From positions 520,676 to 584,675 of the forward strand of contig OY970130.1 of NCBI GenBank assembly GCA_963705935.1: a stretch of 64,000 nucleotides of DNA, given 5' to 3'. Origin of the DNA: an uncultured Verrucomicrobiae bacterium (GTDB taxonomy: Bacteria; Verrucomicrobiota; Verrucomicrobiia; Opitutales; Opitutaceae). The notes under the pieces were generated by a model that was given only the letters and a program-made list of their open reading frames with translations, was not told the DNA's origin and ran no database searches. Positions within the stretch are counted from its first letter, which is position 1. Every line of letters begins with the position of its first letter. Positions 1 to 64,000 of this stretch are shown here, one piece after another. Position numbers and translations under genes: made by a program.

Positions 1-216
1 GTCATCAGGGAATTCCTAATGCGACCGCGGGAATTCGGAAGAGGGTGGGGCCAGGTCTCGCGCGGGTCGCGGTGTCTTCGATCCGGCGCGCAGAGCAGGT
101 TCGGCGGCATCGGTCTGCCGTCGTAGACCGACCCACTGCGTCAGCGGATGCCCGCGGGGCAAACAGGTTCGAGCCCGCCGGGAGGAGGCTTGCCCGCGCC
201 GCGGTTGGGACTGCGC

Positions 217-2847
217 CTATCTCGTGTCCAACGACGAGCGGATCGCGCGCAGGAGCTCCGGCGCGTCGAACGGCTTGTGCAGCAGCGTGAGCCGCTCTTC
301 GGCCTCCGCCGGCGCGACCGTCTGGCTGTAGCCGGTGCACAGGACCACGCGCAGTTCGGGTTTTTCCGCGCGCAGCTTCGCCGTCAACTCCCGGCCATCC
401 ATCCCCTCGGGCATGACCATGTCCGTCAGCAGCAGCGAAATTTCGTCGCGGTGATCCTGCCAGATCGCGATCGCCTCCGGACCGCTGGCGGCTTCGAGCA
501 CCCGGTATCCACCGAGCTGCAACGAACGCGTCATGACCGACCGGACGTGGGGATTGTCCTCCGCGACGAGAATGGCCTCACCGCGCCCGCGGGCCGGCAC
601 GGGTGGGTCCGCTTCCCGCTGCGGGTTGGCGGTCGAACTCGCCACCGGAAGAAAGACCGAAAAGGTGGTCCCTCGTTTGGGCGCGGTCTCGAGTTCGATC
701 CACCCGTGATGCTGTTTGACGATGCCGTAGACAGTGGCGAGCCCGAGCCCCGTGCCCTTGCCCACCGGCTTTGTCGTGAAGAAGGGCTCGAAGATCCGCT
801 GGCGCGTTTTTTCGTCCATTCCGCAGCCCGTGTCGGCGACGTCGAGCCGGACGTAATGCCCGCTCTGCGCTTCCGGGTGTCGCGCCGCGGCCACGGGCGT
901 GACTTCGACCGCGCCCGTCCGCAGGGTCAGACGGCCGCCGGCTTCCATCGCGTCGCGGGCATTGACGCACAAATTGATGGCCACCTGCTCGATCATGCCC
1001 AGGTCGGCTTCGATCGTCGGCAGGGGCTCGGAGCCGTGTTCGATGACCACGGCGATGTGTTCGCCGAGCAGCCGGGAAAGCATCTCCATCAGTCCGGCCA
1101 GCACCTGGTCGAGATCCAGGTGCTGCGGCTCGATCGCCTGCTGGCGGCTGAACGTCAGCAGCTGGCGGGTCAGTCCCGCGCCCCGCTTCACTTCCTTCTG
1201 CAATTCCTTCAGCATTCCGCGCAGGTTCGGCTCGATCGAGGGCTCGTCCTGAAGAATCCCCAGATACATCAGCACGGCGGCGAGGATGTTGTTGAAGTCG
1301 TGGGCCACGCCGCCGGCGAGCTGCCCGACGGCCTCCATTTTCTGCGCCTGGCGGAATTGCTCCTCCAGGATCCGGCGCTGGGTGATGTCCTGTTTCACCA
1401 CCACGAAATGTGTGATCTCGCCGCCCTGCAGCCGGACCGGAGTGATGGTGGTCTCGTCCTGGACCAGCGCCCCGTCCTTGCGGCGGTTGGTGATCTCCCC
1501 CCGCCAGACGTTGCCCATCCGGATCGATTTCCGCATCTCTTCGAGGAACCCCGGACTGTGCTGCCCGCTGTCGAGCAGTTCGCAAAACGTGTGCCCGGTG
1601 GATTCGGCCGGTGCATAGCCGCTGAACCGCGTGAATGCCGGGTTGGACCACTGGATCATGCCGTCCCGATCCATGATCACGATGGTGTTCGCCGCCGCCT
1701 CCAGCGCGCAGCTCTGGAGCCGCGACAATGACTCGATCCGCCGCTGGTCGGTGACGTCGCGCCAGCTCGAAAGCAGCAGATGGCGTCCGCCAACGTCCAG
1801 CTGGTCGGCGGAGTACAGGACGCGAAGCACGTCGCCGTCCTTCTTCCGGACCGGAATCTCGACATCCTGGAGGCGCCCCTCCGCGATCACCCGCTGCCGC
1901 AGTTTCTCGCGGAGCACCGGATCCACCCAGCCGATGTCGGTCGTCCGCCGGCCGATCAGTTCTTCACGCCGGAAACCCGAAAGCGCGAGGAATTGTTCGT
2001 TCACCTCGACGAAGACGCCGTCCTCGAGTTGGGTGAGCGCCATCATCACGGACGAGCACTGGAAGGCCTTGCCGAACTTCGACTCGCTCTCCCGTAACGC
2101 CTGCTCGGCGAGTTTCCGCCCGGTGATGTCGCGGGTGAAACCAAACAGCCTTCCGCCGGAGCCCGGAAGATGGTTCACGCTCACGTCCACGTTCAGAACG
2201 GAGCCATCCCGGCGAAGGTGCGTCGTCTTGAACCGGCAGGCGCCGGCCTGGACGATCTGTGCAATCTGCTGCGGGACGAACGCGCGCTCTTCCGTCGCAG
2301 TGAGGTCGGCGATTGTGCAGCACAGGAGTTCCGCGCGGCTGTACCCGCTCATCCGGCAATACGCGTCGTTGACATCGATCAGCCGGCCGGTGAGGTCCGC
2401 GATCCAGAATCCATCCAATGCCATCTGCAGGATTGCGGCATGCTCCTCGCGCGCTTCTCGCACCCTATCTCCACCCCGGCGGCGGCAGAGCGCGATCTGG
2501 ACGACCACCCTCAGCTGACGCTCGTCGTAGGGCGGCGTGAGGTAGCCGAACGGCTCCGCCGGCATCGCCGCGCGTTGACTCTCGTCGTCGGCAGCACCGC
2601 AAAGAAAAAACACTGCGACCTCGAATTGCTGGCGTAATGCCTGTGCCACGGCGATGCCGCCGAGGCGCGCGCCGTCCAGATCAAGGCTGACCAACGCGAT
2701 TTCCGGCTCGAGTTCGCCGGCCAGTTGCAGGGCCCGCCGCCCGTCGGCACATGTCGCGACGGGTTCGTGCCCCAACGCAGTCAGGCCGGCGTGAATTTGT
2801 TGAGCGGCGGTGGGATCGGATTCAATGAGCAGGATCTTTGGTCGCAC
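217..2847 (-). CDS. Hybrid sensor histidine kinase (pseudo-REC, three PAS, HisKA, HATPase, REC)
   Basis: H-box [12 protein letters not shown]; IFEPFFTTK and GKGTGLGL boxes; three PAS-like segments; C-terminal receiver LLLTDMVMP. Confidence 0.93.
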
Positions 2848-3078
2848 GGGTCAGCAGGGTTCACGGTGAGGCAAAGGGACGGCTGCCAGGAGGTTCAGAG
2901 TTCCAGCGCCCGGATTCGACGCAAGTGCGCTGCATGCATTCCCGGTACCATCGTCGCACCACGCTGCGGACTTGAGTCGCTTCAGCCCTCCCGACAGTCG
3001 AATTGCACGTTGATCTAAGGAACGCATTTCTCTTGTGTTAGGAGAGCTCCACCCTCGAATGCGGTCTGCGCGCCCAAA

Positions 3079-3723
3079 ATGAACAAGCCTGTTCGGATCT
3101 ATCTGATCGACGATCACAAGATCATGCGCGCCGGCTTGTCGTTGCTGCTCCGCCGGCCGGACATGACAATCGTCGGCCAGTCGGGCGATGCCGGGACGGC
3201 TTTCCAGGGCATTGGGGAACTCCTTCCAGATTTGCTCGTGATGGATTTGCACATCGGGAAGGACTGCGGCGTGAGCCTTACCCGGCGGGTCCGCGCGGCC
3301 TATCCGGAGATCCGCATCGTCGTGCTGACCGCCCACGCCGAGCCGGAACTGGTGAACGAAGCTCTGCGCGCAGGAGCCAACGGGCTGGTGTTCAAGTCGA
3401 ATGCCGAAACCGAGCTGATTCAGGCGGTGCGCACGGCGATGTCGGGCGGAATGTTTCTCTCGCCCGAAGCCGCGGCGATTGTCGTGCGGGAACTGCAGAC
3501 CAATTCACGCGAGGCACCGGCGGCTCCCGGACTGTCGGATCGCGAGACGCAGGTGCTGCGCGGTATCGCCGAAGGCCAAAGCACGAAAGAAATCGCCTTC
3601 GCGCTGAAGGTCAGCCCGAAGACCGTGGAGGCGCAACGCGCGAAGCTGATGGCAAAGCTCGCAGTTACCGGCGTTGCCGGGCTGACCAAGCACGCCCTGC
3701 GGCTCGGACTCACCAAGCTTTAG
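3079..3723 (+). CDS. NarL/LuxR-family response regulator
   Basis: IYLIDDH...LLVMDL receiver; C-terminal LSDRETQVL...STKEIA...SPKTVE HTH. Confidence 0.93.
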   Translation: MNKPVRIYLIDDHKIMRAGLSLLLRRPDMTIVGQSGDAGTAFQGIGELLPDLLVMDLHIGKDCGVSLTRRVRAAYPEIRIVVLTAHAEPELVNEALRAGANGLVFKSNAETELIQAVRTAMSGGMFLSPEAAAIVVRELQTNSREAPAAPGLSDRETQVLRGIAEGQSTKEIAFALKVSPKTVEAQRAKLMAKLAVTGVAGLTKHALRLGLTKL

Positions 3724-3849
3724 CTAGAGCTTGTCCCAGAAACGCTGATTTTGCGCGGTTAGTGTCTCTTGTAGCCGGCCTCGCCGAGGCCGGTCCGGGG
3801 TCGGCGACCCCGGCTACAGCTCGATCCCGCGCCCTGGGACAAGCTTTAG
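3724..3849. mobile_element. MITE-like element with 16-bp inverted ends enclosing a REP doublet
   Basis: ctagagcttgtcccag (3724-3739) vs ctgggacaagctttag (3834-3849), one mismatch; no ORF inside. Confidence 0.55.
3771..3817. repeat. GTAG-type REP doublet (two inverted REPs)
   Basis: GTAG-ccggcctc-gcc-gaggccgg followed by ccggggtc-ggc-gaccccgg-CTAC. Confidence 0.8.
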
Positions 3850-3859
3850 TTGGTTAGCC

Positions 3860-3890
3860 CGGATATTTCGCGAACGTCGCGAAATATCCG
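3860..3890. terminator. 14-bp perfect hairpin between convergent genes, possible terminator
   Basis: cggatatttcgcga-acg-tcgcgaaatatccg; no clear U tract. Confidence 0.4.
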
Positions 3891-3991
3891 CCCTCTGGGC
3901 CGACTTTGTCGGGGCCAACCGCAACGAAATCGCTCCGGCGCAGGCGGACGAAAATTCGGACGCTTCAACACTCTGTTCGTGAAAATTCGGG

Positions 3992-6900
3992 TCAGCACGC
4001 ATTCGGCCCGACGGGCGACGTTTCGCTCGCGGATCGGGCCAGCCAGCCGGCGAGCTCGTCGTCCGTCCGGATGGTCGTCCCGGTTTGGTATTCCGGGCCG
4101 AGCAAGCCGAGATAGCCCGGCTCGACGAAGCGGCGGCAGTGCAGAATCACGCGGGCCCGCTGGCCGGGGGCGCGCACCAGCCGGCCCAGCGCCTGGTTCA
4201 CCTTGGTCATGCCCGGAATCTGATATACGCGCCGGAACGCCTCCTCGCGGCTCGGCACGATGCGAACGGCTTCCGCCAGCCGTGCCCGCTGCACCGGGTT
4301 GACCTCGGGCAGAGCCGGCCCAACCACCAGCGCGTGACCGATGCGGCCGCCGAGCGCATCGATGCTCTCGGCGAAGCTCGATCCCAGGACCAGAAACAGA
4401 ACGTCTGCGGAGCGCAGCGACTCGGCGACCCACGCGGACTGCGCCGCGAGGTCCCGCCCCCGCGGCTGGATCGCCACGCGCACGGACGGGGCGACGGACT
4501 CCATTTCGCGTCGGATGGATTCGGCGTAGGCGTAGGAAGGGAAGAACACCGCCACGCCTCCCGGTCCGCGATCCGGGTTGGATTGCCGGATGGCGGGTGC
4601 GTGGGCCAGCTCAGGCGATGAGACCTGCGTATCATGGAATCCGGCCTCGACGCTGTGACGACTGTCAGTTCCCGGAACGGCGGCGGCGTGGTGCAGCGCC
4701 GCGATCGTCGACGCGGTGGTGGTGTAGTGGAGCGACCGGTGCTGGAACGTGGTGTCGACCCGGACGTCGTACGCCACGTCGTAGCTTGCATCGCGCCACG
4801 GAGTGCGCGCACGGAGAAGGGCCGGACGCACGGCGTCCCGCGATTCCTCGACCCGCAGCAACTCGGCGCCGGTCGTGAGCTGCCGGTAGAGTTTTTTCGT
4901 CACGCGCTTGTTCAGGGTTCCCAGCCGTTCCGGCATGGCGCGCGCCGGCAAGTCCGCCGCACCGGCGGCCTCAGCCGTAGGCCGCGAGCTCGCTCGCGCC
5001 TCCGCTCCGCCTGCCTCGGACTCGAACGTAGGCTGCGAGCTTGCTCGCGCTTCGGTGCTCGCGCCGGGTTCCGGCGTAGGCCGCGAGCTCGCTCGCGCCT
5101 CCGCTCCGCCTGCGTCAGGTTCGGGCGTAGGCCGCGAGCTCGCTCGCGCTTCCGTTCCGCCTGCCTCGGACTCGAACGTAGGCTGCGAGCTTGCTCGCGC
5201 TTCGGTGCTCGCGCTGGGTTCGGGCGTAGGCCGCGAGCTTGCTCGCGCTTCGGTGCTCGCGCCGGGCTCCGGCGTAGGCTGCGAGCTCGCTCGCGCCTCC
5301 GTTCCGCCTGCCTCGGACTCGAACGTAGGCCGCGAGCTCGCTCGCGCTTCGGTGCTCGCGCCGGGTTCCGGCGTAGGCTGCGAGCTTGCTCGCGCCTCCG
5401 TTCCGGTTGTGGCCAGATCGCGCGAGCGAGCTGGCGGCCTACGGGATTGGTCTGCGGCCGGCGCGACTGCGTCCAAGCCGCATGCCGCCGCAAAGCCCTC
5501 GACCGGCGAGAGCGTCGCACTCGCCAGCACCACGCCCCCGAATTCTCGCAGCGTGGCGCCGATCGCGCTGGCGGCGTCGAGACAGGTCACCGCCAGCTCG
5601 CGGTCCGCCGGGCTCCACCACAACCGTGGCAGGTCCGTGGCGGCCAGCTCCTCGACAAACGCGGGGATGGTCCAAAGCAGATCCGATACTGCCGGACCGA
5701 GCGCCGCCAGATCGAGCGCCGTGCCCGAAACCTGCCGGCCGATCTCGGACAGCAGCTGGCGGGCGTCGTCCTCTTCCGCGGCCGCAAGCCCGTGGTTGGC
5801 CCGGAGGTGATCGAGAAAGTGACACCAGTGTTCCCAGGCGGTGACCAGCGATGCGACGGGCCGGGTGCGGTGCAGTTCGTCGCGCACCGTGAACGCATCC
5901 GCCGCGTCGAAGTCGCGGGAGTAGACGTCCGCCACACGCGAGGGCAGGTTGTGCGCCTCGTCGAGCACCAGCAAGGTGCGGGCCGGAGTGAAGCCGGGTT
6001 GGTCGTAGAACAGGCCGCGATTGCGCGGCGCGAACACGTAGTTGTAGTCGCCGATCCACACGTCGTTGAACGCGAGCGCGGCACGGGTGATTTCGTAGGG
6101 GCAGATCAGCGCGGCGCGTCCGGCTGAACGCAGCGTCTCGATGTCGCGGGCGTGCCGCTCGTCGACATAGAACCGGGCCAGTCCGCTGACGGGCCAGCGC
6201 GCCGCCGCGTCCGCGAGATAGGCGCAGTTCTCGCGCACGCAGTGAAAGGTGTGGTTGATGCAGTGTTCGCTCTTGTTGCGCACGTGCCAGACGGCGACAC
6301 CGGACGCCGGCGCGGATCCGGTTTCCGCGAACCGGTCCATCGCACGCTCCACCGATCGAGCCTCGCCGGCACGTCGGCCGGCGGGCGGGGCGGCGCTCTC
6401 CGGGCTCGCCACCCGGCCGTCCGGCGTCGGCTGCCCGTTCGCCGTGATGCGGCCGCCCTCCGTCTTTTCCGACCGGGTCATCTTCGCGAGCGTTTGCACC
6501 ACCTGCAGCTGTCCGGTCGATTTGCTGGTGAGATACAGCAGGCGGTCGAAATGCCCGGAGCGCAGCTGGGCGAGCGCGAACTCGAGCAGCACTCCCGTCT
6601 TGCCGAATCCCGTCGGCGCCTCGAACAGCACCAGCGGGTGCCGCTCGAACATCGCGGTGAGATCCGCTTCCGTCGTTTCCTGGCCGGGCCGCGGGCAGTC
6701 GAACGCCGGACGGAAACGCAGATGACGCAGCCGCTCCCGCGCCCGCAGCCGAAGGTCGAGAAACTCCACGACCCGCTCGAGCTGCACCTTGAAGAACGCC
6801 TCGTCGCCCGCGGTCAGCGGGATCGTCTGCGCGAGCCCGCTCGCCACTTCGACGAACCACAGCTCCGAACGCACCCCCGCAATGTCATATAAGGTACGAC

Positions 6901-7306
6901 TTTGACCCAGCCCGCCGAGCCGGGTCAGCACGCCGTAGGTCGCGAGCTGGGCGAAGTAGTCGGGGTACGCGGCGCGCAGCTCGCTCTCGTCCGCCGGCAA
7001 TTCGCGCGTCACCGTCTTGATCTCGCGCAGGGTGATTTCGCCGTTCGTGCGCCGGAGCTGGTCGATGCGGCCGGTCAGCGCGATCGTCCATCCGTGGTGC
7101 ACGACCCGCCCTGCGATCGGCACCTCGAATTCGATCGCGGGCGTTTCCGACGCGGCGCGGGCCCGCAGCTCGTTGTGCCAGTGCGTTCCGAGCTGGGCGC
7201 GCCAGACACCCTGCGGACCGCCGGTGGCGTCGCGCGGACCCGTGACGAACGCCGAGAACTCGCCCACGCTCAGGCTGGCGGTGCGCTGGTCGAGGTCGAA
7301 GTCCAT
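3992..7306 (-). CDS. DinG/XPD(Rad3)-family ATP-dependent DNA helicase with N-terminal PD-(D/E)XK nuclease; contains in-frame REP array
   Basis: GRIDQL..EIKT..QLATY nuclease; EAPTGFGKT Walker A; four Cys ending in CPYE (Fe-S); LDEAHNL; SAT; FFPSY; QALGRLVR. Start set at MDFDLD (7306); ORF is open to 7393. Confidence 0.88.
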   Translation of the reverse strand: MDFDLDQRTASLSVGEFSAFVTGPRDATGGPQGVWRAQLGTHWHNELRARAASETPAIEFEVPIAGRVVHHGWTIALTGRIDQLRRTNGEITLREIKTVTRELPADESELRAAYPDYFAQLATYGVLTRLGGLGQSRTLYDIAGVRSELWFVEVASGLAQTIPLTAGDEAFFKVQLERVVEFLDLRLRARERLRHLRFRPAFDCPRPGQETTEADLTAMFERHPLVLFEAPTGFGKTGVLLEFALAQLRSGHFDRLLYLTSKSTGQLQVVQTLAKMTRSEKTEGGRITANGQPTPDGRVASPESAAPPAGRRAGEARSVERAMDRFAETGSAPASGVAVWHVRNKSEHCINHTFHCVRENCAYLADAAARWPVSGLARFYVDERHARDIETLRSAGRAALICPYEITRAALAFNDVWIGDYNYVFAPRNRGLFYDQPGFTPARTLLVLDEAHNLPSRVADVYSRDFDAADAFTVRDELHRTRPVASLVTAWEHWCHFLDHLRANHGLAAAEEDDARQLLSEIGRQVSGTALDLAALGPAVSDLLWTIPAFVEELAATDLPRLWWSPADRELAVTCLDAASAIGATLREFGGVVLASATLSPVEGFAAACGLDAVAPAADQSRRPPARSRDLATTGTEARASSQPTPEPGASTEARASSRPTFESEAGGTEARASSQPTPEPGASTEARASSRPTPEPSASTEARASSQPTFESEAGGTEARASSRPTPEPDAGGAEARASSRPTPEPGASTEARASSQPTFESEAGGAEARASSRPTAEAAGAADLPARAMPERLGTLNKRVTKKLYRQLTTGAELLRVEESRDAVRPALLRARTPWRDASYDVAYDVRVDTTFQHRSLHYTTTASTIAALHHAAAVPGTDSRHSVEAGFHDTQVSSPELAHAPAIRQSNPDRGPGGVAVFFPSYAYAESIRREMESVAPSVRVAIQPRGRDLAAQSAWVAESLRSADVLFLVLGSSFAESIDALGGRIGHALVVGPALPEVNPVQRARLAEAVRIVPSREEAFRRVYQIPGMTKVNQALGRLVRAPGQRARVILHCRRFVEPGYLGLLGPEYQTGTTIRTDDELAGWLARSASETSPVGPNAC
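4977..5442 (+). repeat. Intragenic REP array: 9 direct copies plus 1 inverted copy of GTAGGCYGCGAGCTYGCTCGCGC
   Basis: Copies start at 4977, 5028, 5076, 5127, 5178, 5226, 5274, 5325, 5373 (48 or 51 bp period); inverted copy at 5420-5442. Confidence 0.92.
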
Positions 7307-7380
7307 CGGTGCACACGAAAACCACGAACGCGGTGAAAAGAAAGCCCGGGTTGCGGCGGGCTCGACGACCGTACGCGAAT

Positions 7381-7671
7381 TGGAGGACGACATCCGCGTC
7401 TCGTCCGCCGATCGATACGCGCGGACCGGACGGAGCCGGTCCCTCCGCGAGGCAATGGACGGCAGGGACGGTCGTCCCTCGCATTGGATTCGGTTGTAGG
7501 AACATCGCTACGCCGCGACCGGATGGCCGGCGATCACCTCGTTCGGGAATGGAGGGACCGGCTTCGTCCGGTCCGCGAAGGTCGCTCGATGCTCGCGGAC
7601 GACACGGAGGTCGTCCCTCCACTCCTGCACGCCTCGATCCTCGCGGAAAACACGGAAGTCGTCGTCCCTCC
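7381..7671. repeat. GGAG-type REP-like palindrome cluster
   Basis: GGAG-ggaccgg-cttcgt-ccggtcc (7551-7574) with inverted ggacgac-acggag-gtcgtcc-CTCC (7597-7620); related pair at 7381-7446; degenerate copy near 7645-7671. Confidence 0.7.
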
Positions 7672-7703
7672 GCGGCCATCCCAATCCGAGAATTGGTTCG
7701 CGG

Positions 7704-8321
7704 TCAGTCCAGCAGGATCTCGGTGTGGCCGCGGAGGTATTCCTCGAGCCGGCCGGTCAGCCGGGCGACGGCGTCGGGCGGGGCGGTTTGCTCCGCCAGC
7801 GGCCGGGCGAGGAGTCCGGTCACTTCCTCCCGGTCTGCCGCGGGCAGGCTGGGAAGCCACTGTTCCCGGAGCGGATAGCCCTGATCGCGGGCAAAGCGGT
7901 AGAGGCTCTTGAACCAGACGAGATCCGGCCGCGCGCCGGCGGCGAACGAGGCCAGCGCCTGCCGGAGCAGGGTGGCCACCTCGGCGCGGCCATCCTCCGG
8001 CACGGCATTGCGGGCTACGAGCGAGGCGAGGGCACACGCAAAGCGGAGCGAATCGTAGCTGCGGCCGATGTCCGGCAGCCGGCGGATCAGGCGCGCTTCG
8101 CGAACAAACCAGGTCTGGCCCTGGTTCGTGCTCTCGAGCGCGAGCGAGGCTTCGTCGAAAAGATCGAGGGGCGTCGATCCGGACGCCACTTTCCGGGTGA
8201 GGCGTTGCAGTACGAGCAGAGCGCCGTGCTTGGGTGCGAAAACGGTGAAGCTCTGAAACACGTCGCCCGGCGGGCGTTTCAGCAGAACGAAGGCATCAGT
8301 CTGGAGCGGCAGTCCCGGCAC
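7704..8321 (-). CDS. recO: DNA repair protein RecO
   Basis: N-terminal TDAFVLLK..FTVFAPKHG OB-fold pattern, LDLFDE; phoH-ybeY-recO context. Confidence 0.75.
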   Translation of the reverse strand: MPGLPLQTDAFVLLKRPPGDVFQSFTVFAPKHGALLVLQRLTRKVASGSTPLDLFDEASLALESTNQGQTWFVREARLIRRLPDIGRSYDSLRFACALASLVARNAVPEDGRAEVATLLRQALASFAAGARPDLVWFKSLYRFARDQGYPLREQWLPSLPAADREEVTGLLARPLAEQTAPPDAVARLTGRLEEYLRGHTEILLD

Positions 8322-8463
8322 GGTAAGCGGTGAGTTCGCGCGGCCTCATGGCCCCGCGGGCCGCGGCGGGCGGCTTCGAGAGCGCCGTCGCTCGCGCTCC
8401 ATTCCTCGGCCCGGGCCGGGTGCGGCGGATTGGGCCGGCGGCGACATGCGCGGATCTCCCGGG

Positions 8464-9132
8464 TCACTCGACGATCGCGGGGACCTTCGGCGTGGGGAAC
8501 GTCGGCACGACGGCTCCGCCGGAGATGACCATCTTCATCCCATCGCCGACGGACATGTCCAACTCGACGATCTTGTCCTTCGGCAGCAGCAGGAGGAACC
8601 CGCTGGTGGGGTTCGGAGTCGTGGGGACGAACACGGTCCAGATCTCCGGACCGATCCGCACGTGCGGCTCGCCCTGCTGCTTGTTGGTCAGGAAGCCCAG
8701 CGACCACAGGCCCTCGCGCGGGAACTGCACGAGCACGACCTTGCTGAACAGGTTGCGGTTCTGCGAGCTGAACGTGTCGACGATCTGCTTGACGGTGTTG
8801 TAGACGGGACCGACGCCGGGGATGCCGAGGATGATCCGTTCGCCGATCTCGAGGAAGAACTTGCCGAAGACGTAGCGGGAAAGATAGCCGAGCACCGTGA
8901 TGAGAAAGATCACGATGACCGTCGCGAGGATGTCCCACAGCACCGCCAGGCTCGGCTGGTCCCGCAGCTGGGCCGGGACATAGAAGAAGAAATACGGCCG
9001 GAAGGTGCCGCCGACGAGGTCGATGATCTTGCTGAAGGCCCAGACGGTGACGACGAGTGGCGCCAGCAGCAGGGCGCCGGAAAGGAATGCAGTGCGAAGA
9101 CTGACGACGGTCGAATGCGAGCGTTCGGACAT
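8464..9132 (-). CDS. DUF502 membrane protein
   Basis: FLSGALLLAPLVVT, VYNTVKQI, VFVPTTPNPTSGFL, MSVGDGMKMVISGG; start at MSERSH. Confidence 0.88.
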   Translation of the reverse strand: MSERSHSTVVSLRTAFLSGALLLAPLVVTVWAFSKIIDLVGGTFRPYFFFYVPAQLRDQPSLAVLWDILATVIVIFLITVLGYLSRYVFGKFFLEIGERIILGIPGVGPVYNTVKQIVDTFSSQNRNLFSKVVLVQFPREGLWSLGFLTNKQQGEPHVRIGPEIWTVFVPTTPNPTSGFLLLLPKDKIVELDMSVGDGMKMVISGGAVVPTFPTPKVPAIVE

Positions 9133-9226
9133 GAGAATGCGTGAGCAAACCGCGACCCTGCCGGGATGGCCAGCCGGAAGACGGTGCACGACAGTTTCCG
9201 ACGCCGCCCGCAACGCCGCCTCCGAC

Positions 9227-9406
9227 GTAGGAGCCTGCTTGCAGGCGATCACGCCAACCAGCGGCAACCGCCTGCCGATTCCGACGTAGGAGCCTGCTTG
9301 CAGGCGATCACGACCATCGTGCAAGGGGCCCCTGCGTGGGAGGCGCTGAGCGCGAGCAAGCTCGCGGCCTGCGGGGCGCTCGGATCGCCTGCAAGCAGGC
9401 TCCTAC
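9227..9406. repeat. GTAG REP cluster (GTAGGAGCCTGCTTGCAGGCGAT family)
   Basis: Direct copies at 9227 and 9286, inverted copy at 9384-9406; a helicase-type REP lies inverted at 9350-9372. Confidence 0.88.
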
Positions 9407-9503
9407 GCCGCCAACCGCCGACTCCGACGTCGGGTCCTGCCCGGAGGAGATCACCTCCCTCGCCAACCGCCGACTCTCTGCCCCCGTTCCACCTGCGCGG
9501 ACG

Positions 9504-10100
9504 TCAACGCCAGCCGAATCGCGGCAGCATGCCGGTGCGCCGCAGGAGGGCCATCGCCCGCGCCTCGGCGCGGCGCATCACCCTTTTCTTCGCCGGCTCG
9601 AGGTCGTCGTAGCCGGCGAGGTGCAGCCAGCCGTGCGCGATGTACAGGGTGAGCTCGGCTGAGAGCGGATCCGCCCCGGTGCGGCCGGGCCGCCTGGCAC
9701 CTGCGGGCGCAGATCGACCTCCGATTTCCTTCGCCACCCGCCGCGCGGCATCGGCCGAGACGCAGATTTCGCCGGCCACGCCGAGCGCCGGCTCGCCCGC
9801 AAACGTGATGACGTCCGTCGCCGACGGGTCGTCCAGAAACTCCGCATGCAGCCGCGCGAGAGCGGCATCGGTGAGAAACACGATCGAGAGTTCTCCGGGC
9901 GGGCAGGTCCGACGCGGCGCGCTGCGCCGCACCCCGGTGGCGGCGAACTCCGCATCGAGAACGCGAATCGCGCGCTCGAGCTCCGGGCGATCGAGGCGGA
10001 GCCGGGGATGGCGGTTGGCGACGGAAACGGCCCGGGTGTCGGCGGTCACGAAGCCATGGCCATTGCCGCTCGCAGGGCCTTCACGCAAGGCGGAAACCAA
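9504..10100 (-). CDS. ybeY: rRNA maturation RNase YbeY
   Basis: ELSIVF, TDVITF, GEICVS, HGWLHLAGYDD; true start may be GTG at 10049. Confidence 0.9.
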   Translation of the reverse strand: MVSALREGPASGNGHGFVTADTRAVSVANRHPRLRLDRPELERAIRVLDAEFAATGVRRSAPRRTCPPGELSIVFLTDAALARLHAEFLDDPSATDVITFAGEPALGVAGEICVSADAARRVAKEIGGRSAPAGARRPGRTGADPLSAELTLYIAHGWLHLAGYDDLEPAKKRVMRRAEARAMALLRRTGMLPRFGWR

Positions 10101-10270
10101 GATGTGGCCTGACGCACCGATCCTCCGTTGGATGCGCGCGCGTCGCAGTCATCAGAGCACGTGCTGCGCACCTGTCGGGTTTGGAATAACGGCATGATCC
10201 GCCGAAAGTTTGCTTTGCCACGGCGGCGGGGAAGGCAGAAGAGTCGGGCTTCACCGACCCCAGCTGGAGC

Positions 10271-10978
10271 ATGAAAGACGATCCCTACGGTTTGTCCGCG
10301 CGAAAGGGCGCCGCGCCTGCGGGCGTGACCCGACGCGGATTTCTGAAAAGTCTCGGCACGTCCGCGGTGGCTGCCGCCGCGCTCGGCGCCACGAATGTCG
10401 CGAAGGGCCTGGCTGAAGCCAACGCCGAGCGCGTGCACGGTCCGGGCGCAGTGCCGGTCGTGCTCACCGTCAATGGCAGGAAGACCACGCTGCAACTCGA
10501 GCCGCGCGTCACGCTGCTGGAGGCGCTCCGCACGCATGCCAGCCTGACCGGCGCGAAGGAGTCGTGCGATCGCGCCACCTGCGGCGCCTGCACGGTGCTC
10601 CTGAACGGGATGCCCGTGTACGCGTGCTCGATCCTCGCGATCCAGGCGCAGGGCGCCGAGATCACGACGATCGAAGGGCTCGCCGCCGAGGCGTCGGACG
10701 CCGCCCGTTCCGGCAAGCTCACCACGCTGCAGCAGGCGTTCGTCGACCACGACGGCCTGCAGTGCGGCTTCTGTTCGCCCGGCATGGTGATGACGCTCAC
10801 CGCGCTGCTGCGGAAGAATCCGCGCCCCACCGCGGCGGAAATCCGCCGCGCGACTTCCGGCAATCTCTGCCGCTGCGGAGCCCATCCCCGCATCGTCGCC
10901 GCCACGCTGGCCGCCAGCGGGCAACCGGCGGTGTCCCACCTCACCCTTTCGTCCCCGCACGCTCATGCCCTGGCCTAA
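10271..10978 (+). CDS. Xanthine dehydrogenase/aldehyde oxidoreductase family 2Fe-2S subunit with Tat signal (PaoA/YagT-like)
   Basis: TRRGFLK Tat motif; CDRATCGAC, QCGFC, NLCRC. Confidence 0.92.
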   Translation: MKDDPYGLSARKGAAPAGVTRRGFLKSLGTSAVAAAALGATNVAKGLAEANAERVHGPGAVPVVLTVNGRKTTLQLEPRVTLLEALRTHASLTGAKESCDRATCGACTVLLNGMPVYACSILAIQAQGAEITTIEGLAAEASDAARSGKLTTLQQAFVDHDGLQCGFCSPGMVMTLTALLRKNPRPTAAEIRRATSGNLCRCGAHPRIVAATLAASGQPAVSHLTLSSPHAHALA

Positions 10979-13139
10979 GAAAACCCGGTATCTCGGCAAG
11001 TCGACGCCGCGGCTCGAGGCACCCGCGAAACTGACCGGCCGCGCAAAGTTCACCAGCGACGTCGCCCCTGGTGGGGTGCTCTACGGCGCGATCGTCCGTT
11101 CGAAGCTGCCGGCGGCGCACGTGCGCCGCATCGATCTCTCGCAAGCGCTCGCCGCCCCCGGCATCCGGGCCGGCGTGCTCGCGCAGGAGGGGGAATTCGA
11201 CGTCCGCTACTACGGCCAGGAGTTGGCGGCCATCGCCGGCACGAGCAAGCAGGCCGTGCTCGACGCCCTCGACCTCGTCCGGGTTGACGCCGAGCCGCGG
11301 CCGTTCGTCGTCAAGGAAGCCGACGCGGCGAAGTCCGACGCGCCGCGGGTCGAGCCGGACCGGCCAAACCTCGGCGAGGGCAAGGTGAAGACCGTCGGCG
11401 ACGTCGACGCGGCGTTTGCCTCCTCGGCCGCGGTCGTCGAGGCGACGATCAGCACGCCGATCCAGCTTCATCAGTGCATGGAGCCGCACGCCCACGCGGT
11501 CCAGTTCGAGGGCGGGGAGTTGACCGCGTGGTCGTCCACCCAGGCGGTGTTCGGCTGCCGCGAGGCCTTCGCCGGCTGGCTGAAGATTCCGCAAAGCAAG
11601 GTCCGCGTGATCTGCAATCACATGGGCGGCGGCTTCGGCTCGAAGTTTTCCCCCGGCGCGGAGGGCATCCTGTGCGCGCGGCTGGCCCAGGCCGCGGGGG
11701 TCCCGGTCAAGCTGGTGCTCACGCGCTTCGAGGAGGCGCTGGCGGTCGGCAACCGGCCATCGTCGATTCAGAAGCTCAAGCTCGGCGGCGACGCCAGCGG
11801 CAGGCTGACCGGATTCGAGCTCTACGCGTTCGGCACACCCGGATACAGCTCCGGCGTCGACAACGCCGGCGGCAGCGGCCAGGCGTCGTTCCCGGCTCCC
11901 TACATCTACCAGCCCGCGGCGATGCGCGTGAAGCAGGGCAGCGTCGCGGTGAACGCGGGCCAGTCCTGCGCGATGCGCGCCCCCGGCCACCCGGTGGCGT
12001 CCGTCGGCATGGAGGGCATCCTCGACGAGCTCGCCGTGAAGCTCGGGATCGATCCGGTGGAGATCCGGATCAAGAACGACCCGTCGCCGATCCGCCGGCG
12101 CGAATACGAGCTGGGCGTCGAACGCTTCGGCTGGCGCGAGAAATACCACCGTCCGGGCGCCACGCCCGGTCCGGTCAAGGTGGGCGTCGGCTGCGGCGGC
12201 GCCGCGTGGATGAGCGGCGGCAAGGGCACGCAGGCCGAAATCCAGGTCAACCCCGACGGGACCGTCGAGGTCCGCGTCGGTACCCAGGATCTGGGCACGG
12301 GCTCGCGCACCGTCATTCAGGTGGTCGCGGCGGAGATGCTCGGCATCGACCGCGACCTGATCACGGTCGACGTCGGCGACACGCGGTTCCCGTTCAGCGG
12401 GGCGAGCGGCGGCAGCCAGACGACGGCCTCGGTTTCGCCCGCGGTTTACGACACGTGCGAGAAGGTGCTCGCGGAGCTGAAGAAGCTCAGCGGGATCGAC
12501 GATCCGCGCGGCGCCAACTGGCGGGAGGCGTGCGCGAAGATCGGAGCGACGCCGCTGCAGATTCGCGGCGCGTGGCGCGAGGGCCTTTCCGCCGGCGGCG
12601 CCTGCGGCGTGCAGTTCGCGGAGGTCGAGGTCGACACCGAGACCGGGTTCGTGAAGGTCCGGAAGATCCTGGTCGTCCAGGACGTCGGCGCCGTCGTCAA
12701 CAAGCTCACCTGCGAAAGCCAGATCAACGGCGGCGTGATCATGGGCATCGGCTACGGGCTTTACGAACAGCGCGTCATGGATGCGCAGACCGGGTTCGTG
12801 CTCAACGCGAACCTCGAGACCTACAAGATCCCGGGGATGGCCGACATCCCGGAGATCGACATCGTCCTGATCGACGAGCCCGAGCGCGGCGTCATCGGCG
12901 TCGGCGAGCCGTGCACGGTGCCGACGGCGGCGGCGATCGCCAACGCGGTGGCGAACGCCATCGGCGTGCGGGTCCTGGACCTGCCGATCACGCCGGACAA
13001 GGTGCTGGCGGCACTGGGCAAGGTGGCGGCTCCGGTGGTGGCGGAGTCGGGCACGGCCGGTGATGCCGCGGCCTTCGCCGAACTCGCCGCCGCGCCCAGC
13101 GCGCCATGGAGTGAAATTCAAACGGGGTGTCACGCATGA
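10965..13139 (+). CDS. Xanthine dehydrogenase family molybdopterin-binding subunit (PaoC/YagR-like)
   Basis: KLTGRAKF, MEPH, MGGGFGSK, AMRAPG, SGGSQTT, GVGEP. Confidence 0.92.
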   Translation: MPWPKKTRYLGKSTPRLEAPAKLTGRAKFTSDVAPGGVLYGAIVRSKLPAAHVRRIDLSQALAAPGIRAGVLAQEGEFDVRYYGQELAAIAGTSKQAVLDALDLVRVDAEPRPFVVKEADAAKSDAPRVEPDRPNLGEGKVKTVGDVDAAFASSAAVVEATISTPIQLHQCMEPHAHAVQFEGGELTAWSSTQAVFGCREAFAGWLKIPQSKVRVICNHMGGGFGSKFSPGAEGILCARLAQAAGVPVKLVLTRFEEALAVGNRPSSIQKLKLGGDASGRLTGFELYAFGTPGYSSGVDNAGGSGQASFPAPYIYQPAAMRVKQGSVAVNAGQSCAMRAPGHPVASVGMEGILDELAVKLGIDPVEIRIKNDPSPIRRREYELGVERFGWREKYHRPGATPGPVKVGVGCGGAAWMSGGKGTQAEIQVNPDGTVEVRVGTQDLGTGSRTVIQVVAAEMLGIDRDLITVDVGDTRFPFSGASGGSQTTASVSPAVYDTCEKVLAELKKLSGIDDPRGANWREACAKIGATPLQIRGAWREGLSAGGACGVQFAEVEVDTETGFVKVRKILVVQDVGAVVNKLTCESQINGGVIMGIGYGLYEQRVMDAQTGFVLNANLETYKIPGMADIPEIDIVLIDEPERGVIGVGEPCTVPTAAAIANAVANAIGVRVLDLPITPDKVLAALGKVAAPVVAESGTAGDAAAFAELAAAPSAPWSEIQTGCHA

Positions 13140-14101
13140 AAGCCTTCAGCTACGTCAGTGCGCAAAGCGCCGGCTCCGCGGTCGAACTCGTCCGCGGCCA
13201 CGGCCGGTTCCTCGCGGGCGGCATGGACCTGCTCGGCGAAATGAAGGAAGGGCTGGTCGAGCCCGCCCTTCTCGTCGACATCAAGGCCGTGCCCGGCACG
13301 CGCGCGATCGCCGCCGGACCCGACCGCTGGTCGATCGGCGCCAATGTCACGCTCGCGGAGCTGGCCGACCACGCCGAGATGCGCCGGGTGCTGCCGGCGG
13401 TCGCCCAGGCGGCCGACGACGTCGGCTCGCCGCAGATGCGCAACCTGGCGACGATCGGTGGCAACCTGGCCCAGCACTCGCGCTGCTGGTACTACCGGCA
13501 TCGCGACGTGCATTGCTACAAGAAGGGCGGCGGCAAGTGCTTCGCCCGCAGCGGCGAGAACAAGTACCACAGCCTGTTCGTGAAGAGCCAGTGCCTGAGC
13601 CCGTGCGTCTCGAATCTCGCGGTCGCGCTGTCCGCGCTCGACGCGACGGTAATCGTGCAGCGCGGCGGAGCCACGACGTCGCTGACGATCGCGCAGCTGT
13701 ACGATCGCGCCTGGAAGAACGGGCGCGTGCACAACTCGCTCGAGCCCGATGACCTGATCGTCCGCGTCGAGATCCCGACGCCGGCCGGGGGACGGAGCGC
13801 ATATCTGCAGCTGGCGGAGAAAAGCGAGTTCGACTGGGCACTCGTGAGCTGCGCCGCGGCCGGACGGCTCGAAGGCGGCCGGCTCCGCGGGGCGCGCGTC
13901 GCGCTGGGCTGCGTCGCGGCGGTGCCGTGGCAGGTCGCCGAGGCGAACGCTTTCCTCGAGGGCCGCGAGCTGAACGACGCGACGGCGACGCAGGCCGCCG
14001 AGCTTCTCCTGCAGGAGGCAACGGCCCGCGAGCACAACGCCTACAAGGTTCCACTGGCGAAGACGATCATCCGCCGCACCCTCGCCAAGCTCACGGCGTA
14101 G
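13136..14101 (+). CDS. Xanthine dehydrogenase family FAD-binding subunit (PaoB/YagS-like)
   Basis: LAGGMDL, SPQMRNLATIGGN, RCWYYR..CYKKGG..C cysteine insert, HNAYK. Confidence 0.92.
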   Translation: MKAFSYVSAQSAGSAVELVRGHGRFLAGGMDLLGEMKEGLVEPALLVDIKAVPGTRAIAAGPDRWSIGANVTLAELADHAEMRRVLPAVAQAADDVGSPQMRNLATIGGNLAQHSRCWYYRHRDVHCYKKGGGKCFARSGENKYHSLFVKSQCLSPCVSNLAVALSALDATVIVQRGGATTSLTIAQLYDRAWKNGRVHNSLEPDDLIVRVEIPTPAGGRSAYLQLAEKSEFDWALVSCAAAGRLEGGRLRGARVALGCVAAVPWQVAEANAFLEGRELNDATATQAAELLLQEATAREHNAYKVPLAKTIIRRTLAKLTA

Positions 14102-14240
14102 GCCGCGAGCCTGCCCGCGCGATCCGCTCCACGGATACGGAATGTGCGCCGCGAGCTCGCTCGCGCGGTTCGGGGTGCGAATACATGCGTAGGCCGCGAG
14201 CTCGCTCGCGCGGTTCCGCGCCAGCGAGCTGGCGGCCTGC
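14098..14240. repeat. REP cluster, same family as the helicase array
   Basis: gtaggccgcgagcctgcccgcgc at 14098; gtaggccgcgagctcgctcgcgc at 14189; degenerate copy between them; inverted copy 14218-14240. Confidence 0.85.
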
Positions 14241-14306
14241 GACAACCCCGGCGACACGGGCGCCGGCCCTGCCATGCCGCGTCGCGCCATGGCGAGAGGT
14301 GGCGCG

Positions 14307-16661
14307 CTACGCCTTGGCTTTCGCCGGAGGGGTGTCGGGCCGCTGCGCCATCGTCGGGTACGCCACGCGGGCGTGCAGCATGTTGAGCAGCGTGAACTGA
14401 AAGCTGTTCTTGATCCGGGTGATCTCGACCAGCGTCAGCGGCGCCTCGTCGAGCTGCCCGTCGTCCACCCGATCCTTCACGATCCGGTCGATCAGCTCGT
14501 TGAGCTGCTCCGGCGTCGCCTGGCGCAGCGAGCGCGACGCCGCCTCCACGCCATCGGCCAGGGAAATGATCGCGCTTTCCTTCGACTGCGGCCTGGGTCC
14601 GTCGTAGCGGTATTCGTTCTCGGGCACGGGGGGCCCTTTCCCGTCGCCGAACGGCGCGCTCGATTGCGAGCAGGCACGGTGATAGAAGTAGCGCACGAGC
14701 GTCGTGCCGTGATGCTGCAGCACCACGTCGATCACCGCCCGCGGCAGATGATGCTTCTGTGCGAGTTCCACGCCGTCGGGCACGTGCTGCTTGATGATGC
14801 GCGCCGAGGTCGCCGGATCCTGGTGGGCGTGCGGATCGACCACGCCCTCCCGCTGATTCTCGCCGAAGAACGAGGCATGCGGAATCTTGCCCACGTCGTG
14901 GAAAAGCGAGCACACCCGGGCGACGAGCGGATTGGCGCCGATCGCGTTGGCGGCGTTTTCGGAGAGCTGGGCGACCACCAGCGAGTGATGGTAGGTGCCG
15001 GGCGCCTCCAGCTGCATGCGCCGGAGCAGGGGATGATTGTAATCGGTGAGCTCGAGCAGCGTGATGTCCGTCGTCCGCTTGAACAGCGATTCGAGCACCG
15101 GCAGCAGGCCCACGACGGCCACGCCGGTCATCACGCCGACACCCAGTCCCGCGGCCATCTGGCGGACGAAGATCTCCACGGGGATCCGGTCCGCGACCCC
15201 GATCAGCGCGGCGAAGGCCGCGACCGTGAGGCCACCGGCGGCGGCGGAGCGAACGACCCGGCCCCGCTGACGCGCATCCCGGCAGAAGAAGATCGCGACG
15301 AGCGAGGCGAGGAACGTCAGCACGAGCAGGTCGAGGCGGTTGCCATAGATCACGCCGGTGAAGATCGAGACCAGCAGGGCCATGAAGATCGCGGAGCCGG
15401 CGTCGATCAGGATCGCCACGATCAGCGGCGCAAACGCGGTCGGCGCGACGTAGGGCAGCGTCGAGGCCCAGGAGCCGTCGCGCACGAAGAAATCCGCCCC
15501 GCCGAGCGAGTAGATGCCGCGGATCATCGCGAGGTTGATGATCACGACCAGCGCCAGCAGTCCCAGCCGGACGTTGCTCAGCAGCGTCTCGGGATCCTCG
15601 AGCCGGATGTAGATGATCGACGCGAGCACCATGGCGAAGACGAGCAGCACGCGGCCGAACAGCGTCAGGTTCTCGTCCAGCTTGGTGTCGGTGTGGTCCT
15701 GCAGATACTTCCGGTGCGCCATCAGCATCTCGTACTGGTCGGGGGTGACGCGGTCGCCCGGCGCGATGATCGTCTGGCCGCGAACGACGCCCACCGTGAC
15801 CGGCCGCACCTGGCGCCCGGCGATGGCCTCGCGCTGCTGCGTGGCCGCCCGGTCGAACACGACATTCGGCACCAGCCCGTTGCGGAAGATCCGGAACAAC
15901 GCCAGCGCCGCCTGGCGCGGCACGCCTTCGGCCGCCAGATTCACCCGGAGAAACGTCAGTGCGTCCTCCATCGACTGGACCGGCCGCTCGGCGACGTCCC
16001 CGTCGGAGCGGAGGATCTGGAACACGGTCATGCTGTCGGGCGCGCCGTTGGACAGCGAGCCGTCCTGGACCCCTTGCGCATAGAGGTCGCGCAGGGCGGC
16101 GAAGCCGTTGTCGAACAGGGTCTGGCGCGCGGCCGCGTCGCCGACGTTGAGCACGGCGGCGACGTCGTCGACGCTCACCCGGTATGGTCCCCGGGAGTTG
16201 AACGCCTCGGTGATCGCGGAGAGCGCGGCGCGCCGATCGGCGACGAGCGGGGCGCTGGCCGGATGCGTCCGTTCAAAACCGGCCAGCTGAACCAGCAGTT
16301 CCCTCGCGGCGCCCTCGAATCGTCGCAACGGCTCGATTTCGAGCCGGTAGACAGGCGGAACGCGATCGAGCAGTTGCTCGCGGGCGATGCGCGTGCGTTC
16401 GGCGCTTTCGTAGGTGAACGATGCGCTGGCGACCACCCGCGCCGTGGCGATCTGGTTCGGCAGGACGGGAATTGTGAGGGTCGACACTCCGGCCGAGCTG
16501 ATCAGCAGGATCGTCCCGACCGTGGCCAGGAAGATGACGACCGAAACGATGCGGCTGCGATCGAGAAACTCCCGAATCGACGACCGGCCATCGATCGGCC
16601 GGTGCGTCCCGCGCGAACTGAGATCGCCGAGCAGCAGCTTGAACTGGTCGCGAACGGACAT
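14307..16661 (-). CDS. 7TM-HD (HDIG) membrane phosphohydrolase, PgpH-like
   Basis: APGTYHHS, HDVGK, HHGT..YFY, GPRPQSKESAII.LADGVEAA; multiple TM helices. Confidence 0.9.
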   Translation of the reverse strand: MSVRDQFKLLLGDLSSRGTHRPIDGRSSIREFLDRSRIVSVVIFLATVGTILLISSAGVSTLTIPVLPNQIATARVVASASFTYESAERTRIAREQLLDRVPPVYRLEIEPLRRFEGAARELLVQLAGFERTHPASAPLVADRRAALSAITEAFNSRGPYRVSVDDVAAVLNVGDAAARQTLFDNGFAALRDLYAQGVQDGSLSNGAPDSMTVFQILRSDGDVAERPVQSMEDALTFLRVNLAAEGVPRQAALALFRIFRNGLVPNVVFDRAATQQREAIAGRQVRPVTVGVVRGQTIIAPGDRVTPDQYEMLMAHRKYLQDHTDTKLDENLTLFGRVLLVFAMVLASIIYIRLEDPETLLSNVRLGLLALVVIINLAMIRGIYSLGGADFFVRDGSWASTLPYVAPTAFAPLIVAILIDAGSAIFMALLVSIFTGVIYGNRLDLLVLTFLASLVAIFFCRDARQRGRVVRSAAAGGLTVAAFAALIGVADRIPVEIFVRQMAAGLGVGVMTGVAVVGLLPVLESLFKRTTDITLLELTDYNHPLLRRMQLEAPGTYHHSLVVAQLSENAANAIGANPLVARVCSLFHDVGKIPHASFFGENQREGVVDPHAHQDPATSARIIKQHVPDGVELAQKHHLPRAVIDVVLQHHGTTLVRYFYHRACSQSSAPFGDGKGPPVPENEYRYDGPRPQSKESAIISLADGVEAASRSLRQATPEQLNELIDRIVKDRVDDGQLDEAPLTLVEITRIKNSFQFTLLNMLHARVAYPTMAQRPDTPPAKAKA

Positions 16662-16709
16662 GGGTTTGGGTTCAGGCCCGGCGCGCCGCCGGGGCCGTGC
16701 GCGCGGTCT

Positions 16710-17696
16710 TCACGTCTTTTCCTCCGGTTCCTGGCCGTCGTTCATCGGATTCCGGTAGTTGTCGTAGGCCTCGATGATCCGCTGGACCAGAGGATGGCGC
16801 ACGACGTCGGCGCCGCTGAAGGTGTGAAAATCGATGCCCGGAACGTCGCGCAGAATGTGCCTGACTTCGAGCAGCCCCGATTGTTTCGAGCGCGGCAGGT
16901 CGATCTGCGTCACGTCGCCGGTCACGACCATGCGCGATTCCTCGCCCAGCCGGGTGAGAAACATCATCATCTGCTCCGGCGTGGTGTTCTGCGCCTCGTC
17001 GAGGACGATGAAGGAGTGGGACAGCGTGCGGCCGCGCATGTAGGCCAGCGGCGCGATTTCGATGATGCCCTTTTCCGACAGGCGGCCGACGTCCTCGGGG
17101 TCGAGCATGTCGTGGAGCGCGTCGTAGAGCGGACGGAGATAGGGCAGGATCTTCTCCCGCAGATCGCCCGGCAGGAAACCGAGCGCCTCGCCGGCCTCGA
17201 CCGCGGGGCGCGTGAGGATGATCCGCTGCACCTCGTTCTTGAGCAGGGCGGAGACCGCGGCCGCCATGGCGAGGTAGGTCTTGCCGGTGCCCGCCGGCCC
17301 GATGCCGATCACGATCGGGTGCTTGAGCATCGACTGCAGGTACAGCTTCTGGCCGAGGGTCTTCGGCACGATGCTCTTGCGATTCGTCGCGATCACGAGC
17401 GGCTCGGCGAACAATGCGCGCAACTGCTCGCCCTCGCCCCGCGCGAAGGCGTCCGTGATCCGGTGGAAGTCCGGCGTCCGAATCGCCATCCCCTGGCCGC
17501 GGGCGTCGTTGAGAAAGTTGAACAGCGCCTCGGCGCGGCCGAGCGGCTCCGCCGGAGCTTCGATCTTCAGCGCGGCGTCCCGCGTCACGAGCTTCACCCC
17601 GAACGCGCGCTCCGCGTAGCCGAGATTGTCGTCCCGCCCGGCATAGAGCGCATGCAGGTGGCGCGGGGAGGGGAAATGAATCGTCTTCGAAGGCAT
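16710..17696 (-). CDS. phoH: PhoH-family ATPase
   Basis: GPAGTGKTYLA, RPAVEAGE, LAYMRGRTL, DEAQN, GDVTQIDLP; start at MPSKTI. Confidence 0.93.
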   Translation of the reverse strand: MPSKTIHFPSPRHLHALYAGRDDNLGYAERAFGVKLVTRDAALKIEAPAEPLGRAEALFNFLNDARGQGMAIRTPDFHRITDAFARGEGEQLRALFAEPLVIATNRKSIVPKTLGQKLYLQSMLKHPIVIGIGPAGTGKTYLAMAAAVSALLKNEVQRIILTRPAVEAGEALGFLPGDLREKILPYLRPLYDALHDMLDPEDVGRLSEKGIIEIAPLAYMRGRTLSHSFIVLDEAQNTTPEQMMMFLTRLGEESRMVVTGDVTQIDLPRSKQSGLLEVRHILRDVPGIDFHTFSGADVVRHPLVQRIIEAYDNYRNPMNDGQEPEEKT

Positions 17697-17724
17697 GCGG
17701 GCGGAAATGCCGGTCGACGCGGAC

Positions 17725-18277
17725 TCACGCCTTCGCCTTCCGGGATTTCCGAACGTTGCCCGCCCGTTTCGATCCCGCCCCGCCGGCGGAGAGGGTGGGC
17801 ACGATTTCCCGCAGCCGTTCCCAGGTGGAAACCAGCGATTGCGGCAGGGTGCGGGTGTGCCCGATGACGGGCATGAAGTTGGTGTCGCCATTCCAGCGCG
17901 GCACGATGTGGGCGTGGAGATGCGCGATGCTTCCGCCGGCCGCCGTGCCGAGATTGAATCCAATGTTGAAGCCATCGGGCTCCAGGGCGGCGCGGAGCAG
18001 GCGCTTCGCAAAGATGATTTCCGACATGAGAGCATCCGATTCCCGGCGTTCCAGCTCCTCGAGATCGGTCACTTCGCGGAAGGGAACGGCGAGCAGGTGG
18101 CCTGGATTGTACGGGAACCGGTTGAGCACAAGATATGCCTCTTTCGCCCGGTGCACAATCAGCGCCTCACGGTCGTCCCCCAAGGCGGGCAGCTCGGTGA
18201 ACGGGCGCCTCATCGCGCGCGGGATACCGTGGCGCCTCGATGTATTCCATGCGCCAGTAAGCGTGGAGCTGCTGCAT
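17725..18277 (-). pseudogene. HIT-family nucleotide hydrolase with an apparent frameshift near the 5' end
   Basis: HLHAHIVPRW triad and FPYNPGH in 17725-18213; the N-terminus MQQLHAYWRMEYI starts at 18277, 64 nt upstream and out of frame across the (CG)n run at 18214-18220. Confidence 0.7.
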
Positions 18278-18586
18278 TTTGGTCAGACGGCCAGCAAAAG
18301 CTTTCGGGCCGGCAAAGTCAAAGCCGCCGCTTTGCCGGCGGAACGCAAATGGCTCGGCGCGTCACGCTACGTTGCGGTCTGCCAGTGGATTGCATCTGAC
18401 CTGTCCTCGCCGGCGTTGCGCGGCCGCCTGCGGGCCGCCGAGCGCTCCGTCACCGGCCGCATCCCGCTCGGAGTCCGGTGGGCTCCCGTGAGTGTACCTG
18501 GCGCCGGCGAGCCGGGCGGCGGGTGACGAACGCGGTTCCCGGCACCTTTGATTTTGTCCTTCGCAACAGCGACGATGCCCCCTTAG

Positions 18587-20106
18587 CCGTATCCATGCAG
18601 TAGGAAACCGGTTTTGAGGTGATTTTGGCTGGGCGCGCTACCCGAGCACTGGGCGAGTGCCGACTGCATTGCAGTTGGCGTTCGGCGAAAGCAATTTCTC
18701 CCAAAGGCCTCGCCACCAAGCGCGTTCGTGCGTCGGGACGGCAAGTTTGATCGTGGTTTGACCCTGGGGGCGGCTGATGATCCCAGCGGTCACGAACAGC
18801 CAGTAGCGCAGGCTGCCCAGCGTGACGGCTTCGAGCCAGCCGAGCTTGCGCTCGAACAATACGACGAGGTTGTGGGCGAGCACCCCGAAGCTCAGCGCCG
18901 CCTCCGTCGCCCAAAAATCTTTGCACACTAAATCCGGCAGGCCGTAGCCCGCATCCAACTCCTTGATGACGTTCTCGCAGGCGGCCCGGCCGTTGTAGTC
19001 GCGCCAGACGGCCAGCGGCGGCACGCTGCGCGGCAGATTCGTCACCAGCACTTGATACAGGTAACCGGGACAGTCGATGAGCAGTTTGCCGCCCGCGCGA
19101 CTGTGTTTGTCTTTTATCCGGTGGCGAATCGCGATGAACCGCGCGGTGGCGGGCACCTCCGCGTCGTGAGATTCGAGTTCGGCCACTTCCGTGCCGTCGA
19201 GGTCGGTGGCGAGCCAGCGGGTCTCACGCCGCAGGAGGCTTTGCACGGGGTGCGTCAGCCGCGCCACGACGATGAACTTCACCCGTAATTGCTCCCACAG
19301 CCGCAAGAGTTCGGCCACGTAGAAGCCGGAGTCGGCGCGCACCACGCGCAGCCGCAGGTGCGCGGGCAGGTTGTCCCATAGATCGAGGAAGAACCCGACG
19401 ACGTTGTTCGCGCAACTGCAGTTGCCGGGGCGTAACCAAAACCCAGCGACCAGTCTCACTTCGCTGAAGATCGCGAGCAACGGGTGCAGGCAGGGCTTGG
19501 GGCCGACCCGAGTGTAGCCGACCGCGACGCCCTCCTGGTGTCCGTCCTCGTGGAGCAGGCGGGTCGAGTCCAAATCCAAGGCGTAGCCCTCGGGTTTACC
19601 GGGCAGTTTTTGCATCGCCCACGCGAAGAGCGGCCGGAAGCACGCGAGATTCTTCCCCGCGCTCGTGAAACCCTGGAAGAAACGCGTGAACGTCGACTGG
19701 CTGGGCACCCGCTTGATCCCGAGCAGGGCCGGCTGCATCGGATCGCGCCGCAGATAGGCCAGGTGGGTGAGTTTCTTCGCCCCGCAGAGCAGGCCTTGGA
19801 CGAAACCGAGCACCTTGGTCAGAGGGCTCAGCGCGTTGTGGGAGGTCGGCTCAGGGTGCGGCAGACACCGGGCGACCAGTTCGCGCCAGCCGCTCTCCTG
19901 CACGAACGACCAGAACGTCGCAGTGCCCGCGTGCGGGCTGAGCTGTTGGTCGGTGAACTCGATTTGGATGGACTGGCCGGCGCTTTGGAACTGGATCTTT
20001 CCGGCCACCGTTTGGTGAACCGGGCTTCCGCCCTTCGATTGATTCGGTTTCATTCACCATCAGTCAGTTCCCAATCGGTGGCTCCTTTTCAACTGCATCG
20101 TTACGG
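18587..20106 (-). mobile_element. IS1380-family insertion sequence, copy 1 (1520 bp)
   Basis: Imperfect terminal inverted repeats ccgtatccatgcagt / actgcatcgttacgg; CTTAG flanks at 18582-18586 and 20107-20111. Confidence 0.9.
18638..20053 (-). CDS. IS1380-family DDE transposase
   Basis: LDLDST, LRPGN, RADSGF, YNGRAACENVIKEL. Confidence 0.92.
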   Translation of the reverse strand: MKPNQSKGGSPVHQTVAGKIQFQSAGQSIQIEFTDQQLSPHAGTATFWSFVQESGWRELVARCLPHPEPTSHNALSPLTKVLGFVQGLLCGAKKLTHLAYLRRDPMQPALLGIKRVPSQSTFTRFFQGFTSAGKNLACFRPLFAWAMQKLPGKPEGYALDLDSTRLLHEDGHQEGVAVGYTRVGPKPCLHPLLAIFSEVRLVAGFWLRPGNCSCANNVVGFFLDLWDNLPAHLRLRVVRADSGFYVAELLRLWEQLRVKFIVVARLTHPVQSLLRRETRWLATDLDGTEVAELESHDAEVPATARFIAIRHRIKDKHSRAGGKLLIDCPGYLYQVLVTNLPRSVPPLAVWRDYNGRAACENVIKELDAGYGLPDLVCKDFWATEAALSFGVLAHNLVVLFERKLGWLEAVTLGSLRYWLFVTAGIISRPQGQTTIKLAVPTHERAWWRGLWEKLLSPNANCNAVGTRPVLG

Positions 20107-20111
20107 CTTAG

Positions 20112-21631
20112 CCGTATCCATGCAGTAGGAAACCGGTTTTGAGGTGATTTTGGCTGGGCGCGCTACCCGAGCACTGGGCGAGTGCCGACTGCATTGCAGT
20201 TGGCGTTCGGCGAAAGCAATTTCTCCCAAAGGCCTCGCCACCAAGCGCGTTCGTGCGTCGGGACGGCAAGTTTGATCGTGGTTTGACCCTGGGGGCGGCT
20301 GATGATCCCAGCGGTCACGAACAGCCAGTAGCGCAGGCTGCCCAGCGTGACGGCTTCGAGCCAGCCGAGCTTGCGCTCGAACAATACGACGAGGTTGTGG
20401 GCGAGCACCCCGAAGCTCAGCGCCGCCTCCGTCGCCCAAAAATCTTTGCACACTAAATCCGGCAGGCCGTAGCCCGCATCCAACTCCTTGATGACGTTCT
20501 CGCAGGCGGCCCGGCCGTTGTAGTCGCGCCAGACGGCCAGCGGCGGCACGCTGCGCGGCAGATTCGTCACCAGCACTTGATACAGGTAACCGGGACAGTC
20601 GATGAGCAGTTTGCCGCCCGCGCGACTGTGTTTGTCTTTTATCCGGTGGCGAATCGCGATGAACCGCGCGGTGGCGGGCACCTCCGCGTCGTGAGATTCG
20701 AGTTCGGCCACTTCCGTGCCGTCGAGGTCGGTGGCGAGCCAGCGGGTCTCACGCCGCAGGAGGCTTTGCACGGGGTGCGTCAGCCGCGCCACGACGATGA
20801 ACTTCACCCGTAATTGCTCCCACAGCCGCAAGAGTTCGGCCACGTAGAAGCCGGAGTCGGCGCGCACCACGCGCAGCCGCAGGTGCGCGGGCAGGTTGTC
20901 CCATAGATCGAGGAAGAACCCGACGACGTTGTTCGCGCAACTGCAGTTGCCGGGGCGTAACCAAAACCCAGCGACCAGTCTCACTTCGCTGAAGATCGCG
21001 AGCAACGGGTGCAGGCAGGGCTTGGGGCCGACCCGAGTGTAGCCGACCGCGACGCCCTCCTGGTGTCCGTCCTCGTGGAGCAGGCGGGTCGAGTCCAAAT
21101 CCAAGGCGTAGCCCTCGGGTTTACCGGGCAGTTTTTGCATCGCCCACGCGAAGAGCGGCCGGAAGCACGCGAGATTCTTCCCCGCGCTCGTGAAACCCTG
21201 GAAGAAACGCGTGAACGTCGACTGGCTGGGCACCCGCTTGATCCCGAGCAGGGCCGGCTGCATCGGATCGCGCCGCAGATAGGCCAGGTGGGTGAGTTTC
21301 TTCGCCCCGCAGAGCAGGCCTTGGACGAAACCGAGCACCTTGGTCAGAGGGCTCAGCGCGTTGTGGGAGGTCGGCTCAGGGTGCGGCAGACACCGGGCGA
21401 CCAGTTCGCGCCAGCCGCTCTCCTGCACGAACGACCAGAACGTCGCAGTGCCCGCGTGCGGGCTGAGCTGTTGGTCGGTGAACTCGATTTGGATGGACTG
21501 GCCGGCGCTTTGGAACTGGATCTTTCCGGCCACCGTTTGGTGAACCGGGCTTCCGCCCTTCGATTGATTCGGTTTCATTCACCATCAGTCAGTTCCCAAT
21601 CGGTGGCTCCTTTTCAACTGCATCGTTACGG
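20112..21631 (-). mobile_element. IS1380-family insertion sequence, copy 2 (direct tandem)
   Basis: Same sequence offset by 1525 bp; CTTAG flanks at 20107-20111 and 21632-21636. Confidence 0.9.
20163..21578 (-). CDS. IS1380-family DDE transposase (second copy)
   Basis: Same 471-aa translation as 18638-20053. Confidence 0.92.
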   Translation of the reverse strand: MKPNQSKGGSPVHQTVAGKIQFQSAGQSIQIEFTDQQLSPHAGTATFWSFVQESGWRELVARCLPHPEPTSHNALSPLTKVLGFVQGLLCGAKKLTHLAYLRRDPMQPALLGIKRVPSQSTFTRFFQGFTSAGKNLACFRPLFAWAMQKLPGKPEGYALDLDSTRLLHEDGHQEGVAVGYTRVGPKPCLHPLLAIFSEVRLVAGFWLRPGNCSCANNVVGFFLDLWDNLPAHLRLRVVRADSGFYVAELLRLWEQLRVKFIVVARLTHPVQSLLRRETRWLATDLDGTEVAELESHDAEVPATARFIAIRHRIKDKHSRAGGKLLIDCPGYLYQVLVTNLPRSVPPLAVWRDYNGRAACENVIKELDAGYGLPDLVCKDFWATEAALSFGVLAHNLVVLFERKLGWLEAVTLGSLRYWLFVTAGIISRPQGQTTIKLAVPTHERAWWRGLWEKLLSPNANCNAVGTRPVLG

Positions 21632-21652
21632 CTTAGATCAACCCTTTTCCGC

Positions 21653-22981
21653 ATGAACCTTGCCTCAAATCCATCGGCCCGCCGCGTCGTTGTCACCGGA
21701 ATCGGCGCCGTCACTCCCTGCGGCAATTCGGCTGCCGAAACCTGGGCGTCGCTCGTCGCCGGTCGCAGTGGCATCGGCCGCGTGACCCGGTTCGATCCAA
21801 CCGGCTGCACGGCCCAGATCGCCGGCGAGGTGAAGCAGTTCGATGTCACCAGGCTGCTCAAACAGCCGCTGTTCCCGCGCGGCGCGGCGAACGAGGCCCT
21901 GACGCAGGTGCTCACGCCCAAGGAGGTCAAGAAGTTCGGCCGGTTCACGCATCTCGGGGCGGCGGCGGCGGTCGAGGCATATGCCGACTCCGGACTGGAT
22001 GCGCTGCGCCACGAGCTTTTGGCCGAGCGCATGGGCGCCAACCTCGGCGTTGGTCTCGGCGGCCTGCCGGAAATCGAGGCGACCCACGACACCTGGAAGA
22101 CCGCGGGCTACCGGAGGATCTCACCTTTCTTCATCATCCAGATTGCCCCGAACCTGCTCGCGGGAGAGGTCAGCATGCTGCTGAACCTGCGGGGACCCAA
22201 CATGAGCGTCGCGTCCGCCTGCGCAACGAGCGGACACGCGGTGGGTGAGGCGGCCGCCGCCATTGCCCGCGGCGATGCCGACGTGATGCTCGCCGGCGGG
22301 GCGGAGTCCACCATCACTCCGCTGGCCCTGGGCGCGTTCGCCCAGATGCGAGCGCTGTCCACGCGCAATGACACACCGGCGCTGGCTTCGCGGCCCTACG
22401 ACCGCGACCGCGACGGGTTCGTGCTCTCGGAGGGATCGGTCGTGTTCGTCCTCGAGGAGTTGGAGCAGGCGAAACGCCGCGGTGCCAAGATCTACGCGGA
22501 GATGCGCGGCTATGGCGCCAGCGCCGACGCGTACCATCTCTCGTCTCTGGCCCCGGGCGCCGAGGGCTCGGCCCGCGCGATGAGGGCGGCACTCAACCGG
22601 GCGGGACTCTCACCGGCGGACATCGACGTCGTCTCGGCCCATGCCACTTCGACTCCAGGCGGCGACGGCGAGGAGGCTGCGGCCATCGCGACGGTGTTCG
22701 CCGAGAACAAGGACCGGCTGAACGTCACCGCCGTCAAGTCGATGACCGGCCATCTGTTGGGCGGAGCCGGCGCGACGGGCCTGCTCGCGGCAGTGCTGTC
22801 GATTCACGACGGAGTCGTCTCCCCGACGATCAATCTCGAGAACATCGACCCGGTTTGCGCGGCGACAGGTTTGAACTTCACCCCGAATACCGCGGTGAAG
22901 AAGACCGTCCGGGCGGCGCTCGCCAACAGTTTCGGATTTGGCGGCACGAACGCCTCGCTCGTCGTCAGTCAGGTCGGATAG
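21653..22981 (+). CDS. fabF: Beta-ketoacyl-ACP synthase II
   Basis: RRVVVTGIG, SACATS, AHATST, KSMTGHLLGGAG, NSFGFGGTN. Confidence 0.93.
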   Translation: MNLASNPSARRVVVTGIGAVTPCGNSAAETWASLVAGRSGIGRVTRFDPTGCTAQIAGEVKQFDVTRLLKQPLFPRGAANEALTQVLTPKEVKKFGRFTHLGAAAAVEAYADSGLDALRHELLAERMGANLGVGLGGLPEIEATHDTWKTAGYRRISPFFIIQIAPNLLAGEVSMLLNLRGPNMSVASACATSGHAVGEAAAAIARGDADVMLAGGAESTITPLALGAFAQMRALSTRNDTPALASRPYDRDRDGFVLSEGSVVFVLEELEQAKRRGAKIYAEMRGYGASADAYHLSSLAPGAEGSARAMRAALNRAGLSPADIDVVSAHATSTPGGDGEEAAAIATVFAENKDRLNVTAVKSMTGHLLGGAGATGLLAAVLSIHDGVVSPTINLENIDPVCAATGLNFTPNTAVKKTVRAALANSFGFGGTNASLVVSQVG

Positions 22982-23127
22982 GCGGACAGGGACGCCTTCA
23001 CGAATGCCACTGCCGGGCGGGCGTGCCCGACCGGCGCGCGAGCGGCTCGTGATTGGCCAGAGCGACCGCCCGCCCCTCGCGGCGATCCTGTTTGCCAGGC
23101 GCCGCTTCGCGGAACCGGCTTGTCCGG

Positions 23128-24249
23128 TCACGCGCTGCGGGCGAGGCGCTGCGCCGGCTCCGGTCGGGCGAAGGTTTCGGCCAGCGAAACGGGCGCGCCA
23201 AAGAACGGAGTGCCGTCTGCGTGCCAGACGTATCGCTGCGCCCGGACTTCGCGATCGGCCCAGCCAACGCCGTGCGACGTCTTGGCGTGGTAGAGGATCC
23301 AATCGCTGCCATCCGGCGCCGTCGCAAACCCGCAGTGACCGACACCCCAGCCGTGCGCGTTTTCCTGGAAGACCGGCCCCGCTTTGCGCCACGCGCCCGG
23401 ATCGAGGAAGTCGCCGCCCTCGTGAACCAGCAGACCGAGGCAGTAATGGCGGGTCCAGGAGCCGCTGGCGGAGTACACGATGAAGGTCCGCCTGCCGCAT
23501 TGCAGCACTTGCGGGCCCTCGCAGATCGGCAGACCGCGACGCTCCCACGGTTGCTCCGGTGCGCACAGCAGCACGCGCGGCCCGGCAAGTTCCAGCGGCG
23601 CTTTCATCCGTGCGATGTAGAGATTCTGACAGCCGTTCGTTTTGCCCGGCCAGCCCGACCAGACGAACCAGCGATCTCCGCCGGCCCCGGCGAGCACCGT
23701 GCCGTCGATCGCCCAGCCGCCGGTGTCCAGCGCCCCCGCGAGTTTGTAGGCGCCGGCGGGATCGTCGGAATCGGCGGCGAGGACCCACATCCGGTGGTTT
23801 TCGTTTCGTCCGTCATCCGCGGCGAAGTAGATGTGGCAGCGACCGTCCAGGAAGTGCATCTCCGGCGCCCAAAGATTATGCGCGGCGCCGCCGTCGCGGG
23901 GTGGCGCCCAGACGAGCCGCGGGACCGCGTCCGCGATCTCGAGGAAGTGACGGGCGACGCGGACGAAGATTCCGGCCGGAGACGACTCGCAATAATAGTA
24001 CCAGCCGCAGTGTTGCAGCACGTGTGGATCCTGGGCCGGCGCGGGCAGCACCGGGTTCGCAAAATCAGCCGGGCCGGGCGTCGTTGGGAGCGGATGCAAC
24101 CCGCCGCATCCGGCGCTGCATCGTGCCGCATCTCCCGGCGCTGCTCCCGAAGCGGGCGCGTTCGCCGGGTCCGGATCCGGCGAGGGAAACACCCCAAGGG
24201 CGCAATCAGAGATTTTCCGTGAGGGCACGACGCCCGCCATTGCGCGCAA
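23128..24249 (-). CDS. Glycoside hydrolase family 43 (arabinofuranosidase-like); start uncertain
   Basis: QDP, LWAPE, AIDG, CEGP, YSASGSW, GVGHCGF. Confidence 0.88.
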   Translation of the reverse strand: MRAMAGVVPSRKISDCALGVFPSPDPDPANAPASGAAPGDAARCSAGCGGLHPLPTTPGPADFANPVLPAPAQDPHVLQHCGWYYYCESSPAGIFVRVARHFLEIADAVPRLVWAPPRDGGAAHNLWAPEMHFLDGRCHIYFAADDGRNENHRMWVLAADSDDPAGAYKLAGALDTGGWAIDGTVLAGAGGDRWFVWSGWPGKTNGCQNLYIARMKAPLELAGPRVLLCAPEQPWERRGLPICEGPQVLQCGRRTFIVYSASGSWTRHYCLGLLVHEGGDFLDPGAWRKAGPVFQENAHGWGVGHCGFATAPDGSDWILYHAKTSHGVGWADREVRAQRYVWHADGTPFFGAPVSLAETFARPEPAQRLARSA

Positions 24250-24276
24250 TTCGTGGCGGGAAGCTATCCCTCAATG

Positions 24277-24304
24277 GCGAAAATCCGGTGAAACCGCTGT
24301 GAAC
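24277..24304 (-). promoter_or_regulatory. Pho-box-like 11-bp direct repeats upstream of the GH43
   Basis: Minus strand GTTCAC-agcgg-TTTCAC-cggat-TTTCGC; -10-like TAGCTT at 24266-24261. Confidence 0.55.
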
Positions 24305-24540
24305 GAGGACGCCTGCGGCCGCCGGGCCGTCCGGCGCCGCTCCATCAAAACGCGGGCGGTGAGGGAGATCGCGCGACCGCCGCTTCCGCCGGGCGCGCTC
24401 GCCGCCGGCCTGGGATCGAGGCGTCCCAAGCCGCAGAATGTGCGGGAGAGACGCCGCAGAACCAGGCCTGCCGGCGAGCGGCCACCTCGCGCAATCCCGC
24501 GGGTTCGACCACGGGCCAGCGGTCTGGCGAACCGCCGTTC

Positions 24541-27498
24541 CTAGTTGGCGCCCGCGCCAAGAAGCGGCGTCGCGGGTTTCGGTGGCACCGCCGGCGCGGG
24601 CACGATGATCGCGCGAGAGGCCCGGTCGCCGGCGAGGTACGTCCGCGCGAGCGCGGCCTCGTCGCCGACGGAGATGGCCTCGACGTCCTGCATCCGCGAG
24701 CGCGCCCAATCCAGCACCTCCGGTTTCTCCTGCGCCCGGGCCAGCACGGCATCCAGCCAGTAGAAATTGTTGCGCACGGATTCGCGCAGTTCCGTCAGCA
24801 GCGGCCGCTTGGCCCTTTCCAGTTCATCGCTGCTCGGGCCGTTGCGGGCCAGATCGGCGCCCTGGTCGATCACGGTCTGCGCGATGCTCCCGGCCAGCGC
24901 GGGCTGCACGTCGACGCTGGCGGACATGTACCCGTATCCAGGATAGGTCTCACTGGCGAAGCTGCCGGTCTCGGGCGAATAGGTGCCACCCATCTGCTCG
25001 CGCACCTTCACCCGCAGACGGTCCTCGAGGATGTCCGCCAGCAGGTTGAGCCGGCGCGTGCGGTGAACGTCCGATTCGTCCGTCGTCGGCCAGTACACGG
25101 CGACCAGCCCCTTTGGAATGTCCGACGCGATCGTGTACGTTTCCGCGAACGGCCGGGCGGGGAACGAGACCCGGCGCAGGTCCGTGAGCGCCGGCTTCGG
25201 CTGGCGCACCGGCAGCGCTCCCAGCGTGCGGGCGACCGCCTGGATCGTCGCGTCGACGTCCAGGTCGCCGACGATCGCCAGCTCGATCGGGCCGTGCTCG
25301 AGCTGTGGAGTCAGCCAGGCGCGGACCTCGTCGAGCGTCCGGCCGAGCAGCACGGGCTTGGGGGGGAGGCCGAAACGCGGATCCCCGCTCGCCAGCCGGT
25401 TGGCGATCTGCATCGCCAGCGGGCCGCGCGCCGTGTGCTCGAAGCTGAGATACAGTTCGTCGATGCCCTTGCGCGCCTGGCGCATCGCCTCCGGCCGGTA
25501 GCCCGGATCCATCAGCTTGGCCGTCATCAGCTGGAGTTCGAGCAGCAGGTCGCCGGGCGTGGTCACGCCCGTGAACCGGAACGCGTCCGGGCTTTCGGCG
25601 AATCGGACGGCGACGTTCCGCCCGGCCAGAATCTGGTGGAGATCGTCGACGCTGTGCCGGCCGAGGCCGCCGGCATCGAAGGTCGCCCCGGCCAGCGCGG
25701 CCAGACCGCGCTCGTCCGGGGGTTCGGTCATCGTGCCGCTGCCCACGCGGGCATTCAGCCGGATGACGTCCGCCTCGAACGGCGTCTTCTTCAGGTTCAG
25801 CCGGACGCCATTCGCAAACGTCACGAGGTCGAGGTCCAGATCCGCGACGTGGCGGCGCTCGACGACCTTCCCCGGAGGCCCGAAATTCGTGTAGGCCCAG
25901 GTGAGCCGGCTGCTGCCCGCGGGCGCGGCGACCGCGACCTGCCGGGAGGCTTCGTACGCCGTGGCAATGGCCTGCTCCGCCGCTTGCTCCGTGCGGTCCT
26001 GGCCGGGCATCGCCGTGCGGCCCGGCAATTCCGGTCCCGGTTGGGCGATGGGAAGGCTCGTCTTGCCGGCTCGCGCCGCGGCGGGCGCAATCACGGCGTT
26101 GCCCGCGACCATCACCTCGCGCTGATCGGGGGCCCAGGCGGCGCGCAGCGCGGCGAGGCAGTCGGCCGCCGTGAGCTTGTCGAGCGCGGGTTTCAGCGTC
26201 GCGAGGTCGGTCGCCGGCGACGTGAAGACCTCGCGATCGTTGATCGACCCCACGATCTCGTCGGCCAGTTCGTTCGAGTGCCGCGTGGGCGCCATCTTGG
26301 CCGCCTGCTCGAGATCGTTGCGGTAGTTCGAGACGGCTTCCCGCAGCTCTCCCGGTTCGAATCCGTAGGCGAGCGCCCGCCGCAGTTCCTGCTCGCCCAC
26401 GCCGAGTGCCGCGCGCCACTGGTCCGCCTTGCACGTCAGATCGATCGACGCCTCACGGAACAGATCGAACCCCTCTTCCACCCCTGTCTGTCCCTCGATG
26501 AACGGGGCGTTCTCCTTCTTCGCGAGGATCGACAGCCGCCGGTTAAGCATGTCCGTCGCGATCGTGCGCGGCAGATACTTGATCCGGTTCGCGGCGGTGT
26601 CCGGTTCGTGCGCATACGGGGTGACGACCGAGATCGAGACGGTCGTGGAAGCGGCGTCGGGCTCCGAATGATAGAACGTCGCGAGCCCGTGGTGGGCGGC
26701 GACCCGGCCCCGGCTGGGTGCGGCGCGCTCGGCCGCCCGGTCGGTGACCGGGGAAAGCGCGGCCGCGACCTGCGTTGCGAGGTGGCCCGGGTCGATGTCG
26801 CCGACCACGACGACCGTCATCAGGTCCGGCCGGTACCAGGTGTTGTAGAAGTCCAGGAACAGCGGCCGCTCCGCGTGCTCGATCACGCTCGTGCGCCCGA
26901 TCGGCATCCGCTCGGGCAGCAGGGTGCCGTCGAGCAGGAACTTGAACTGCGCGACGAACGTCCGGAAGTCGACGGAGTCACGGGCGCGCTTTTCGCTGAG
27001 GATGATGCCTCGCTCCTTGTCGATCCACTTCGGCTCGAGCAGCAGGCCGCCGGCGAAATCGCCGAGCACCCGCAGGCCCTCCGCCACGGTCGCGTCCTGG
27101 TTGTTGGGCAGTTCGAGCTGGTAGACCGTGCGGTCGAATCCGGTGTTCGCGTTGGTGTCGCCGCCGAAGCTCATGCCCATCCGCTGGAAGAACTCCACCA
27201 GGGTCCCGGGCGGGTAATGCGTGCTGCCGTTGAACGCCATGTGCTCCAGGAAATGCGCCAGCCCACGCTGGTCGTCGCGCTCGTTCAGCGATCCGGCCTG
27301 GACGAGCAACCGGAGCGACACTCGCCCCCGTGGCTCCCGATTCGGATAGATCACGTAGCGCAATCCGTTCGCCAGTGTGCCGAAGCGCGCGGCGGGGTCC
27401 GGCGGCAGATCGCTCTCGGCTTGCGGAAACGGCAGCGCCGCATGGGCGACGGTGGAAAACAGGAGCAGGGCGGCGAGCAGACGGGCGGGAAAATGCAT
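24541..27498 (-). CDS. M16-family zinc protease (PqqL-like), exported
   Basis: GLAHFLEHMAFNGS, NANT; signal peptide MHFPARLLAALLLFSTVAHA. Confidence 0.92.
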   Translation of the reverse strand: MHFPARLLAALLLFSTVAHAALPFPQAESDLPPDPAARFGTLANGLRYVIYPNREPRGRVSLRLLVQAGSLNERDDQRGLAHFLEHMAFNGSTHYPPGTLVEFFQRMGMSFGGDTNANTGFDRTVYQLELPNNQDATVAEGLRVLGDFAGGLLLEPKWIDKERGIILSEKRARDSVDFRTFVAQFKFLLDGTLLPERMPIGRTSVIEHAERPLFLDFYNTWYRPDLMTVVVVGDIDPGHLATQVAAALSPVTDRAAERAAPSRGRVAAHHGLATFYHSEPDAASTTVSISVVTPYAHEPDTAANRIKYLPRTIATDMLNRRLSILAKKENAPFIEGQTGVEEGFDLFREASIDLTCKADQWRAALGVGEQELRRALAYGFEPGELREAVSNYRNDLEQAAKMAPTRHSNELADEIVGSINDREVFTSPATDLATLKPALDKLTAADCLAALRAAWAPDQREVMVAGNAVIAPAAARAGKTSLPIAQPGPELPGRTAMPGQDRTEQAAEQAIATAYEASRQVAVAAPAGSSRLTWAYTNFGPPGKVVERRHVADLDLDLVTFANGVRLNLKKTPFEADVIRLNARVGSGTMTEPPDERGLAALAGATFDAGGLGRHSVDDLHQILAGRNVAVRFAESPDAFRFTGVTTPGDLLLELQLMTAKLMDPGYRPEAMRQARKGIDELYLSFEHTARGPLAMQIANRLASGDPRFGLPPKPVLLGRTLDEVRAWLTPQLEHGPIELAIVGDLDVDATIQAVARTLGALPVRQPKPALTDLRRVSFPARPFAETYTIASDIPKGLVAVYWPTTDESDVHRTRRLNLLADILEDRLRVKVREQMGGTYSPETGSFASETYPGYGYMSASVDVQPALAGSIAQTVIDQGADLARNGPSSDELERAKRPLLTELRESVRNNFYWLDAVLARAQEKPEVLDWARSRMQDVEAISVGDEAALARTYLAGDRASRAIIVPAPAVPPKPATPLLGAGAN

Positions 27499-27595
27499 AA
27501 ACAACGGCAGGAAGAAACGCGGATCGCGCGAAATCACAATAGGCTCGGCAATCCCGGGCCGGGGCCTTGGATGTTCCCACCCCGTTCGCCTGTCC

Positions 27596-28879
27596 ATGCT
27601 TTGGCTGTACCGCATTCTGTTTCTGCCTGCTCTGCTCGTGCTCGCACCGCGCTACTTGTGGCGCATGCGCCGCCGGGGCGGATACCGCCGCAATTTCATG
27701 CACCGGTTCGGCGTGGGGCACCGGCTGCCGGCGCGGCGACCGGGCGTGCGACGAATCTGGCTGCAGGCGGTGAGCGTCGGCGAGGTTCTGGCCATCGCGC
27801 CGCTGCTCGAGGCGCTGCGCCGCGACGGCGGGGTGGAGGTGTATCTGACGACGACGACGAGCACGGGGCAGCGGGTGGCGGACGACCGCTACCAGGCGGT
27901 GGTGGCGGGCATCGGCTATTTCCCGATGGATTGGTGGTTGTTTTCGGTCCTGGCGTGGCGGGCGATCTCGCCCGATCTCGTGATCCTGACGGAGGGCGAG
28001 CGCTGGCCGGAGCACATTCACCAGGCGAATCGCCGGCGCGTCCCGGTCATGGCGATCAACGCCCGGATCTCCGATCGCAGCTTCCGCCGGCTGAAGCGGC
28101 TGCGTTTCATTGCCTGCACGGTTCTGGGTGGAATCGACCGGCTCCTGCCGTGCTCGGCGCAGGACGAGGCTCGGCTCCGCGAGCTCGGCGTGCCGGCGGC
28201 GAAACTGGTCACCACGGGCAACATCAAACTCGACGTGTCGATCCCGCACACCCCCGCCGAAGAGCTGGCCCGGCTCCGCCGCGAACTGGGACTCGGCGCG
28301 GGTCCGGTGCTGTTGGGATCGTCGACCTGGCCGGGCGAGGAGCGGGCGCTGATCGACGCCTGGCGGGCGGTCCGCGCCGGAGGGCAGCCGTGTGCGCTGC
28401 TGATCGTTCCCCGGCATGCCGAGCGCCGGTTCGACCTGGAACGGCTCATGCGCGACGAGAAGCTTTCCTGCCACCTGCGATCCCGGGGCCCGTCCGCCGG
28501 GATCGTCGACGTGGCGATCGCCGATACGACCGGGGAGCTGCGAAAACTCACGCCGCTCGCGGATCTGGTTTTCATCGGCAAGAGCCTCGAGCCGAGCGAT
28601 GGCGGGCAAACGCCGGTCGAGGCGGCCGCCCTGCAGAAGCCGATCCTGTTCGGTCCCCGCATGAGCAATTTCCGGCTGATCGCCCGCGACCTCGTCGCAC
28701 GCGGCGCCGCCGTGCAGGTCGCCGACGCGACGGACCTGTCCGCGCAGATCCGCCGGCTGCTGGGCGATCCGGCCCGGCGCGCGGCGATGTCCGCGGCGGC
28801 GGCGCAATGGCAGAAGGACAACGCCGGCGCCGTGGCGCGCACCTACGCCGTGATTCGCGAGGAGCTGGCCCGGCTCTGA
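27596..28879 (+). CDS. waaA: 3-deoxy-D-manno-octulosonic acid (Kdo) transferase
   Basis: IWLQAVSVGE, TTTTSTG, NARISDRS, GNIKLD, VPRHAER, GGQTPVE. Confidence 0.93.
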   Translation: MLWLYRILFLPALLVLAPRYLWRMRRRGGYRRNFMHRFGVGHRLPARRPGVRRIWLQAVSVGEVLAIAPLLEALRRDGGVEVYLTTTTSTGQRVADDRYQAVVAGIGYFPMDWWLFSVLAWRAISPDLVILTEGERWPEHIHQANRRRVPVMAINARISDRSFRRLKRLRFIACTVLGGIDRLLPCSAQDEARLRELGVPAAKLVTTGNIKLDVSIPHTPAEELARLRRELGLGAGPVLLGSSTWPGEERALIDAWRAVRAGGQPCALLIVPRHAERRFDLERLMRDEKLSCHLRSRGPSAGIVDVAIADTTGELRKLTPLADLVFIGKSLEPSDGGQTPVEAAALQKPILFGPRMSNFRLIARDLVARGAAVQVADATDLSAQIRRLLGDPARRAAMSAAAAQWQKDNAGAVARTYAVIREELARL

Positions 28880-28933
28880 ACCCGGCGGAGGGGCGGATCG
28901 GGCGGGCGGCGGGACCCCGGTGGCCGGACGCGG

Positions 28934-29794
28934 TCAGGTTTGGCCAGCGCCGGCGGGGGCGCCCTGCAAGCCGGGGGCGGCGGGCTCGTGGTCGGCAGCC
29001 TCGATCGCGACCGCCTCGGCGGACTGTTTCCAGGGCAGCGGGAACTGCCGGACAAACGTCGCGAAATCGATCAACTCGAACCGGCCGTCCCAGTGCTCGA
29101 CGATCGCGCTGAGCGACTCGACCCAGTCGCCGGAATTCAAGTAATGGATATCGCCGATCATCTTGTCGGCCGCGGTGTGAATGTGACCGCAGATCACGCC
29201 GCCGCAGCCGCGCTGGCGGGCGAGGTCGGAGATGTGCTCCTCGAATTTGGAGACGTGGCTGACCGCCGACTTCACGCGCGCCTTGATCGCGCGGCTCATC
29301 GACCAGTACTCCTTGCCGCGCCAGGCGCGCCAGGCGTTGTAGAGGCGATTCAACCGGAGCAGCGCCCGGTAGCCCCAGTCGCCGAGGTGGGCGAGAAACA
29401 CGAAGTTGCGGGTGACGGTGTCGAACACGTCCCCATGCAGGACCAGATAGCGGCCGCGCGGCCCGGTGTGCACGTACTCCTCCAGGATCTGCAGGTTCTC
29501 GAACTCGAGCGGCAGGAACGAGGCGAGGATGTCGTCGTGGTTGCCGCGCAGGTACACGACCTGCGTGTCGCGCTTCTCCAGCTTCTTCAGCACGATCCGG
29601 ATGAAGCGGGTGTGAGCCTTGGTCCATTCGCCGGAGCGCTTGAGCTGCCAGCCGTCGATGATGTCGCCGTTGAGGATCAGGGTGTCACAGCGGGTGTGCC
29701 GGAGAAAGTGATTCACCTCCTCGATCTTGCAGTCGGCGGTGCCAAGGTGCACGTCGGAGAGAATGACGGTCCGGACTCGAAGCAGCGATTTCAT
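28934..29794 (-). CDS. LpxH2/PlcP-like metallophosphoesterase
   Basis: LSDVHLG, NGDIIDGW, GNHD, HGDVFD, CGHIH, YLNSGDWVES. Confidence 0.85.
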   Translation of the reverse strand: MKSLLRVRTVILSDVHLGTADCKIEEVNHFLRHTRCDTLILNGDIIDGWQLKRSGEWTKAHTRFIRIVLKKLEKRDTQVVYLRGNHDDILASFLPLEFENLQILEEYVHTGPRGRYLVLHGDVFDTVTRNFVFLAHLGDWGYRALLRLNRLYNAWRAWRGKEYWSMSRAIKARVKSAVSHVSKFEEHISDLARQRGCGGVICGHIHTAADKMIGDIHYLNSGDWVESLSAIVEHWDGRFELIDFATFVRQFPLPWKQSAEAVAIEAADHEPAAPGLQGAPAGAGQT

Positions 29795-30744
29795 GGCACG
29801 ACGGGGGGTTCGGTGGTCAACCGTTCGACCGCCATTGGCGCCGCAAGATCGCCCACCGGGCTGTTTTCCGGAACCAGCAGGCGCAGGCTGGCCGGTTTGA
29901 CGCGGATCTGGACGATCCGGTCGGTGATATGGGTCTCGCCGTCAGTGTGGATCAGGCCGTCGCGCAGGCGGGAGATCGTGAAGCTGCTGTCGCGCAAGCG
30001 AATGACGTCGGGGCTCAGGTGGATCCGGCCGAGAAACAGCCGCACGATCAGGGGAATCGCCCCTGCCGGCCCGATGGGCTTCACCCCCACGAGATCCAGC
30101 AGGCCGTCGTCGACGCGGGCTCCCGGTGCGATCATCGCGTCGTTCCCGTACTGGTCCGAGTTCGTGGCCGCGACGAGCAGAAGGTCGAGCGTGAGGATCC
30201 CGTCGCGCGAGCGGATTTCGATCCGCTCGTGGCGCCGGTGCCAGAAGGCCGCCAGCGCGACCCGGGCGTAGGCGGCCAGGCTGCGGCGGGTGAGGCGGTT
30301 GAACCGCTGGCTGATCTCGGCATCGAAGCCGACCCCCATCGCATTGAAAAACGGCCGGTCGTTCGCCACGCCGGTGTCGATCGTGGCCACGCGGGCCGCC
30401 GGATCGACGGCCAGCGCAAGCGCGCGGTGCGGATCGGACGGCAGCCGCAGGTGCCGCGCGAGACCGTTGCCGGAGCCGCAGGGGATCAGGCCGAGCGAGG
30501 CGCGCATGTGGAGCAGCGCCTGTGCAACCTCGTTCATCGTGCCGTCCCCCCCCACCGCGATCACGCGATCGCAGTCTTCGCCAAGCGCGTCCCGCGCCAG
30601 CTCGGTGGCGTGTCCCGCGCCTTCGGTCGTCACGAGCGAAGCGTCGAGCTGCTGCGCGGCGATAAACTCGCGGATATGGGCGGGCAGCCACGGGCGGCCG
30701 CGGTTGCGGCCGGAGTGGGGATTGTAGATGAAACGGATCTTCAT
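29791..30744 (-). CDS. Diacylglycerol-kinase-family lipid kinase
   Basis: NPHSG, GGDGTMNEV, GSGNGLAR, GVGFDA, HTDGE; start at MKIRF. Confidence 0.9.
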   Translation of the reverse strand: MKIRFIYNPHSGRNRGRPWLPAHIREFIAAQQLDASLVTTEGAGHATELARDALGEDCDRVIAVGGDGTMNEVAQALLHMRASLGLIPCGSGNGLARHLRLPSDPHRALALAVDPAARVATIDTGVANDRPFFNAMGVGFDAEISQRFNRLTRRSLAAYARVALAAFWHRRHERIEIRSRDGILTLDLLLVAATNSDQYGNDAMIAPGARVDDGLLDLVGVKPIGPAGAIPLIVRLFLGRIHLSPDVIRLRDSSFTISRLRDGLIHTDGETHITDRIVQIRVKPASLRLLVPENSPVGDLAAPMAVERLTTEPPVVP

Positions 30745-32012
30745 GCGACGCGAGGGGTGGCGGCCGGAGCGGCGCCGGGAGTGCTGGCCGGTGCGAAGTG
30801 CGACCCAGGCGCGCGGGTCGTCGGTCGACCTCCGGCGAGCACATGGCGTGCAATCCGGTTGGCGGCATCGGGGGTGGCCATCCGGTCCAGGACTTCGCGC
30901 CAGTTGCGCCAGACGCGACCCCCGTCGGCGAACGCGGTCTGCAGCGCCGTCACCACCGCGCCGGGCGTTTCGGCCAGCGCACCGGCGCCGTGCCGCCGAA
31001 TGAGCTCGTAATTTCCCTCCTCCTGGCCCGGCACGACCTGGCTCACGATCATCGGGCAGCGGGCGGCAATCGCCTCCTGCGTCGTCGCTCCGCCCGCCTT
31101 GCTGACCACGGCGTGACGGGTCATCAGCAGATGCGGAATCTGGTCGGTCCACCCGAGAATTTGCGCCGGACGCCGGCGTGCGGCGGCGATCCGGAGGAGC
31201 TTGCGCCGCAGGCGGTCGTCGCGGCCGACGGCGCAGGTGATGTCCCAGTCGGTTTCCGTCAGGAGCCGCCGGGCCGTCTCGACGGCATGGCGGAGACCGG
31301 AGTTGATGATATGGAGGACGCGGGGCCTGGCGCCGGCCAGCAGGTCCGGTGGCGACAGCGCGGCCGACTGGGCCGAGAAAAAATCCGGCACGGGAAAGCC
31401 GTGCACGTGCACCGCGGTCCGCGGGACGCCGGCGGCGAAGAGGACCTCGGCCGAGTCCGCATTCGGGAGGAACCAGCCGTCGCATGGCGCCCGCCACCAC
31501 AGCGAGTGGATGCTGATCGAGTCCGTCACGACGTTGAAGACGGATGGGATCCATCCCTGCTCGCGTTGCAGGCGCTCGAGAAAAAACGCGTACAGCGGAT
31601 AGGTGCAGCAGATGGCGTCCGGCCGTTCGCGATCGATCAGGCTGGCGAGCGCGCGCATTTCGCAGCGGAAAAGCCACAGCCGCCGCTGGATGAGATTCGA
31701 CCGGTCGACCCAATCGTAAATCCGGCTCCACACCTGCGGCGCATCGTTGATCAGCCGTAGGTACATCCCCCGGCTGGCGGCGTTCAGCCGGGGCGAGGCG
31801 ACGGCGAAGAGGTCGACGACGCGGGCGACCCCCGGTCCCGCGGTGCGATCGAACCCGGCGGCCAGCGCGCGGGCGGCGGCGTTGTGGCCCTCGCCGTAGC
31901 CGGCGGTCAGGATCAGCACCCGCGCCGCAGCGGCCGTCGGCGGCGCCCGGTCGACGCGCGGTCGGGCGTGTCCCGGGTGGGCGGAGTCGGATGCGCCCGG
32001 GATCGGGTTCAC
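30741..32012 (-). CDS. MGDG-synthase/UgtP-family (GT28) glycosyltransferase
   Basis: TAGYGEGHNAAA, VVTD..IHSLW, SKAGGATT.E, PGQEEGN. Confidence 0.88.
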   Translation of the reverse strand: MNPIPGASDSAHPGHARPRVDRAPPTAAAARVLILTAGYGEGHNAAARALAAGFDRTAGPGVARVVDLFAVASPRLNAASRGMYLRLINDAPQVWSRIYDWVDRSNLIQRRLWLFRCEMRALASLIDRERPDAICCTYPLYAFFLERLQREQGWIPSVFNVVTDSISIHSLWWRAPCDGWFLPNADSAEVLFAAGVPRTAVHVHGFPVPDFFSAQSAALSPPDLLAGARPRVLHIINSGLRHAVETARRLLTETDWDITCAVGRDDRLRRKLLRIAAARRRPAQILGWTDQIPHLLMTRHAVVSKAGGATTQEAIAARCPMIVSQVVPGQEEGNYELIRRHGAGALAETPGAVVTALQTAFADGGRVWRNWREVLDRMATPDAANRIARHVLAGGRPTTRAPGSHFAPASTPGAAPAATPRVA

Positions 32013-33163
32013 GAAACCGGCACGGCGGGACGCGCGTTGCCGAGGACCCGCAGCAGGTCGGCCTCGAACTGGCCGACCACGTTTTCCCAGGACTGCTCCA
32101 GCAGCGAAGACCGGGCGGCGGCGCGCAGCCGGTCGCGGAGAGCGGGCCGCGTGGCGAGTTCCACCCCGGCACGGACGAAAGCGTCCGGGTCGTCGCGCCG
32201 CATCGAAATGCCATTCTCCCCATTCCGGATGAACTGCCGCGCGGCGGCGTAGTCGAATCCCGCCACGGCGAGCCCGCTCGCCATCGCCTCGGTCAGCACG
32301 TTGCCGAATGTTTCGGTGAGGCTCGCGTGCAGGTACACGTCCGACGACGCGTAGACAGCCGCCAGTTCCTCATGCGGAACGAACCCGGTGAACAGCGCAT
32401 ACCCGTGCGCACTTTGCAGGGCGGCGCGCAGCGGACCATCGCCCTGGAGCACGAACCGGCACTTCGGGTTGGCGGCGCGGATCGCGTCGAACGCGCGGAA
32501 GAGCAGGGGGTAGTTCTTCTCCGCGGCGATTCGGCCGACATGCAGCACGACGGGGTCCTCCGGCGCGGCACCCCAGGATGCACGCAGCGCCGCCGACCGG
32601 TGCACCGGCGAAAACTGGGCCGTGTCCACGCCGCGCGAAAGCAACCCCACGTTCGCGAACCCGAGCCGGAGGAGCTCGTCACGCAGCTCCACGGTCGGCG
32701 CGAACGTGCGCCGCGTCCGGTTGTGCACCCGCCGGAGCCAGGCGATCGCGGTCCGCTGCAACCCCGCCACGCCATAGTGCCGCAGGTACGTGTGGAAATT
32801 CGTGTGGAAGCTCGACGTCACCGGGATCTGGAGCCGGCGGGCGACGGTGACGGCCGACGCGCCGAGCGGACCTTCGGTCACGACGTGGACGAGATCAGGC
32901 CGGTCGTTCTGCCACATGCGGCGCAGCCGCTGGTACGCCGGCAGCCCGAACCGCATCGACGGATAGCCCGGAATCGGCAGTCCTGGCATGCCGATTGCGT
33001 TGAAACCGGGATAAGGCTTCCCGTTGACCCGATCGTTTCTTCGCGGATGCAGCACGGTCACCGCGTGGCCGCGGCGGGTCAGCTCGCGCACGATGTGGCC
33101 GAACGTCATCGCGACGCCGTTGATCTCGGGCGGGAAGGTCTCGGTGACAATGGTCAGGTTCAC
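32009..33163 (-). CDS. GT4 glycosyltransferase (Agt/MgtA-like)
   Basis: VTETFPPEINGVA, SFHTNF, RGVD, EKN, SLTETFGNVLTEAMASG; GTG start at 33163. Confidence 0.88.
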   Translation of the reverse strand: MNLTIVTETFPPEINGVAMTFGHIVRELTRRGHAVTVLHPRRNDRVNGKPYPGFNAIGMPGLPIPGYPSMRFGLPAYQRLRRMWQNDRPDLVHVVTEGPLGASAVTVARRLQIPVTSSFHTNFHTYLRHYGVAGLQRTAIAWLRRVHNRTRRTFAPTVELRDELLRLGFANVGLLSRGVDTAQFSPVHRSAALRASWGAAPEDPVVLHVGRIAAEKNYPLLFRAFDAIRAANPKCRFVLQGDGPLRAALQSAHGYALFTGFVPHEELAAVYASSDVYLHASLTETFGNVLTEAMASGLAVAGFDYAAARQFIRNGENGISMRRDDPDAFVRAGVELATRPALRDRLRAAARSSLLEQSWENVVGQFEADLLRVLGNARPAVPVS

Positions 33164-33212
33164 ATCAGCGGGAGGACAAAAGGACTCTTTTGTATGAAGA
33201 TGCGCCGAATTG

Positions 33213-33251
33213 GTGCCGAAGCGAAGGCGACGGGGTAACGATCCGGTGAAA
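33213..33251 (-). promoter_or_regulatory. Pho-box-like repeats upstream of the glycolipid operon
   Basis: Minus strand TTTCAC-cggat-CGTTAC (11-bp period), CGGCAC 22 bp further on; -10-like CATCTT at 33202-33197. Confidence 0.5.
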
Positions 33252-33328
33252 ACGAGCCAATGCAAGAAATGCCATAATTCGGGGTTGCACCGGCCCATTC
33301 GAATTCTAGCGTCGGCCCTTTTAGATTG

Positions 33329-36031
33329 ATGCAGTCGCACGGTCCCAAGCGCGTATACACTCCTCAGTCGCTGGAGTTTTGGTTCGGCCGGCTGGAAAAA
33401 GACTGGGCCGGCGCGTTCACCGCGGACCAGCTGGACCATGGCCGCGAGATCTACCGCAAGGGGGAGGTCCGCGAGCTCGAGCTGACGGGCCGGGACGCGA
33501 TCATTCACCGGCGGGTGGAGAAGAAGGACGAATACGCCGTCATCGAGTGGGGCCCCGACGGGCTCGGCGTGCGTTCCTCCTCGACCGACAAGGACATGGC
33601 GCATGCCCTGGCCGTGGCGGGCCTGCACGAGATCGAGGAACTCGTTGCAGATGAAATATCTCCGTTGCCGGACGAAACTCCCGACCAGCCCCCAGCCAAT
33701 GGCGCGGACGCGCGGGTCGAAGTCGGTCAGCCATCGAACGGGGGCACCCCGGCGGCGAATGGTTCCACGCCGGCTGCCGCCGACCATGCCGGCAGCGATG
33801 GGCCCCCCCCGGCGGCCGCGACAGCGGCGACCCGGACCCTTGTCCTGGTCTTCAAGACCCGCAGCATCGGGCTGACGTTTCAGGCTTTCTGGGCGGAGCC
33901 GGACGGTCGGACGCGACACATCGCCCTCGGCACACCGGCCCACGCCAACGGGAACGGACACGTCACAAGCTCCGAGCGGGCGAAGCTCATCGGACTCGCC
34001 GCTTACGCCCGCAAGGCGCACTTCCAGTACCAGCAGGACAACGGGGTTTACGTGCTCGATTCGCTGGTCGAGATTCCGAACTTCCTCAAGACGGTGCTGC
34101 CGGCCTGGCGGCGGATCTTTGCGGTCGAGCTGGACGACCGGGCCGCGAACCTGGTGAAGGGCACGCGCACGGTCGAGATCGAGGCCGTGGCGGAGGCGGT
34201 CGATCCGCTCGCTTCGGGGGCTGCATCGTCCGGCAACGGTCGGGCCGCCGACGGTGCCGGGTCGCCCGGCAGCCGCGGTTCGCCGAACATCGGGCTGAAC
34301 CTCCGCTGGATCTTCCGCACCGGCGAGCGCATGCTGACCGATACGGAAGTCAACGCGCTGCTGCGCAAGGGCGGCGCGCCGGTGATCCTGCCCAACCTCG
34401 GGATCGTGGCGCTGCCCGGGGAACGCTGGGAATCGTTCCGGGCGTGGCGCGACAACGTCGGCGAGACACACGCCAGCGGGGCGTTGTCGCCGTACCTCAT
34501 CTTCTCGTTGTTCAACGATGCGCGGCTGAAGCTGACGCTGACGCCGGAAATCGAGGCGTGGCGGCAGCGGGTCCTGGCGCCGCCCGACGTCCCGCCGGTG
34601 CTGCCCGAGGTTCTCCGACCGTATCAGCGCCGCGGCGTCGAGTGGCTGGCGCACCTGTGCGAGGTCGGCTGCCACGGGCTGCTGGCGGACGAGATGGGCC
34701 TGGGCAAGACGCTGCAGGTGATCACGCTGCTGGCGACCCGACCCCTCGCCGGCAAGCCGACACTGGTCGTCTGCCCGGCGAGCGTGGTCCCGGTCTGGCG
34801 CGAGGAAATCGCCCGGTTCCAACCCGGACTGCAGGTCGATGTGCTCAAGACCGGACACGACTTCACCCACCGTTCCGATCCGGTCATCTGGCTCGCGAGC
34901 TACACGCAGTTGCGCAAGCACCGCCATCTGCTGCCGGCGCACGACTTCGGGTATGCCGTGCTCGATGAGGGGCAGTTCATCAAGAATCCCGACGCGAAGG
35001 TGACGCAGACCTGCTTTGCGATCCGGGCGCAGCACCGGCTGGTGCTGACCGGCACGCCGCTGGAAAACCGGCAGCTGGACCTGTGGAGCATCTTCCGGTT
35101 TCTGCTTCCGGGACTGCTCGGAACGCGCGCCGGCTTCGAAAACGCGCTGAACACCGATCGCAACGGCACGCTCGAGCGGCTGCGGACGCAGCTCGCGCCG
35201 TTCGTCCTGCGGCGCACCAAGAAAGAGGTGGCGCAGGAACTGCCGCCGAAGGTCGAGATGGACCTGCTCTGTCCGATGACGGACGTGCAGCGCACCGAGT
35301 ACGCGCGGATCTGCTCCGAGGGGCTCGAGCGGCTCGGCGACGACGTCGGCACCGCGATGCGGGAAAAGTCCTTCGGCTTCCTCGCGCTGCTGACGCGGCT
35401 GCGGCAGACCTGCTGCGATCCCGACATGCTGCCGTGGCTGAAGGCGCCGCTGTCGGACTCCGGCAAGATCAACCTGCTGATCGAGAAGGTGGCCGAGGTG
35501 ACGAGCAGCGGGCACAAGGTCGTGATCTTTTCGCAATTCGTGATGCTGCTGGACCGGGTGCGCGCGGCGCTCGGGCAGCACTTTCCCGACCTGGCGCGCT
35601 TCGAACTGACCGGGATGACGCTCGACCGACTGAAGCCCGTGCAGCAGTTTCAGAACGCCGCCGGTGCCGCCGCGATGCTGGTGTCCCTCAAGGCCGCGGG
35701 CACGGGCATCACGCTGCACGCGGCCGATTACGTGTTCCTGCTCGATCCCTGGTGGAATCCCGCCGTCGAGGCGCAGGCGGTCGATCGCGTGCACCGCATC
35801 GGGCAGACGAACACGGTGTTCGTCTACCGGATGGTGACGGCCGGCACGATCGAGGAGCGCATCCAGGCGCTGAAGGAGGAGAAGAAGGATCTGTTCGACA
35901 AGCTGGTCGGCGGGCTCGGCGGCGACTTCGACCTCAGCCAGCATTTCAGCTCGCTGCGCGGGCTGGTTCAGCTCACGCAGCAGGTCGAGCAGGAGAGCAG
36001 CGGCGACCTCGAGCCGTACACGATCGACTGA
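33329..36031 (+). CDS. SNF2-family helicase/ATPase
   Basis: LRPYQ, LADEMGLGKT, LDEGQFIKN, LTGTPLEN, DPWWNPAVE.QAVDRVHRIGQ. Confidence 0.93.
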   Translation: MQSHGPKRVYTPQSLEFWFGRLEKDWAGAFTADQLDHGREIYRKGEVRELELTGRDAIIHRRVEKKDEYAVIEWGPDGLGVRSSSTDKDMAHALAVAGLHEIEELVADEISPLPDETPDQPPANGADARVEVGQPSNGGTPAANGSTPAAADHAGSDGPPPAAATAATRTLVLVFKTRSIGLTFQAFWAEPDGRTRHIALGTPAHANGNGHVTSSERAKLIGLAAYARKAHFQYQQDNGVYVLDSLVEIPNFLKTVLPAWRRIFAVELDDRAANLVKGTRTVEIEAVAEAVDPLASGAASSGNGRAADGAGSPGSRGSPNIGLNLRWIFRTGERMLTDTEVNALLRKGGAPVILPNLGIVALPGERWESFRAWRDNVGETHASGALSPYLIFSLFNDARLKLTLTPEIEAWRQRVLAPPDVPPVLPEVLRPYQRRGVEWLAHLCEVGCHGLLADEMGLGKTLQVITLLATRPLAGKPTLVVCPASVVPVWREEIARFQPGLQVDVLKTGHDFTHRSDPVIWLASYTQLRKHRHLLPAHDFGYAVLDEGQFIKNPDAKVTQTCFAIRAQHRLVLTGTPLENRQLDLWSIFRFLLPGLLGTRAGFENALNTDRNGTLERLRTQLAPFVLRRTKKEVAQELPPKVEMDLLCPMTDVQRTEYARICSEGLERLGDDVGTAMREKSFGFLALLTRLRQTCCDPDMLPWLKAPLSDSGKINLLIEKVAEVTSSGHKVVIFSQFVMLLDRVRAALGQHFPDLARFELTGMTLDRLKPVQQFQNAAGAAAMLVSLKAAGTGITLHAADYVFLLDPWWNPAVEAQAVDRVHRIGQTNTVFVYRMVTAGTIEERIQALKEEKKDLFDKLVGGLGGDFDLSQHFSSLRGLVQLTQQVEQESSGDLEPYTID

Positions 36032-36178
36032 GCGACCTCGCGGGACCGGCGCGGCGCCGCCGGGTTCGGGTCTGAGGCCGGCTCAGGGGCCGGCACGAAC
36101 GCCGTGCTCGCGCGAGGGTTTATCCCCGCGGATGCAATCCGCTTGTTTCGCGTCACCCGCGGCCTACGGTGGCGAACG

Positions 36179-36643
36179 GTGAATGCCTCGACCGGTCTCG
36201 TTGCGCACCCTGACGTGGTCATGCTCGACCTGGCTGTCGACTCGCGGGAAGCGGCGCTCCGCATCCTGCATGCGCGGCTGGCGGCGGCGCCTGGGGTGAC
36301 CGATCCGCCGCGGCTGCTGCTCGATCTGCTCGAGCGGGCGATGGTCGCGTCGGTCTGCATCGCCCCGGACGTCGCGCTGCCACATGCGCGGACCACCGCG
36401 GTCGAGCGGCTGGTGCTCGGGGTGGCGCGGCTCGCGGCGCCGGGGGTGGCGTTCGACGGCGAGCACCCGGCCATCCGGCTCGTGTTCATGATCGGCACAC
36501 CGCGCCGCGAGGTCGAAGCGTACCTGAACGCGGTGGCGGGCATTTCGCGCCTGCTGAAGACGGACGGCGCGAAGGAAGCCCTGTTCGCCGCAACCACCGA
36601 GCCGGATTTCCGCGCGGCGCTCGGCCACTTCGGCTCCGCATGA
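36179..36643 (+). CDS. Stand-alone PTS EIIA (Ntr/fructose-type) domain protein
   Basis: LERAMVAS..IAPDVALPHAR with phospho-His motif; GTG start at 36179. Confidence 0.8.
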   Translation: MNASTGLVAHPDVVMLDLAVDSREAALRILHARLAAAPGVTDPPRLLLDLLERAMVASVCIAPDVALPHARTTAVERLVLGVARLAAPGVAFDGEHPAIRLVFMIGTPRREVEAYLNAVAGISRLLKTDGAKEALFAATTEPDFRAALGHFGSA

Positions 36644-38415
36644 GGCGGGTCACCGATCCGGCGAAGCTGCTGCTCGAACGGCTGCTGCGGCTGCTGCGCT
36701 GGCGGCTTTGGATCCAGGAAAAGCTCCAGCCGACCGAGTGGCAGATCATGCTGGCGTGGGCGGCGGTCGCCGGGTTTTCCGGGGCGCTCGTCTCCCTCCT
36801 GTTCAGCGTGATGGCGGAAGGTATTCACGAACTGCTGACCGGCCGCAACGCCGGCGTCGTCGAGACGATGCGCCTGCTGCCGTGGTGGGCGCGCATCGCC
36901 GTGCCGGCGGCCGGCGGGCTGCTGGCGGGCTGCACGCTGCTGCTCGGCAGGCACATCGCGCGCGGCCAGAGCTCGACCGATTACATGGAGGCGATCGTCA
37001 TTGGTTCCGGGCGGCTGCCGGTCCGGTTCAGCCTGATCAAGAGCGCTGCCGCGCTGTTCTCGATCGGTTCCGGCGGGTCGATCGGACGGGAGGGCCCGAT
37101 GGTGCAGCTCGCCGCGACGCTGGCCTCGCTGATCGGTCGCTGGCGCCGGTTCTCCCCGCCGCAGCTCCGGCTGATCGTGGCCTGCGGCGCGGCCGCCGGC
37201 ATCGCCTCGGCGTACAACGCGCCGATCGCCGGCTCGTTCTTCGTCGCCGAGATCATCCTCGGCACGATCGCGATGGAAAGCCTGGGCCCGCTCGCGGTCT
37301 CGGCGGTGGCGGCCGCCCTGACGCTGCGGTGGCTGACGAACGCGCAGCAGCTGTACCATGTCCCGGCGTTCCGGCTCGGTTCGCCGTGGGAGATGATTCC
37401 GTACATCGTGCTTGGCTTCGTGTCCGGCACCCTGGCGCCGTGGTTCCTGCGTTCGCTGCGCCGTGCCGAGCGATGCTTCGTCGCCACGTCGCTCCCGCCG
37501 ATCGCGCGGCTGGCGCTGGGCGGCATGATCGTCGGCGATCTCGCGGTGTTCTACCCGGAAGTCTGCGGCAACGGCTATTCGGTCGCCGTCGGGATCCTGA
37601 ACGGCCACTTCGTCTGGTACCTGCTCGTGCCGATCATGCTCGCGAAGTGGCTGGCGACCGCGGCGTCCTTCGGCTCGGGCGCGCCGGGCGGCGTGTTCAC
37701 CCCCTCGCTTTTCATGGGTGCCAGCGCCGGATACCTGTTCGGCGCGGCCATCCATTCCTTCTGGCCATCCGGGGCGGTCGATCCGCAGGCGTTCGCGCTG
37801 GTCGGCATGGGCGCGTTTCTGTCGGCCGCCAGCTACGCCCCGGTGATGGCGGTGATCCTGCTGTTCGAGATGACGCTGAGCTACGACATCATCCTGCCGC
37901 TGATGCTCAGCAACGTCATCGCCTACTACACGGCGAAGGGTCTCCAGGGCGAATCGCTCTACAGCGAGTCGCTGCGTCGCAAGGCGGCGGAGACGCCGGT
38001 CGCGACACTGCCGGTCGGGACGGTGCGGGACCTGATGAAGGAGAATCCGCCGCGGGCGGCGGCGACGGCGCGCTTCGCCGAGATCGCGCGCATGTTCCTC
38101 TCGGTCCGGGTGAACAACATCTACGTCACCGACCCGCAGGGGCGCTTTCTCGGGGCCGTGTCGCTGCACGACATCAAGCCCTACCTGGGCGACGCCGATC
38201 TCGCCGGCCTGGTGATCGCGAGCGACATCATGCGGGAGGAGTTCCCCCGCATCAGCCCGGAGCAGTCCCTGAGTGAGGCGCTGGGGGCGTTTCTCGGCCA
38301 GCCGGTCGAACGTCTGCCGGTGGTCGATCGCGACGGCCAGCACCTGCTGGGCACCGTCTCGAAAAGCGACCTGCTGCTCTCGCTGGTGGAAAAGCAGCAG
38401 AAGCCGACGGCGTGA
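36640..38415 (+). CDS. ClC-family chloride channel/transporter with C-terminal CBS pair
   Basis: GGSIGREGP, AYNAPIAG, GAPGGVFTP, LLFEMT; CBS-like tail. Confidence 0.92.
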   Translation: MRRVTDPAKLLLERLLRLLRWRLWIQEKLQPTEWQIMLAWAAVAGFSGALVSLLFSVMAEGIHELLTGRNAGVVETMRLLPWWARIAVPAAGGLLAGCTLLLGRHIARGQSSTDYMEAIVIGSGRLPVRFSLIKSAAALFSIGSGGSIGREGPMVQLAATLASLIGRWRRFSPPQLRLIVACGAAAGIASAYNAPIAGSFFVAEIILGTIAMESLGPLAVSAVAAALTLRWLTNAQQLYHVPAFRLGSPWEMIPYIVLGFVSGTLAPWFLRSLRRAERCFVATSLPPIARLALGGMIVGDLAVFYPEVCGNGYSVAVGILNGHFVWYLLVPIMLAKWLATAASFGSGAPGGVFTPSLFMGASAGYLFGAAIHSFWPSGAVDPQAFALVGMGAFLSAASYAPVMAVILLFEMTLSYDIILPLMLSNVIAYYTAKGLQGESLYSESLRRKAAETPVATLPVGTVRDLMKENPPRAAATARFAEIARMFLSVRVNNIYVTDPQGRFLGAVSLHDIKPYLGDADLAGLVIASDIMREEFPRISPEQSLSEALGAFLGQPVERLPVVDRDGQHLLGTVSKSDLLLSLVEKQQKPTA

Positions 38416-38452
38416 CGCGGCGCCCCGCGCGGCTCGGCGAGGGACGCACGAG

Positions 38453-38568
38453 GCGCGAGCGAGCTCGCGGCCTGCGGGGAGGCGGAGTGTCGGGACACGC
38501 CGCCGCCGGTTCGGGCGTAGGCCGCCTGCTTGCAGGCGCGGCATTGGCGCAAGCGAGCTTGCCGGCTC
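38453..38568. repeat. REP cluster including a hybrid REP
   Basis: Inverted helicase-type REP at 38453-38475; gtaggccgcctgcttgcaggcgc at 38517; degenerate inverted copy 38547-38568. Confidence 0.75.
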
Positions 38569-38570
38569 GT

Positions 38571-38609
38571 CGCCACGGTTGTGTTACGGCGGGATGACGG
38601 CCGGGTCAT
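38571..38609 (+). promoter_or_regulatory. Four Pho-box-like repeats, 11-bp period
   Basis: CGCCAC (38571), TGTTAC (38582), GATGAC (38593), GGTCAT (38604). Confidence 0.55.
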
Positions 38610-38670
38610 TTTCTCGCGGCGGAGGTGAATTGCGATTGTCGTGCTCGCGATGAGGGCTGGTCTCGGGCCA

Positions 38671-39780
38671 ATGCCGTCACCAACGTTTCCGCCCGCGTTC
38701 TCCCTCATCGCTTCGCTGGGGCTCGCGCCGCTGCGGCCCCTGCACAACCTGGTCCGGCAAACGCAGGAGCGCATGCGTCCCCGGCAGCTGTCGGTGCACC
38801 AGTCGGCGACAGCCCGGGCCCGGATGACCGCGCTCCGGGCGGACGACACCGGCGCCCCGGATCGGTCAACGATCCTCCGCGAGTCCGGCGCGGGCCGGGT
38901 CCCGACCATCGTGCTGGGTGGCCTCGTGCCCGATGCCACCGAGCAGGTCTTTCTCCTCCGCCGGTTCCTGCTCAAGTCGGGCGACGTGTATTACGTGCAG
39001 TACCCACGAGATGGATTCTCGTTGGACGTCCTGTGTGCGCAGGTCGGCGACCTGGTGGACGATCTGGTGGCGGAGGGCCATGCCCCCATCATCCTGGCGG
39101 TGAGCTTTGGGGCGGGCCTGGTCCTGGAGTGGTTGCGGCGGCAGCGTCTGCGGGGGACGGAGCCATTGCTCGCGGGCATCGTGCTGGTCAGCCCCGTGTC
39201 GTGCGTGGCAGACCTGATCGGCGAAAATCCCGGGAAGCCGGCAACGCTGCTGGGCCGCGTCCTGAAGCCGTTTTTCGACCCCGGCGCGGTCGCGCTTTCG
39301 ACGGTGGAGAAGTCGCGCGCGATCTTTCGGCGGATGTTCGAGGCGGGCGCGCAAAACCGGATCGCGCTCCGGGCGCTGATGACGCCGGTCGAGATCGAAC
39401 GCCTGCGCGAGGCGGTGATGGACACGATTCGCGGCGTGACGCCACACGGCGCGCAGTGCCGGGTGCAGGCGTTGGCGGAAATGCGACCGCCGACCGGCTA
39501 CTTCAGCCCGGCGGCCCTCCCGCTCAGCAGTGTTCCCACGCTGATCCTGTTTGCCGAGCGCGAGGAAGTCGTGCTCGACGCGGCAGCGCCGGTCCGGCTG
39601 GCCCTGCAGCGCGCCGCAGCCGCCTATTTCCCGGAGGCAACGGTGGCGGAGGTGCGGGCGCGCCGCGGGAGACCTCCGGTGCAGCACGCGTCGCTGATCT
39701 TTCACGTGTTCGATTTTCTTCCGCATCTGCAGGGATTCTATCAGCGCGTGCGGCGGGGCGGCCTGGCGCTGGCGGCGTAA
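38671..39780 (+). CDS. Alpha/beta-hydrolase-fold protein
   Basis: Nucleophile elbow AVSFGAG, GIVLVSP, VPTLILFAERE, late His in VQHASL. Confidence 0.7.
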   Translation: MPSPTFPPAFSLIASLGLAPLRPLHNLVRQTQERMRPRQLSVHQSATARARMTALRADDTGAPDRSTILRESGAGRVPTIVLGGLVPDATEQVFLLRRFLLKSGDVYYVQYPRDGFSLDVLCAQVGDLVDDLVAEGHAPIILAVSFGAGLVLEWLRRQRLRGTEPLLAGIVLVSPVSCVADLIGENPGKPATLLGRVLKPFFDPGAVALSTVEKSRAIFRRMFEAGAQNRIALRALMTPVEIERLREAVMDTIRGVTPHGAQCRVQALAEMRPPTGYFSPAALPLSSVPTLILFAEREEVVLDAAAPVRLALQRAAAAYFPEATVAEVRARRGRPPVQHASLIFHVFDFLPHLQGFYQRVRRGGLALAA

Positions 39781-39786
39781 CGCCCG

Positions 39787-41385
39787 ATGACCATGACCAC
39801 CACGGGCGCGAGACCGCGGGCCGGATGGGTGCAGGGCGTCGTCGCCGCCGCGGCCGCGATCCGGAGCCGGCACGTGGGCCGGCGCCTGAACGCGGCGAAT
39901 GGCCTGGCCGCGGCGCAGCGCCGCATCTGGGGCGAACTCGTCGCGCAGTTCGGCCGCACGGAATTCGGGCGGACGGAAGGAATTGGCGCGGGGATGACGT
40001 ACGCGGATTTTCGCACGCGAGTCAGGCCGCGGATGTATGCGGACCTCGCTCCGGCGATCGAGCGGATGAAACAGGGCGAGCCCTCGGTGCTCTGGCCGGG
40101 GCGGTGCAGCCACTTCGCGGTATCCTCCGGCACGACGGCGGGGCGGACGAAGTACCTGCCGATCACCCGGCCGATGCTGGCTCACTTCCGGAGGGCGGGC
40201 CTCGACTCGCTCTGCTACTACGCCCGGCGCGCCGGATCGACGGCTGTGTTCCGCGGGCGGCAGCTGTTTCTCGGCGGCTCGACGGCGCTGGTCCCGCTGC
40301 CCGCGACCGGCCCGTTCCGCGCCTGGGCGGGCGATCTCAGCGGAATCACGGCTCTCAATCTGCCGGCGTGGGCCGAACGGTGCTGGTACGAGCCGGGCCG
40401 CCGGATTGCGCAGATCGGAGACTGGCCCGACAAGCTGCGGGCGATGGCCGAGCGCACGAGAACGCGCGACGTCCGGCTGCTTGCGGGCATTCCGAGCTGG
40501 ATCCTCGTGTTCGCCGAGACGATGCGACTGCATTCCGGCGAGCGAACGCTGAAGGACGTGTGGCCAAACCTCGGGTGCTTCGTCCACGGGGGCGTCCCGA
40601 TCGGTCCGTTCGCGGGTGAACTGCGGGAGGCGCTCGGACCCGGTGTCGATTTTCACGAGGTCTACCCGGCGTCCGAGGCGTTCATCGCCGCGCAGGACGA
40701 GGAGCCGGAGGCGGGGCTGAGATTGATCCACGACGCGGGGGTCTTCTTCGAGTTCCTGCCGATGGATCGGTTCGACGAATCGCGTCTGGCGGATCTCGCC
40801 GCCGAGGTCGTGCCGGCCTGGGAAGTCGTGGCGGGAGTGGACTACGCGCTCCTGCTGACCACACCGGGCGGGCTCTGCCGGTATGTGATCGGCGACGTGG
40901 TGAGATTCGTGTCCACCGACCCGGCACGACTGGTTTACGCCGGCCGGACGCAGCTCCAGCTGAGCGCTTTTGGCGAGCATGTGATCGAGAAGGAAGTCAC
41001 GGACGCGCTCACCGCCGTCTGTGCGCGACGCCGGGTCGCGATCGCGAACTTCCACGTGGCGCCCCGCTTCGTCGACGCGCGGGCCGGGATCAACCGGGGG
41101 CAGCACGAGTGGTGGATCGAGCTGAGGACGTCCGACGCGGCGCGGCTGAGCCCGACGGACGCGGCTGCGGAACTCGATGGCGAGCTGCAGCGGCTGAACG
41201 ACGATTACGAAGCCAAGCGCAAGGGCGGGGGTCTCAACCGGCCGCTCGTCCACGTCGTTCCTTCCGGCACGTTCGAACTCTGGCTGAAGGCGCACGGGAA
41301 ATGGGGCGGACAGCACAAGATGCCGCGCTGCCGCAGCGACCGCGCCGTGGCGGACGAACTGGCGGGCTGCCTGCTCGCAAGGTAG
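39787..41385 (+). CDS. GH3 (auxin-responsive) family acyl-acid amido synthetase
   Basis: SSGTTAGRTKYLP, YPASE, TPGGLCRYVIGD, DYEAKR, GQHKMPR. Confidence 0.88.
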   Translation: MTMTTTGARPRAGWVQGVVAAAAAIRSRHVGRRLNAANGLAAAQRRIWGELVAQFGRTEFGRTEGIGAGMTYADFRTRVRPRMYADLAPAIERMKQGEPSVLWPGRCSHFAVSSGTTAGRTKYLPITRPMLAHFRRAGLDSLCYYARRAGSTAVFRGRQLFLGGSTALVPLPATGPFRAWAGDLSGITALNLPAWAERCWYEPGRRIAQIGDWPDKLRAMAERTRTRDVRLLAGIPSWILVFAETMRLHSGERTLKDVWPNLGCFVHGGVPIGPFAGELREALGPGVDFHEVYPASEAFIAAQDEEPEAGLRLIHDAGVFFEFLPMDRFDESRLADLAAEVVPAWEVVAGVDYALLLTTPGGLCRYVIGDVVRFVSTDPARLVYAGRTQLQLSAFGEHVIEKEVTDALTAVCARRRVAIANFHVAPRFVDARAGINRGQHEWWIELRTSDAARLSPTDAAAELDGELQRLNDDYEAKRKGGGLNRPLVHVVPSGTFELWLKAHGKWGGQHKMPRCRSDRAVADELAGCLLAR

Positions 41386-41445
41386 CGTCCGGATGGTCGA
41401 TTCCGGCGAACCGGCGGCCGACCGCCCGGTCGGTGCCACCGCGTC

Positions 41446-42135
41446 ATGAAGAGGGCGGTCGAACTCCGGGGGCCGCTGTCGTCGCCGGGTCCGGCCCGGC
41501 GGCGCCTCTGGCTTGGGCTGTTCGCAATCTACGTGCTGGTCCCGGTGGCGGTCGGCGTTTGGGTGCCGCCCGGCGGCTGGATCCCCTCGCTGTGGCTGGT
41601 TTCGGCGCTGGCATGGTGGCGGCTGCGGCGCGATCCTGCCGGGCTGGTCGCGATCGGCCGTGCAGGTGCGGGCCGCTCCTGGCGCCGCGAAGTGACGCGC
41701 GTGCTGGTGAGATTTGCGCTTTCCGCCATGCTGCTGCTCGCAGCGATCGCGCTGGCCGCCCCGGACCAACTCTTCGACTGGCCCCGCCATCGCCCGTTGA
41801 TCTGGGCAACCGTCCTGGTGGCGTATCCGCTGCTTTCGGTGCTGCCGCAGGAAGTGCTTTACCGGCAGTTCCTGTTTCGCCGGCTTCGCGCACTCGGCCT
41901 GGACGATGGCGTGATCGCGCTGGCCAGCGCGGCCCTCTTCGGGTTCGTGCACGTGATCTACCGCAACGTTCCGGCTGTCGCGCTGAGCGCCATTGGCGGC
42001 TGGTATTTCGCCGACACCTACCGGCGCAGCGATTCGCTGGCGCTCGTCTGTGCCGAGCACGCGCTTTACGGCGCGCTGGTTTTCACCTCCGGGCTGGGCG
42101 CCAACTTTTCGCATCTCGCGCTCCGGCCGGTCTGA
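41446..42135 (+). CDS. CPBP (CAAX/Abi) family intramembrane protein
   Basis: PQEVLYR, ALFGFVH, EHALYG; multi-TM. Confidence 0.8.
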   Translation: MKRAVELRGPLSSPGPARRRLWLGLFAIYVLVPVAVGVWVPPGGWIPSLWLVSALAWWRLRRDPAGLVAIGRAGAGRSWRREVTRVLVRFALSAMLLLAAIALAAPDQLFDWPRHRPLIWATVLVAYPLLSVLPQEVLYRQFLFRRLRALGLDDGVIALASAALFGFVHVIYRNVPAVALSAIGGWYFADTYRRSDSLALVCAEHALYGALVFTSGLGANFSHLALRPV

Positions 42136-42188
42136 ACCGGCCGGATTGATGGGCGGTGGCGCGGGGTGACGAAATCGCGGCGGGGGAA

Positions 42189-42205
42189 CGTAACGCCGTT
42201 TTCAC
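42189..42205 (+). promoter_or_regulatory. Pho-box-like pair upstream of the CBS kinase
   Basis: CGTAAC-gccgt-TTTCAC; -10-like TACGGT at 42228. Confidence 0.45.
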
Positions 42206-42252
42206 GTGGCCGGGTCGCCTGGCGGCGTACGGTTTGCCACACCTCCGCCGCC

Positions 42253-44331
42253 ATGAGTTCGCTGTCCCTTCCCGCCGAGGTCATCGTGCCGCCGGATTCC
42301 CCGGTGGCGGAATTCGGGAACGCGCCGCCCGCGTCCGCACCGGCCGCGGCGACGGTCGCGCTGGCGTCGCTCGTGCATCACCGCTGGAGCGTGAATGCGG
42401 GCGAAACGCTGGAGGTCGTCCAGCGGACTTTCCAGACCCACCGGGTGGAATACATGGCGGTCGAGAAGGAGGGCCGCGTGATCGGCATGTGTGCTCGCGG
42501 GCAGATCGGATTCATCATGAGCGCGCGGTTCGGCTTCGCGATTTATAGCCAGAATCCGATCTCGTCCGTGATGGTGGAGCGGCCGCTGCGGATCACCGTC
42601 GGCAGCAGCGTGCTGACGCTGCTCGACGAGGCGCTCTCACGCACCGGCGACGATTTTCAGCAGGACGTGGTGCTCGTCGACGGACACGGCCGCCTGGTCG
42701 GTTTGGTGAAGGTCGAGACGCTGGCCCAGCTCCAGTCGCGGATGGTGGGGGAGCAGGTGCGGGAGCTTCGGCGCCACCATGAGGTGCTGCGGCGCCAGAA
42801 TCTGGCGCTGTTCCGGGCGACCCATGCGGCGCGCCAGTCGCAGGGCGTGTACACCGGCCTGTTCGAGAATCACGCCCTGGGCGTCGCCTTGCTGGACGCG
42901 AATGGGAACATCCTCGAGCACAACCAGCGGCTGTCGGAGCTGTTGAGCTGCGACCACGAGTCCGTGGCCCTGGTCTCCCTCGTGCCGTGGCTGAAGGAGC
43001 CGGACCGGCCACGCCTCCTGACGCTGCTCGACGCGCACGTGCGGGGTGCGGCCCAGGCGGCGACGCACGAGTTCGTGATCGAGGTGGCGGAGCGCGGCGA
43101 GCGGACGTTTCGCTGCTCCACCGGCTGGATCCGCGAGACGGGGCAGATCTGCGCGTGTCTCGACGACGTGACCGAGCAGCGGGCGCTCGAGCGGCAGGCG
43201 CTGCAGCTCGAAAAGCAGAACCTGCTCGACACACTGGTGGCCGGCGTGGCGCACGAGCTGAACAACAAGCTCACGCCCGTGCTCGGATTCTCCGAACTGC
43301 TGCGCACCGAAACGGAAGGCAGGGCGGGGGAATACGTGACCCACATCACGAAGAGCGTCGACGAGGCGGCGCGGATCATCCGGCAGCTGCTGGAGCTCTC
43401 CAATCCCACCTCGCACATTTCGCAGCTGCTCGATCTGCGCAGCGTGATCGACGAGACGCTGGTCATGCTGAAGTTTCACCTGCGCGAGGCCGGCTGTGCG
43501 GTGCAGACCCGGTTGCCGGCGGTGCCGGTGTGCGTGGCGGGGGACGGAGCCCAGTTGAAGCAGGTCCTGATGAATCTTGCGATCAACGCGCTCCATGCGA
43601 TGGAAGGCCGCGATGCGCCCGTGCTCACGTTCACCGTGCGAAGCGCCGGCGAGCGGGCCGAGATCGTGGTGGCGGACAACGGCTGCGGCATCCCCGCGGA
43701 GAATCTGCAGAGGATCTTCGATCCGTTCTTCACGACCAAGGGGCCGAAGCTCGGCACGGGCCTGGGGCTGAGCATCTGCTTCAGCATTATTCGCCAGCAC
43801 GGCGGGGAAATCCGCGTCCGCAGCACCCCGGGCGAAGGGGCGCAGTTCACGGTCTCCCTCCCGGCGCAGGTGGGGGCGCCGCGCCGGACGATGACCGATG
43901 CCGGCACGACGTGGTCGCCGGCGGCCGCGCGTTTCCAGCCGGGCCAGCGGGTGCTGGTGATCGAGGATGAAGTCGTCGTGCGGCGCCTGATGCACGAAGT
44001 GCTCAGCACGCAATTCGGCTGCCGGGTCGACCTGGCGGAAGACGGAGACGAGGCGCTGGCCCTGCTGCGCCGCAACGAATACGCCCTTGTCCTGACCGAC
44101 GTCAAAATGCCGCATGTGAGCGGGCTGGAACTCCATGCCCGGATTCGCCGGGAAAATCCCGACCTCGCGCGACGCGTGGTGTTTGTGAGCGGCCAGCCGG
44201 CGGACCACGACCTGCTGACAAAGCTGGACGAGTGGCAGGTCCCGCTGGTCGCGAAGCCGTTCACGATCGCGCGGCTCACCGAGGCCTGCCGGCCGTTCCT
44301 GCAGCTGGAAGTGGCCCTCGCGCCGGCCTGA
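42253..44331 (+). CDS. Soluble hybrid histidine kinase (CBS pair, PAS, HisKA, HATPase, REC)
   Basis: AGVAHELNN, IFDPFFTTK, GTGLGL, LVLTDVKMP; N-terminal CBS-like region containing RFGFAIYSQNPI. Confidence 0.88.
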   Translation: MSSLSLPAEVIVPPDSPVAEFGNAPPASAPAAATVALASLVHHRWSVNAGETLEVVQRTFQTHRVEYMAVEKEGRVIGMCARGQIGFIMSARFGFAIYSQNPISSVMVERPLRITVGSSVLTLLDEALSRTGDDFQQDVVLVDGHGRLVGLVKVETLAQLQSRMVGEQVRELRRHHEVLRRQNLALFRATHAARQSQGVYTGLFENHALGVALLDANGNILEHNQRLSELLSCDHESVALVSLVPWLKEPDRPRLLTLLDAHVRGAAQAATHEFVIEVAERGERTFRCSTGWIRETGQICACLDDVTEQRALERQALQLEKQNLLDTLVAGVAHELNNKLTPVLGFSELLRTETEGRAGEYVTHITKSVDEAARIIRQLLELSNPTSHISQLLDLRSVIDETLVMLKFHLREAGCAVQTRLPAVPVCVAGDGAQLKQVLMNLAINALHAMEGRDAPVLTFTVRSAGERAEIVVADNGCGIPAENLQRIFDPFFTTKGPKLGTGLGLSICFSIIRQHGGEIRVRSTPGEGAQFTVSLPAQVGAPRRTMTDAGTTWSPAAARFQPGQRVLVIEDEVVVRRLMHEVLSTQFGCRVDLAEDGDEALALLRRNEYALVLTDVKMPHVSGLELHARIRRENPDLARRVVFVSGQPADHDLLTKLDEWQVPLVAKPFTIARLTEACRPFLQLEVALAPA

Positions 44332-44336
44332 GCGAT

Positions 44337-44353
44337 GTGAAATCGGTGTGACG
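44337..44353 (-). promoter_or_regulatory. Reverse-oriented Pho-box-like pair between kinase and phosphatase
   Basis: Minus strand CGTCAC-accga-TTTCAC. Confidence 0.4.
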
Positions 44354-44401
44354 TCGCGGCCTCGGGTTGAACCGCGTTGCCAGCAGCGGCAGGCTCGTCC
44401 A

Positions 44402-45703
44402 ATGGACCGCGCTCCGGAGCTACTCGAGACTGTCCCGCCCGCCAACCTGCTGGCGCTGGTCGGGCACCGCCACTTCGTCGCCGGCAGCACGACGGTCGAG
44501 GCCGTGCACGAGATGCTGGCGCGACACGACGTAGACTTCGTCGCCGTGCTTTCCGGGGACGAACTGGCGGGTGTCTGCGCCCGGCGGGATCTCGCCGAAG
44601 CACTCGGTTCCCGGTTCGGCTATGCGCTCAACGCGCGTCGCCCGGTGATCGAGCATCTGATGCCTGCGCCTCTGCTGGTCGAGACCGGCCACCCACTCAC
44701 CGCGGTGTTCCGGTCCATCGCCGCGCGGGGCGAGCGGGAGTTCTTCGATGATGTCGTGCTGGTCGGATCCGACCGCCGGTACGAAGGCATGATCCCGATG
44801 CGCGTGCTGGTCCGCCTCCAGACGGAGCACCTGCTCGGCAACATCGCCCGCGTGGCGCAATCGCACCGGGAGATCGCGGCGAAGAACCGGCAGATGCTCG
44901 ACGACCTGCGCATGGCGCGTGAAGTCCAGCTGGCGATGCAGGCGCAGTCCCGGCCGCTGCCGGCGACGGCGGAGCTGGTCGTTCGGCTCGCGAACTGCTA
45001 CCGGCCCGCTTCCGAGGTCGGAGGCGATTTCTTCGATGTCCGGCCCGTTTCGGATCGCGAAGTCGCGATCCTGGTATGCGACGTGATGGGGCACGGCGTG
45101 CGCTCGGCGCTGATCACCGCGATGGTCCGGGCGCTGGTCGAACAGCTGGGCCCGCTGGCGCGAGACCCCGGGGCCGCGCTCACGCAGCTCAACGCGGACC
45201 TGTGCCGGATTCTGCGCCAGACGGGCGCGATGCTGTTCGTCACCGCCGCGTACCTGGTGCTCGATCTGGGCACCCGCTCGCTCCGGTACGCACAGGCGGG
45301 TCATCCCGCTCCGCTGGTGTGGTGTCCGGTCGACGGGGTGGCCCTCCCGATCCGGTGTCGCGACGACGAAGCCGGCCCTGCCCTGGGGCTGATCGACGAT
45401 TTTCGCTTCGTTGCCGTCGAACAGCCGGTCGCCTGTTCGGATCGGGTGGTGCTGTACACCGATGGGGCCGTTGAAGCTGCCCGTCCCGACGGCGAGGAGT
45501 TTGGCCCGGAACGGTTCGCAGAGGCGGTGGCCCGGTGCGGCGCAGTGCCGCTCGAAAGGATGATCGAGTGCCTGATCGCGGAAATCGAGGAATTCGCCGG
45601 CGGCGCTTTCGGCGACGACGTTTGCGTGGTGGCAATCGAACTCGCGGCTGCGGCGGGCGAGCCGGCGCAGGACGTGGTCGTGGCCGGCGCGGCGGAGCGC
45701 TAG
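44402..45703 (+). CDS. SpoIIE/RsbU-type PP2C phosphatase with N-terminal CBS pair
   Basis: AREVQ, VGGDFFD, CDVMGHG, AGH, LYTDG, DDVC; N-terminal RFGYALNARRPV. Confidence 0.88.
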   Translation: MDRAPELLETVPPANLLALVGHRHFVAGSTTVEAVHEMLARHDVDFVAVLSGDELAGVCARRDLAEALGSRFGYALNARRPVIEHLMPAPLLVETGHPLTAVFRSIAARGEREFFDDVVLVGSDRRYEGMIPMRVLVRLQTEHLLGNIARVAQSHREIAAKNRQMLDDLRMAREVQLAMQAQSRPLPATAELVVRLANCYRPASEVGGDFFDVRPVSDREVAILVCDVMGHGVRSALITAMVRALVEQLGPLARDPGAALTQLNADLCRILRQTGAMLFVTAAYLVLDLGTRSLRYAQAGHPAPLVWCPVDGVALPIRCRDDEAGPALGLIDDFRFVAVEQPVACSDRVVLYTDGAVEAARPDGEEFGPERFAEAVARCGAVPLERMIECLIAEIEEFAGGAFGDDVCVVAIELAAAAGEPAQDVVVAGAAER

Positions 45704-45704
45704 A

Positions 45705-46127
45705 CTAGCTGGCGGGATTGACCGGCGCCGGGGAGCTGGCCGCGCCGGGCTCCGGCGCGGGATTGGCGGAAGGTTTCGAGCCGGGGTCGGACGCGACGGG
45801 GCTGGACGCGCGGTCCGCGGAGGCGGGCTTGGCCACCGGCTTCCGGCGCGGTCGCGGCGCCTTCTTCGGTGCGGCGCTGGCCGCCTGCACCGCCGCCTTG
45901 AGCCGCTTCAGCTCGCGGCGAATCGCCTTCGCCTTCTTGCGTGACTCCTTGGCGTGCTTGCGCGCGATCTTGGCGGCCTTCCGGGCCCGTTTGGCCTCGG
46001 CCTTGGTTTTTTCCGCCGCGGCCTCGTCGGAGTCGGCCTGGGTCTTGGCGTCCTCGAGAGCTTCGTTGAGCTGGGCAATCCGGGCGTTGGCCTGGGCCAG
46101 CAGGATGGGGGAGGATTGGCTGGGCAT
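45705..46127 (-). CDS. Small Lys/Arg/Ala-rich coiled-coil protein (histone-H1-like)
   Basis: AKRARKAAKIARKHAKESRKKAKAIRRELKRLK followed by a Pro/Ala tail. Confidence 0.6.
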   Translation of the reverse strand: MPSQSSPILLAQANARIAQLNEALEDAKTQADSDEAAAEKTKAEAKRARKAAKIARKHAKESRKKAKAIRRELKRLKAAVQAASAAPKKAPRPRRKPVAKPASADRASSPVASDPGSKPSANPAPEPGAASSPAPVNPAS

Positions 46128-46280
46128 GGCAGTTGGGTCGGACGCTGACTTGCGAGCCTTGCAGGCGTCCATTTTCCGTGCCGATCCGAGCGCAAAGCCA
46201 GGTCCGGCGCAATCATGGGAATGTTACAACTGGCCCGGTCACCCGGTAGGCGAATCCCCGGCGGCGGCGCAATCGGGGCG

Positions 46281-46955
46281 TCAGCGTCCGCTCGCGGCGG
46301 CGGCGCAGACGGCGGGTGCGCCGACCTGAACGATCTCGCGGCCCGGCAGCACGCAGGCGGTCAGCGCGCCGCCGCGCACGCAGCCGGTGTCGATGCCCAG
46401 CGACCAGCGCCGGCGCACCGGCACCGGGTGCGGGGTGTGCCCGTAAACCACGAAGGGCGGGCTGTTCCACAACTCGGACCAGTGCGGCGCGTCGGGGTAG
46501 TCGGACAGCTTGTGCGGCTCCCCGTCGGGGCCGACGACCTGGATGCGCGTGACGATTCGAGCCGGCTGCCCGCGCCACGGCCGGAAAGGCAGGAAGCCTC
46601 CGTGCACCAGGACCGTGTCGAGCTCCGGTACATGGAACGTCAGCGGCATCCGGGCCAGATAGCTCCAGTCCGCCGCGCTGAGCTGACCGAGCGTGTCGTA
46701 GTCGGATCTCTTCAGGTGGGTTGGATCACCGGTCCGGCGGTAGTTCAACAACCGCAGCTCATGGTTGCCGAGCAGCGCGCGATGGGCGTGACGGCGCGCG
46801 AGCGCCAGCACGCCGGCGCTGTCGGGACCGCGGTTCACCAGATCGCCGAGCAGGATGATCCGGTCGCTGCGGGTGGGCGCGAGCTTGTCGATCAGCGCGG
46901 CGAATTCGTCGGCGCAGCCGTGAATGTCGCCAATCACGATGATGCGTCCCTTCAT
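46281..46955 (-). CDS. PPP-family metallophosphoesterase (ApaH/PrpE/Ppn2-like)
   Basis: GDIHG, GDLVNRG, GNHE, VHGG, YGHTP, DTGCVRGGALTA. Confidence 0.88.
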   Translation of the reverse strand: MKGRIIVIGDIHGCADEFAALIDKLAPTRSDRIILLGDLVNRGPDSAGVLALARRHAHRALLGNHELRLLNYRRTGDPTHLKRSDYDTLGQLSAADWSYLARMPLTFHVPELDTVLVHGGFLPFRPWRGQPARIVTRIQVVGPDGEPHKLSDYPDAPHWSELWNSPPFVVYGHTPHPVPVRRRWSLGIDTGCVRGGALTACVLPGREIVQVGAPAVCAAAASGR

Positions 46956-47120
46956 CGGAGGGCGGGCGAAGATCGGCCGACGCGGCGGCGGCATCCGCGG
47001 GGCGGGAGTTCGAGGCGGCTCGGGATTTGCGGCGACACAGGTTCACCTAAACGTACTGGAACTCCGGCGACGGGGCGAGCGGAGACGTGCTCCGTAACCC
47101 GAACGCTACAATCGGGAGCC

Positions 47121-47159
47121 TGTCGCCGCCGCGCCCGGTCCGAGTCACCGATAAGTAAC
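47121..47159 (+). promoter_or_regulatory. Pho-box-like repeats upstream of the MCP
   Basis: TGTCGC (47121), AGTCAC (47143), AGTAAC (47154) in 11-bp register; extra pair CGTAAC (47093)/CGCTAC (47104). Confidence 0.5.
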
Positions 47160-47209
47160 AGTAGAAGGTTTGGAATGAGCCCTCGCGCGGAGTTCCCCTC
47201 GACGGACTC

Positions 47210-49069
47210 ATGAAAGCGAAACTTCCACGTTCGTCCGTCGTGCAAATCGTCTGGGGCGGGTTCCTCGTCCTGCTGCTGCTGCTCGCCGCCCTCGCGGCGC
47301 TGTCCCACTCCTCGCTGGCGCTCTCGCGGGCGAGTTCGGCCCGGCTCGCGGAGCAGTCCGTGGCCCGGGCGGCGATCGCCGCGGACATGCAGCGCGCGCT
47401 CTCGGCGGTGCGGTACGACCTCACCGTCTTCAGCCTGGCCAACCGGGCCGAGGCCTACGCGGATGGCACGCGGCAGCTCCAGGAATTCGAACGCGACCTC
47501 GGCCACGCGCTCGCGCTGAGCCGCCGTCATCCGGAGGAGGCGCGGTTTGCCTCGGCCATCGCCGACCTCGAGTCGGCGCTCCCCACGTTTCGCAAGGAGG
47601 TCGACCGGCTGCACGGCCTGCGCGGCGAAATCGCCACCAGCCGCGACCACGCGGGCGCCAGTTTCGAAAAACTCATCCGGGTGCTCGGCCAGTACGCGGC
47701 CGGCAGCGACAACGACGCGCTGCTCGATCTCGTGCTGATGCAGCAGGTCTCGACCATCCGGGTGAGCACGCTCGAGGCATACGTGAACCGCGACACCGCC
47801 CGGGCCAAGGAGGCGCTGGCGAACCTGGCCGGATTCAAGCGGCAGACCGGGGGCAATCCGGAAATCGCGCAGGCGTTCGATGGACTCGTGACGGATCTCG
47901 CGAGCGCGGTGAACCTGTTTGAACAGTTCGAAGGCGCCTACGCGGCGTGGGCGGCCAACACCGAACGCATGACCGCGGAGGCCGCGGCGATCGGGGCGAG
48001 CGCGACCGCGGAAATGCGCGCGGTCTCGCTCGAGACGGCGGAGAAGATGACGCGGGCCACGATCGCCGTGACTGCCGGCATGGCCCTCGCGCTGGCGCTG
48101 GGGGTCGGCATTGCCACCTTCGTGTCGGGCCGCGTCCGCCGGGCGCTGCGCGAGGTCGCGGCGCGGATGGCGGCCACCGCTCGGGAACTGGCGGGCGATG
48201 CCGCCGAGGTGGCCGGCGCGAGCCACACCCTTTCGTGCGAGGCCGAGGCGCAGGCGGCGGCGCTGGAGCAGACCCGCACGGCCGTGGATGAAGTGAGCCG
48301 GATGACGCGCGACAACGAGGTCGTCGCCCAGAAGGTGGCGGCGGCCACCCGCAAGGCCGCGGAAGCGGCCGACGCGGGGGCGGTCGAGATGCAGGCGATG
48401 CAGGCGGCCGTGGAGCAGATCGATCGCTCGGCGACGGAGATCGTGGCGATCGTGAAGACGATCGACGAGGTGGCGTTTCAGACGAACCTGCTGGCGCTGA
48501 ACGCGGCCATCGAGGCGGCGCGAGCCGGGGCGTCGGGTGCGGGGTTCGCCGTCGTGGCCGGCGAGGTGCGGATGCTGGCGCAGAAAAGCGGGGAGGCGGC
48601 GCGCATCACCGCTTTGAAGGTGGCGCAGTCGATCGAGACGACACGGGCCGGCGTGCAGCATGCCAGGCGGGCGGCGGCGGCGTTCGACGGGGTGGCGGCG
48701 GAAGCCCGGGCGATGGCCGGGCATGCCGCCGAGATCGCGGCGGTTTCGCAGCATCAGCGGGGAGGCCTCGAGCAGATCGATGCAGCGGCCCGGGCGCTCG
48801 ACCGGGCCACGCAGTTGACGGCGGCCAAGGCGGGGGACACCGCGGCCGCGGCCGCTTCGCTCCGGCAACATGTCGAAACCGTCGTCGTGACGATGGAGGC
48901 CCTGCGGGGCCGCTCCGCCGCGACGCCACTGGTCCGCGATTCCGCGACCACCGGACACCGCGGGCCTGGCCGATCGGTCGAGGAGACGGGCGCGCAACGC
49001 GGGGCGAGGGCCGGCGAGCCGGTGCTGCGCCGTGGGCGGCCCGGCGACACCCGCCCGATGGCGGCCTGA
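47210..49069 (+). CDS. Methyl-accepting chemotaxis protein
   Basis: [33 protein letters not shown]; two TM helices flanking a periplasmic domain. Confidence 0.92.
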
Positions 49070-49221
49070 CCAGCCGGACGGAGCCGATGTCGTGCCGGCC
49101 ATCGTCGTGTCCGGCGCGAGGCCGGCGCGAACTCGCGCGAGGGAACAGCTCCCGGTGGCGGTGGGGGCTCGGCGGCTCGCTGCGTTACGACCTCATCAAA
49201 AATTCCTCAAATCCCGGGTCC

Positions 49222-49276
49222 TTTTACGGAGTTGTCACCCGGACGCCACGCAACCGTAACACGCGACCCTCAATAT
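49222..49276 (+). promoter_or_regulatory. Pho boxes and -10 of the porin-pst-pho operon
   Basis: TTTTAC (49222), TGTCAC (49233), CGCCAC (49244), CGTAAC (49255); CAATAT at 49271. Confidence 0.7.
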
Positions 49277-49339
49277 CGGCTTCGAACTCTGATACATCCA
49301 CAGAGTTCCTGACACATCCACATCGAACGCACATCCGAT

Positions 49340-50602
49340 ATGCTCAAACGAAACACAATCTGGCTCGCGCTGCTCGCCGGCGCCTCGCTCTTCGCGGCAT
49401 CCGCGACCGCGCAAGACAACAAGGCGCTTCTCGACGTACTCATCCAAAAGGGGGTGCTCACGGCCGCTGAGGCCGCGCAGATCTCCAAGGAAATGGCGAC
49501 GAGCAACTCCGCGACTGACGTGGCCACTTCCAAAGGCAAGTTTCTCCAGAAACTGACGCTCAGCGGGCGTTTCCAAACCCAGTATGCCGACCTGAACACC
49601 GACATCGATGGGGCGACCAGCAATCCTGCCAGCACCAACCACTTCTTCCTGCGCCGGATGTATCTTGGCGCCAAGGCTGACCTCGGCAACGGCTGGTCGG
49701 GCAACCTCAACTACGATTTCGCCGGGTCGACCTTCGATGCGGCGTTCGTGCAGTGGAAGCAGAGCGACGCACTCGTGCTGGATGTCGGCTTCCGCAAGGT
49801 GCCGTTCGGCCTCGAGGAATGGTACACGTCGAGCGGCAATCTCCGTGCGATCGAGCGTTCGCCGGCCACGCGCTTCTTCGTCGAGAGCAACAACGGCCGC
49901 CGCCTCGGCGCCGGAAGTTACCGGACGGGTATTTTTCTCGGTGGCAAGAACCCGATGGGGTTCTTCTACAACGTTGCGATCACAAATCCCGAGCGCGATG
50001 AGTCGGCCGCCGGCGTCACCAGCGCGGGCAGCTCCGCCAACAACAATGCGGCTTACTGGGGCAACGTCGGGTACAGCGGCAAGAGCGGGACCGTCACCTA
50101 TGTCGCCAGCGCGTCCGTCGGCGTGCTGCCCGACCAGGGGGGCAAGACACTCGGCACGGGTAACGATCTCATGGTGTACAATGCGTTCACCGAGATCACC
50201 AGCGGACCGTTCGACCTGCAGCTCGAGTACTTCGGCAGCAAAGACGACAATGGCGCGGCCGCCGGGAGGAACTCGAAGAGCTGGGCGTATTCCGTTCAGC
50301 CCGCCTTCAAGGTCAACAGCGTGTTCGAACTCGTGGGCCGCTACTCCTATGTCAATTCCGATGGCCGGGGCCTGAGCACCAGCGACCTGATCCGCTCGGC
50401 ACCGTCCGGCGGCACGATGAACGAGCTCACCGAATGGTTCGGCGGCTTCAACTACTACATCCGCGGCAATGACGTGAAATGGCAGCTCGGGTACATCTAC
50501 GGCGAGAGCAAGAACAACCTCCTCGCCACGGGCAACGTGGTCAAGGGGACCGGCAAGGCCAAGAGCAATGGCGTGCGCAGCCAGATCCAGCTCAATTTCT
50601 GA
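49340..50602 (+). CDS. Phosphate-selective porin (OprO/OprP-like)
   Basis: Signal peptide; FLRRMYLG, KVPFGLEE..SS, IERS; C-terminal Phe; precedes pstS. Confidence 0.8.
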   Translation: MLKRNTIWLALLAGASLFAASATAQDNKALLDVLIQKGVLTAAEAAQISKEMATSNSATDVATSKGKFLQKLTLSGRFQTQYADLNTDIDGATSNPASTNHFFLRRMYLGAKADLGNGWSGNLNYDFAGSTFDAAFVQWKQSDALVLDVGFRKVPFGLEEWYTSSGNLRAIERSPATRFFVESNNGRRLGAGSYRTGIFLGGKNPMGFFYNVAITNPERDESAAGVTSAGSSANNNAAYWGNVGYSGKSGTVTYVASASVGVLPDQGGKTLGTGNDLMVYNAFTEITSGPFDLQLEYFGSKDDNGAAAGRNSKSWAYSVQPAFKVNSVFELVGRYSYVNSDGRGLSTSDLIRSAPSGGTMNELTEWFGGFNYYIRGNDVKWQLGYIYGESKNNLLATGNVVKGTGKAKSNGVRSQIQLNF

Positions 50603-50627
50603 TTCCCCCGGCAGCTAAACTCCCAAC

Positions 50628-51629
50628 ATGAAAAAAATCCTGACGATTGCCGCCTTCGCGGCGCTCAGTTTCACCGCCTCCGCCCAGATGCTGATCAATG
50701 GTGCTGGCGCCACGTTCCCGCAGCCCATCTACACGAAATGGTTCGACGCCTATGCGCGGGTCGATCCGTCCGTGCGCTTCAACTACCAGGGCATCGGCTC
50801 CGGTGGCGGCCAGAAGCAGATCCTGTCCGAAACCGTCGACTTCGGGGCCTCCGACGGCCCGATGTCGGACGAGAATCTCGCCAAGGCACCCCGGACGCTG
50901 TGGCATATCCCGACAGTCGCCGGAGCGGTCGTGGTGAGCTACAACCTCCCGGGCAACCCGGTCCTCAAGCTCGATGGTCCGACGCTCGCCGGGATCTTCC
51001 TCGGCAAGATCACCAAGTGGAACGATCCGGCGATCGCCGGCCAGAATCCCGGCGTGACCCTGCCGGACAGCGACCTCGTGGTGGTGCACCGTTCGGATGG
51101 CAGCGGCACGAGCTACATCTTCACCGACTACCTGAGTTCGGTCAGCCCCGAATGGTCCACGAAGGTCGGCAAGAACACGTCCGTGAACTGGCCGGTCGGA
51201 CTCGGCGGCAAGGGTAATGCGGGCGTGGCGGGGCAGCTCAAGCAGTCCCCGGGTGCGATCGGCTACGTCGAGCTGGCCTACGCCAAGCAGAACAAACTGG
51301 CGTACGCCGACATGAAAAATGCCGCCGGCCAGTACATCACGCCCTCGCTGGATTCGGTGACCGAGGCGCTCGCCTCGGCGAAGATCCCGGACGACTTCCG
51401 TTTCTCGATGGTGAATCCCCCGGGCGAGAAGGCGTATCCGATTGCCGGTACGACCTGGCTGCTGGTCTACGAGCAGCAGAAGGATGCGACCAAGGGCCGC
51501 AAACTGGTGGAGTTCCTCAAGTGGGCCTACACCGACGGCGAAAAGATGGCGTCCACCCTCGACTACTCGCCCCTGCCGGCGAACGTCCAGGCCCGCGTGT
51601 TGGAGCGGGTGAACGCGATCAAGTTCTGA
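50628..51629 (+). CDS. pstS: Phosphate ABC transporter binding protein
   Basis: GAGATFP, GIGSGGG, DFGASD, HRSDGSGT, IGYVE. Confidence 0.96.
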   Translation: MKKILTIAAFAALSFTASAQMLINGAGATFPQPIYTKWFDAYARVDPSVRFNYQGIGSGGGQKQILSETVDFGASDGPMSDENLAKAPRTLWHIPTVAGAVVVSYNLPGNPVLKLDGPTLAGIFLGKITKWNDPAIAGQNPGVTLPDSDLVVVHRSDGSGTSYIFTDYLSSVSPEWSTKVGKNTSVNWPVGLGGKGNAGVAGQLKQSPGAIGYVELAYAKQNKLAYADMKNAAGQYITPSLDSVTEALASAKIPDDFRFSMVNPPGEKAYPIAGTTWLLVYEQQKDATKGRKLVEFLKWAYTDGEKMASTLDYSPLPANVQARVLERVNAIKF

Positions 51630-51648
51630 CGCGGCTGAGCTACTCGAC

Positions 51649-51673
51649 GGAGGGCGCGTCCGACGCGCCCTCC
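51649..51673 (+). terminator. Stem-loop between pstS and pstC (attenuator or mRNA stabiliser)
   Basis: ggagggcgcgtc-c-gacgcgccctcc. Confidence 0.55.
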
Positions 51674-51684
51674 CGTTCCGCCGC

Positions 51685-52656
51685 ATGAGCGAACTCGCCC
51701 CGCCCGCCCCCGTCCGTCCGACTCTGGCCCGTCCCGCCCGACAGCTGGGCGATGCCACGTTCCGCTGGCTGGCGCTGGCCGCCGCGCTGACCGTCGTGCT
51801 GCTGATCGTGCTCGTCGGCTTTGAACTCTATGCGGGGGCCCGGCAGTCGGTCCACCGGTTCGGGGCGAATTTTCTGGTCAGCACGACGTGGGATCCGGTT
51901 TCCGACCAATATGGAGCGCTTCCCTTCATCTTCGGCACGCTGGTCTCGTCGCTGCTGGCGCTGCTGATCGCCGTGCCGCTCGGCGTGGCGACCGCGCTTT
52001 TCCTCACCGAGATGGCGCCGCCGAAGCTGCGGCAGCCGGTCGTGATCGCGATCGAGATGCTGGCGGCGGTGCCCAGCGTGATTTTCGGACTCTGGGGCAT
52101 CTTCGTCATGATCCCCTGGCTGCGGGACCACCTTTTCGTCTGGTTGCGCGATACGCTCGGATTTCTCCCGTTTTTCCAGGGCCCGATCTACGGGGTCAGC
52201 ATGCTCGCGGGCGCCGTGATCATCGCGATCATGATCCTGCCGATCATCACCTCGGTTTCCCGTGAGATCCTGCGCTCGGTGCCAAACCTGCAGCGCGAGG
52301 CGGCGTATGCCCTCGGTGCCACGCACTGGGAAGTGATTCGCATCGCCCTGCTGAGCTACGCGCGCCGCGGACTGTTCGGCGCGGCGGTGCTGGGTCTCGG
52401 CCGCGCCCTGGGCGAGACGATGGCGGTGACGATGGTGATCGGCAACCGGCCCGACATCAGTGCGTCGCTCTTCGCCCCCGGCTACACGCTGGCGAGCGTC
52501 GTCGCCAACGAATTCACCGAAGCCACGAGCGACCTCTACCTGAGCTCGCTCTTCGAACTCGGTCTCGTGCTCGTCGGGTGCACGATCCTGGTGAACGCCA
52601 TCGCGCAGCTGATGCTGCGGACGATCGCGGGCCCGGGAACCGGGAAGGTGACGTGA
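51685..52656 (+). CDS. pstC: Phosphate ABC transporter permease
   Basis: WDP..YGALPFIFGT, LAAVPSVIFGLWG, REAAYALGAT, RALGETMAV. Confidence 0.95.
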   Translation: MSELAPPAPVRPTLARPARQLGDATFRWLALAAALTVVLLIVLVGFELYAGARQSVHRFGANFLVSTTWDPVSDQYGALPFIFGTLVSSLLALLIAVPLGVATALFLTEMAPPKLRQPVVIAIEMLAAVPSVIFGLWGIFVMIPWLRDHLFVWLRDTLGFLPFFQGPIYGVSMLAGAVIIAIMILPIITSVSREILRSVPNLQREAAYALGATHWEVIRIALLSYARRGLFGAAVLGLGRALGETMAVTMVIGNRPDISASLFAPGYTLASVVANEFTEATSDLYLSSLFELGLVLVGCTILVNAIAQLMLRTIAGPGTGKVT

Positions 52657-52660
52657 ACGC

Positions 52661-53536
52661 ATGAGCACCTCCCCGAACGCGACGTGGATTCCCAGTGCGG
52701 GGTTCGCGCGCTGGCGCCGGATCAAGAGCCAGCTGATGCGGATCGTGCTCGGGCTCTGCGCCCTGGCCGTCGCCGCGCCGCTTTTCCTCGTCCTCTATTT
52801 CCTGATTCGCGAAGGGGCGTCGTCGCTCGACTGGAATTTCTTCACCCAGCTGCCGAAACCGACGGGCGAGTCGGGCGGCGGGATGGCGCACGCCATCGTC
52901 GGCACGATCGAGCTGCTGCTGATGGCGGCGGCGCTGGGCGTCCCGATCGGCGTGATGGGCGGAGTCTATCTTGCCGAATACGGTTCGGAGCGTGCCAGTT
53001 ACTGGATGCGGTTCGGCGCGGACGTCCTCAACGGCGTGCCGTCGATCGTCTGGGGCATGGTCGTCTACGCGCTGCTCGTCGTGCCCTTCAAGACCTTCTC
53101 CGCCTACGCCGGCGGTGTGGCTCTCGGGCTGATCATGATCCCGCTGGTGATGCGCACGACGGAAGAGGTCCTCATCCTCGTGCCGCAAAGTTACCGCGAG
53201 GCCGGGCTGGCCCTGGGCATTCCCCGCTGGAAAATCGTGACGGTGATCGTCCTGAAGACCGCGCTCAAAGGCATCATCACCGGAGTGCTGGTGGCGCTGG
53301 CGCGGGTCGCCGGCGAGACCGCGCCGCTGCTGTTCACCGCGCTCGGCAACAATTTCTGGAATCACAACCTGGCGGAGCCGATCGCCTCGATTCCCCTGCA
53401 GATCTTCTCGTACGCGATCTCGCCGTACGACGACTGGCACCGCCAGGCGTGGGCGGGTGCGCTCGTGCTCATGCTGCTGATCCTGGCGTTGAACGTCACC
53501 GTGCGCGTGATCTCGCGCGATCGGCCGAACACCTGA
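52661..53536 (+). CDS. pstA: Phosphate ABC transporter permease
   Basis: [34 protein letters not shown]. Confidence 0.95.
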
Positions 53537-53549
53537 GCGCCCGGTTCCC

Positions 53550-54395
53550 ATGACGCTTTCCCTTGCCGCCGAAATTCCGCCTTTGGCCCAACCTGCTTTT
53601 CCGGCCGCCCAGCCGAAACCGATGACCACCACCAACGAGCTCCCGGCGTTCGACATCGCCGGATTTTCGCTCTGGTACGGCGTGCGCCAGGCGCTGTACG
53701 ACGTGAGCATCCGGATCCCGGCGCGGCAGGTGACGGCGGTCATCGGCCCCAGCGGCTGCGGCAAGTCGACGTTTCTCCGCGCGCTCAACCGCATGCACGA
53801 GATCACGCCGGGGACCCGGATGGCCGGCCAGCTCCGGTTCTTCGGGGAGAATCTCCACGGCCGCGACGTCGACCCCGGCCAGGTGCGCCGGCGCGTGGGC
53901 ATGGTTTTCCAGAAATCCAACCCGTTTCCGACGATGTCGATCGCCGAGAACGTGCTGGTCGGACTCCGGCTGAACGGCGTGCGCGACCGGGCGTTCCTCG
54001 CGCGGCGGCTGGAGGAGTCGCTCCGGATGGCCGCGCTCTGGGACGAGGTGAAGGATCACCTGGCGCGATCCGGCACGAGTCTCTCCGGTGGTCAGCAGCA
54101 GCGGCTGTGCATCGCCCGCGCGCTGGCGGTGCAGCCCGACGTGATCCTGATGGACGAGCCCTGCTCGGCGCTCGATCCGCTCGCCACGGCGAAGATCGAG
54201 GAATTGATTCAGCAGTTGCGCGATCGCTTCACGGTGGTGATCGTCACGCACAACATGCAGCAGGCCGCACGCGTTTCCGACCACACGGCGTTTTTCTACC
54301 TCGGCCGGCTGATCGAGTTCGGCGATACGCGTAACGTCTTCACCAACCCCTCGAACCCGCAGACGGAAGCCTACGTCTCCGGCCGGTTCGGATGA
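53550..54395 (+). CDS. pstB: Phosphate ABC transporter ATPase
   Basis: [39 protein letters not shown]. Confidence 0.96.
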
Positions 54396-54411
54396 GGGTG
54401 CGCCATGCCCC

Positions 54412-55092
54412 ATGACCCACTTTGACGAAGAGATGAGCAAGCTGAAGGAGACGCTGCTGGCGATGTCCAGCCATGCCGAGTCATCCGTCTCGCGGGCGAT
54501 GCGGGCGCTGGTCGAGCGCGAGGATGCGCTGGCGCATCAGGTGATCGAGGACGACACGATCCTGGACCAGTTCGAGATCGAGGTGGACGATCTCTCGATC
54601 CACCTGCTGGCGAAGGCGCCGCTCGCGACCGACCTGCGGCTCATCACCGTCGCGATGAAGATCTCGCAGAACCTCGAACGGGTCGGCGACGAGGCGGTCG
54701 CGATCGCGCGCCGCGCGCTGGATCTCAACCGCGAACCGCAGCTCAAGCCGTATGTCGACCTGCCGCGGATGGCGACGATGGGGCTCGGGATGCTGCGCGA
54801 CTCGCTCACCGCGTTCATCGACCGCCGGCCCGAGCTGGCCCGCACGATTGTGCCGCGCGACCACGAGGTCGACGACCTCAACCGCCAGCTTTACCGGGAG
54901 CTCTCGAGCTTCATGGTCGAGCGTCCCTCGAACATCACCCGCTGCCTCTGCCTCATGTCGGTTTCCAAGCGGCTCGAGCGGATTGCCGACCATGCGACCA
55001 ACATTGCGGAGGAGATCGTTTACCTGTACGAAGCGCGGGACATCCGCCACACCGGCTTGAAAGCCAATGAAACCGAAGATTCTCCTCGTTGA
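54412..55092 (+). CDS. phoU: Phosphate signalling protein PhoU
   Basis: PLATDLR, LERVGD, LERIADHATNIAE. Confidence 0.95.
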   Translation: MTHFDEEMSKLKETLLAMSSHAESSVSRAMRALVEREDALAHQVIEDDTILDQFEIEVDDLSIHLLAKAPLATDLRLITVAMKISQNLERVGDEAVAIARRALDLNREPQLKPYVDLPRMATMGLGMLRDSLTAFIDRRPELARTIVPRDHEVDDLNRQLYRELSSFMVERPSNITRCLCLMSVSKRLERIADHATNIAEEIVYLYEARDIRHTGLKANETEDSPR

Positions 55093-55753
55093 CGACGAGC
55101 CCGACGCCCTCGAGGTGCTCGGGTTCAAGCTCCGGGAAGCCGGATTCGTGCCGGTGGCGGCCACCGACGGCGCCAAGGCCCTGGCCGCGGTCAAGGCCGA
55201 CCGTCCGGCCCTGATCGTGCTCGACCTGATGCTGCCGGAGGTGGACGGACTCGAGGTCTGCAAGATCCTGCGGCGCGACCCGGCGACGGCTGCGATTCCG
55301 ATCCTGATGCTGACGGCGAAGGCGGCGGAAATGGACCGCGTGCTCGGACTCGAGCTGGGCGCGGACGACTACGTCACCAAGCCGTACAGCCCGCGCGAAC
55401 TCGTGCTGCGGATCAAGAAGCTGCTCGCCCGGCAGAAGACGACCGACGAGCCGGAGCCGCGCCTGCGGATCGGCAGCCTCGAGATCGACGTGCCGCGGCA
55501 CGAGGTGAAGATCGCCAGCGTCCCCGTCACGCTGACCGCGACCGAGTTCAGGCTGCTCGAGATCCTCGCCCGGCGGCGCGGACGCGTGCAGACCCGGGAC
55601 CGGCTGCTGCAGGACGTCTGGGGCTACGAGACGGCGATCGACACACGCACGGTCGACACGCACATGCGGCGGCTGCGGGAGAAGCTGGGCGAATCCGCGG
55701 ACTTCCTGGAGACCGTTCGTGGCGTCGGCTACCGTTTCGTCGCCGAAACCTGA
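55067..55753 (+). CDS. phoB: OmpR-family response regulator PhoB
   Basis: LDLMLP, GADDYVTKP, TRTVDTHMRRLREK, TVRGVGY; operon position. Confidence 0.88.
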   Translation: MKPKILLVDDEPDALEVLGFKLREAGFVPVAATDGAKALAAVKADRPALIVLDLMLPEVDGLEVCKILRRDPATAAIPILMLTAKAAEMDRVLGLELGADDYVTKPYSPRELVLRIKKLLARQKTTDEPEPRLRIGSLEIDVPRHEVKIASVPVTLTATEFRLLEILARRRGRVQTRDRLLQDVWGYETAIDTRTVDTHMRRLREKLGESADFLETVRGVGYRFVAET

Positions 55754-55797
55754 ATGCGGGTTGACCCTCCGGCGCCTGGCGCCTCCGCTGCTGTTTC

Positions 55798-56973
55798 ATG
55801 CTGGCCACCCTGCTGATCGCCGTTTGCGCCGTGCTCGGGCTGCTCGTCTGGCGACTGCGGGATCAACTTGGCGCCCGGGAGGCGGAGCAGGTGCAGCTGC
55901 TCGAGCGGCAGCGCGGACGCTACGAGCGCGAGGAGCAGGCGCTCGCCGCCCAGACCCAGTCGATGCTCGACAGCATGATTGAGGGCATCGTGGTCCTCGA
56001 TCCGCTGGGCCGGATCGCGCGGGCGAACCGGGCGGCGGAGGCGATCTTCGGGTTCTCCCGGATGATGACCGGCGGCACGTTGCTCGAAGCCGTGCGGAAC
56101 CACGAGGTGGTGGAGCTGGCGGTCCGCGTGGCCGACGAGGGCGGACCCATCGAGCAGGAGATCCGGCTCGAGCGGCCGGCTGCCCGGATGCTGGAGGTGA
56201 GCGCCGTCGCCTTGCGTAACCCGGCCGGAGAACCCGCCGGCGCCGTGCTCGTTTTCCACGACGTCACCCGCCTGCGCCAGCTGGAGGCCATGCGCCAGGA
56301 GTTCGTCGCCAACGTCAGCCATGAATTGCGCACGCCGCTGTCGGTGATCAAGAGCGCGGCCGAGACCCTGCTCGACGGCGGCCGGAACGACGCGGCCGTG
56401 ACGGCCCGGTTCCTCGAGATCATCGACAAGCACGCGACGAGGCTGACGTCGATGATCGACGACCTGCTGATGCTTTCGCGGCTGGAATCCGAGCGGCAGG
56501 AGCTGGCATTGGTGCCCGTGACGCTGCGGGCGCTGGCCCAGGAGGCGCTCGACGACGCCGCATTGATGGCATCGTCGCGCCAGATTTCGCTCGAGAACCA
56601 GTTGCCGGCCGGGCTGCTGGCCAAAGCGGACCCCGACCAGCTGCAGCACGTGTTTGGCAACCTGCTGAGCAACGCGATCAAGTACGGACATCCCGGCGGC
56701 CATGTCACCGTCGCCGGCCGGCTGATCGGCGGGCAGCGCGTCGAAGTGTCGGTGCGCGACGACGGGCCGGGGATTCCGCCGGAGGCGCAGGGGCGGATAT
56801 TCGAGCGGTTCTACCGGGTGGACAAGGCGCGCTCGCGGGAGCAGGGCGGCACCGGGCTGGGCCTGTCGATCGTGAAGCACATCGTGCAGGCCCACGGCGG
56901 CGAGGTGCGGGTCGAGAGCGAAGTGGGGAAGGGCGCGGAGTTCTTCTTCACGCTCGGCCGGGCCGAAGCGTAG
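55798..56973 (+). CDS. phoR: Sensor kinase PhoR
   Basis: FVANVSHELRTPL, NAIKY, ERFYRVDKARSR..GGTGLGL. Confidence 0.9.
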   Translation: MLATLLIAVCAVLGLLVWRLRDQLGAREAEQVQLLERQRGRYEREEQALAAQTQSMLDSMIEGIVVLDPLGRIARANRAAEAIFGFSRMMTGGTLLEAVRNHEVVELAVRVADEGGPIEQEIRLERPAARMLEVSAVALRNPAGEPAGAVLVFHDVTRLRQLEAMRQEFVANVSHELRTPLSVIKSAAETLLDGGRNDAAVTARFLEIIDKHATRLTSMIDDLLMLSRLESERQELALVPVTLRALAQEALDDAALMASSRQISLENQLPAGLLAKADPDQLQHVFGNLLSNAIKYGHPGGHVTVAGRLIGGQRVEVSVRDDGPGIPPEAQGRIFERFYRVDKARSREQGGTGLGLSIVKHIVQAHGGEVRVESEVGKGAEFFFTLGRAEA

Positions 56974-57082
56974 GGTCCGCATGGCCGCGGGCGTCCGGTT
57001 GCCCCGCCCGCCTACGGACAGCAGCCCCGGCAGTGGCTGACACCGAAATTCCGCGATGCCGCGATCGGCCGGGTGCGGCGCT

Positions 57083-58141
57083 CTACGCCCCCCGCAGCAG
57101 CACGACGATCAGGTAGCCGAGCGCGCCGGTCAGGGGAAGCGTCAGCACCCAGGCCCAGACGATCCGGCCGACCAGGCCCCATTTCACCGCGCTGAACCGC
57201 TTGGTTGCGCCGACGCCCATGATCGAGGTGGCGATGACATGGGTGGTCGATACCGGCGCCCCGATGATCGACGCGCCGTGGATGATCAGGGCCGCCGTGG
57301 TTTCCGCGGCGAACCCGTGGACCGGCTGCAGCTTGACCATCTTGTGTCCCATTGTCCGGATGATGCGCCATCCACCGCCGGCCGTGCCCGCCGCCATCGT
57401 GAGCGCGCACGAAACCATCACCCAGTGGGGCACGATGAACGTCGGGGTGTGCAGGAAACCCAGCCAGCCGGGAAGACCGTCGAACGTGCCCGCCTTCGTG
57501 CCGGTGAACAGCGCGAGCGCGATGATGCCCATCGTCTTCTGCGCATCGTTCGAACCGTGGCTGTAGCCCATGAAGCCTGCGCTCACGAGCTGGGCCTTGC
57601 CGAAGATCAGGCCGACGATTCGCGGCGTGACCTTGCGCAGCAGCACCGTGAGCAAAAACATCAGCACGGCACCGCCAACGAAACCCAGCAGCGGCGAGCT
57701 GATCATCGGCAGCACGATCTTCGGCCAGAGTCCGCCGGTCGCGCCCTTGGCGTCCACGAACGACCATTTCAGGACCGCCCAGTTTCCCTGCGCCGTGCCC
57801 AGCGCGGCACCGCAGAGTCCGCCGACGAGCGCATGACTGGAACTCGACGGCAGCCCGAGCCACCAGGTCAGAAGTCCCCAGACGATCGCGCTGAGCAGCG
57901 CCGCCAGCACCGTGCCCATCGTGACAAACTGGGTGTCGATGAGTCCGCTGCCGATGGTCGTGGCCACGGCGGTGCCGGTGAATGCGCCGATCAGGTTCCA
58001 GCAGGCAGCCCAGACCACGGCCTGGCGCGGCGTCAGGACCTTCGTCGAAACCACGGTGGCAATGGCGTTCGCCGTGTCGTGAAAGCCGTTGATGTACTCG
58101 AAGACGAACGCGGCCAGCAGAACGAGCAGGAAGAACGTCAT
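57083..58141 (-). CDS. pit: PiT-family inorganic phosphate transporter
   Basis: NGFHDTANA, PSSSSHAL, HGSNDAQK, PVSTTH. Confidence 0.93.
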   Translation of the reverse strand: MTFFLLVLLAAFVFEYINGFHDTANAIATVVSTKVLTPRQAVVWAACWNLIGAFTGTAVATTIGSGLIDTQFVTMGTVLAALLSAIVWGLLTWWLGLPSSSSHALVGGLCGAALGTAQGNWAVLKWSFVDAKGATGGLWPKIVLPMISSPLLGFVGGAVLMFLLTVLLRKVTPRIVGLIFGKAQLVSAGFMGYSHGSNDAQKTMGIIALALFTGTKAGTFDGLPGWLGFLHTPTFIVPHWVMVSCALTMAAGTAGGGWRIIRTMGHKMVKLQPVHGFAAETTAALIIHGASIIGAPVSTTHVIATSIMGVGATKRFSAVKWGLVGRIVWAWVLTLPLTGALGYLIVVLLRGA

Positions 58142-58232
58142 GAGAAAGAGGTGGGCGCGGAGCGGCGGCCTCGCGTTCCGGCGGGTTCGCCGCGACGGTT
58201 GGCGGACTGGGCCGGAACCAGGCCGTCTCGCA

Positions 58233-58871
58233 TCAGGAGTGTTTCAGGACGATCTGCACCACGATGTTGCCGGCGTTGCGGCAACGATCGACGGCTTGTT
58301 CCACCATCTCGTACAGCTCCTGCAGGATCACGAGTTCCTTGGCTTCGTAGGGCCCGTGATAAAGGTCCTTCAGGAGTCCGAGCATGACCTTGTCGGCCTC
58401 GCCCTCCGCGTACTGCAGCCGGTCGTTGGCCTCGCGCACCTTCTCGATGTCGGCGCCGCCGCGCAGCTGCTTGACCATGAATACGACCGCCTCGGCGGCG
58501 AGCGTCAGCAGTTCCGCCTGCCGCTGGAACGCGGCGTGCGGCACGCGCCCGGGGTAGATCGACAGCCGCTCGACGATTTTCTCGATCGCCTTCGGAATCC
58601 GGTAGAGCGCGAACGAGAGCGCTTCGATGTCCTCCCGTTCCAGCGGCGTGACGAAGGTTTTGCTCAGCTCCTCGGTCATCTGGTAGCGGATCCGCTTTTC
58701 CTTGCGCCGGCTCTGCACGAAATCGTCGAGCTGTGGTGGCGGGCCTCCCTGGCTCAGGGTCTGCAGGTACTGCGTCAGCAGCGACACGCTGATTCTGGCT
58801 TCCTCCGCTCCGGCCTCGAGCAGATCGAAGAACTTCTCCTCCTTGCCAAACAGTCGTTTGAGCCACCGCAT
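58233..58871 (-). CDS. DUF47 Pit accessory protein
   Basis: KFFDLLE, TFVTPLEREDI, EGEADK; upstream of pit. Confidence 0.9.
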   Translation of the reverse strand: MRWLKRLFGKEEKFFDLLEAGAEEARISVSLLTQYLQTLSQGGPPPQLDDFVQSRRKEKRIRYQMTEELSKTFVTPLEREDIEALSFALYRIPKAIEKIVERLSIYPGRVPHAAFQRQAELLTLAAEAVVFMVKQLRGGADIEKVREANDRLQYAEGEADKVMLGLLKDLYHGPYEAKELVILQELYEMVEQAVDRCRNAGNIVVQIVLKHS

Positions 58872-58977
58872 ATTCCCGCTTTGAGTAGAGCCCGGTGGAG
58901 CGATTGCGAAACAAATCGTGACGCAACGCCTTGGACAAATGGTTCGGACGAAACCGGCACCGTCGCCGCCCGGCGCG

Positions 58978-59802
58978 TCACCGCTGCCGCGGGGCTTCGA
59001 GGGCAGCCGGAGCCGCGCCGGCCTCGCCGCGCAGACGCACCCAAAGATAGCCGATCCGCTCGTAGACCGCCCGCGTGCTCCGCCCGATCGACTCGGCGTC
59101 CCAGCCGTATCCCGTCAGCGTCCAACCCGGGGAAGGACGGTCCGCAAAGTCCGCCGGACAGGCGACCGGGTTCGCCCCGGCCCCGTACATCAACGCCATC
59201 GCCCGGCGCATGTGCCACGCCGAAGTGACGAGCGCGAAGGGCGCGTCGCCGGCCAGCCGGCGCATCGCCGCCGCCTCGTCATCCGTGTCGCGCGGCGTGT
59301 CGAACCGGATGATCCGCTCCGGCGCGACGCCGACCGACTCCGCCGCCTGCGCCAGCACGGCCGCGTGCGACGGCCGGTTCGGTTCCCCATAACCGCTGAC
59401 CACCAGCTTCGCCCCGGGCAGCACGCGGAGGATGCGAATTGCCTCGAGCAGCCGTCCCTGGGCCGACGTGCTCAGCTTGTTCACGGCGGACAGCCACGGC
59501 GTGTCGCCGTGGCCGCTGCCCAGCACGAGGACATAACGGCAGGCGGCGAGGGAGGCCGGCACCGGCGTGTTGGCCGTGAACTCGGGAATCGCCGGGTACT
59601 GCGTCTCGAGCGGGCGAACGAGCCAGGTGCTGAGCGCGCGGTTGCTGAACAGCAGCAGCAGCACGACGCCGGTGCCGAGAAGCCATTTCCCGAGCACGCG
59701 GCGGCGTCCGAAAAACGCCAGGCACCAGCCGGTCACGAGCAGCGCGAGGCAGAGCGGCACCGGCATCAGCCAGTACCCGATGACTTTTTTCAGCCAGAAC
59801 AT
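58978..59802 (-). CDS. YdcF/ElyC (DUF218) family protein
   Basis: VLVLGSG, RLLEA, SG, DTDDEA, LVTSAWHMRRA, YERIG; start at MFWLKK. Confidence 0.88.
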   Translation of the reverse strand: MFWLKKVIGYWLMPVPLCLALLVTGWCLAFFGRRRVLGKWLLGTGVVLLLLFSNRALSTWLVRPLETQYPAIPEFTANTPVPASLAACRYVLVLGSGHGDTPWLSAVNKLSTSAQGRLLEAIRILRVLPGAKLVVSGYGEPNRPSHAAVLAQAAESVGVAPERIIRFDTPRDTDDEAAAMRRLAGDAPFALVTSAWHMRRAMALMYGAGANPVACPADFADRPSPGWTLTGYGWDAESIGRSTRAVYERIGYLWVRLRGEAGAAPAALEAPRQR

Positions 59803-60043
59803 GATCGTTGGTTTTCCCGAATGGTCACTCGATGGGTCGCGGCACCGGCACGATGGGTCCCGCGCCGAAGATCCGGTTGAACAGCGGTGTCGCCAGCAGC
59901 GTGGTCGCCATCGCCCTGAAGACCAGAAAGGAAATACGCCTCGGCGTCGCGCAGCACGCCGGTACGGACATGAGCAATCGCGCCAAATTGGCTTGCTGCG
60001 TTCGCCGGGCACCGTTCCTTCGGTCGTCACTGCCCGTCCCGAA

Positions 60044-60985
60044 ATGCCTGATCCTCTCGCCTCTGCCTCCGGTCGGCTGCGCCTCGCGTTCGCGACGCGT
60101 CCGCCACGGTTTCCGGCGGATGCATCGGCAGACATCGTGCCGGGAGCGCCCTGGCTCGCGGGTGCGACGGAGGACGAATTGCTGGGCGGCGCCGTACCGG
60201 CGCCCTCCGTTGACGGCCTCCGGCTCTTCGAGCGCGACGGGTTGCTGATCGGGTACGGGCGCGCCGCCGCCGCGTCGGCCGATCTGGCCGGCGTCACGCG
60301 AATCCTGTACGCGCGGGTGCTCGCGGCGGCGAAGGGCCGCCATCTTTACCGCGCATGGCACTTTGTTCCCGGCATCAACGGCGTGACCGGCGGTCTCGAA
60401 CACTACCAGGCGTTTTGCCGCGGGCGCTCGCTGGCCTTCGAGCAGGCGTATGGGACCGGGTTCGAACGCAGCCTGTGCGCGGCGTCCGCCGTCGGGTCCG
60501 AGGGCGCCGACCTGGAACTGATCTTCGTCGCCGGGACCGGCCGGCCGCGGCACGTCGAGAATCCGGAACAGGTCCCTGCGTACGAGTACCCGGCCGAGCA
60601 CGGCCCGCGCCCGCCGAGTTTCGCCCGGGCCACGATCGTGACGATCGGCGGCCGGCGCTACACGTTCGTTTCCGGAACCTCCTCGATCAAGGGGCACGCC
60701 ACCGTCGGGGGAGGGCTGCTGCGGCAGCTCGACTGCACGCTCGACAACCTGCGGCTGATTTCGAAGCAGGCCGGGGCCGGCGACGGTCTTGCCGTGGCGC
60801 CGGCGGGACGGCGGCATTTCAAGGTGTACCTGCGGAACGCGGCGGATCTGGCCGCGACCCGGGACACGCTCGAGCGGACGCTGCTGCACGAGGACGACCG
60901 GGTCGTCTATCTGCGGGCCGACATCTGTCGCTCCGCGCTCGACGTGGAAATCGAGGCGACGCTCGTCGGCGCGGATCCGGCATAG
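60044..60985 (+). CDS. Chorismatase, FkbO/Hyg5/XanB2-like
   Basis: RAWHFVPGIN, YQAFCRGR, AASAVG, ENPEQVPAYEYP, PSFARAT, SGTSSIKGH, ADICR..LDVEIEA. Confidence 0.85.
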   Translation: MPDPLASASGRLRLAFATRPPRFPADASADIVPGAPWLAGATEDELLGGAVPAPSVDGLRLFERDGLLIGYGRAAAASADLAGVTRILYARVLAAAKGRHLYRAWHFVPGINGVTGGLEHYQAFCRGRSLAFEQAYGTGFERSLCAASAVGSEGADLELIFVAGTGRPRHVENPEQVPAYEYPAEHGPRPPSFARATIVTIGGRRYTFVSGTSSIKGHATVGGGLLRQLDCTLDNLRLISKQAGAGDGLAVAPAGRRHFKVYLRNAADLAATRDTLERTLLHEDDRVVYLRADICRSALDVEIEATLVGADPA

Positions 60986-61216
60986 GCTGTCACCGCCGCG
61001 GGTTGCGATTCGGCGCGTCACTCGCGGCGGCCGGCAAGTTCGGTGATCGCTCGCGCCGCCGCCCGGCGAACGCCCGAGCTGTCTGGACCTGAGTGTATCC
61101 GGATAAAGGATTGGAGCGGCCAGACTGCCGGTTCAGCCCGCGGGTGGGGTCCGGCCGGCCTCGGCAAGCCCGGCTGCAGTGAACCGCGCGAGTGCCGAGC
61201 CGCGGGCGGGCAACCG

Positions 61217-61261
61217 ATGTTCGCATTACGAACATCAAGCCAATGTTCGTATTACGAACAT
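61217..61261. repeat. Tandem pair of 19-bp palindromes
   Basis: atgttcgcattacgaacat (61217-61235) and atgttcgtattacgaacat (61243-61261). Confidence 0.8.
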
Positions 61262-61436
61262 CGACCAAGCGGTCGAGAAACTCGGGGGGAGGTGCATGCG
61301 CCAGTCGAGCGGCGCGCCTGAGACAGGCCAAAACCAGATGCTGGCGACCGCATCAGGGTGCGGCACTCCGCGGGCCCGCGAGCCGCGGTGCCTGGGTGAC
61401 GCGGATCCGACATGGCTGCCGGACGAGCCGCGCTAT

Positions 61437-62810
61437 CTATGGCGTGTCAGCACCCGGGGTTTCGCTCGCGGCCAGCAGATCCCGGATTCGCCGGGCATCG
61501 GGTTTCCCCCGCGCGGTGGTTGGGAAATCCGCCATCACGACCCATTTCTTCGGAATCTTCCACGGTGCGAGCCGCGGCCGCAGTGCGTCCCGCAGCTGCG
61601 CCGGGGTGAGGTCGGTGGCGACTGCTGCGGCGAGCGCCTCCGAGCGCTGCATCTGCGGGGCCACCAGCGCATCGCGCACGCCGGGGACCTGTCGGATCGC
61701 CTGCTCCACCTCGGCGAGGTTGAGCCGGCGGCCGCCGATCTTGACGAACCGGCCGGCCCGGCCCAGCAGGACCAGCTCGCCCGCGGGGTCCAGCCGGCCG
61801 ATGTCCGGCATCCGGTGCGCGCCGGGATGGCGGTTGCCGATCGTGAACACCGCGGCGCTCCGGACGGTGAAACGGCCACCGCGGCCGAAGTCCAGCTGCA
61901 CCCCCGGCAGCGGCCAGCCCAGTCCGCGCGGCTCGGCCGCCGAGTCGCCGGTCCCGTCGTAGGTGATCCCGCCCGTCTCGCTCGAGCCGTAGAAGCTGTG
62001 AATCTTCAGGTCGAAGCGGTCGCGAAACGCGCGGGCGACCTCCGGCGCCAGCGGAGCACCGGCGGAGATGACGGTGCGCAGGCTGGCCAGCTCCGCCGGC
62101 GCAATCGCGGATCCGGCCAGGGCGCGCAGCAGCGCGGGGACGGCGGGAAAGACGTCGGGCCGCCATCGCGCGATCGCCGCCGCCATCGCGTGCGGCAGCG
62201 GCGCGGCCCCGAACAGGATCGCGCTGCCCTGGAGCAGCAGCGGCATCACCAGATTGCCGATACCGTACGAATGGCCCCACGGGATCAGCCCGACGTTCAC
62301 ATCCTCCGGCCGGACCCGCATGGCGGCGCAGATCTGGCGGGCATCCGCGAGGAGCTCGGCATCGGTGAAGAGCAGCGCCCGGGGGGCGCCGGTGGAACCG
62401 GAGGTCAGCTTGACGAACCGCCGGCCATCGCGTCGAGGCCGCGCCGGCGGCCCGAGCCGTTCGAGCTTTCCCTCGTGCCACCAGCATGTCGCCCCGATGC
62501 CGCGCGCGGCGGCGAGCTGCGCCAGCGGCGGCTCGCCCGGGTCGAGCGGCGCCGCCACCGCGTCGCACTTCGCCAGTCCGAGCAGGACGCGCAGCCAGCC
62601 GGCGCCGTTCGGTTCCGCGAACGCCACGGTTTGTCCGCGGACGTCGCCGTCGTGTTCTGCCGCCCACGCGCCGGCCTCCGCCTCGATCTCCGCCCGCGTC
62701 CACCGGCGTGCCGCAGCGTCGTCGATCAGCGCGACGGCCGATGGCGCCGCCGCCAGCGTTCGTGCCCAGACGGCGAGAAGGGTGTCGGTCGGCGGGGGCA
62801 TGCGACTCAT
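61437..62810 (-). CDS. AMP-binding acyl-CoA/acyl-ACP ligase
   Basis: TSGSTGAPR, HSYG, ISAGAPL, FYGSSETGGI, GR..RFVKIGG, TARGK. Confidence 0.9.
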   Translation of the reverse strand: MSRMPPPTDTLLAVWARTLAAAPSAVALIDDAAARRWTRAEIEAEAGAWAAEHDGDVRGQTVAFAEPNGAGWLRVLLGLAKCDAVAAPLDPGEPPLAQLAAARGIGATCWWHEGKLERLGPPARPRRDGRRFVKLTSGSTGAPRALLFTDAELLADARQICAAMRVRPEDVNVGLIPWGHSYGIGNLVMPLLLQGSAILFGAAPLPHAMAAAIARWRPDVFPAVPALLRALAGSAIAPAELASLRTVISAGAPLAPEVARAFRDRFDLKIHSFYGSSETGGITYDGTGDSAAEPRGLGWPLPGVQLDFGRGGRFTVRSAAVFTIGNRHPGAHRMPDIGRLDPAGELVLLGRAGRFVKIGGRRLNLAEVEQAIRQVPGVRDALVAPQMQRSEALAAAVATDLTPAQLRDALRPRLAPWKIPKKWVVMADFPTTARGKPDARRIRDLLAASETPGADTP

Positions 62811-62877
62811 CCGCTAAAACTCCGCGCCACCCCCCACAACGTCAGATGATGTATGACACTTTCGTTCATCGTCCGGC

Positions 62878-64000
62878 TCAGGCTCTCTGGCGCGAGAGCG
62901 CCTCGACTTCCACCACCGCCAGCGCGGTCACGACGATGCCGGCGACCGTGAGCCCGAGCGCGTGGATCACGGGAATATGGCTGAACGCGAGCACGCCGAA
63001 GGAACTGGCCGCGCACAGCGCCGACAGCCGGATCGAAACCGGCGGGGTTCCGCCCGGGCCGGAGGTCTCGGCGGAAAAGATGGCGTAGTTGTGCGAAAGG
63101 CAGACGCCCAGAAATGCGCCGAGCAGGTTGAAAAGATTCAGCGTCTGGCCCGCGAGTCCGAGCACGCCGAAGATGAAGAAGCAGGAGCCGGCCGGTATGG
63201 CCGCGATCCGCAGCGCGCGCCGGAAAGGGTAGATGGCGAAGACGCTGGCGATCACCAGCGCCAGCCCGATCAGGCTCAGGCGCAGCGCCGACCAGCGGTA
63301 GCGCATGAAAAGGCCGTTGAGCGACTGGAGTTGGTTCAGCCCCACCGTATCCAGGCTGGACGGCAGCGTGGCCGCGACGGGCCCGCTGGCCACGGTCAGA
63401 AACCAGAACGGCGCGTGGGTGCCGGCCAGCAGCGACAGGGGACCGTGCAGCATCGATGTCACGCTGGCGGCGAGCTGCGCGTAATCGCCGGCCGGCGCGC
63501 GGCTCTGCACCTTCCGCCATTGCCCGAAGAACGGCTCGAACGCGTCGGCGGAAAATCCGTGTCGCTGCAGCGCTGCCCGGAACTCGTCCGGGAACGCGCC
63601 CAGCCGCCGGAGGCGGCCCGGAAACTCGCGCCAGTCCTGCTCGGTCGGAAGCAGGAGCCCGAGGCTGGAGGTCGCCACCTGCGGCGCGACCCGCGCGAGG
63701 TAGCGATGAAACTCCTCCAGGTTTTGCCGCGCCTGGGCGGCGGTGGCGCCGTAGGTGAGAAACGTCGTGCGCTCGCCGCGATCGCCGAACAGCGCGCGCA
63801 AATGGTCCTCGTTGGCGTTCAACGCCGGATTGCGGATGTCGAGTTCGCGAACGTCGTCCCGCCATTTCAGCCGCCACGGACCGATCGCGGCGACCGCCAC
63901 GGCAACGACCAGCAACCCGGCTGCGACCCGGCGCAGTCCCCGCCCCCCGGTCGCCAGGGAACCGCTCGTGAAGCGCCGGCCCGGAAGGTACGGGTGGTCC
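62878..64000 (-). CDS. MMPL/RND-like exporter of aryl-polyene-type clusters, 5' end outside the window
   Basis: LNLFNLLGAFLGV..NYAIF, SFGVLAFS.IPVIHALG; frame stays open to the window edge. Confidence 0.8.
   Translation of the reverse strand, partial: DHPYLPGRRFTSGSLATGGRGLRRVAAGLLVVAVAVAAIGPWRLKWRDDVRELDIRNPALNANEDHLRALFGDRGERTTFLTYGATAAQARQNLEEFHRYLARVAPQVATSSLGLLLPTEQDWREFPGRLRRLGAFPDEFRAALQRHGFSADAFEPFFGQWRKVQSRAPAGDYAQLAASVTSMLHGPLSLLAGTHAPFWFLTVASGPVAATLPSSLDTVGLNQLQSLNGLFMRYRWSALRLSLIGLALVIASVFAIYPFRRALRIAAIPAGSCFFIFGVLGLAGQTLNLFNLLGAFLGVCLSHNYAIFSAETSGPGGTPPVSIRLSALCAASSFGVLAFSHIPVIHALGLTVAGIVVTALAVVEVEALSRQRA

What the first reader, a model, noticed from the sequence alone, without database searches (positions are those of the whole stretch)
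4977..5442. Translated REP array inside a nuclease-DinG/XPD helicase
Seen: nine direct and one inverted copy of a GTAG REP that is intergenic elsewhere in the window (9350, 14098-14240, 38453). Every period is 48 or 51 bp, so the frame is kept. This adds about 155 aa of (T/A)EARASS(Q/R)PT repeats just after the SAT motif, with all downstream helicase motifs intact. Copies 5373-5442 form a normal inverted doublet and the rest look like tandem expansions of one arm. Established: REPs are almost always extragenic; Rickettsia RPEs are the known coding precedent. Inference: a selfish repeat became a tolerated, length-variable protein linker, with ten hairpins in the mRNA.
Basis: partly seen in the sequence, partly recalled or inferred. 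Interest (0 to 1): 0.8.

Follow-up and report, generated by a model that had tools for sequence, protein, structure and literature searches.

The report
REP repeat array translated inside helicase
A small palindromic "selfish" DNA repeat that normally lies between genes has landed in a floppy linker of a DNA-repair-type helicase-nuclease gene of an Opitutus-like bacterium and multiplied to ten copies without breaking the reading frame; it is an unusually large example of a phenomenon already described, notably in Opitutus terrae.

Summary
Window 4977-5442 has nine direct copies and one inverted copy of a 23-nt GTAG-headed palindrome, with periods of only 48 or 51 bp. It lies in frame in a 1104/1133-aa PD-(D/E)XK + XPD/DinG helicase gene on the minus strand.

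- **Repeat family:** the same repeat occurs 207 times at 128 loci in this 5.16-Mb Opitutaceae genome, almost always outside coding frames. RAYT transposase genes are present.
- **Empty site:** 45 orthologues have a 15-38-aa proline-rich linker at this position. This protein has 182 aa.
- **Local growth:** the two spacer types occur nowhere else in the genome, so the array grew by local tandem duplication of REP+spacer units.
- **Gene integrity:** the host gene keeps all 257 residues that are invariant in 26 orthologues. AlphaFold2 models the insert as disordered coil.
- **Other cases:** three other genes here also carry in-frame copies (polyprenyl synthetase, a PMT-like glycosyltransferase and HsdM).

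The novelty claim is overstated. Di Nocera et al. 2013 (PMC3733652) catalogued about 70 intragenic GTAG REPs in Opitutus terrae, the same genus, many in repair genes, with inserts up to 81 aa elsewhere. This scan has also found comparable cases on other DNA. What is new is the size (about 155-160 aa). Translation and length variability remain inferred.

The parts
3992..7306 (-). Host gene: PD-(D/E)XK nuclease + XPD/DinG-type Fe-S helicase. It is 1104 aa from the conserved Met (MDFDLDQRT). The ORF stays open up to an ATG at 7393, which would give 1133 aa (P0001).
   Evidence: ORF and translation. The 1104-aa form is the one held in the public protein collection (P0002). The conserved start is aligned. 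A terminator-like hairpin at 7363-7342 lies upstream of 7306.
6716..7204 (-). PD-(D/E)XK nuclease domain (P0001 residues 64-226)
   Evidence: Pfam PF12705, E = 2.8e-7. The D...E-I-K residues are invariant across 27 orthologues.
5906..6280 (-). DEAD_2 / Fe-S and arch region of helicase domain 1 (P0001 residues 372-496)
   Evidence: Pfam PF06733, E = 2.5e-12. The cysteines and the DEAH box are invariant.
4928..5473 (-). Inter-domain linker, 182 aa here against 15-38 aa in orthologues. It holds the array plus about 26 aa of non-repeat linker.
   Evidence: Anchor-to-anchor linker lengths in 46 proteins. AlphaFold2 gives pLDDT below 50 and no secondary structure for model residues 621-796.
4977..5395 (+). 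Nine direct REP-A copies (23 nt each, REP sense on the + strand), separated by two recurring spacer types of 28 nt and 25 nt. Units are 51 or 48 bp and are read on the - strand as TFESEAGG(T/A)EARASS(R/Q)P and TPEPGASTEARASS(Q/R)P.
   Evidence: The spacers occur nowhere else in the genome.
5420..5442 (-). Inverted REP-A copy (1 mismatch). It forms a doublet with the copy at 5373-5395 and is read as RRPPARSR.
   Evidence: The 47-nt offset falls in the 41-50 nt mode of other +/- doublets in the genome.
4112..4564 (-). Helicase_C_2 (helicase domain 2, P0001 residues 944-1094), downstream of the array and in the same frame
   Evidence: Pfam PF13307, E = 2.2e-18.
14098..14240 (.). REP-A cluster outside a coding frame (+++-). 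Periods are 46, 45 and 29, and the spacers are unrelated to each other.
9350..9372 (-). Single REP-A copy nested between two copies of the second REP family (REP-B, GTAGGAGCCTGCTTGCAGGCGA)
38453..38475 (-). Single REP-A copy shortly after an in-frame TGA; not spanned by a coding-like ORF

Best explanation
A GTAG-type REP inverted doublet (REPIN-like) inserted into the DNA that encodes a short, proline-rich, disordered linker. This linker joins helicase domain 1 (just after motif III, SAT) to the rest of a nuclease-XPD/DinG helicase. One arm plus its adjacent spacer was then amplified locally by replication slippage or unequal recombination between the direct REP copies, giving nine direct copies. 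Only variants whose units are multiples of 3 bp (48 and 51) survive, because a frameshift would remove the conserved helicase domain 2. The array is therefore read through and adds a tolerated, essentially neutral, disordered segment of about 155-160 aa.

Shown here: the identity of the repeat, the empty site in orthologues, the local tandem origin, the preserved frame, the intact host gene, and the predicted disorder.

Inferred: RAYT-mediated insertion, slippage as the growth mechanism, actual translation, and neutrality.
For: 1. **The repeat is a real REP family.** There are 207 copies at 128 loci in the 5.16-Mb genome, and this array is the largest cluster. The element has a GTAG head and a GCGAGC/GCTCGC stem. 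The genome has 26 adjacent inverted pairs. Four RAYT-like genes score above the NCBIfam cut-off. The same repeat occurs in other genera of the family, for example 98 copies in G049.
2. **The site is empty elsewhere.** The linker is 15-38 aa in 45 orthologues and 182 aa here. The site is also empty in G049, G054 and G060, which carry REP-A elsewhere. No other protein of 623-1983 aa in the 5.8-billion-cluster collection covers the array.
3. **The array grew locally.** The 28-nt and 25-nt spacers occur only in the array. One unit (5076) is a hybrid of the two types. All 8 direct periods are 48 or 51 bp. Other direct REP-A pairs are spaced 32-148 bp, and only 20 of 46 of those spacings are multiples of 3.
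4. **The host gene is intact.** All 257 columns invariant in 26 orthologues are kept. The Walker A motif, the DEAH box, the Fe-S cysteines and the HD2 motifs are present.
5. **The insert is predicted to be disordered.** pLDDT is below 50 over model residues 621-796, between confident flanks.
6. **There is no sign of selection on the peptide.** Among same-type units, 5 variable codons are synonymous-only and 7 change the amino acid.
7. **The same REP is tolerated in frame in other genes here.** These are a polyprenyl synthetase, a PMT-like glycosyltransferase and HsdM. The polyprenyl synthetase insert is absent from two congeners.
8. **Published precedent in the same genus** (PMC3733652).
Against: The array is open in 4 of 6 frames, so the open frame alone says little. 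No RAYT gene is flanked by REP-A itself; the RAYTs are flanked by two other REP families, so the insertion mechanism is an inference. The insertion cannot be dated, so retention of conserved residues does not strictly prove function after the insertion. Copy number rests on a single assembly.
Confidence: 0.8

Rival explanations
1. The insertion killed the gene. On this reading the helicase is a young pseudogene whose frame is still open only because too little time has passed, and the array is not part of any working protein.
For: The nine direct REP copies match the consensus pattern perfectly, which suggests a recent event. The array's codon usage is not gene-like: third-position GC is about 0.69 against about 0.83 in the flanks (reading). 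The array is stop-free in 4 of 6 frames anyway.
Against: All 257 columns invariant in the orthologues are retained and there is no frameshift or stop in 3.3 kb. Every one of the 8 unit lengths is a multiple of 3. The insert sits in a linker that varies from 15 to 38 aa and already tolerates foreign repeats in other species. In-frame REPs also sit in presumably needed genes such as a polyprenyl synthetase.
Confidence: 0.07
2. The copy number, or the array as a whole, is an assembly artefact of a repeat-rich region.
For: Tandem repeats are prone to collapse or expansion during assembly. No reads could be examined. No second assembly or metagenome contig carries the array.
Against: The genome is a single 5.16-Mb contig. 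The 466-bp array is far shorter than long reads. The units are not identical: there are two spacer types, a hybrid unit, and C/T variants in four combinations. This gives unique anchors and is not what a mis-joined identical repeat would look like. The result is exactly in frame.
Confidence: 0.05
3. The array is adaptive rather than merely tolerated. It could be a selected, length-tunable spacer between the helicase modules. Alternatively its DNA or mRNA hairpins could regulate expression of the gene, or could serve as substrates or sensors for this hairpin-unwinding type of helicase.
For: The array region is predicted to fold much more stably than shuffled sequences (-286 kcal/mol, z = -5.3). 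The literature notes that intragenic REPs are often found in replication and repair genes (PMC3733652). The same linkers in sister species hold other genome-wide repeats.
Against: The array is unique to one genome. The peptide sequence shows no sign of constraint, with 7 of 12 variable codons changing the residue. It is predicted to be disordered and has no Pfam match. No terminator-like site lies in it. REP-A also sits in unrelated enzymes, which argues against a helicase-specific role.
Confidence: 0.08

Closest known systems
Intragenic ('codogenic') GTAG-tagged REPs, Di Nocera, De Gregorio & Rocco 2013, BMC Genomics 14:522 (PMC3733652), especially the ~70 cases in Opitutus terrae PB90-1
   Same: These are GTAG-headed 20-40-nt palindromes, normally extragenic, inserted in frame in genes of known function. 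Many are in DNA repair and helicase genes (uvrA, ligase, dnaE2, recD, HrpA, an N6-methylase). They appear as singles, dimers or groups, and shorter homologues lack them. O. terrae is in the same GTDB genus as this genome (G008 is O. terrae by P0004 and its 5,957,605-bp contig).
   Different: The REP sequence family differs. O. terrae has GTAG-17/18/19, read as VAGVADPG, VGPALAAG and GTGVPPV. Here the repeat is read as VGRELARA or ARASSRPT, and is closer to the Pseudomonas GTAG-1 reading 'GSELARE'. The O. terrae orthologue of this helicase has no insert. Published inserts encode 7-53 aa in O. terrae and at most 81 aa anywhere. This one has ten REPs, about 155-160 aa, and grew by in-frame tandem duplication of REP+spacer units.
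REPIN-RAYT systems (Bertels & Rainey 2011, PMC3116915; Nunvar et al. 2010, from my own knowledge of the field)
   Same: Shared features are inverted REP doublets, hundreds of copies per genome, and RAYT (Y1 HUH transposase) genes flanked by REPs. Here RAYTs lie at genome positions 3.49 Mb and 0.03 Mb, flanked by REP-B and REP-C.
   Different: REP-A itself flanks none of the four RAYT-like genes. Classical REPINs are extragenic and do not form long same-orientation arrays of constant period.
Rickettsia palindromic elements (RPE; Ogata et al. 2000, as cited in PMC3733652 and PMC3184786)
   Same: These are palindromic repeats inserted in frame into functional genes and translated as surface peptides.
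   Different: RPEs are about 105-146-bp elements of a different sequence class in an obligate intracellular alphaproteobacterium (PMC3184786). They are typically present as one copy per site, not as a 23-nt GTAG REP amplified in tandem.
Finegoldia magna DinG (PDB 9kqh) and XPD/Rad3 helicases
   Same: This is the best sequence and fold match for the host protein. The profile E-value is 1.8e-38 and the best stretch starts at residue 32 of the chain, so it includes the region N-terminal to the helicase core. Foldseek gives E = 3.6e-32 and TM 0.72 normalised on the target. Shared features are the Fe-S cysteines, the DEAH box, motif III and HD2.
   Different: Sequence identity is about 15%. The Opitutaceae proteins carry several long variable linkers. 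The solved protein has no counterpart of the insert.

Membership tests
GTAG-type REP (repetitive extragenic palindrome) | Short (20-40 nt) imperfect palindrome with a conserved 5' GTAG head | tested here: met
   The 23-nt unit GTAGGCYGCGAGCTYGCTCGCGC has a GCGAGC / GCTCGC stem.
GTAG-type REP (repetitive extragenic palindrome) | High copy number, dispersed, predominantly outside coding frames | tested here: met
   There are 207 copies (up to 3 mismatches) at 128 loci. Only 4 loci are spanned by an ORF with a coding GC3 signature on both sides. This rests on a home-made coding test, not on a gene caller.
GTAG-type REP (repetitive extragenic palindrome) | Frequent inverted doublets (REPIN architecture) | tested here: met
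   Outside the array there are 18 '+-' and 8 '-+' adjacent pairs. The commonest offset is 29-30 nt, with a second group at 40-50 nt. G049 shows regular 45-nt doublets.
GTAG-type REP (repetitive extragenic palindrome) | A cognate RAYT (REP-associated tyrosine transposase) gene flanked by the same REP | tested here: inconclusive
   Four RAYT-like genes score above the NF047646 cut-off. One is flanked by REP-B and one by REP-C; none is flanked by REP-A. REP-A shares the GTAGG head with REP-B, and hybrid sequences exist (GTAGGCCGCCTGCTTGCA, 21 copies). Mobilisation in trans is plausible but untested.
Intragenic in-frame REP insert (sensu Di Nocera et al. 2013) | The REP lies inside an ORF of recognisable function, with homologous coding sequence in the same frame on both sides | tested here: met
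   Pfam domains lie on both sides. Orthologues align up to residue ~656 and again from residue ~816.
Intragenic in-frame REP insert (sensu Di Nocera et al. 2013) | Shorter homologues in related genomes lack the insert | tested here: met
   45 of 45 orthologues with both anchors have a 15-38-aa linker. The site is empty in three REP-A-bearing genomes. No database protein covers the array.
Intragenic in-frame REP insert (sensu Di Nocera et al. 2013) | The decorated protein is actually made | not testable with these tools
   No read or proteome data were available. The only support is indirect: 257 of 257 invariant residues are retained.
XPD/Rad3/DinG Fe-S SF2 helicase with N-terminal PD-(D/E)XK nuclease | Walker A, DEAH box, motif III, HD2 (Helicase_C_2), four conserved cysteines between Walker A and B, and nuclease D...ExK residues | tested here: met
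   The sequence shows GFGKT, DEAH and SAT. Pfam finds DEAD_2, Helicase_C_2 and PDDEXK_1. C349, C356, C361, C402, D82, E95 and K97 are invariant. The best fold match is DinG 9kqh. Enzymatic activity was not tested.
Rickettsia palindromic element (RPE) | Element of about 105-146 bp belonging to the RPE sequence families | tested here: not met
   The unit here is a 23-nt GTAG REP and the 48/51-bp periods include spacers unique to this locus. The RPE size comes from PMC3184786. The resemblance is in behaviour only.

The most novel reading that the evidence does not exclude
The disordered linkers of this Opitutaceae nuclease-helicase may be recurrent 'safe harbours' that capture whichever short repeat is proliferating in each genome. 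Sister species carry several patches per gene of a genome-wide (TCAACYC)n or (CAAAACY)n heptamer repeat in the same loops. This genome has none of those and instead grew a REP array there. If the array is also copy-number polymorphic, the gene would be a natural system for watching a selfish repeat turn into protein sequence and for measuring how linker length affects an XPD/DinG-type enzyme.
Probability: 0.3. Interest if true: 0.5.

Novelty: new member of a known kind. Interest (0 to 1): 0.33.

Why it matters
This is a clean case with a defined empty site. A mobile palindromic repeat has created about 160 residues of new, disordered protein sequence inside a conserved DNA-repair-type enzyme without destroying it. 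That is roughly twice the largest REP-encoded segment in the 2013 catalogue. It adds a data point to the observation that helicase and repair genes often carry such inserts. It also shows a second growth step, in-frame tandem amplification of REP+spacer units, beyond simple insertion.

It does not open a new category. The phenomenon is published for the same genus, and this scan has found it repeatedly in other phyla.

In practice it warns annotators that 'extragenic' repeats can be genuine coding sequence. It also offers repeated 16-17-residue tryptic peptides that would make a proteomic test easy.

Tried and rejected
- **Other strains or similar arrays.** Two JGI metagenome scans, one for an array-specific junction and one for three REP-A copies at 24-28-nt spacing, found nothing. 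A protein search over residues 600-880 found only the window's own protein covering the array.
- **A possible REP relic in an orthologue.** The 'TEPRASIPS' linker of one orthologue (L003/L039) is not one; its DNA is unrelated to REP-A.
- **The second long variable linker (P0001 residues ~312-365).** It is not repeat-derived. Only 4940-5458 of the gene matches DNA elsewhere in the genome.
- **REP-B in coding frames.** Only two weak candidates close to the start of the spanning ORF appeared, and I did not count them.
- **Empty site of the HsdM insert.** It could not be defined, because congeneric homologues are only 41-43% identical.
- **Terminators.** No intrinsic terminator-like site lies within the array on the coding strand.
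- **Rickettsia RPE as the family.** Rejected on element size and sequence class.
Full report
**What is in the sequence**

Window 4977-5442 holds nine direct copies of GTAGGCYGCGAGCTYGCTCGCGC, all with 0 mismatches, followed by one inverted copy at 5420-5442 with 1 mismatch. The window as a whole has 16 matches against 0.02 expected from shuffles. Start-to-start distances are 51, 48, 51, 51, 48, 48, 51 and 48 bp, and the offset to the inverted copy is 47 bp. Tandem Repeats Finder reports a 99-bp higher-order period. The inverted copy pairs with every direct copy at 92-96% complementarity.

The region lies inside a minus-strand ORF, 3992-7393, which reads the array as alternating TPEPGASTEARASS(Q/R)P and TFESEAGG(T/A)EARASS(R/Q)P units.

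One caution applies. The array is free of stop codons in four of six frames, so an open frame alone is not remarkable. What matters is that every unit is a multiple of three and that the conserved C-terminal half remains in frame.

**The host gene**

Pfam finds PDDEXK_1 (residues 64-226), DEAD_2 (372-496) and Helicase_C_2 (944-1094). NCBIfam gives only sub-threshold rad3/DinG matches. A profile of 27 orthologues hits the solved Finegoldia magna DinG (9kqh) at E = 1.8e-38, and the best stretch starts at residue 32 of the chain, so it reaches the region N-terminal to the helicase core. The next hits are XPD proteins. Foldseek on the AlphaFold2 model agrees: 9kqh at E = 3.6e-32, TM 0.72 normalised on the target.

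The conserved start is the Met of MDFDLDQRT (window 7306), which gives 1104 aa. That is the length held in the public collection as P0002. A terminator-like hairpin lies just upstream of this start.

Record titles of orthologous loci, and the identity of G008 as Opitutus terrae, place the genome in Opitutaceae. G008 is identified through P0004, a 917-aa protein named by NCBI and encoded on a 5,957,605-bp contig. The window's genome is in the same GTDB genus as O. terrae.

**The repeat is a genuine REP family**

- The 5.16-Mb single-contig genome (67% GC) carries 207 copies (up to 3 mismatches) at 128 loci. The helicase array is the largest cluster.
- A home-made test looked for an ORF spanning each locus with a coding GC3 signature on both flanks. 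It flagged only 4 of the 128 loci.
- Inverted doublets are common.
- A second family, REP-B (GTAGGAGCCTGCTTGCAGGCGA, 271 copies), flanks a RAYT gene on both sides.
- A third family, REP-C (GTAGCCGGGCTCGCTGAGCCCGG), forms 45-bp-period tandem arrays on both sides of another RAYT gene.
- Four RAYT-like genes exceed the NF047646 cut-off.
- No RAYT is flanked by REP-A. REP-A shares the GTAGG head with REP-B, and hybrid sequences exist. Mobilisation in trans is plausible but remains an inference.
- REP-A is patchily present in other genera of the family. With up to 1 mismatch there are 98 copies in G049, 29 in G033, 16 in G054, 7 in G060, and none in the congener G013.

**The empty site**

Eleven relatives found by genome search, and 72 loci from named assemblies, encode the same protein without the array. 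Between the conserved anchors F-x-x-x-CGL and RLGxLNKR, the linker is 15-38 aa in 45 orthologues. It is typically DAPPE...PPPAPE. Here it is 182 aa. About 26 of the 182 residues are non-repeat sequence, which is within the ancestral range.

The site is also empty in G049, G054 and G060, which carry REP-A elsewhere. A search of the 5.8-billion-cluster protein collection with residues 600-880 found 174 homologues. Only the window's own protein covers the array, and it is a singleton. Two metagenome DNA scans found no related array.

**How the array grew**

The spacers fall into two types: 28 nt (CTCCGYTCCGCCTGCCTCGGACTCGAAC) and 25 nt (TTCGGTGCTCGCGCCGGGTTCCGGC). Neither occurs anywhere else in the genome. 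Within the gene, only 4940-5458 matches DNA elsewhere in the genome. The unit at 5076 is a hybrid of the two types (TPEPD-AGGAEARASSRP), and the C/T variants of the REP occur in all four combinations. This pattern fits unequal exchange or slippage among units, not nine independent insertions.

The REP-A cluster outside a coding frame in the same window (14098-14240) is different: its periods are 46, 45 and 29 and its spacers are unrelated. Genome-wide, direct REP-A pairs outside the helicase array are spaced 32-148 bp, and only 20 of 46 of those spacings are multiples of three.

The terminal pair 5373/5420 has an offset of 47 nt, which falls in the 41-50-nt mode of ordinary doublets.

**Is the gene still a gene?**

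All 257 alignment columns that are invariant in the 26 other orthologues are retained here. These include the Walker A motif, the DEAH box, the Fe-S cysteines, motif III and the HD2 motifs.

AlphaFold2 was run with the 27-sequence alignment and gave pTM 0.69. It models residues 621-796 (1104-aa numbering) with pLDDT below 50 and no secondary structure, between confidently folded flanks. The segment has no Pfam match.

Among same-type units, 5 variable codons are synonymous-only and 7 change the residue. The peptide itself therefore shows no sign of constraint, as expected for a tolerated spacer.

The array region is predicted to be highly structured as mRNA (-286 kcal/mol, z = -5.3). It contains no terminator-like site on the coding strand.

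Translation has not been observed.

**The helicase is not a lone case in this genome**

REP-A also lies in frame, read in the other orientation as VGRELARA, in three other genes:

| Gene | Genome position | Form |
|---|---|---|
| Polyprenyl synthetase | 991835-991902 | doublet |
| PMT-family glycosyltransferase | 2298592-2298671 | doublet |
| HsdM methylase | 4187486-4187508 | single |

In the polyprenyl synthetase and HsdM the Pfam domain alignment spans the insert; in the glycosyltransferase the insert lies at the end of the matched PMT domain. The polyprenyl synthetase insert is absent from two congeners. The HsdM site could not be resolved because the homologues are too distant.

**Comparison with what is known**

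Di Nocera, De Gregorio & Rocco (2013, PMC3733652) surveyed GTAG and CGTC REPs. They report that REPs inside genes occur in several species and that many lie in replication and repair genes. [quoted passage not shown]

Their Additional file 3 lists about 70 O. terrae cases of 7-53 aa. These include two uvrA genes, DNA ligase, dnaE2, recD, HrpA, a DEAD-box helicase and an N6-methylase. The largest REP-encoded segments anywhere are 43-82 aa by their text, and 81 aa in Sphingomonas wittichii dnaE2 in the table.

The O. terrae REP families differ from REP-A, and the O. terrae orthologue of this helicase carries no REP. This scan has also reported in-frame REPs in lhr, addA, hrpA and other helicase genes of other phyla, including a tandem array of about 145 residues.

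The present case is therefore a new and unusually large member of a known kind. It has ten REPs and about 155-160 aa, roughly twice the largest published insert. It shows a clear second step of in-frame tandem amplification.

**Verdict**

My best explanation is a REP doublet insertion into a disordered linker, followed by frame-preserving tandem expansion, tolerated as neutral disordered sequence. I give it confidence 0.8. The rivals are a young pseudogene (0.07), an assembly artefact in copy number (0.05) and an adaptive or regulatory role (0.08).

Noticed in passing
L008, L009, L010, L011, L026 (orthologous helicase loci); genomes G006, G008, G009: In sister species the same helicase carries several patches per gene of heptamer repeats: (TCAACYC)n, read as STLNPQLST, and (CAAAACY)n, read as TQNSKPKTQN. 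They sit in its variable linkers, including the linker that holds the REP array here. The (TCAACYC)3 pattern is genome-wide there (268, 228 and 135 matches in G006, G008 and G009) and absent from this genome (0 matches). The linkers look like recurrent sinks for whichever repeat is active in each genome.
   Followed up: partly
G000:C1:991835-991902 (L016), 2298592-2298671 (L017), 4187486-4187508 (L018): Three further real genes carry REP-A in frame, read as VGRELARA: a polyprenyl synthetase, a PMT-like glycosyltransferase and an HsdM methylase. The polyprenyl synthetase insert is absent from two congeners.
   Followed up: partly
L014:1100-2150 (G000:C1 about 30.6-31.7 kb): A RAYT gene (NF047646, 110 bits) is flanked on both sides by tandem arrays of 3 and 4 copies, with a 45-bp period, of a third REP family (GTAGCCGGGCTCGCTGAGCCCGG). 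Same-orientation REP arrays of constant period are therefore a native architecture in this genome.
   Followed up: partly
Genomes G049, G033, G054, G060 (other genera of the family): REP-A, with the same C/T variants, occurs in a few other genera (98, 29, 16 and 7 copies) but was not found in the one congener sampled or in most of the family. This patchy distribution suggests either horizontal spread or repeated loss of the REP/RAYT system.
   Followed up: no
window 7307-7393: The ORF extends 29 codons upstream of the conserved Met (MDFDLDQRT). A terminator-like hairpin (7363-7342, minus strand) lies inside this extension. The real start is probably at 7306, giving 1104 aa.
   Followed up: yes
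window 9286-9420: A single REP-A copy (9350-9372) is nested between two inverted copies of REP-B (GTAGGAGCCTGCTTGCAGGCGATC). This is an example of one REP family sitting inside a doublet of another.
   Followed up: no
window 6283-6460 (P0001 residues ~312-370): There is a second long, poorly conserved and predicted-disordered linker (model residues 282-361, pLDDT below 50) between the Walker A region and the Fe-S domain. It varies in length in all orthologues but is not derived from any repeat in this genome.
   Followed up: yes

Follow-up and report, generated by a model that had tools for sequence, protein, structure and literature searches.

A two-gene module pairing a dedicated alpha/beta-hydrolase-fold protein with an OlsH-like GH3-family acyl-acid amido synthetase was identified in an uncultured Verrucomicrobiae bacterium of the Opitutaceae (GCA_963705935.1, contig OY970130.1), and the pair probably synthesizes an amino-acid lipid devoid of phosphorus under phosphate scarcity. 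The window, meaning the whole stretch of DNA analyzed, covers 64,000 nucleotides and all coordinates refer to it. The chemistry and the link between aminolipids and the Pho regulon are already known and no new principle is involved; the GH3-like OlsH and the hydrolase OlsI have been shown experimentally to make ornithine lipid in Singulisphaera acidiphila (Sinac_1599/1601; PMC12493201, J Biol Chem 2025), a result that renders outdated the original prediction's view of bacterial GH3 function as largely unknown. The OlsHI route has so far been demonstrated in this one planctomycete only, and the present analysis places what is predicted to be the same GH3 step in roughly half of the Opitutaceae genera sampled, as well as in further lineages, with a different helper enzyme and tied to the phosphate-starvation regulon by cis-elements and gene neighborhood. 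If true, this third aminolipid pathway extends to the Verrucomicrobiota, common in soil and freshwater, the GH3 partners would constitute a new family of acyl-handling enzymes (115 clusters, with no Pfam or NCBIfam model), and the upstream arrays would supply the first Pho-box model for Opitutaceae, usable in regulon prediction.

In the model that we consider rather likely, an OlsH-like GH3 enzyme and its dedicated hydrolase form an aminolipid module of the PhoB regulon. [quoted passage not shown] A phosphorus-free acyloxyacyl aminolipid would result and, since the hydrolase is unrelated to OlsI beyond the common fold, its occupation of that role would be a non-orthologous displacement. PhoB-regulon membership is predicted because the array before the module is of the same type as those before the pst operons of the family, and the module would then serve membrane remodeling at phosphate limitation alongside a PlcP-like/glycosyltransferase operon. 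A wider formulation is put forward tentatively, as a plausible rather than a probable reading: Opitutaceae and several other lineages would share a GH3-aminolipid pathway variant in which an unrelated hydrolase family dedicated to GH3 has taken the place of OlsI, the head group is perhaps not ornithine, and PhoB drives expression through a Pho-box array in inverted orientation, with an architecture distinct from that of pst. A literature search found no lipid or aminolipid data for Opitutaceae.

The module lies within three co-oriented forward-strand genes, comprising the hydrolase (ORF 38641/38671-39780), the 532 aa GH3 enzyme (39787-41385), and a CPBP/Rce1-like membrane protein (41446-42135), and the predicted gaps of 6 bp between the first two and 60 bp before the third agreed with the sequence and ORFs. 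Translation of the hydrolase probably starts at ATG 38671 and not at 38641 or 38650, because the N-terminus MPALSLAPALS is conserved in 20 orthologues; the resulting protein has 369 aa (38671-39780).

The GH3 assignment was supported by Pfam matches along the whole protein to the N, M, and C domains GH3, GH3_M, and GH3_C (94.5, 55.5, and 69.5 bits), and the nucleotide-binding motifs I-III were intact as predicted (SSGTTAGRTK, YPASE, and GGLCRYVIGD). The Singulisphaera locus was located via the back-translated published OlsH motif GMWSHLIGD, and its OlsH aligned with the window enzyme along its full length (35% identity, 542 columns, E 7e-84), with Ser114 aligned with OlsH Ser115, a residue known to be essential (PMC12493201), and S296 with OlsH S293. 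The NCBIfam model NF052613 (OlsH_GH3_orni) also matched (355.7 bits, E 3.7e-106, model positions 14-511 of 524), below its curated equivalog cut-off of 620 bits, so that ornithine is only a candidate substrate; the GH3 paralogue of the same genome scored 320.7 bits and distant hydrolase-linked GH3s 235-399 bits. From these similarities the enzyme is predicted to be an ATP-dependent ligase that joins free fatty acids to amino acids at the alpha-amino group, and the earlier proposal of GH3 N-acylation with a hydrolase handling acyl chains beside it gains support by analogy with the OlsH/OlsI logic shown in Singulisphaera (PMC12493201). The proposed independence from OlsB likewise held, as this genome yielded no match to the OlsB/OlsF-type N-acyltransferase domain (PF13444). 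The two systems thus have in common a GH3-like ATP-dependent N-acyl-amino-acid synthetase of the same length and motifs, an operon shared with an upstream alpha/beta-hydrolase-fold gene with a catalytic Ser, a genome in which OlsB/OlsF were not detected, and a link to growth without phosphate. They differ in that no OlsG methyltransferase homologue lies between the window genes or elsewhere in the genome, in the sub-equivalog score of the window GH3, and in the host, a member of the Verrucomicrobiota (Opitutaceae). OlsH homologues in Opitutales have already been listed (PMC12971839). The plant GH3 enzymes (JAR1/AtGH3.11 and others) share the three-domain architecture and nucleotide-binding motifs, but they conjugate hormones, lack a hydrolase partner, and are only distantly similar to the window GH3 in sequence.

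The hydrolase matched Pfam below threshold only (Abhydrolase_6, 22.7 bits), and no NCBIfam model matched it or its distant relatives. Catalysis is predicted to involve Ser145 in the AVSFG elbow, His339, and either Asp181 or Glu298; all four positions vary little or not at all within the family. The elbow had been described as atypical; AVSFG is indeed present, but the adjective was overstated given that G is frequently the first elbow residue in orthologues. The AlphaFold model (pLDDT 85, pTM 0.86) displayed a canonical fold with a helical lid, and its structural neighbors in the PDB were generic esterases, PHB depolymerase, dehalogenases, and the membrane phospholipase A 6i8w. The family is narrow, since a search of 1.84 billion proteins at E<=0.001 gave 115 representative clusters, whereas OlsI is a canonical Abhydrolase_1 protein (80 bits) from which the window hydrolase is undetectable. 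Direct comparison with OlsI gave a BLASTP E of 0.21 and an hhalign probability of 43% over 95 columns of the N-terminal half only, and judged by sequence the hydrolase is not an OlsI homologue at family level, the kinship being limited to the common fold. The two partner families were mutually exclusive in both genomes compared, because the hydrolase-family profile had no match in the Singulisphaera genome and this genome contained no OlsI orthologue, the OlsI query giving only generic matches of 26-28 bits.

Phylogenetic analysis of the GH3 enzymes placed all Opitutaceae sequences in one clade, which ruled out a grouping of the window GH3 with OlsH apart from its paralogue. Singulisphaera OlsH, whose partner is OlsI, was sister (SH-aLRT 99) to GH3s partnered by the other hydrolase family. 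Hydrolase linkage was patchy on the tree, where at least seven changes were forced, and many Opitutaceae GH3s occurred without a hydrolase, one genome retaining only a 48-aa hydrolase remnant.

The proposed role of the hydrolase is that of an O-acyltransferase analogous to OlsI or, alternatively, of a supplier of free fatty acid; the structural neighbors are generic and family-level similarity to OlsI is lacking, so the acyltransferase role is suggested by analogy and gene linkage. The alternative retains the same GH3 chemistry and makes the hydrolase a true lipase, phospholipase A, or thioesterase that frees fatty acids from phospholipids or acyl carriers for the GH3, in which case the pathway would end at an N-acyl amino acid with one chain (a surfactant, signal, or lyso-lipid) or a housekeeping acyltransferase would supply the second chain. 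Such a role would suit the requirement of OlsH for free fatty acid and its inactivity in living E. coli, attributed by the authors to scarce free fatty acid, as well as the O-acylation of the lyso-lipid by E. coli extracts without OlsI (PMC12493201). The esterases and phospholipase A 6i8w among the structural neighbors also point in this direction, the intact Ser-His-acid triad is compatible with either reaction, and scavenging of phospholipid acyl chains would fit a Pho regulon. However, the GH3-linked alpha/beta-hydrolase of the sole characterized pathway, OlsI (Sinac_1601), is an O-acyltransferase (PMC12493201), and the partner families seem to have been exchanged between closely related GH3 branches, which points to roles that are equivalent; we regard the true hydrolase as rather unlikely and prefer the acyltransferase.

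Comparative genomic analysis showed that the functional unit is the two-gene hydrolase-GH3 module and not three genes. The hydrolase was present in 45 of 120 Opitutaceae genomes, spanning 32 of 63 genera, and lay directly upstream of a same-strand GH3 in 43 of these 45, the other two being at contig breaks, while the flanking genes varied from locus to locus. Isolates carrying the pair include Opitutus sp. ER46 and Nibricoccus aquaticus. Among distant members of the hydrolase family, gene contexts were examined for seven proteins from six cluster lineages whose neighborhoods could be assessed, and an adjacent GH3 was found in five of the six, in either gene order and frequently with a 4-bp overlap. 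Their neighborhoods included phoB-phoR-phoU, a divergent porinO/P-pstS operon, Ppx/CHAD, and GT4 glycosyltransferases; one distant member adjoins a diaminobutyrate transaminase, in keeping with a head group that may not be ornithine. These data also bear on the idea that the GH3 conjugates a non-lipid carboxylic acid (aromatic or hormone-like, as in plants), with the hydrolase acting as an esterase or amidase on that metabolite and the phosphate link being incidental. GH3 enzymes accept many acyl acids, the window enzyme misses the OlsH equivalog cut-off, and other specificities are expected outside the planctomycetes (PMC12493201), but the full-length identity to OlsH, the recurrent neighborhood of pst, pho, Ppx, and glycolipid genes across unrelated lineages, and the conservation across genera of Pho boxes at the pair promoters make this quite improbable.

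The CPBP/Rce1-like protein (Pfam, 43.7 bits) reads QEVLYR where the catalytic motif EExxxR is expected, as the original prediction had observed (QE instead of EE). The protein is a strain-specific neighbor of the pair and not a component of the system: homologues occurred in 2 of the 120 family genomes, both unlinked to GH3, and none was present at the 25 other hydrolase-GH3 loci examined, distant lineages included. Co-transcription with the pair in this strain is possible because the gap is 60 bp and contains no terminator-like site, and together with the shared orientation this is what would favor a three-component system in which the CPBP protein finishes or exports the product, as originally proposed. 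The rarity and unlinked position of its homologues, its absence from the other loci, and the freely variable flanks of the pair tell against such a system, which is highly improbable and largely refuted by the absent co-occurrence; no Pho box of the CPBP gene's own was found either. The trio was not found elsewhere and only the hydrolase-GH3 pair recurs, so the three-gene "new system" was not upheld, and its core idea was already published (PMC12493201).

The module is preceded on the forward strand by a Pho-box-like array (38571-38609) of four hexamers, CGCCAC (38571-76), TGTTAC (38582-87), GATGAC (38593-98), and GGTCAT (38604-09), in the exact 11-bp register that had been predicted and 62-100 nt before ATG 38671. 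Two matrices were used to evaluate it. A pst-only matrix, built from the pst-operon promoters of 11 other Opitutaceae genomes, scored positions 38570-38602 at 16.6 bits, the eighth best distinct site in the 5.16-Mb genome, and just 9 of 10.3 million genome positions reached at least 16 bits; the array is therefore beyond chance. The same matrix scored 11 of 21 pair promoters at 11 bits or more. Conversely, a pair matrix built from the pair promoters of 20 other genomes scored the window array at 14.1 bits, ranked the porin-pst promoter of this genome second (24.9 bits) and its pstS2 promoter sixth, and detected strong sites upstream of 11 of the 14 pst loci in other genomes. The Pho-box reading thus survived an independent test in which the two matrices cross-detected. 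The second GH3 paralogue, which lacks a hydrolase, has no such array. Pho-like matches at the starts of a CBS kinase and a CBS phosphatase gene (42186 and 44335) were given by the pair matrix alone and not by the pst matrix, and were not counted. Rfam gave no match in the leader region and a sigma-70 consensus scan found no promoter.

The reference array of this genome (49230-49262, minus strand; pair matrix 24.9 bits, pst-only matrix 23.0 bits) lies before the porinO/P-pstSCAB-phoU-phoBR operon (49340-56973) and contains the same motif, reading relative to its gene in the opposite sense to the array of the pair. The putative regulators of the module are encoded at the end of this operon by a phoB-like OmpR-family response regulator (55067-55753, forward strand) and a phoR-like PAS histidine kinase (55798-56973, forward strand), both assigned from Pfam and their position after pstSCAB-phoU, and we infer that the former binds the array.

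The array is inverted in the window and at 17 of 21 pair loci, whereas the 13 pst sites all have the opposite orientation, and activation of the pair by PhoB is consequently not assured. PhoB might bind and repress, or a different OmpR-family regulator might bind, so that the pair would not be induced at low phosphate; in Bacillus, the boxes of the PhoP-repressed tag promoters lie on the opposite strand. Activation from reverse-oriented boxes nevertheless occurs in the PhoP regulon of Salmonella, and at the pair loci core and flanks match the pst motif with cross-detection in both directions. Furthermore, 14 of 21 arrays end 5-8 nt before a conserved element at a distance of 23-41 nt from the start codon, where an activator site standing in for a -35 element would lie. 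Other aminolipid genes are Pho-induced, and Pho-regulated OlsBA/OlsF aminolipid synthesis has been reviewed for S. meliloti (PhoB), Serratia (a pho box before olsF), and Vibrio cholerae (OlsF/PhoBR) (PMC12971839). Repression or a different regulator is accordingly judged unlikely and induction by PhoB remains the preferred reading. The OlsBA/OlsF systems resemble the module in the Pho box before an aminolipid gene and in membrane remodeling at phosphate limitation, but their enzymes are unrelated acyl-ACP-dependent acyltransferases and the window array runs opposite to those of the pst promoters in the family.

The glycolipid operon named in the original prediction was located 5.4 kb upstream of the module (28934-33251) and is a PlcP-like/glycosyltransferase remodeling operon of the PlcP-Agt type. 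It is likewise a phosphorus-sparing lipid system, co-located and probably co-regulated with the pair, but it lies outside the hydrolase-GH3 module and has a different chemistry that yields DAG glycolipids.

The original prediction described four hexamers followed by three co-oriented genes, and the sequence agreed: hexamers at 38571-76, 38582-87, 38593-98, and 38604-09 have an exact 11-bp spacing and lie 5' of three genes of one orientation with intergenic gaps of 6 and 60 bp, in a single-contig genome of 5.16 Mb (window GC ~69%). Both the names of its closest protein relatives and a family-level genome grouping assign the organism to the Opitutaceae (Verrucomicrobiota). Pfam assigned these to a weakly matching alpha/beta-hydrolase (38671-39780, plus strand), a GH3 protein with complete N, M, and C domains (39787-41385, plus strand), and a CPBP/Rce1-like protein (41446-42135, plus strand). 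The hydrolase start was placed at ATG 38671 because an MPALSLAPALS-type N-terminus was conserved in 20 orthologues. In a sample of 120 further Opitutaceae genomes, GH3 was present in 83 and the hydrolase in 45, corresponding to 47 and 32 of 63 genera including that of the window's genome, respectively. The hydrolase gene was directly upstream of a same-strand GH3 gene in 43 of its 45 genomes, the remaining two being contig breaks. CPBP was proposed as a third component, but just two of the 120 genomes carried it, both distant from any GH3 gene, and none was found in 25 other hydrolase-GH3 loci, such that co-occurrence held for the pair and failed for the trio. As the pair was kept, CPBP was not, and the flanking genes varied among loci, the hydrolase and GH3 genes constitute a self-contained two-gene module. 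In a Verrucomicrobiota survey, the hydrolase family was identified in 10 of 26 Opitutaceae genomes versus none of 274 genomes from 59 other families.

In the planctomycete Singulisphaera acidiphila, the GH3-like OlsH carries out the ATP/Mg-dependent ligation of ornithine with a free fatty acid, and the alpha/beta-hydrolase OlsI then attaches a second, ester-linked chain; the two enzymes make up a third pathway to ornithine lipids that needs neither OlsBA nor OlsF (Rivera-Najera et al., J Biol Chem 2025; PMC12493201). The proposed aminolipid function of the pair therefore stood in its core, as it follows the OlsH/OlsI logic, while it was anticipated by this 2025 report. According to a 2026 review, OlsH homologues occur in the Opitutales, among other orders, and other aminolipid genes are under Pho control (PMC12971839). 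The NCBIfam OlsH model matched the window GH3 over its full length (E 3.7e-106), although at 355.7 bits it was below the equivalog cut-off of 620 bits. The Singulisphaera locus was reached via the back-translated OlsH motif printed in PMC12493201, and olsH, olsG, and olsI were identified there. OlsH was 35% identical end to end with the window GH3 (E 7e-84) and its essential Ser115 aligned with Ser114. Neither an OlsB/OlsF-type domain nor an OlsG homologue was found in the window's genome.

The partner hydrolases differ in family. OlsI is a canonical Abhydrolase_1 protein, whereas the window hydrolase fell under the Pfam cut-offs; BLASTP between the two gave an E of 0.21 and profile-profile comparison a probability of only 43% over the N-terminal half of the common fold. 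A profile of 21 Opitutaceae hydrolases had no match in the Singulisphaera genome, and the OlsI query returned nothing beyond generic 26-28-bit matches in the window's genome. Judged by these comparisons, the window hydrolase is not OlsI. The family is small: searched exhaustively by profile, 1.84 billion representatives yielded only 115 clusters, among which Ser145, His339, Asp181, and Glu298 were invariant or nearly so. Contexts of seven distant members, two sharing one cluster, gave six lineages with a readable neighborhood (an eighth contig was too short and left out); GH3 adjoined the hydrolase in five of the six, in either gene order and commonly with a 4-bp overlap, and further neighbors included phoB-phoR-phoU, a divergent porinO/P-pstS operon, Ppx/CHAD, and GT4 glycosyltransferases. 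One distant member (L051:861-2765) was followed by a diaminobutyrate-2-oxoglutarate transaminase, which hints at a different diamino-acid head group in some lineages. The confident AlphaFold model (pLDDT 85, pTM 0.86) displayed a helical lid in addition to a canonical core. Generic esterases, a PHB depolymerase, dehalogenases, and a phospholipase A were its PDB neighbors, and transferase and hydrolase thus cannot be told apart on structural grounds. This distinct family dedicated to GH3 is one of two new elements relative to the published pathway.

On the GH3 tree, the Singulisphaera OlsH was sister (SH-aLRT 99) to GH3s partnered by the window-type hydrolase family, and the Opitutaceae GH3s formed a single clade relative to OlsH. 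This can be read as non-orthologous displacement of the GH3 partner, and mainly for that reason an OlsI-like role is suggested for the hydrolase. Its linkage was patchy, forcing at least seven changes on the tree. A 48-aa hydrolase remnant directly upstream of an intact GH3 (G018:C3:71533-71673, another genome) looks like ongoing decay of the partner gene. The hydrolase was absent from the three same-genus genomes, which carry only the paralogue-type GH3. The GH3s nearest to the window's copy sit in other genera, with that of Opitutus sp. ER46 66% identical, and the pair may thus be an intra-family acquisition or the result of differential retention. A second GH3 paralogue in the window's genome (53% identical; G000:C1:4824538-4826124, minus strand; locus L033, 2539-4125) had neither hydrolase nor Pho box. 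Its neighbors are a redoxin and a YggS-like gene, which is also the setting of the hydrolase-GH3 pair in Nibricoccus, and for this reason the paralogue site may be ancestral.

The Pho-box reading of the hexamers passed two independent matrix tests. With a matrix trained solely on pair upstream regions of 20 other genomes and 10.3 million positions scanned, the promoter of the porinO/P-pstSCAB-phoU-phoBR operon (window 49230-49262) ranked second in the genome and that of a second pstS sixth; this matrix also found 15-25-bit sites before 11 of 14 pst loci of other genomes. Conversely, a matrix trained solely on the foreign pst sites scored window 38570-38602 at 16.6 bits, the eighth best distinct site in the genome, with the top eight all intergenic, and gave at least 11 bits at 11 of 21 pair promoters. 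No Pho array was found at the hydrolase-less second GH3 or in the GH3-CPBP gap. In 17 of 21 loci, the window included, the array direction relative to the gene was opposite to that at all 13 pst sites; therefore, regulatory sign and geometry are not readable from sequence. The predicted Pho-box link of the pair, family-wide, statistically strong, and oddly oriented, is new. A second conserved promoter element, G(G/C)TTT(C/G)nnTTTGC(C/G), was identified in 14 of 21 Opitutaceae loci (L007, L009-L013, and L017-L024), 5-8 nt past the final Pho box and 23-41 nt ahead of the hydrolase start codon; window 38610-38670 lacked it, and none was seen in pst promoters. This element may correspond to the -10/start-site region of a promoter of unusual type, and the array placement ahead of it would fit an activator site that takes the place of a -35.

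The window is a phosphate island that also holds the pst-pho cluster. Its minus strand encodes a PlcP-like metallophosphoesterase/DAG-kinase (YegS-like)/MGDG-synthase-like glycosyltransferase operon (28934-33251), where a Pho-like array of pst-type orientation (33222-33254) scored 14.4 bits with the pair matrix and only 8.1 with the pst matrix. A further metallophosphoesterase (46281-46994) and a PitA (PHO4) phosphate transporter with a PhoU_div partner (57083-58871), both on the minus strand, had no upstream Pho-like array at the thresholds used. Arrays at the starts of a CBS hybrid histidine kinase (42186-42218) and a CBS-SpoIIE phosphatase (44335-44367) are doubtful, scoring 16.8 and 16.5 bits with the pair matrix but only 3.7 and -2.7 bits with the pst matrix. 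The best Pho-box array of the genome (25.6-27 bits) lay at G000:C1:3240109-3240141 (L025:1110-1142), followed by ~500 bp of lower GC without a long ORF and then a DnaA-N-like ORF; a small Pho-regulon gene or RNA that escaped annotation could lie there.
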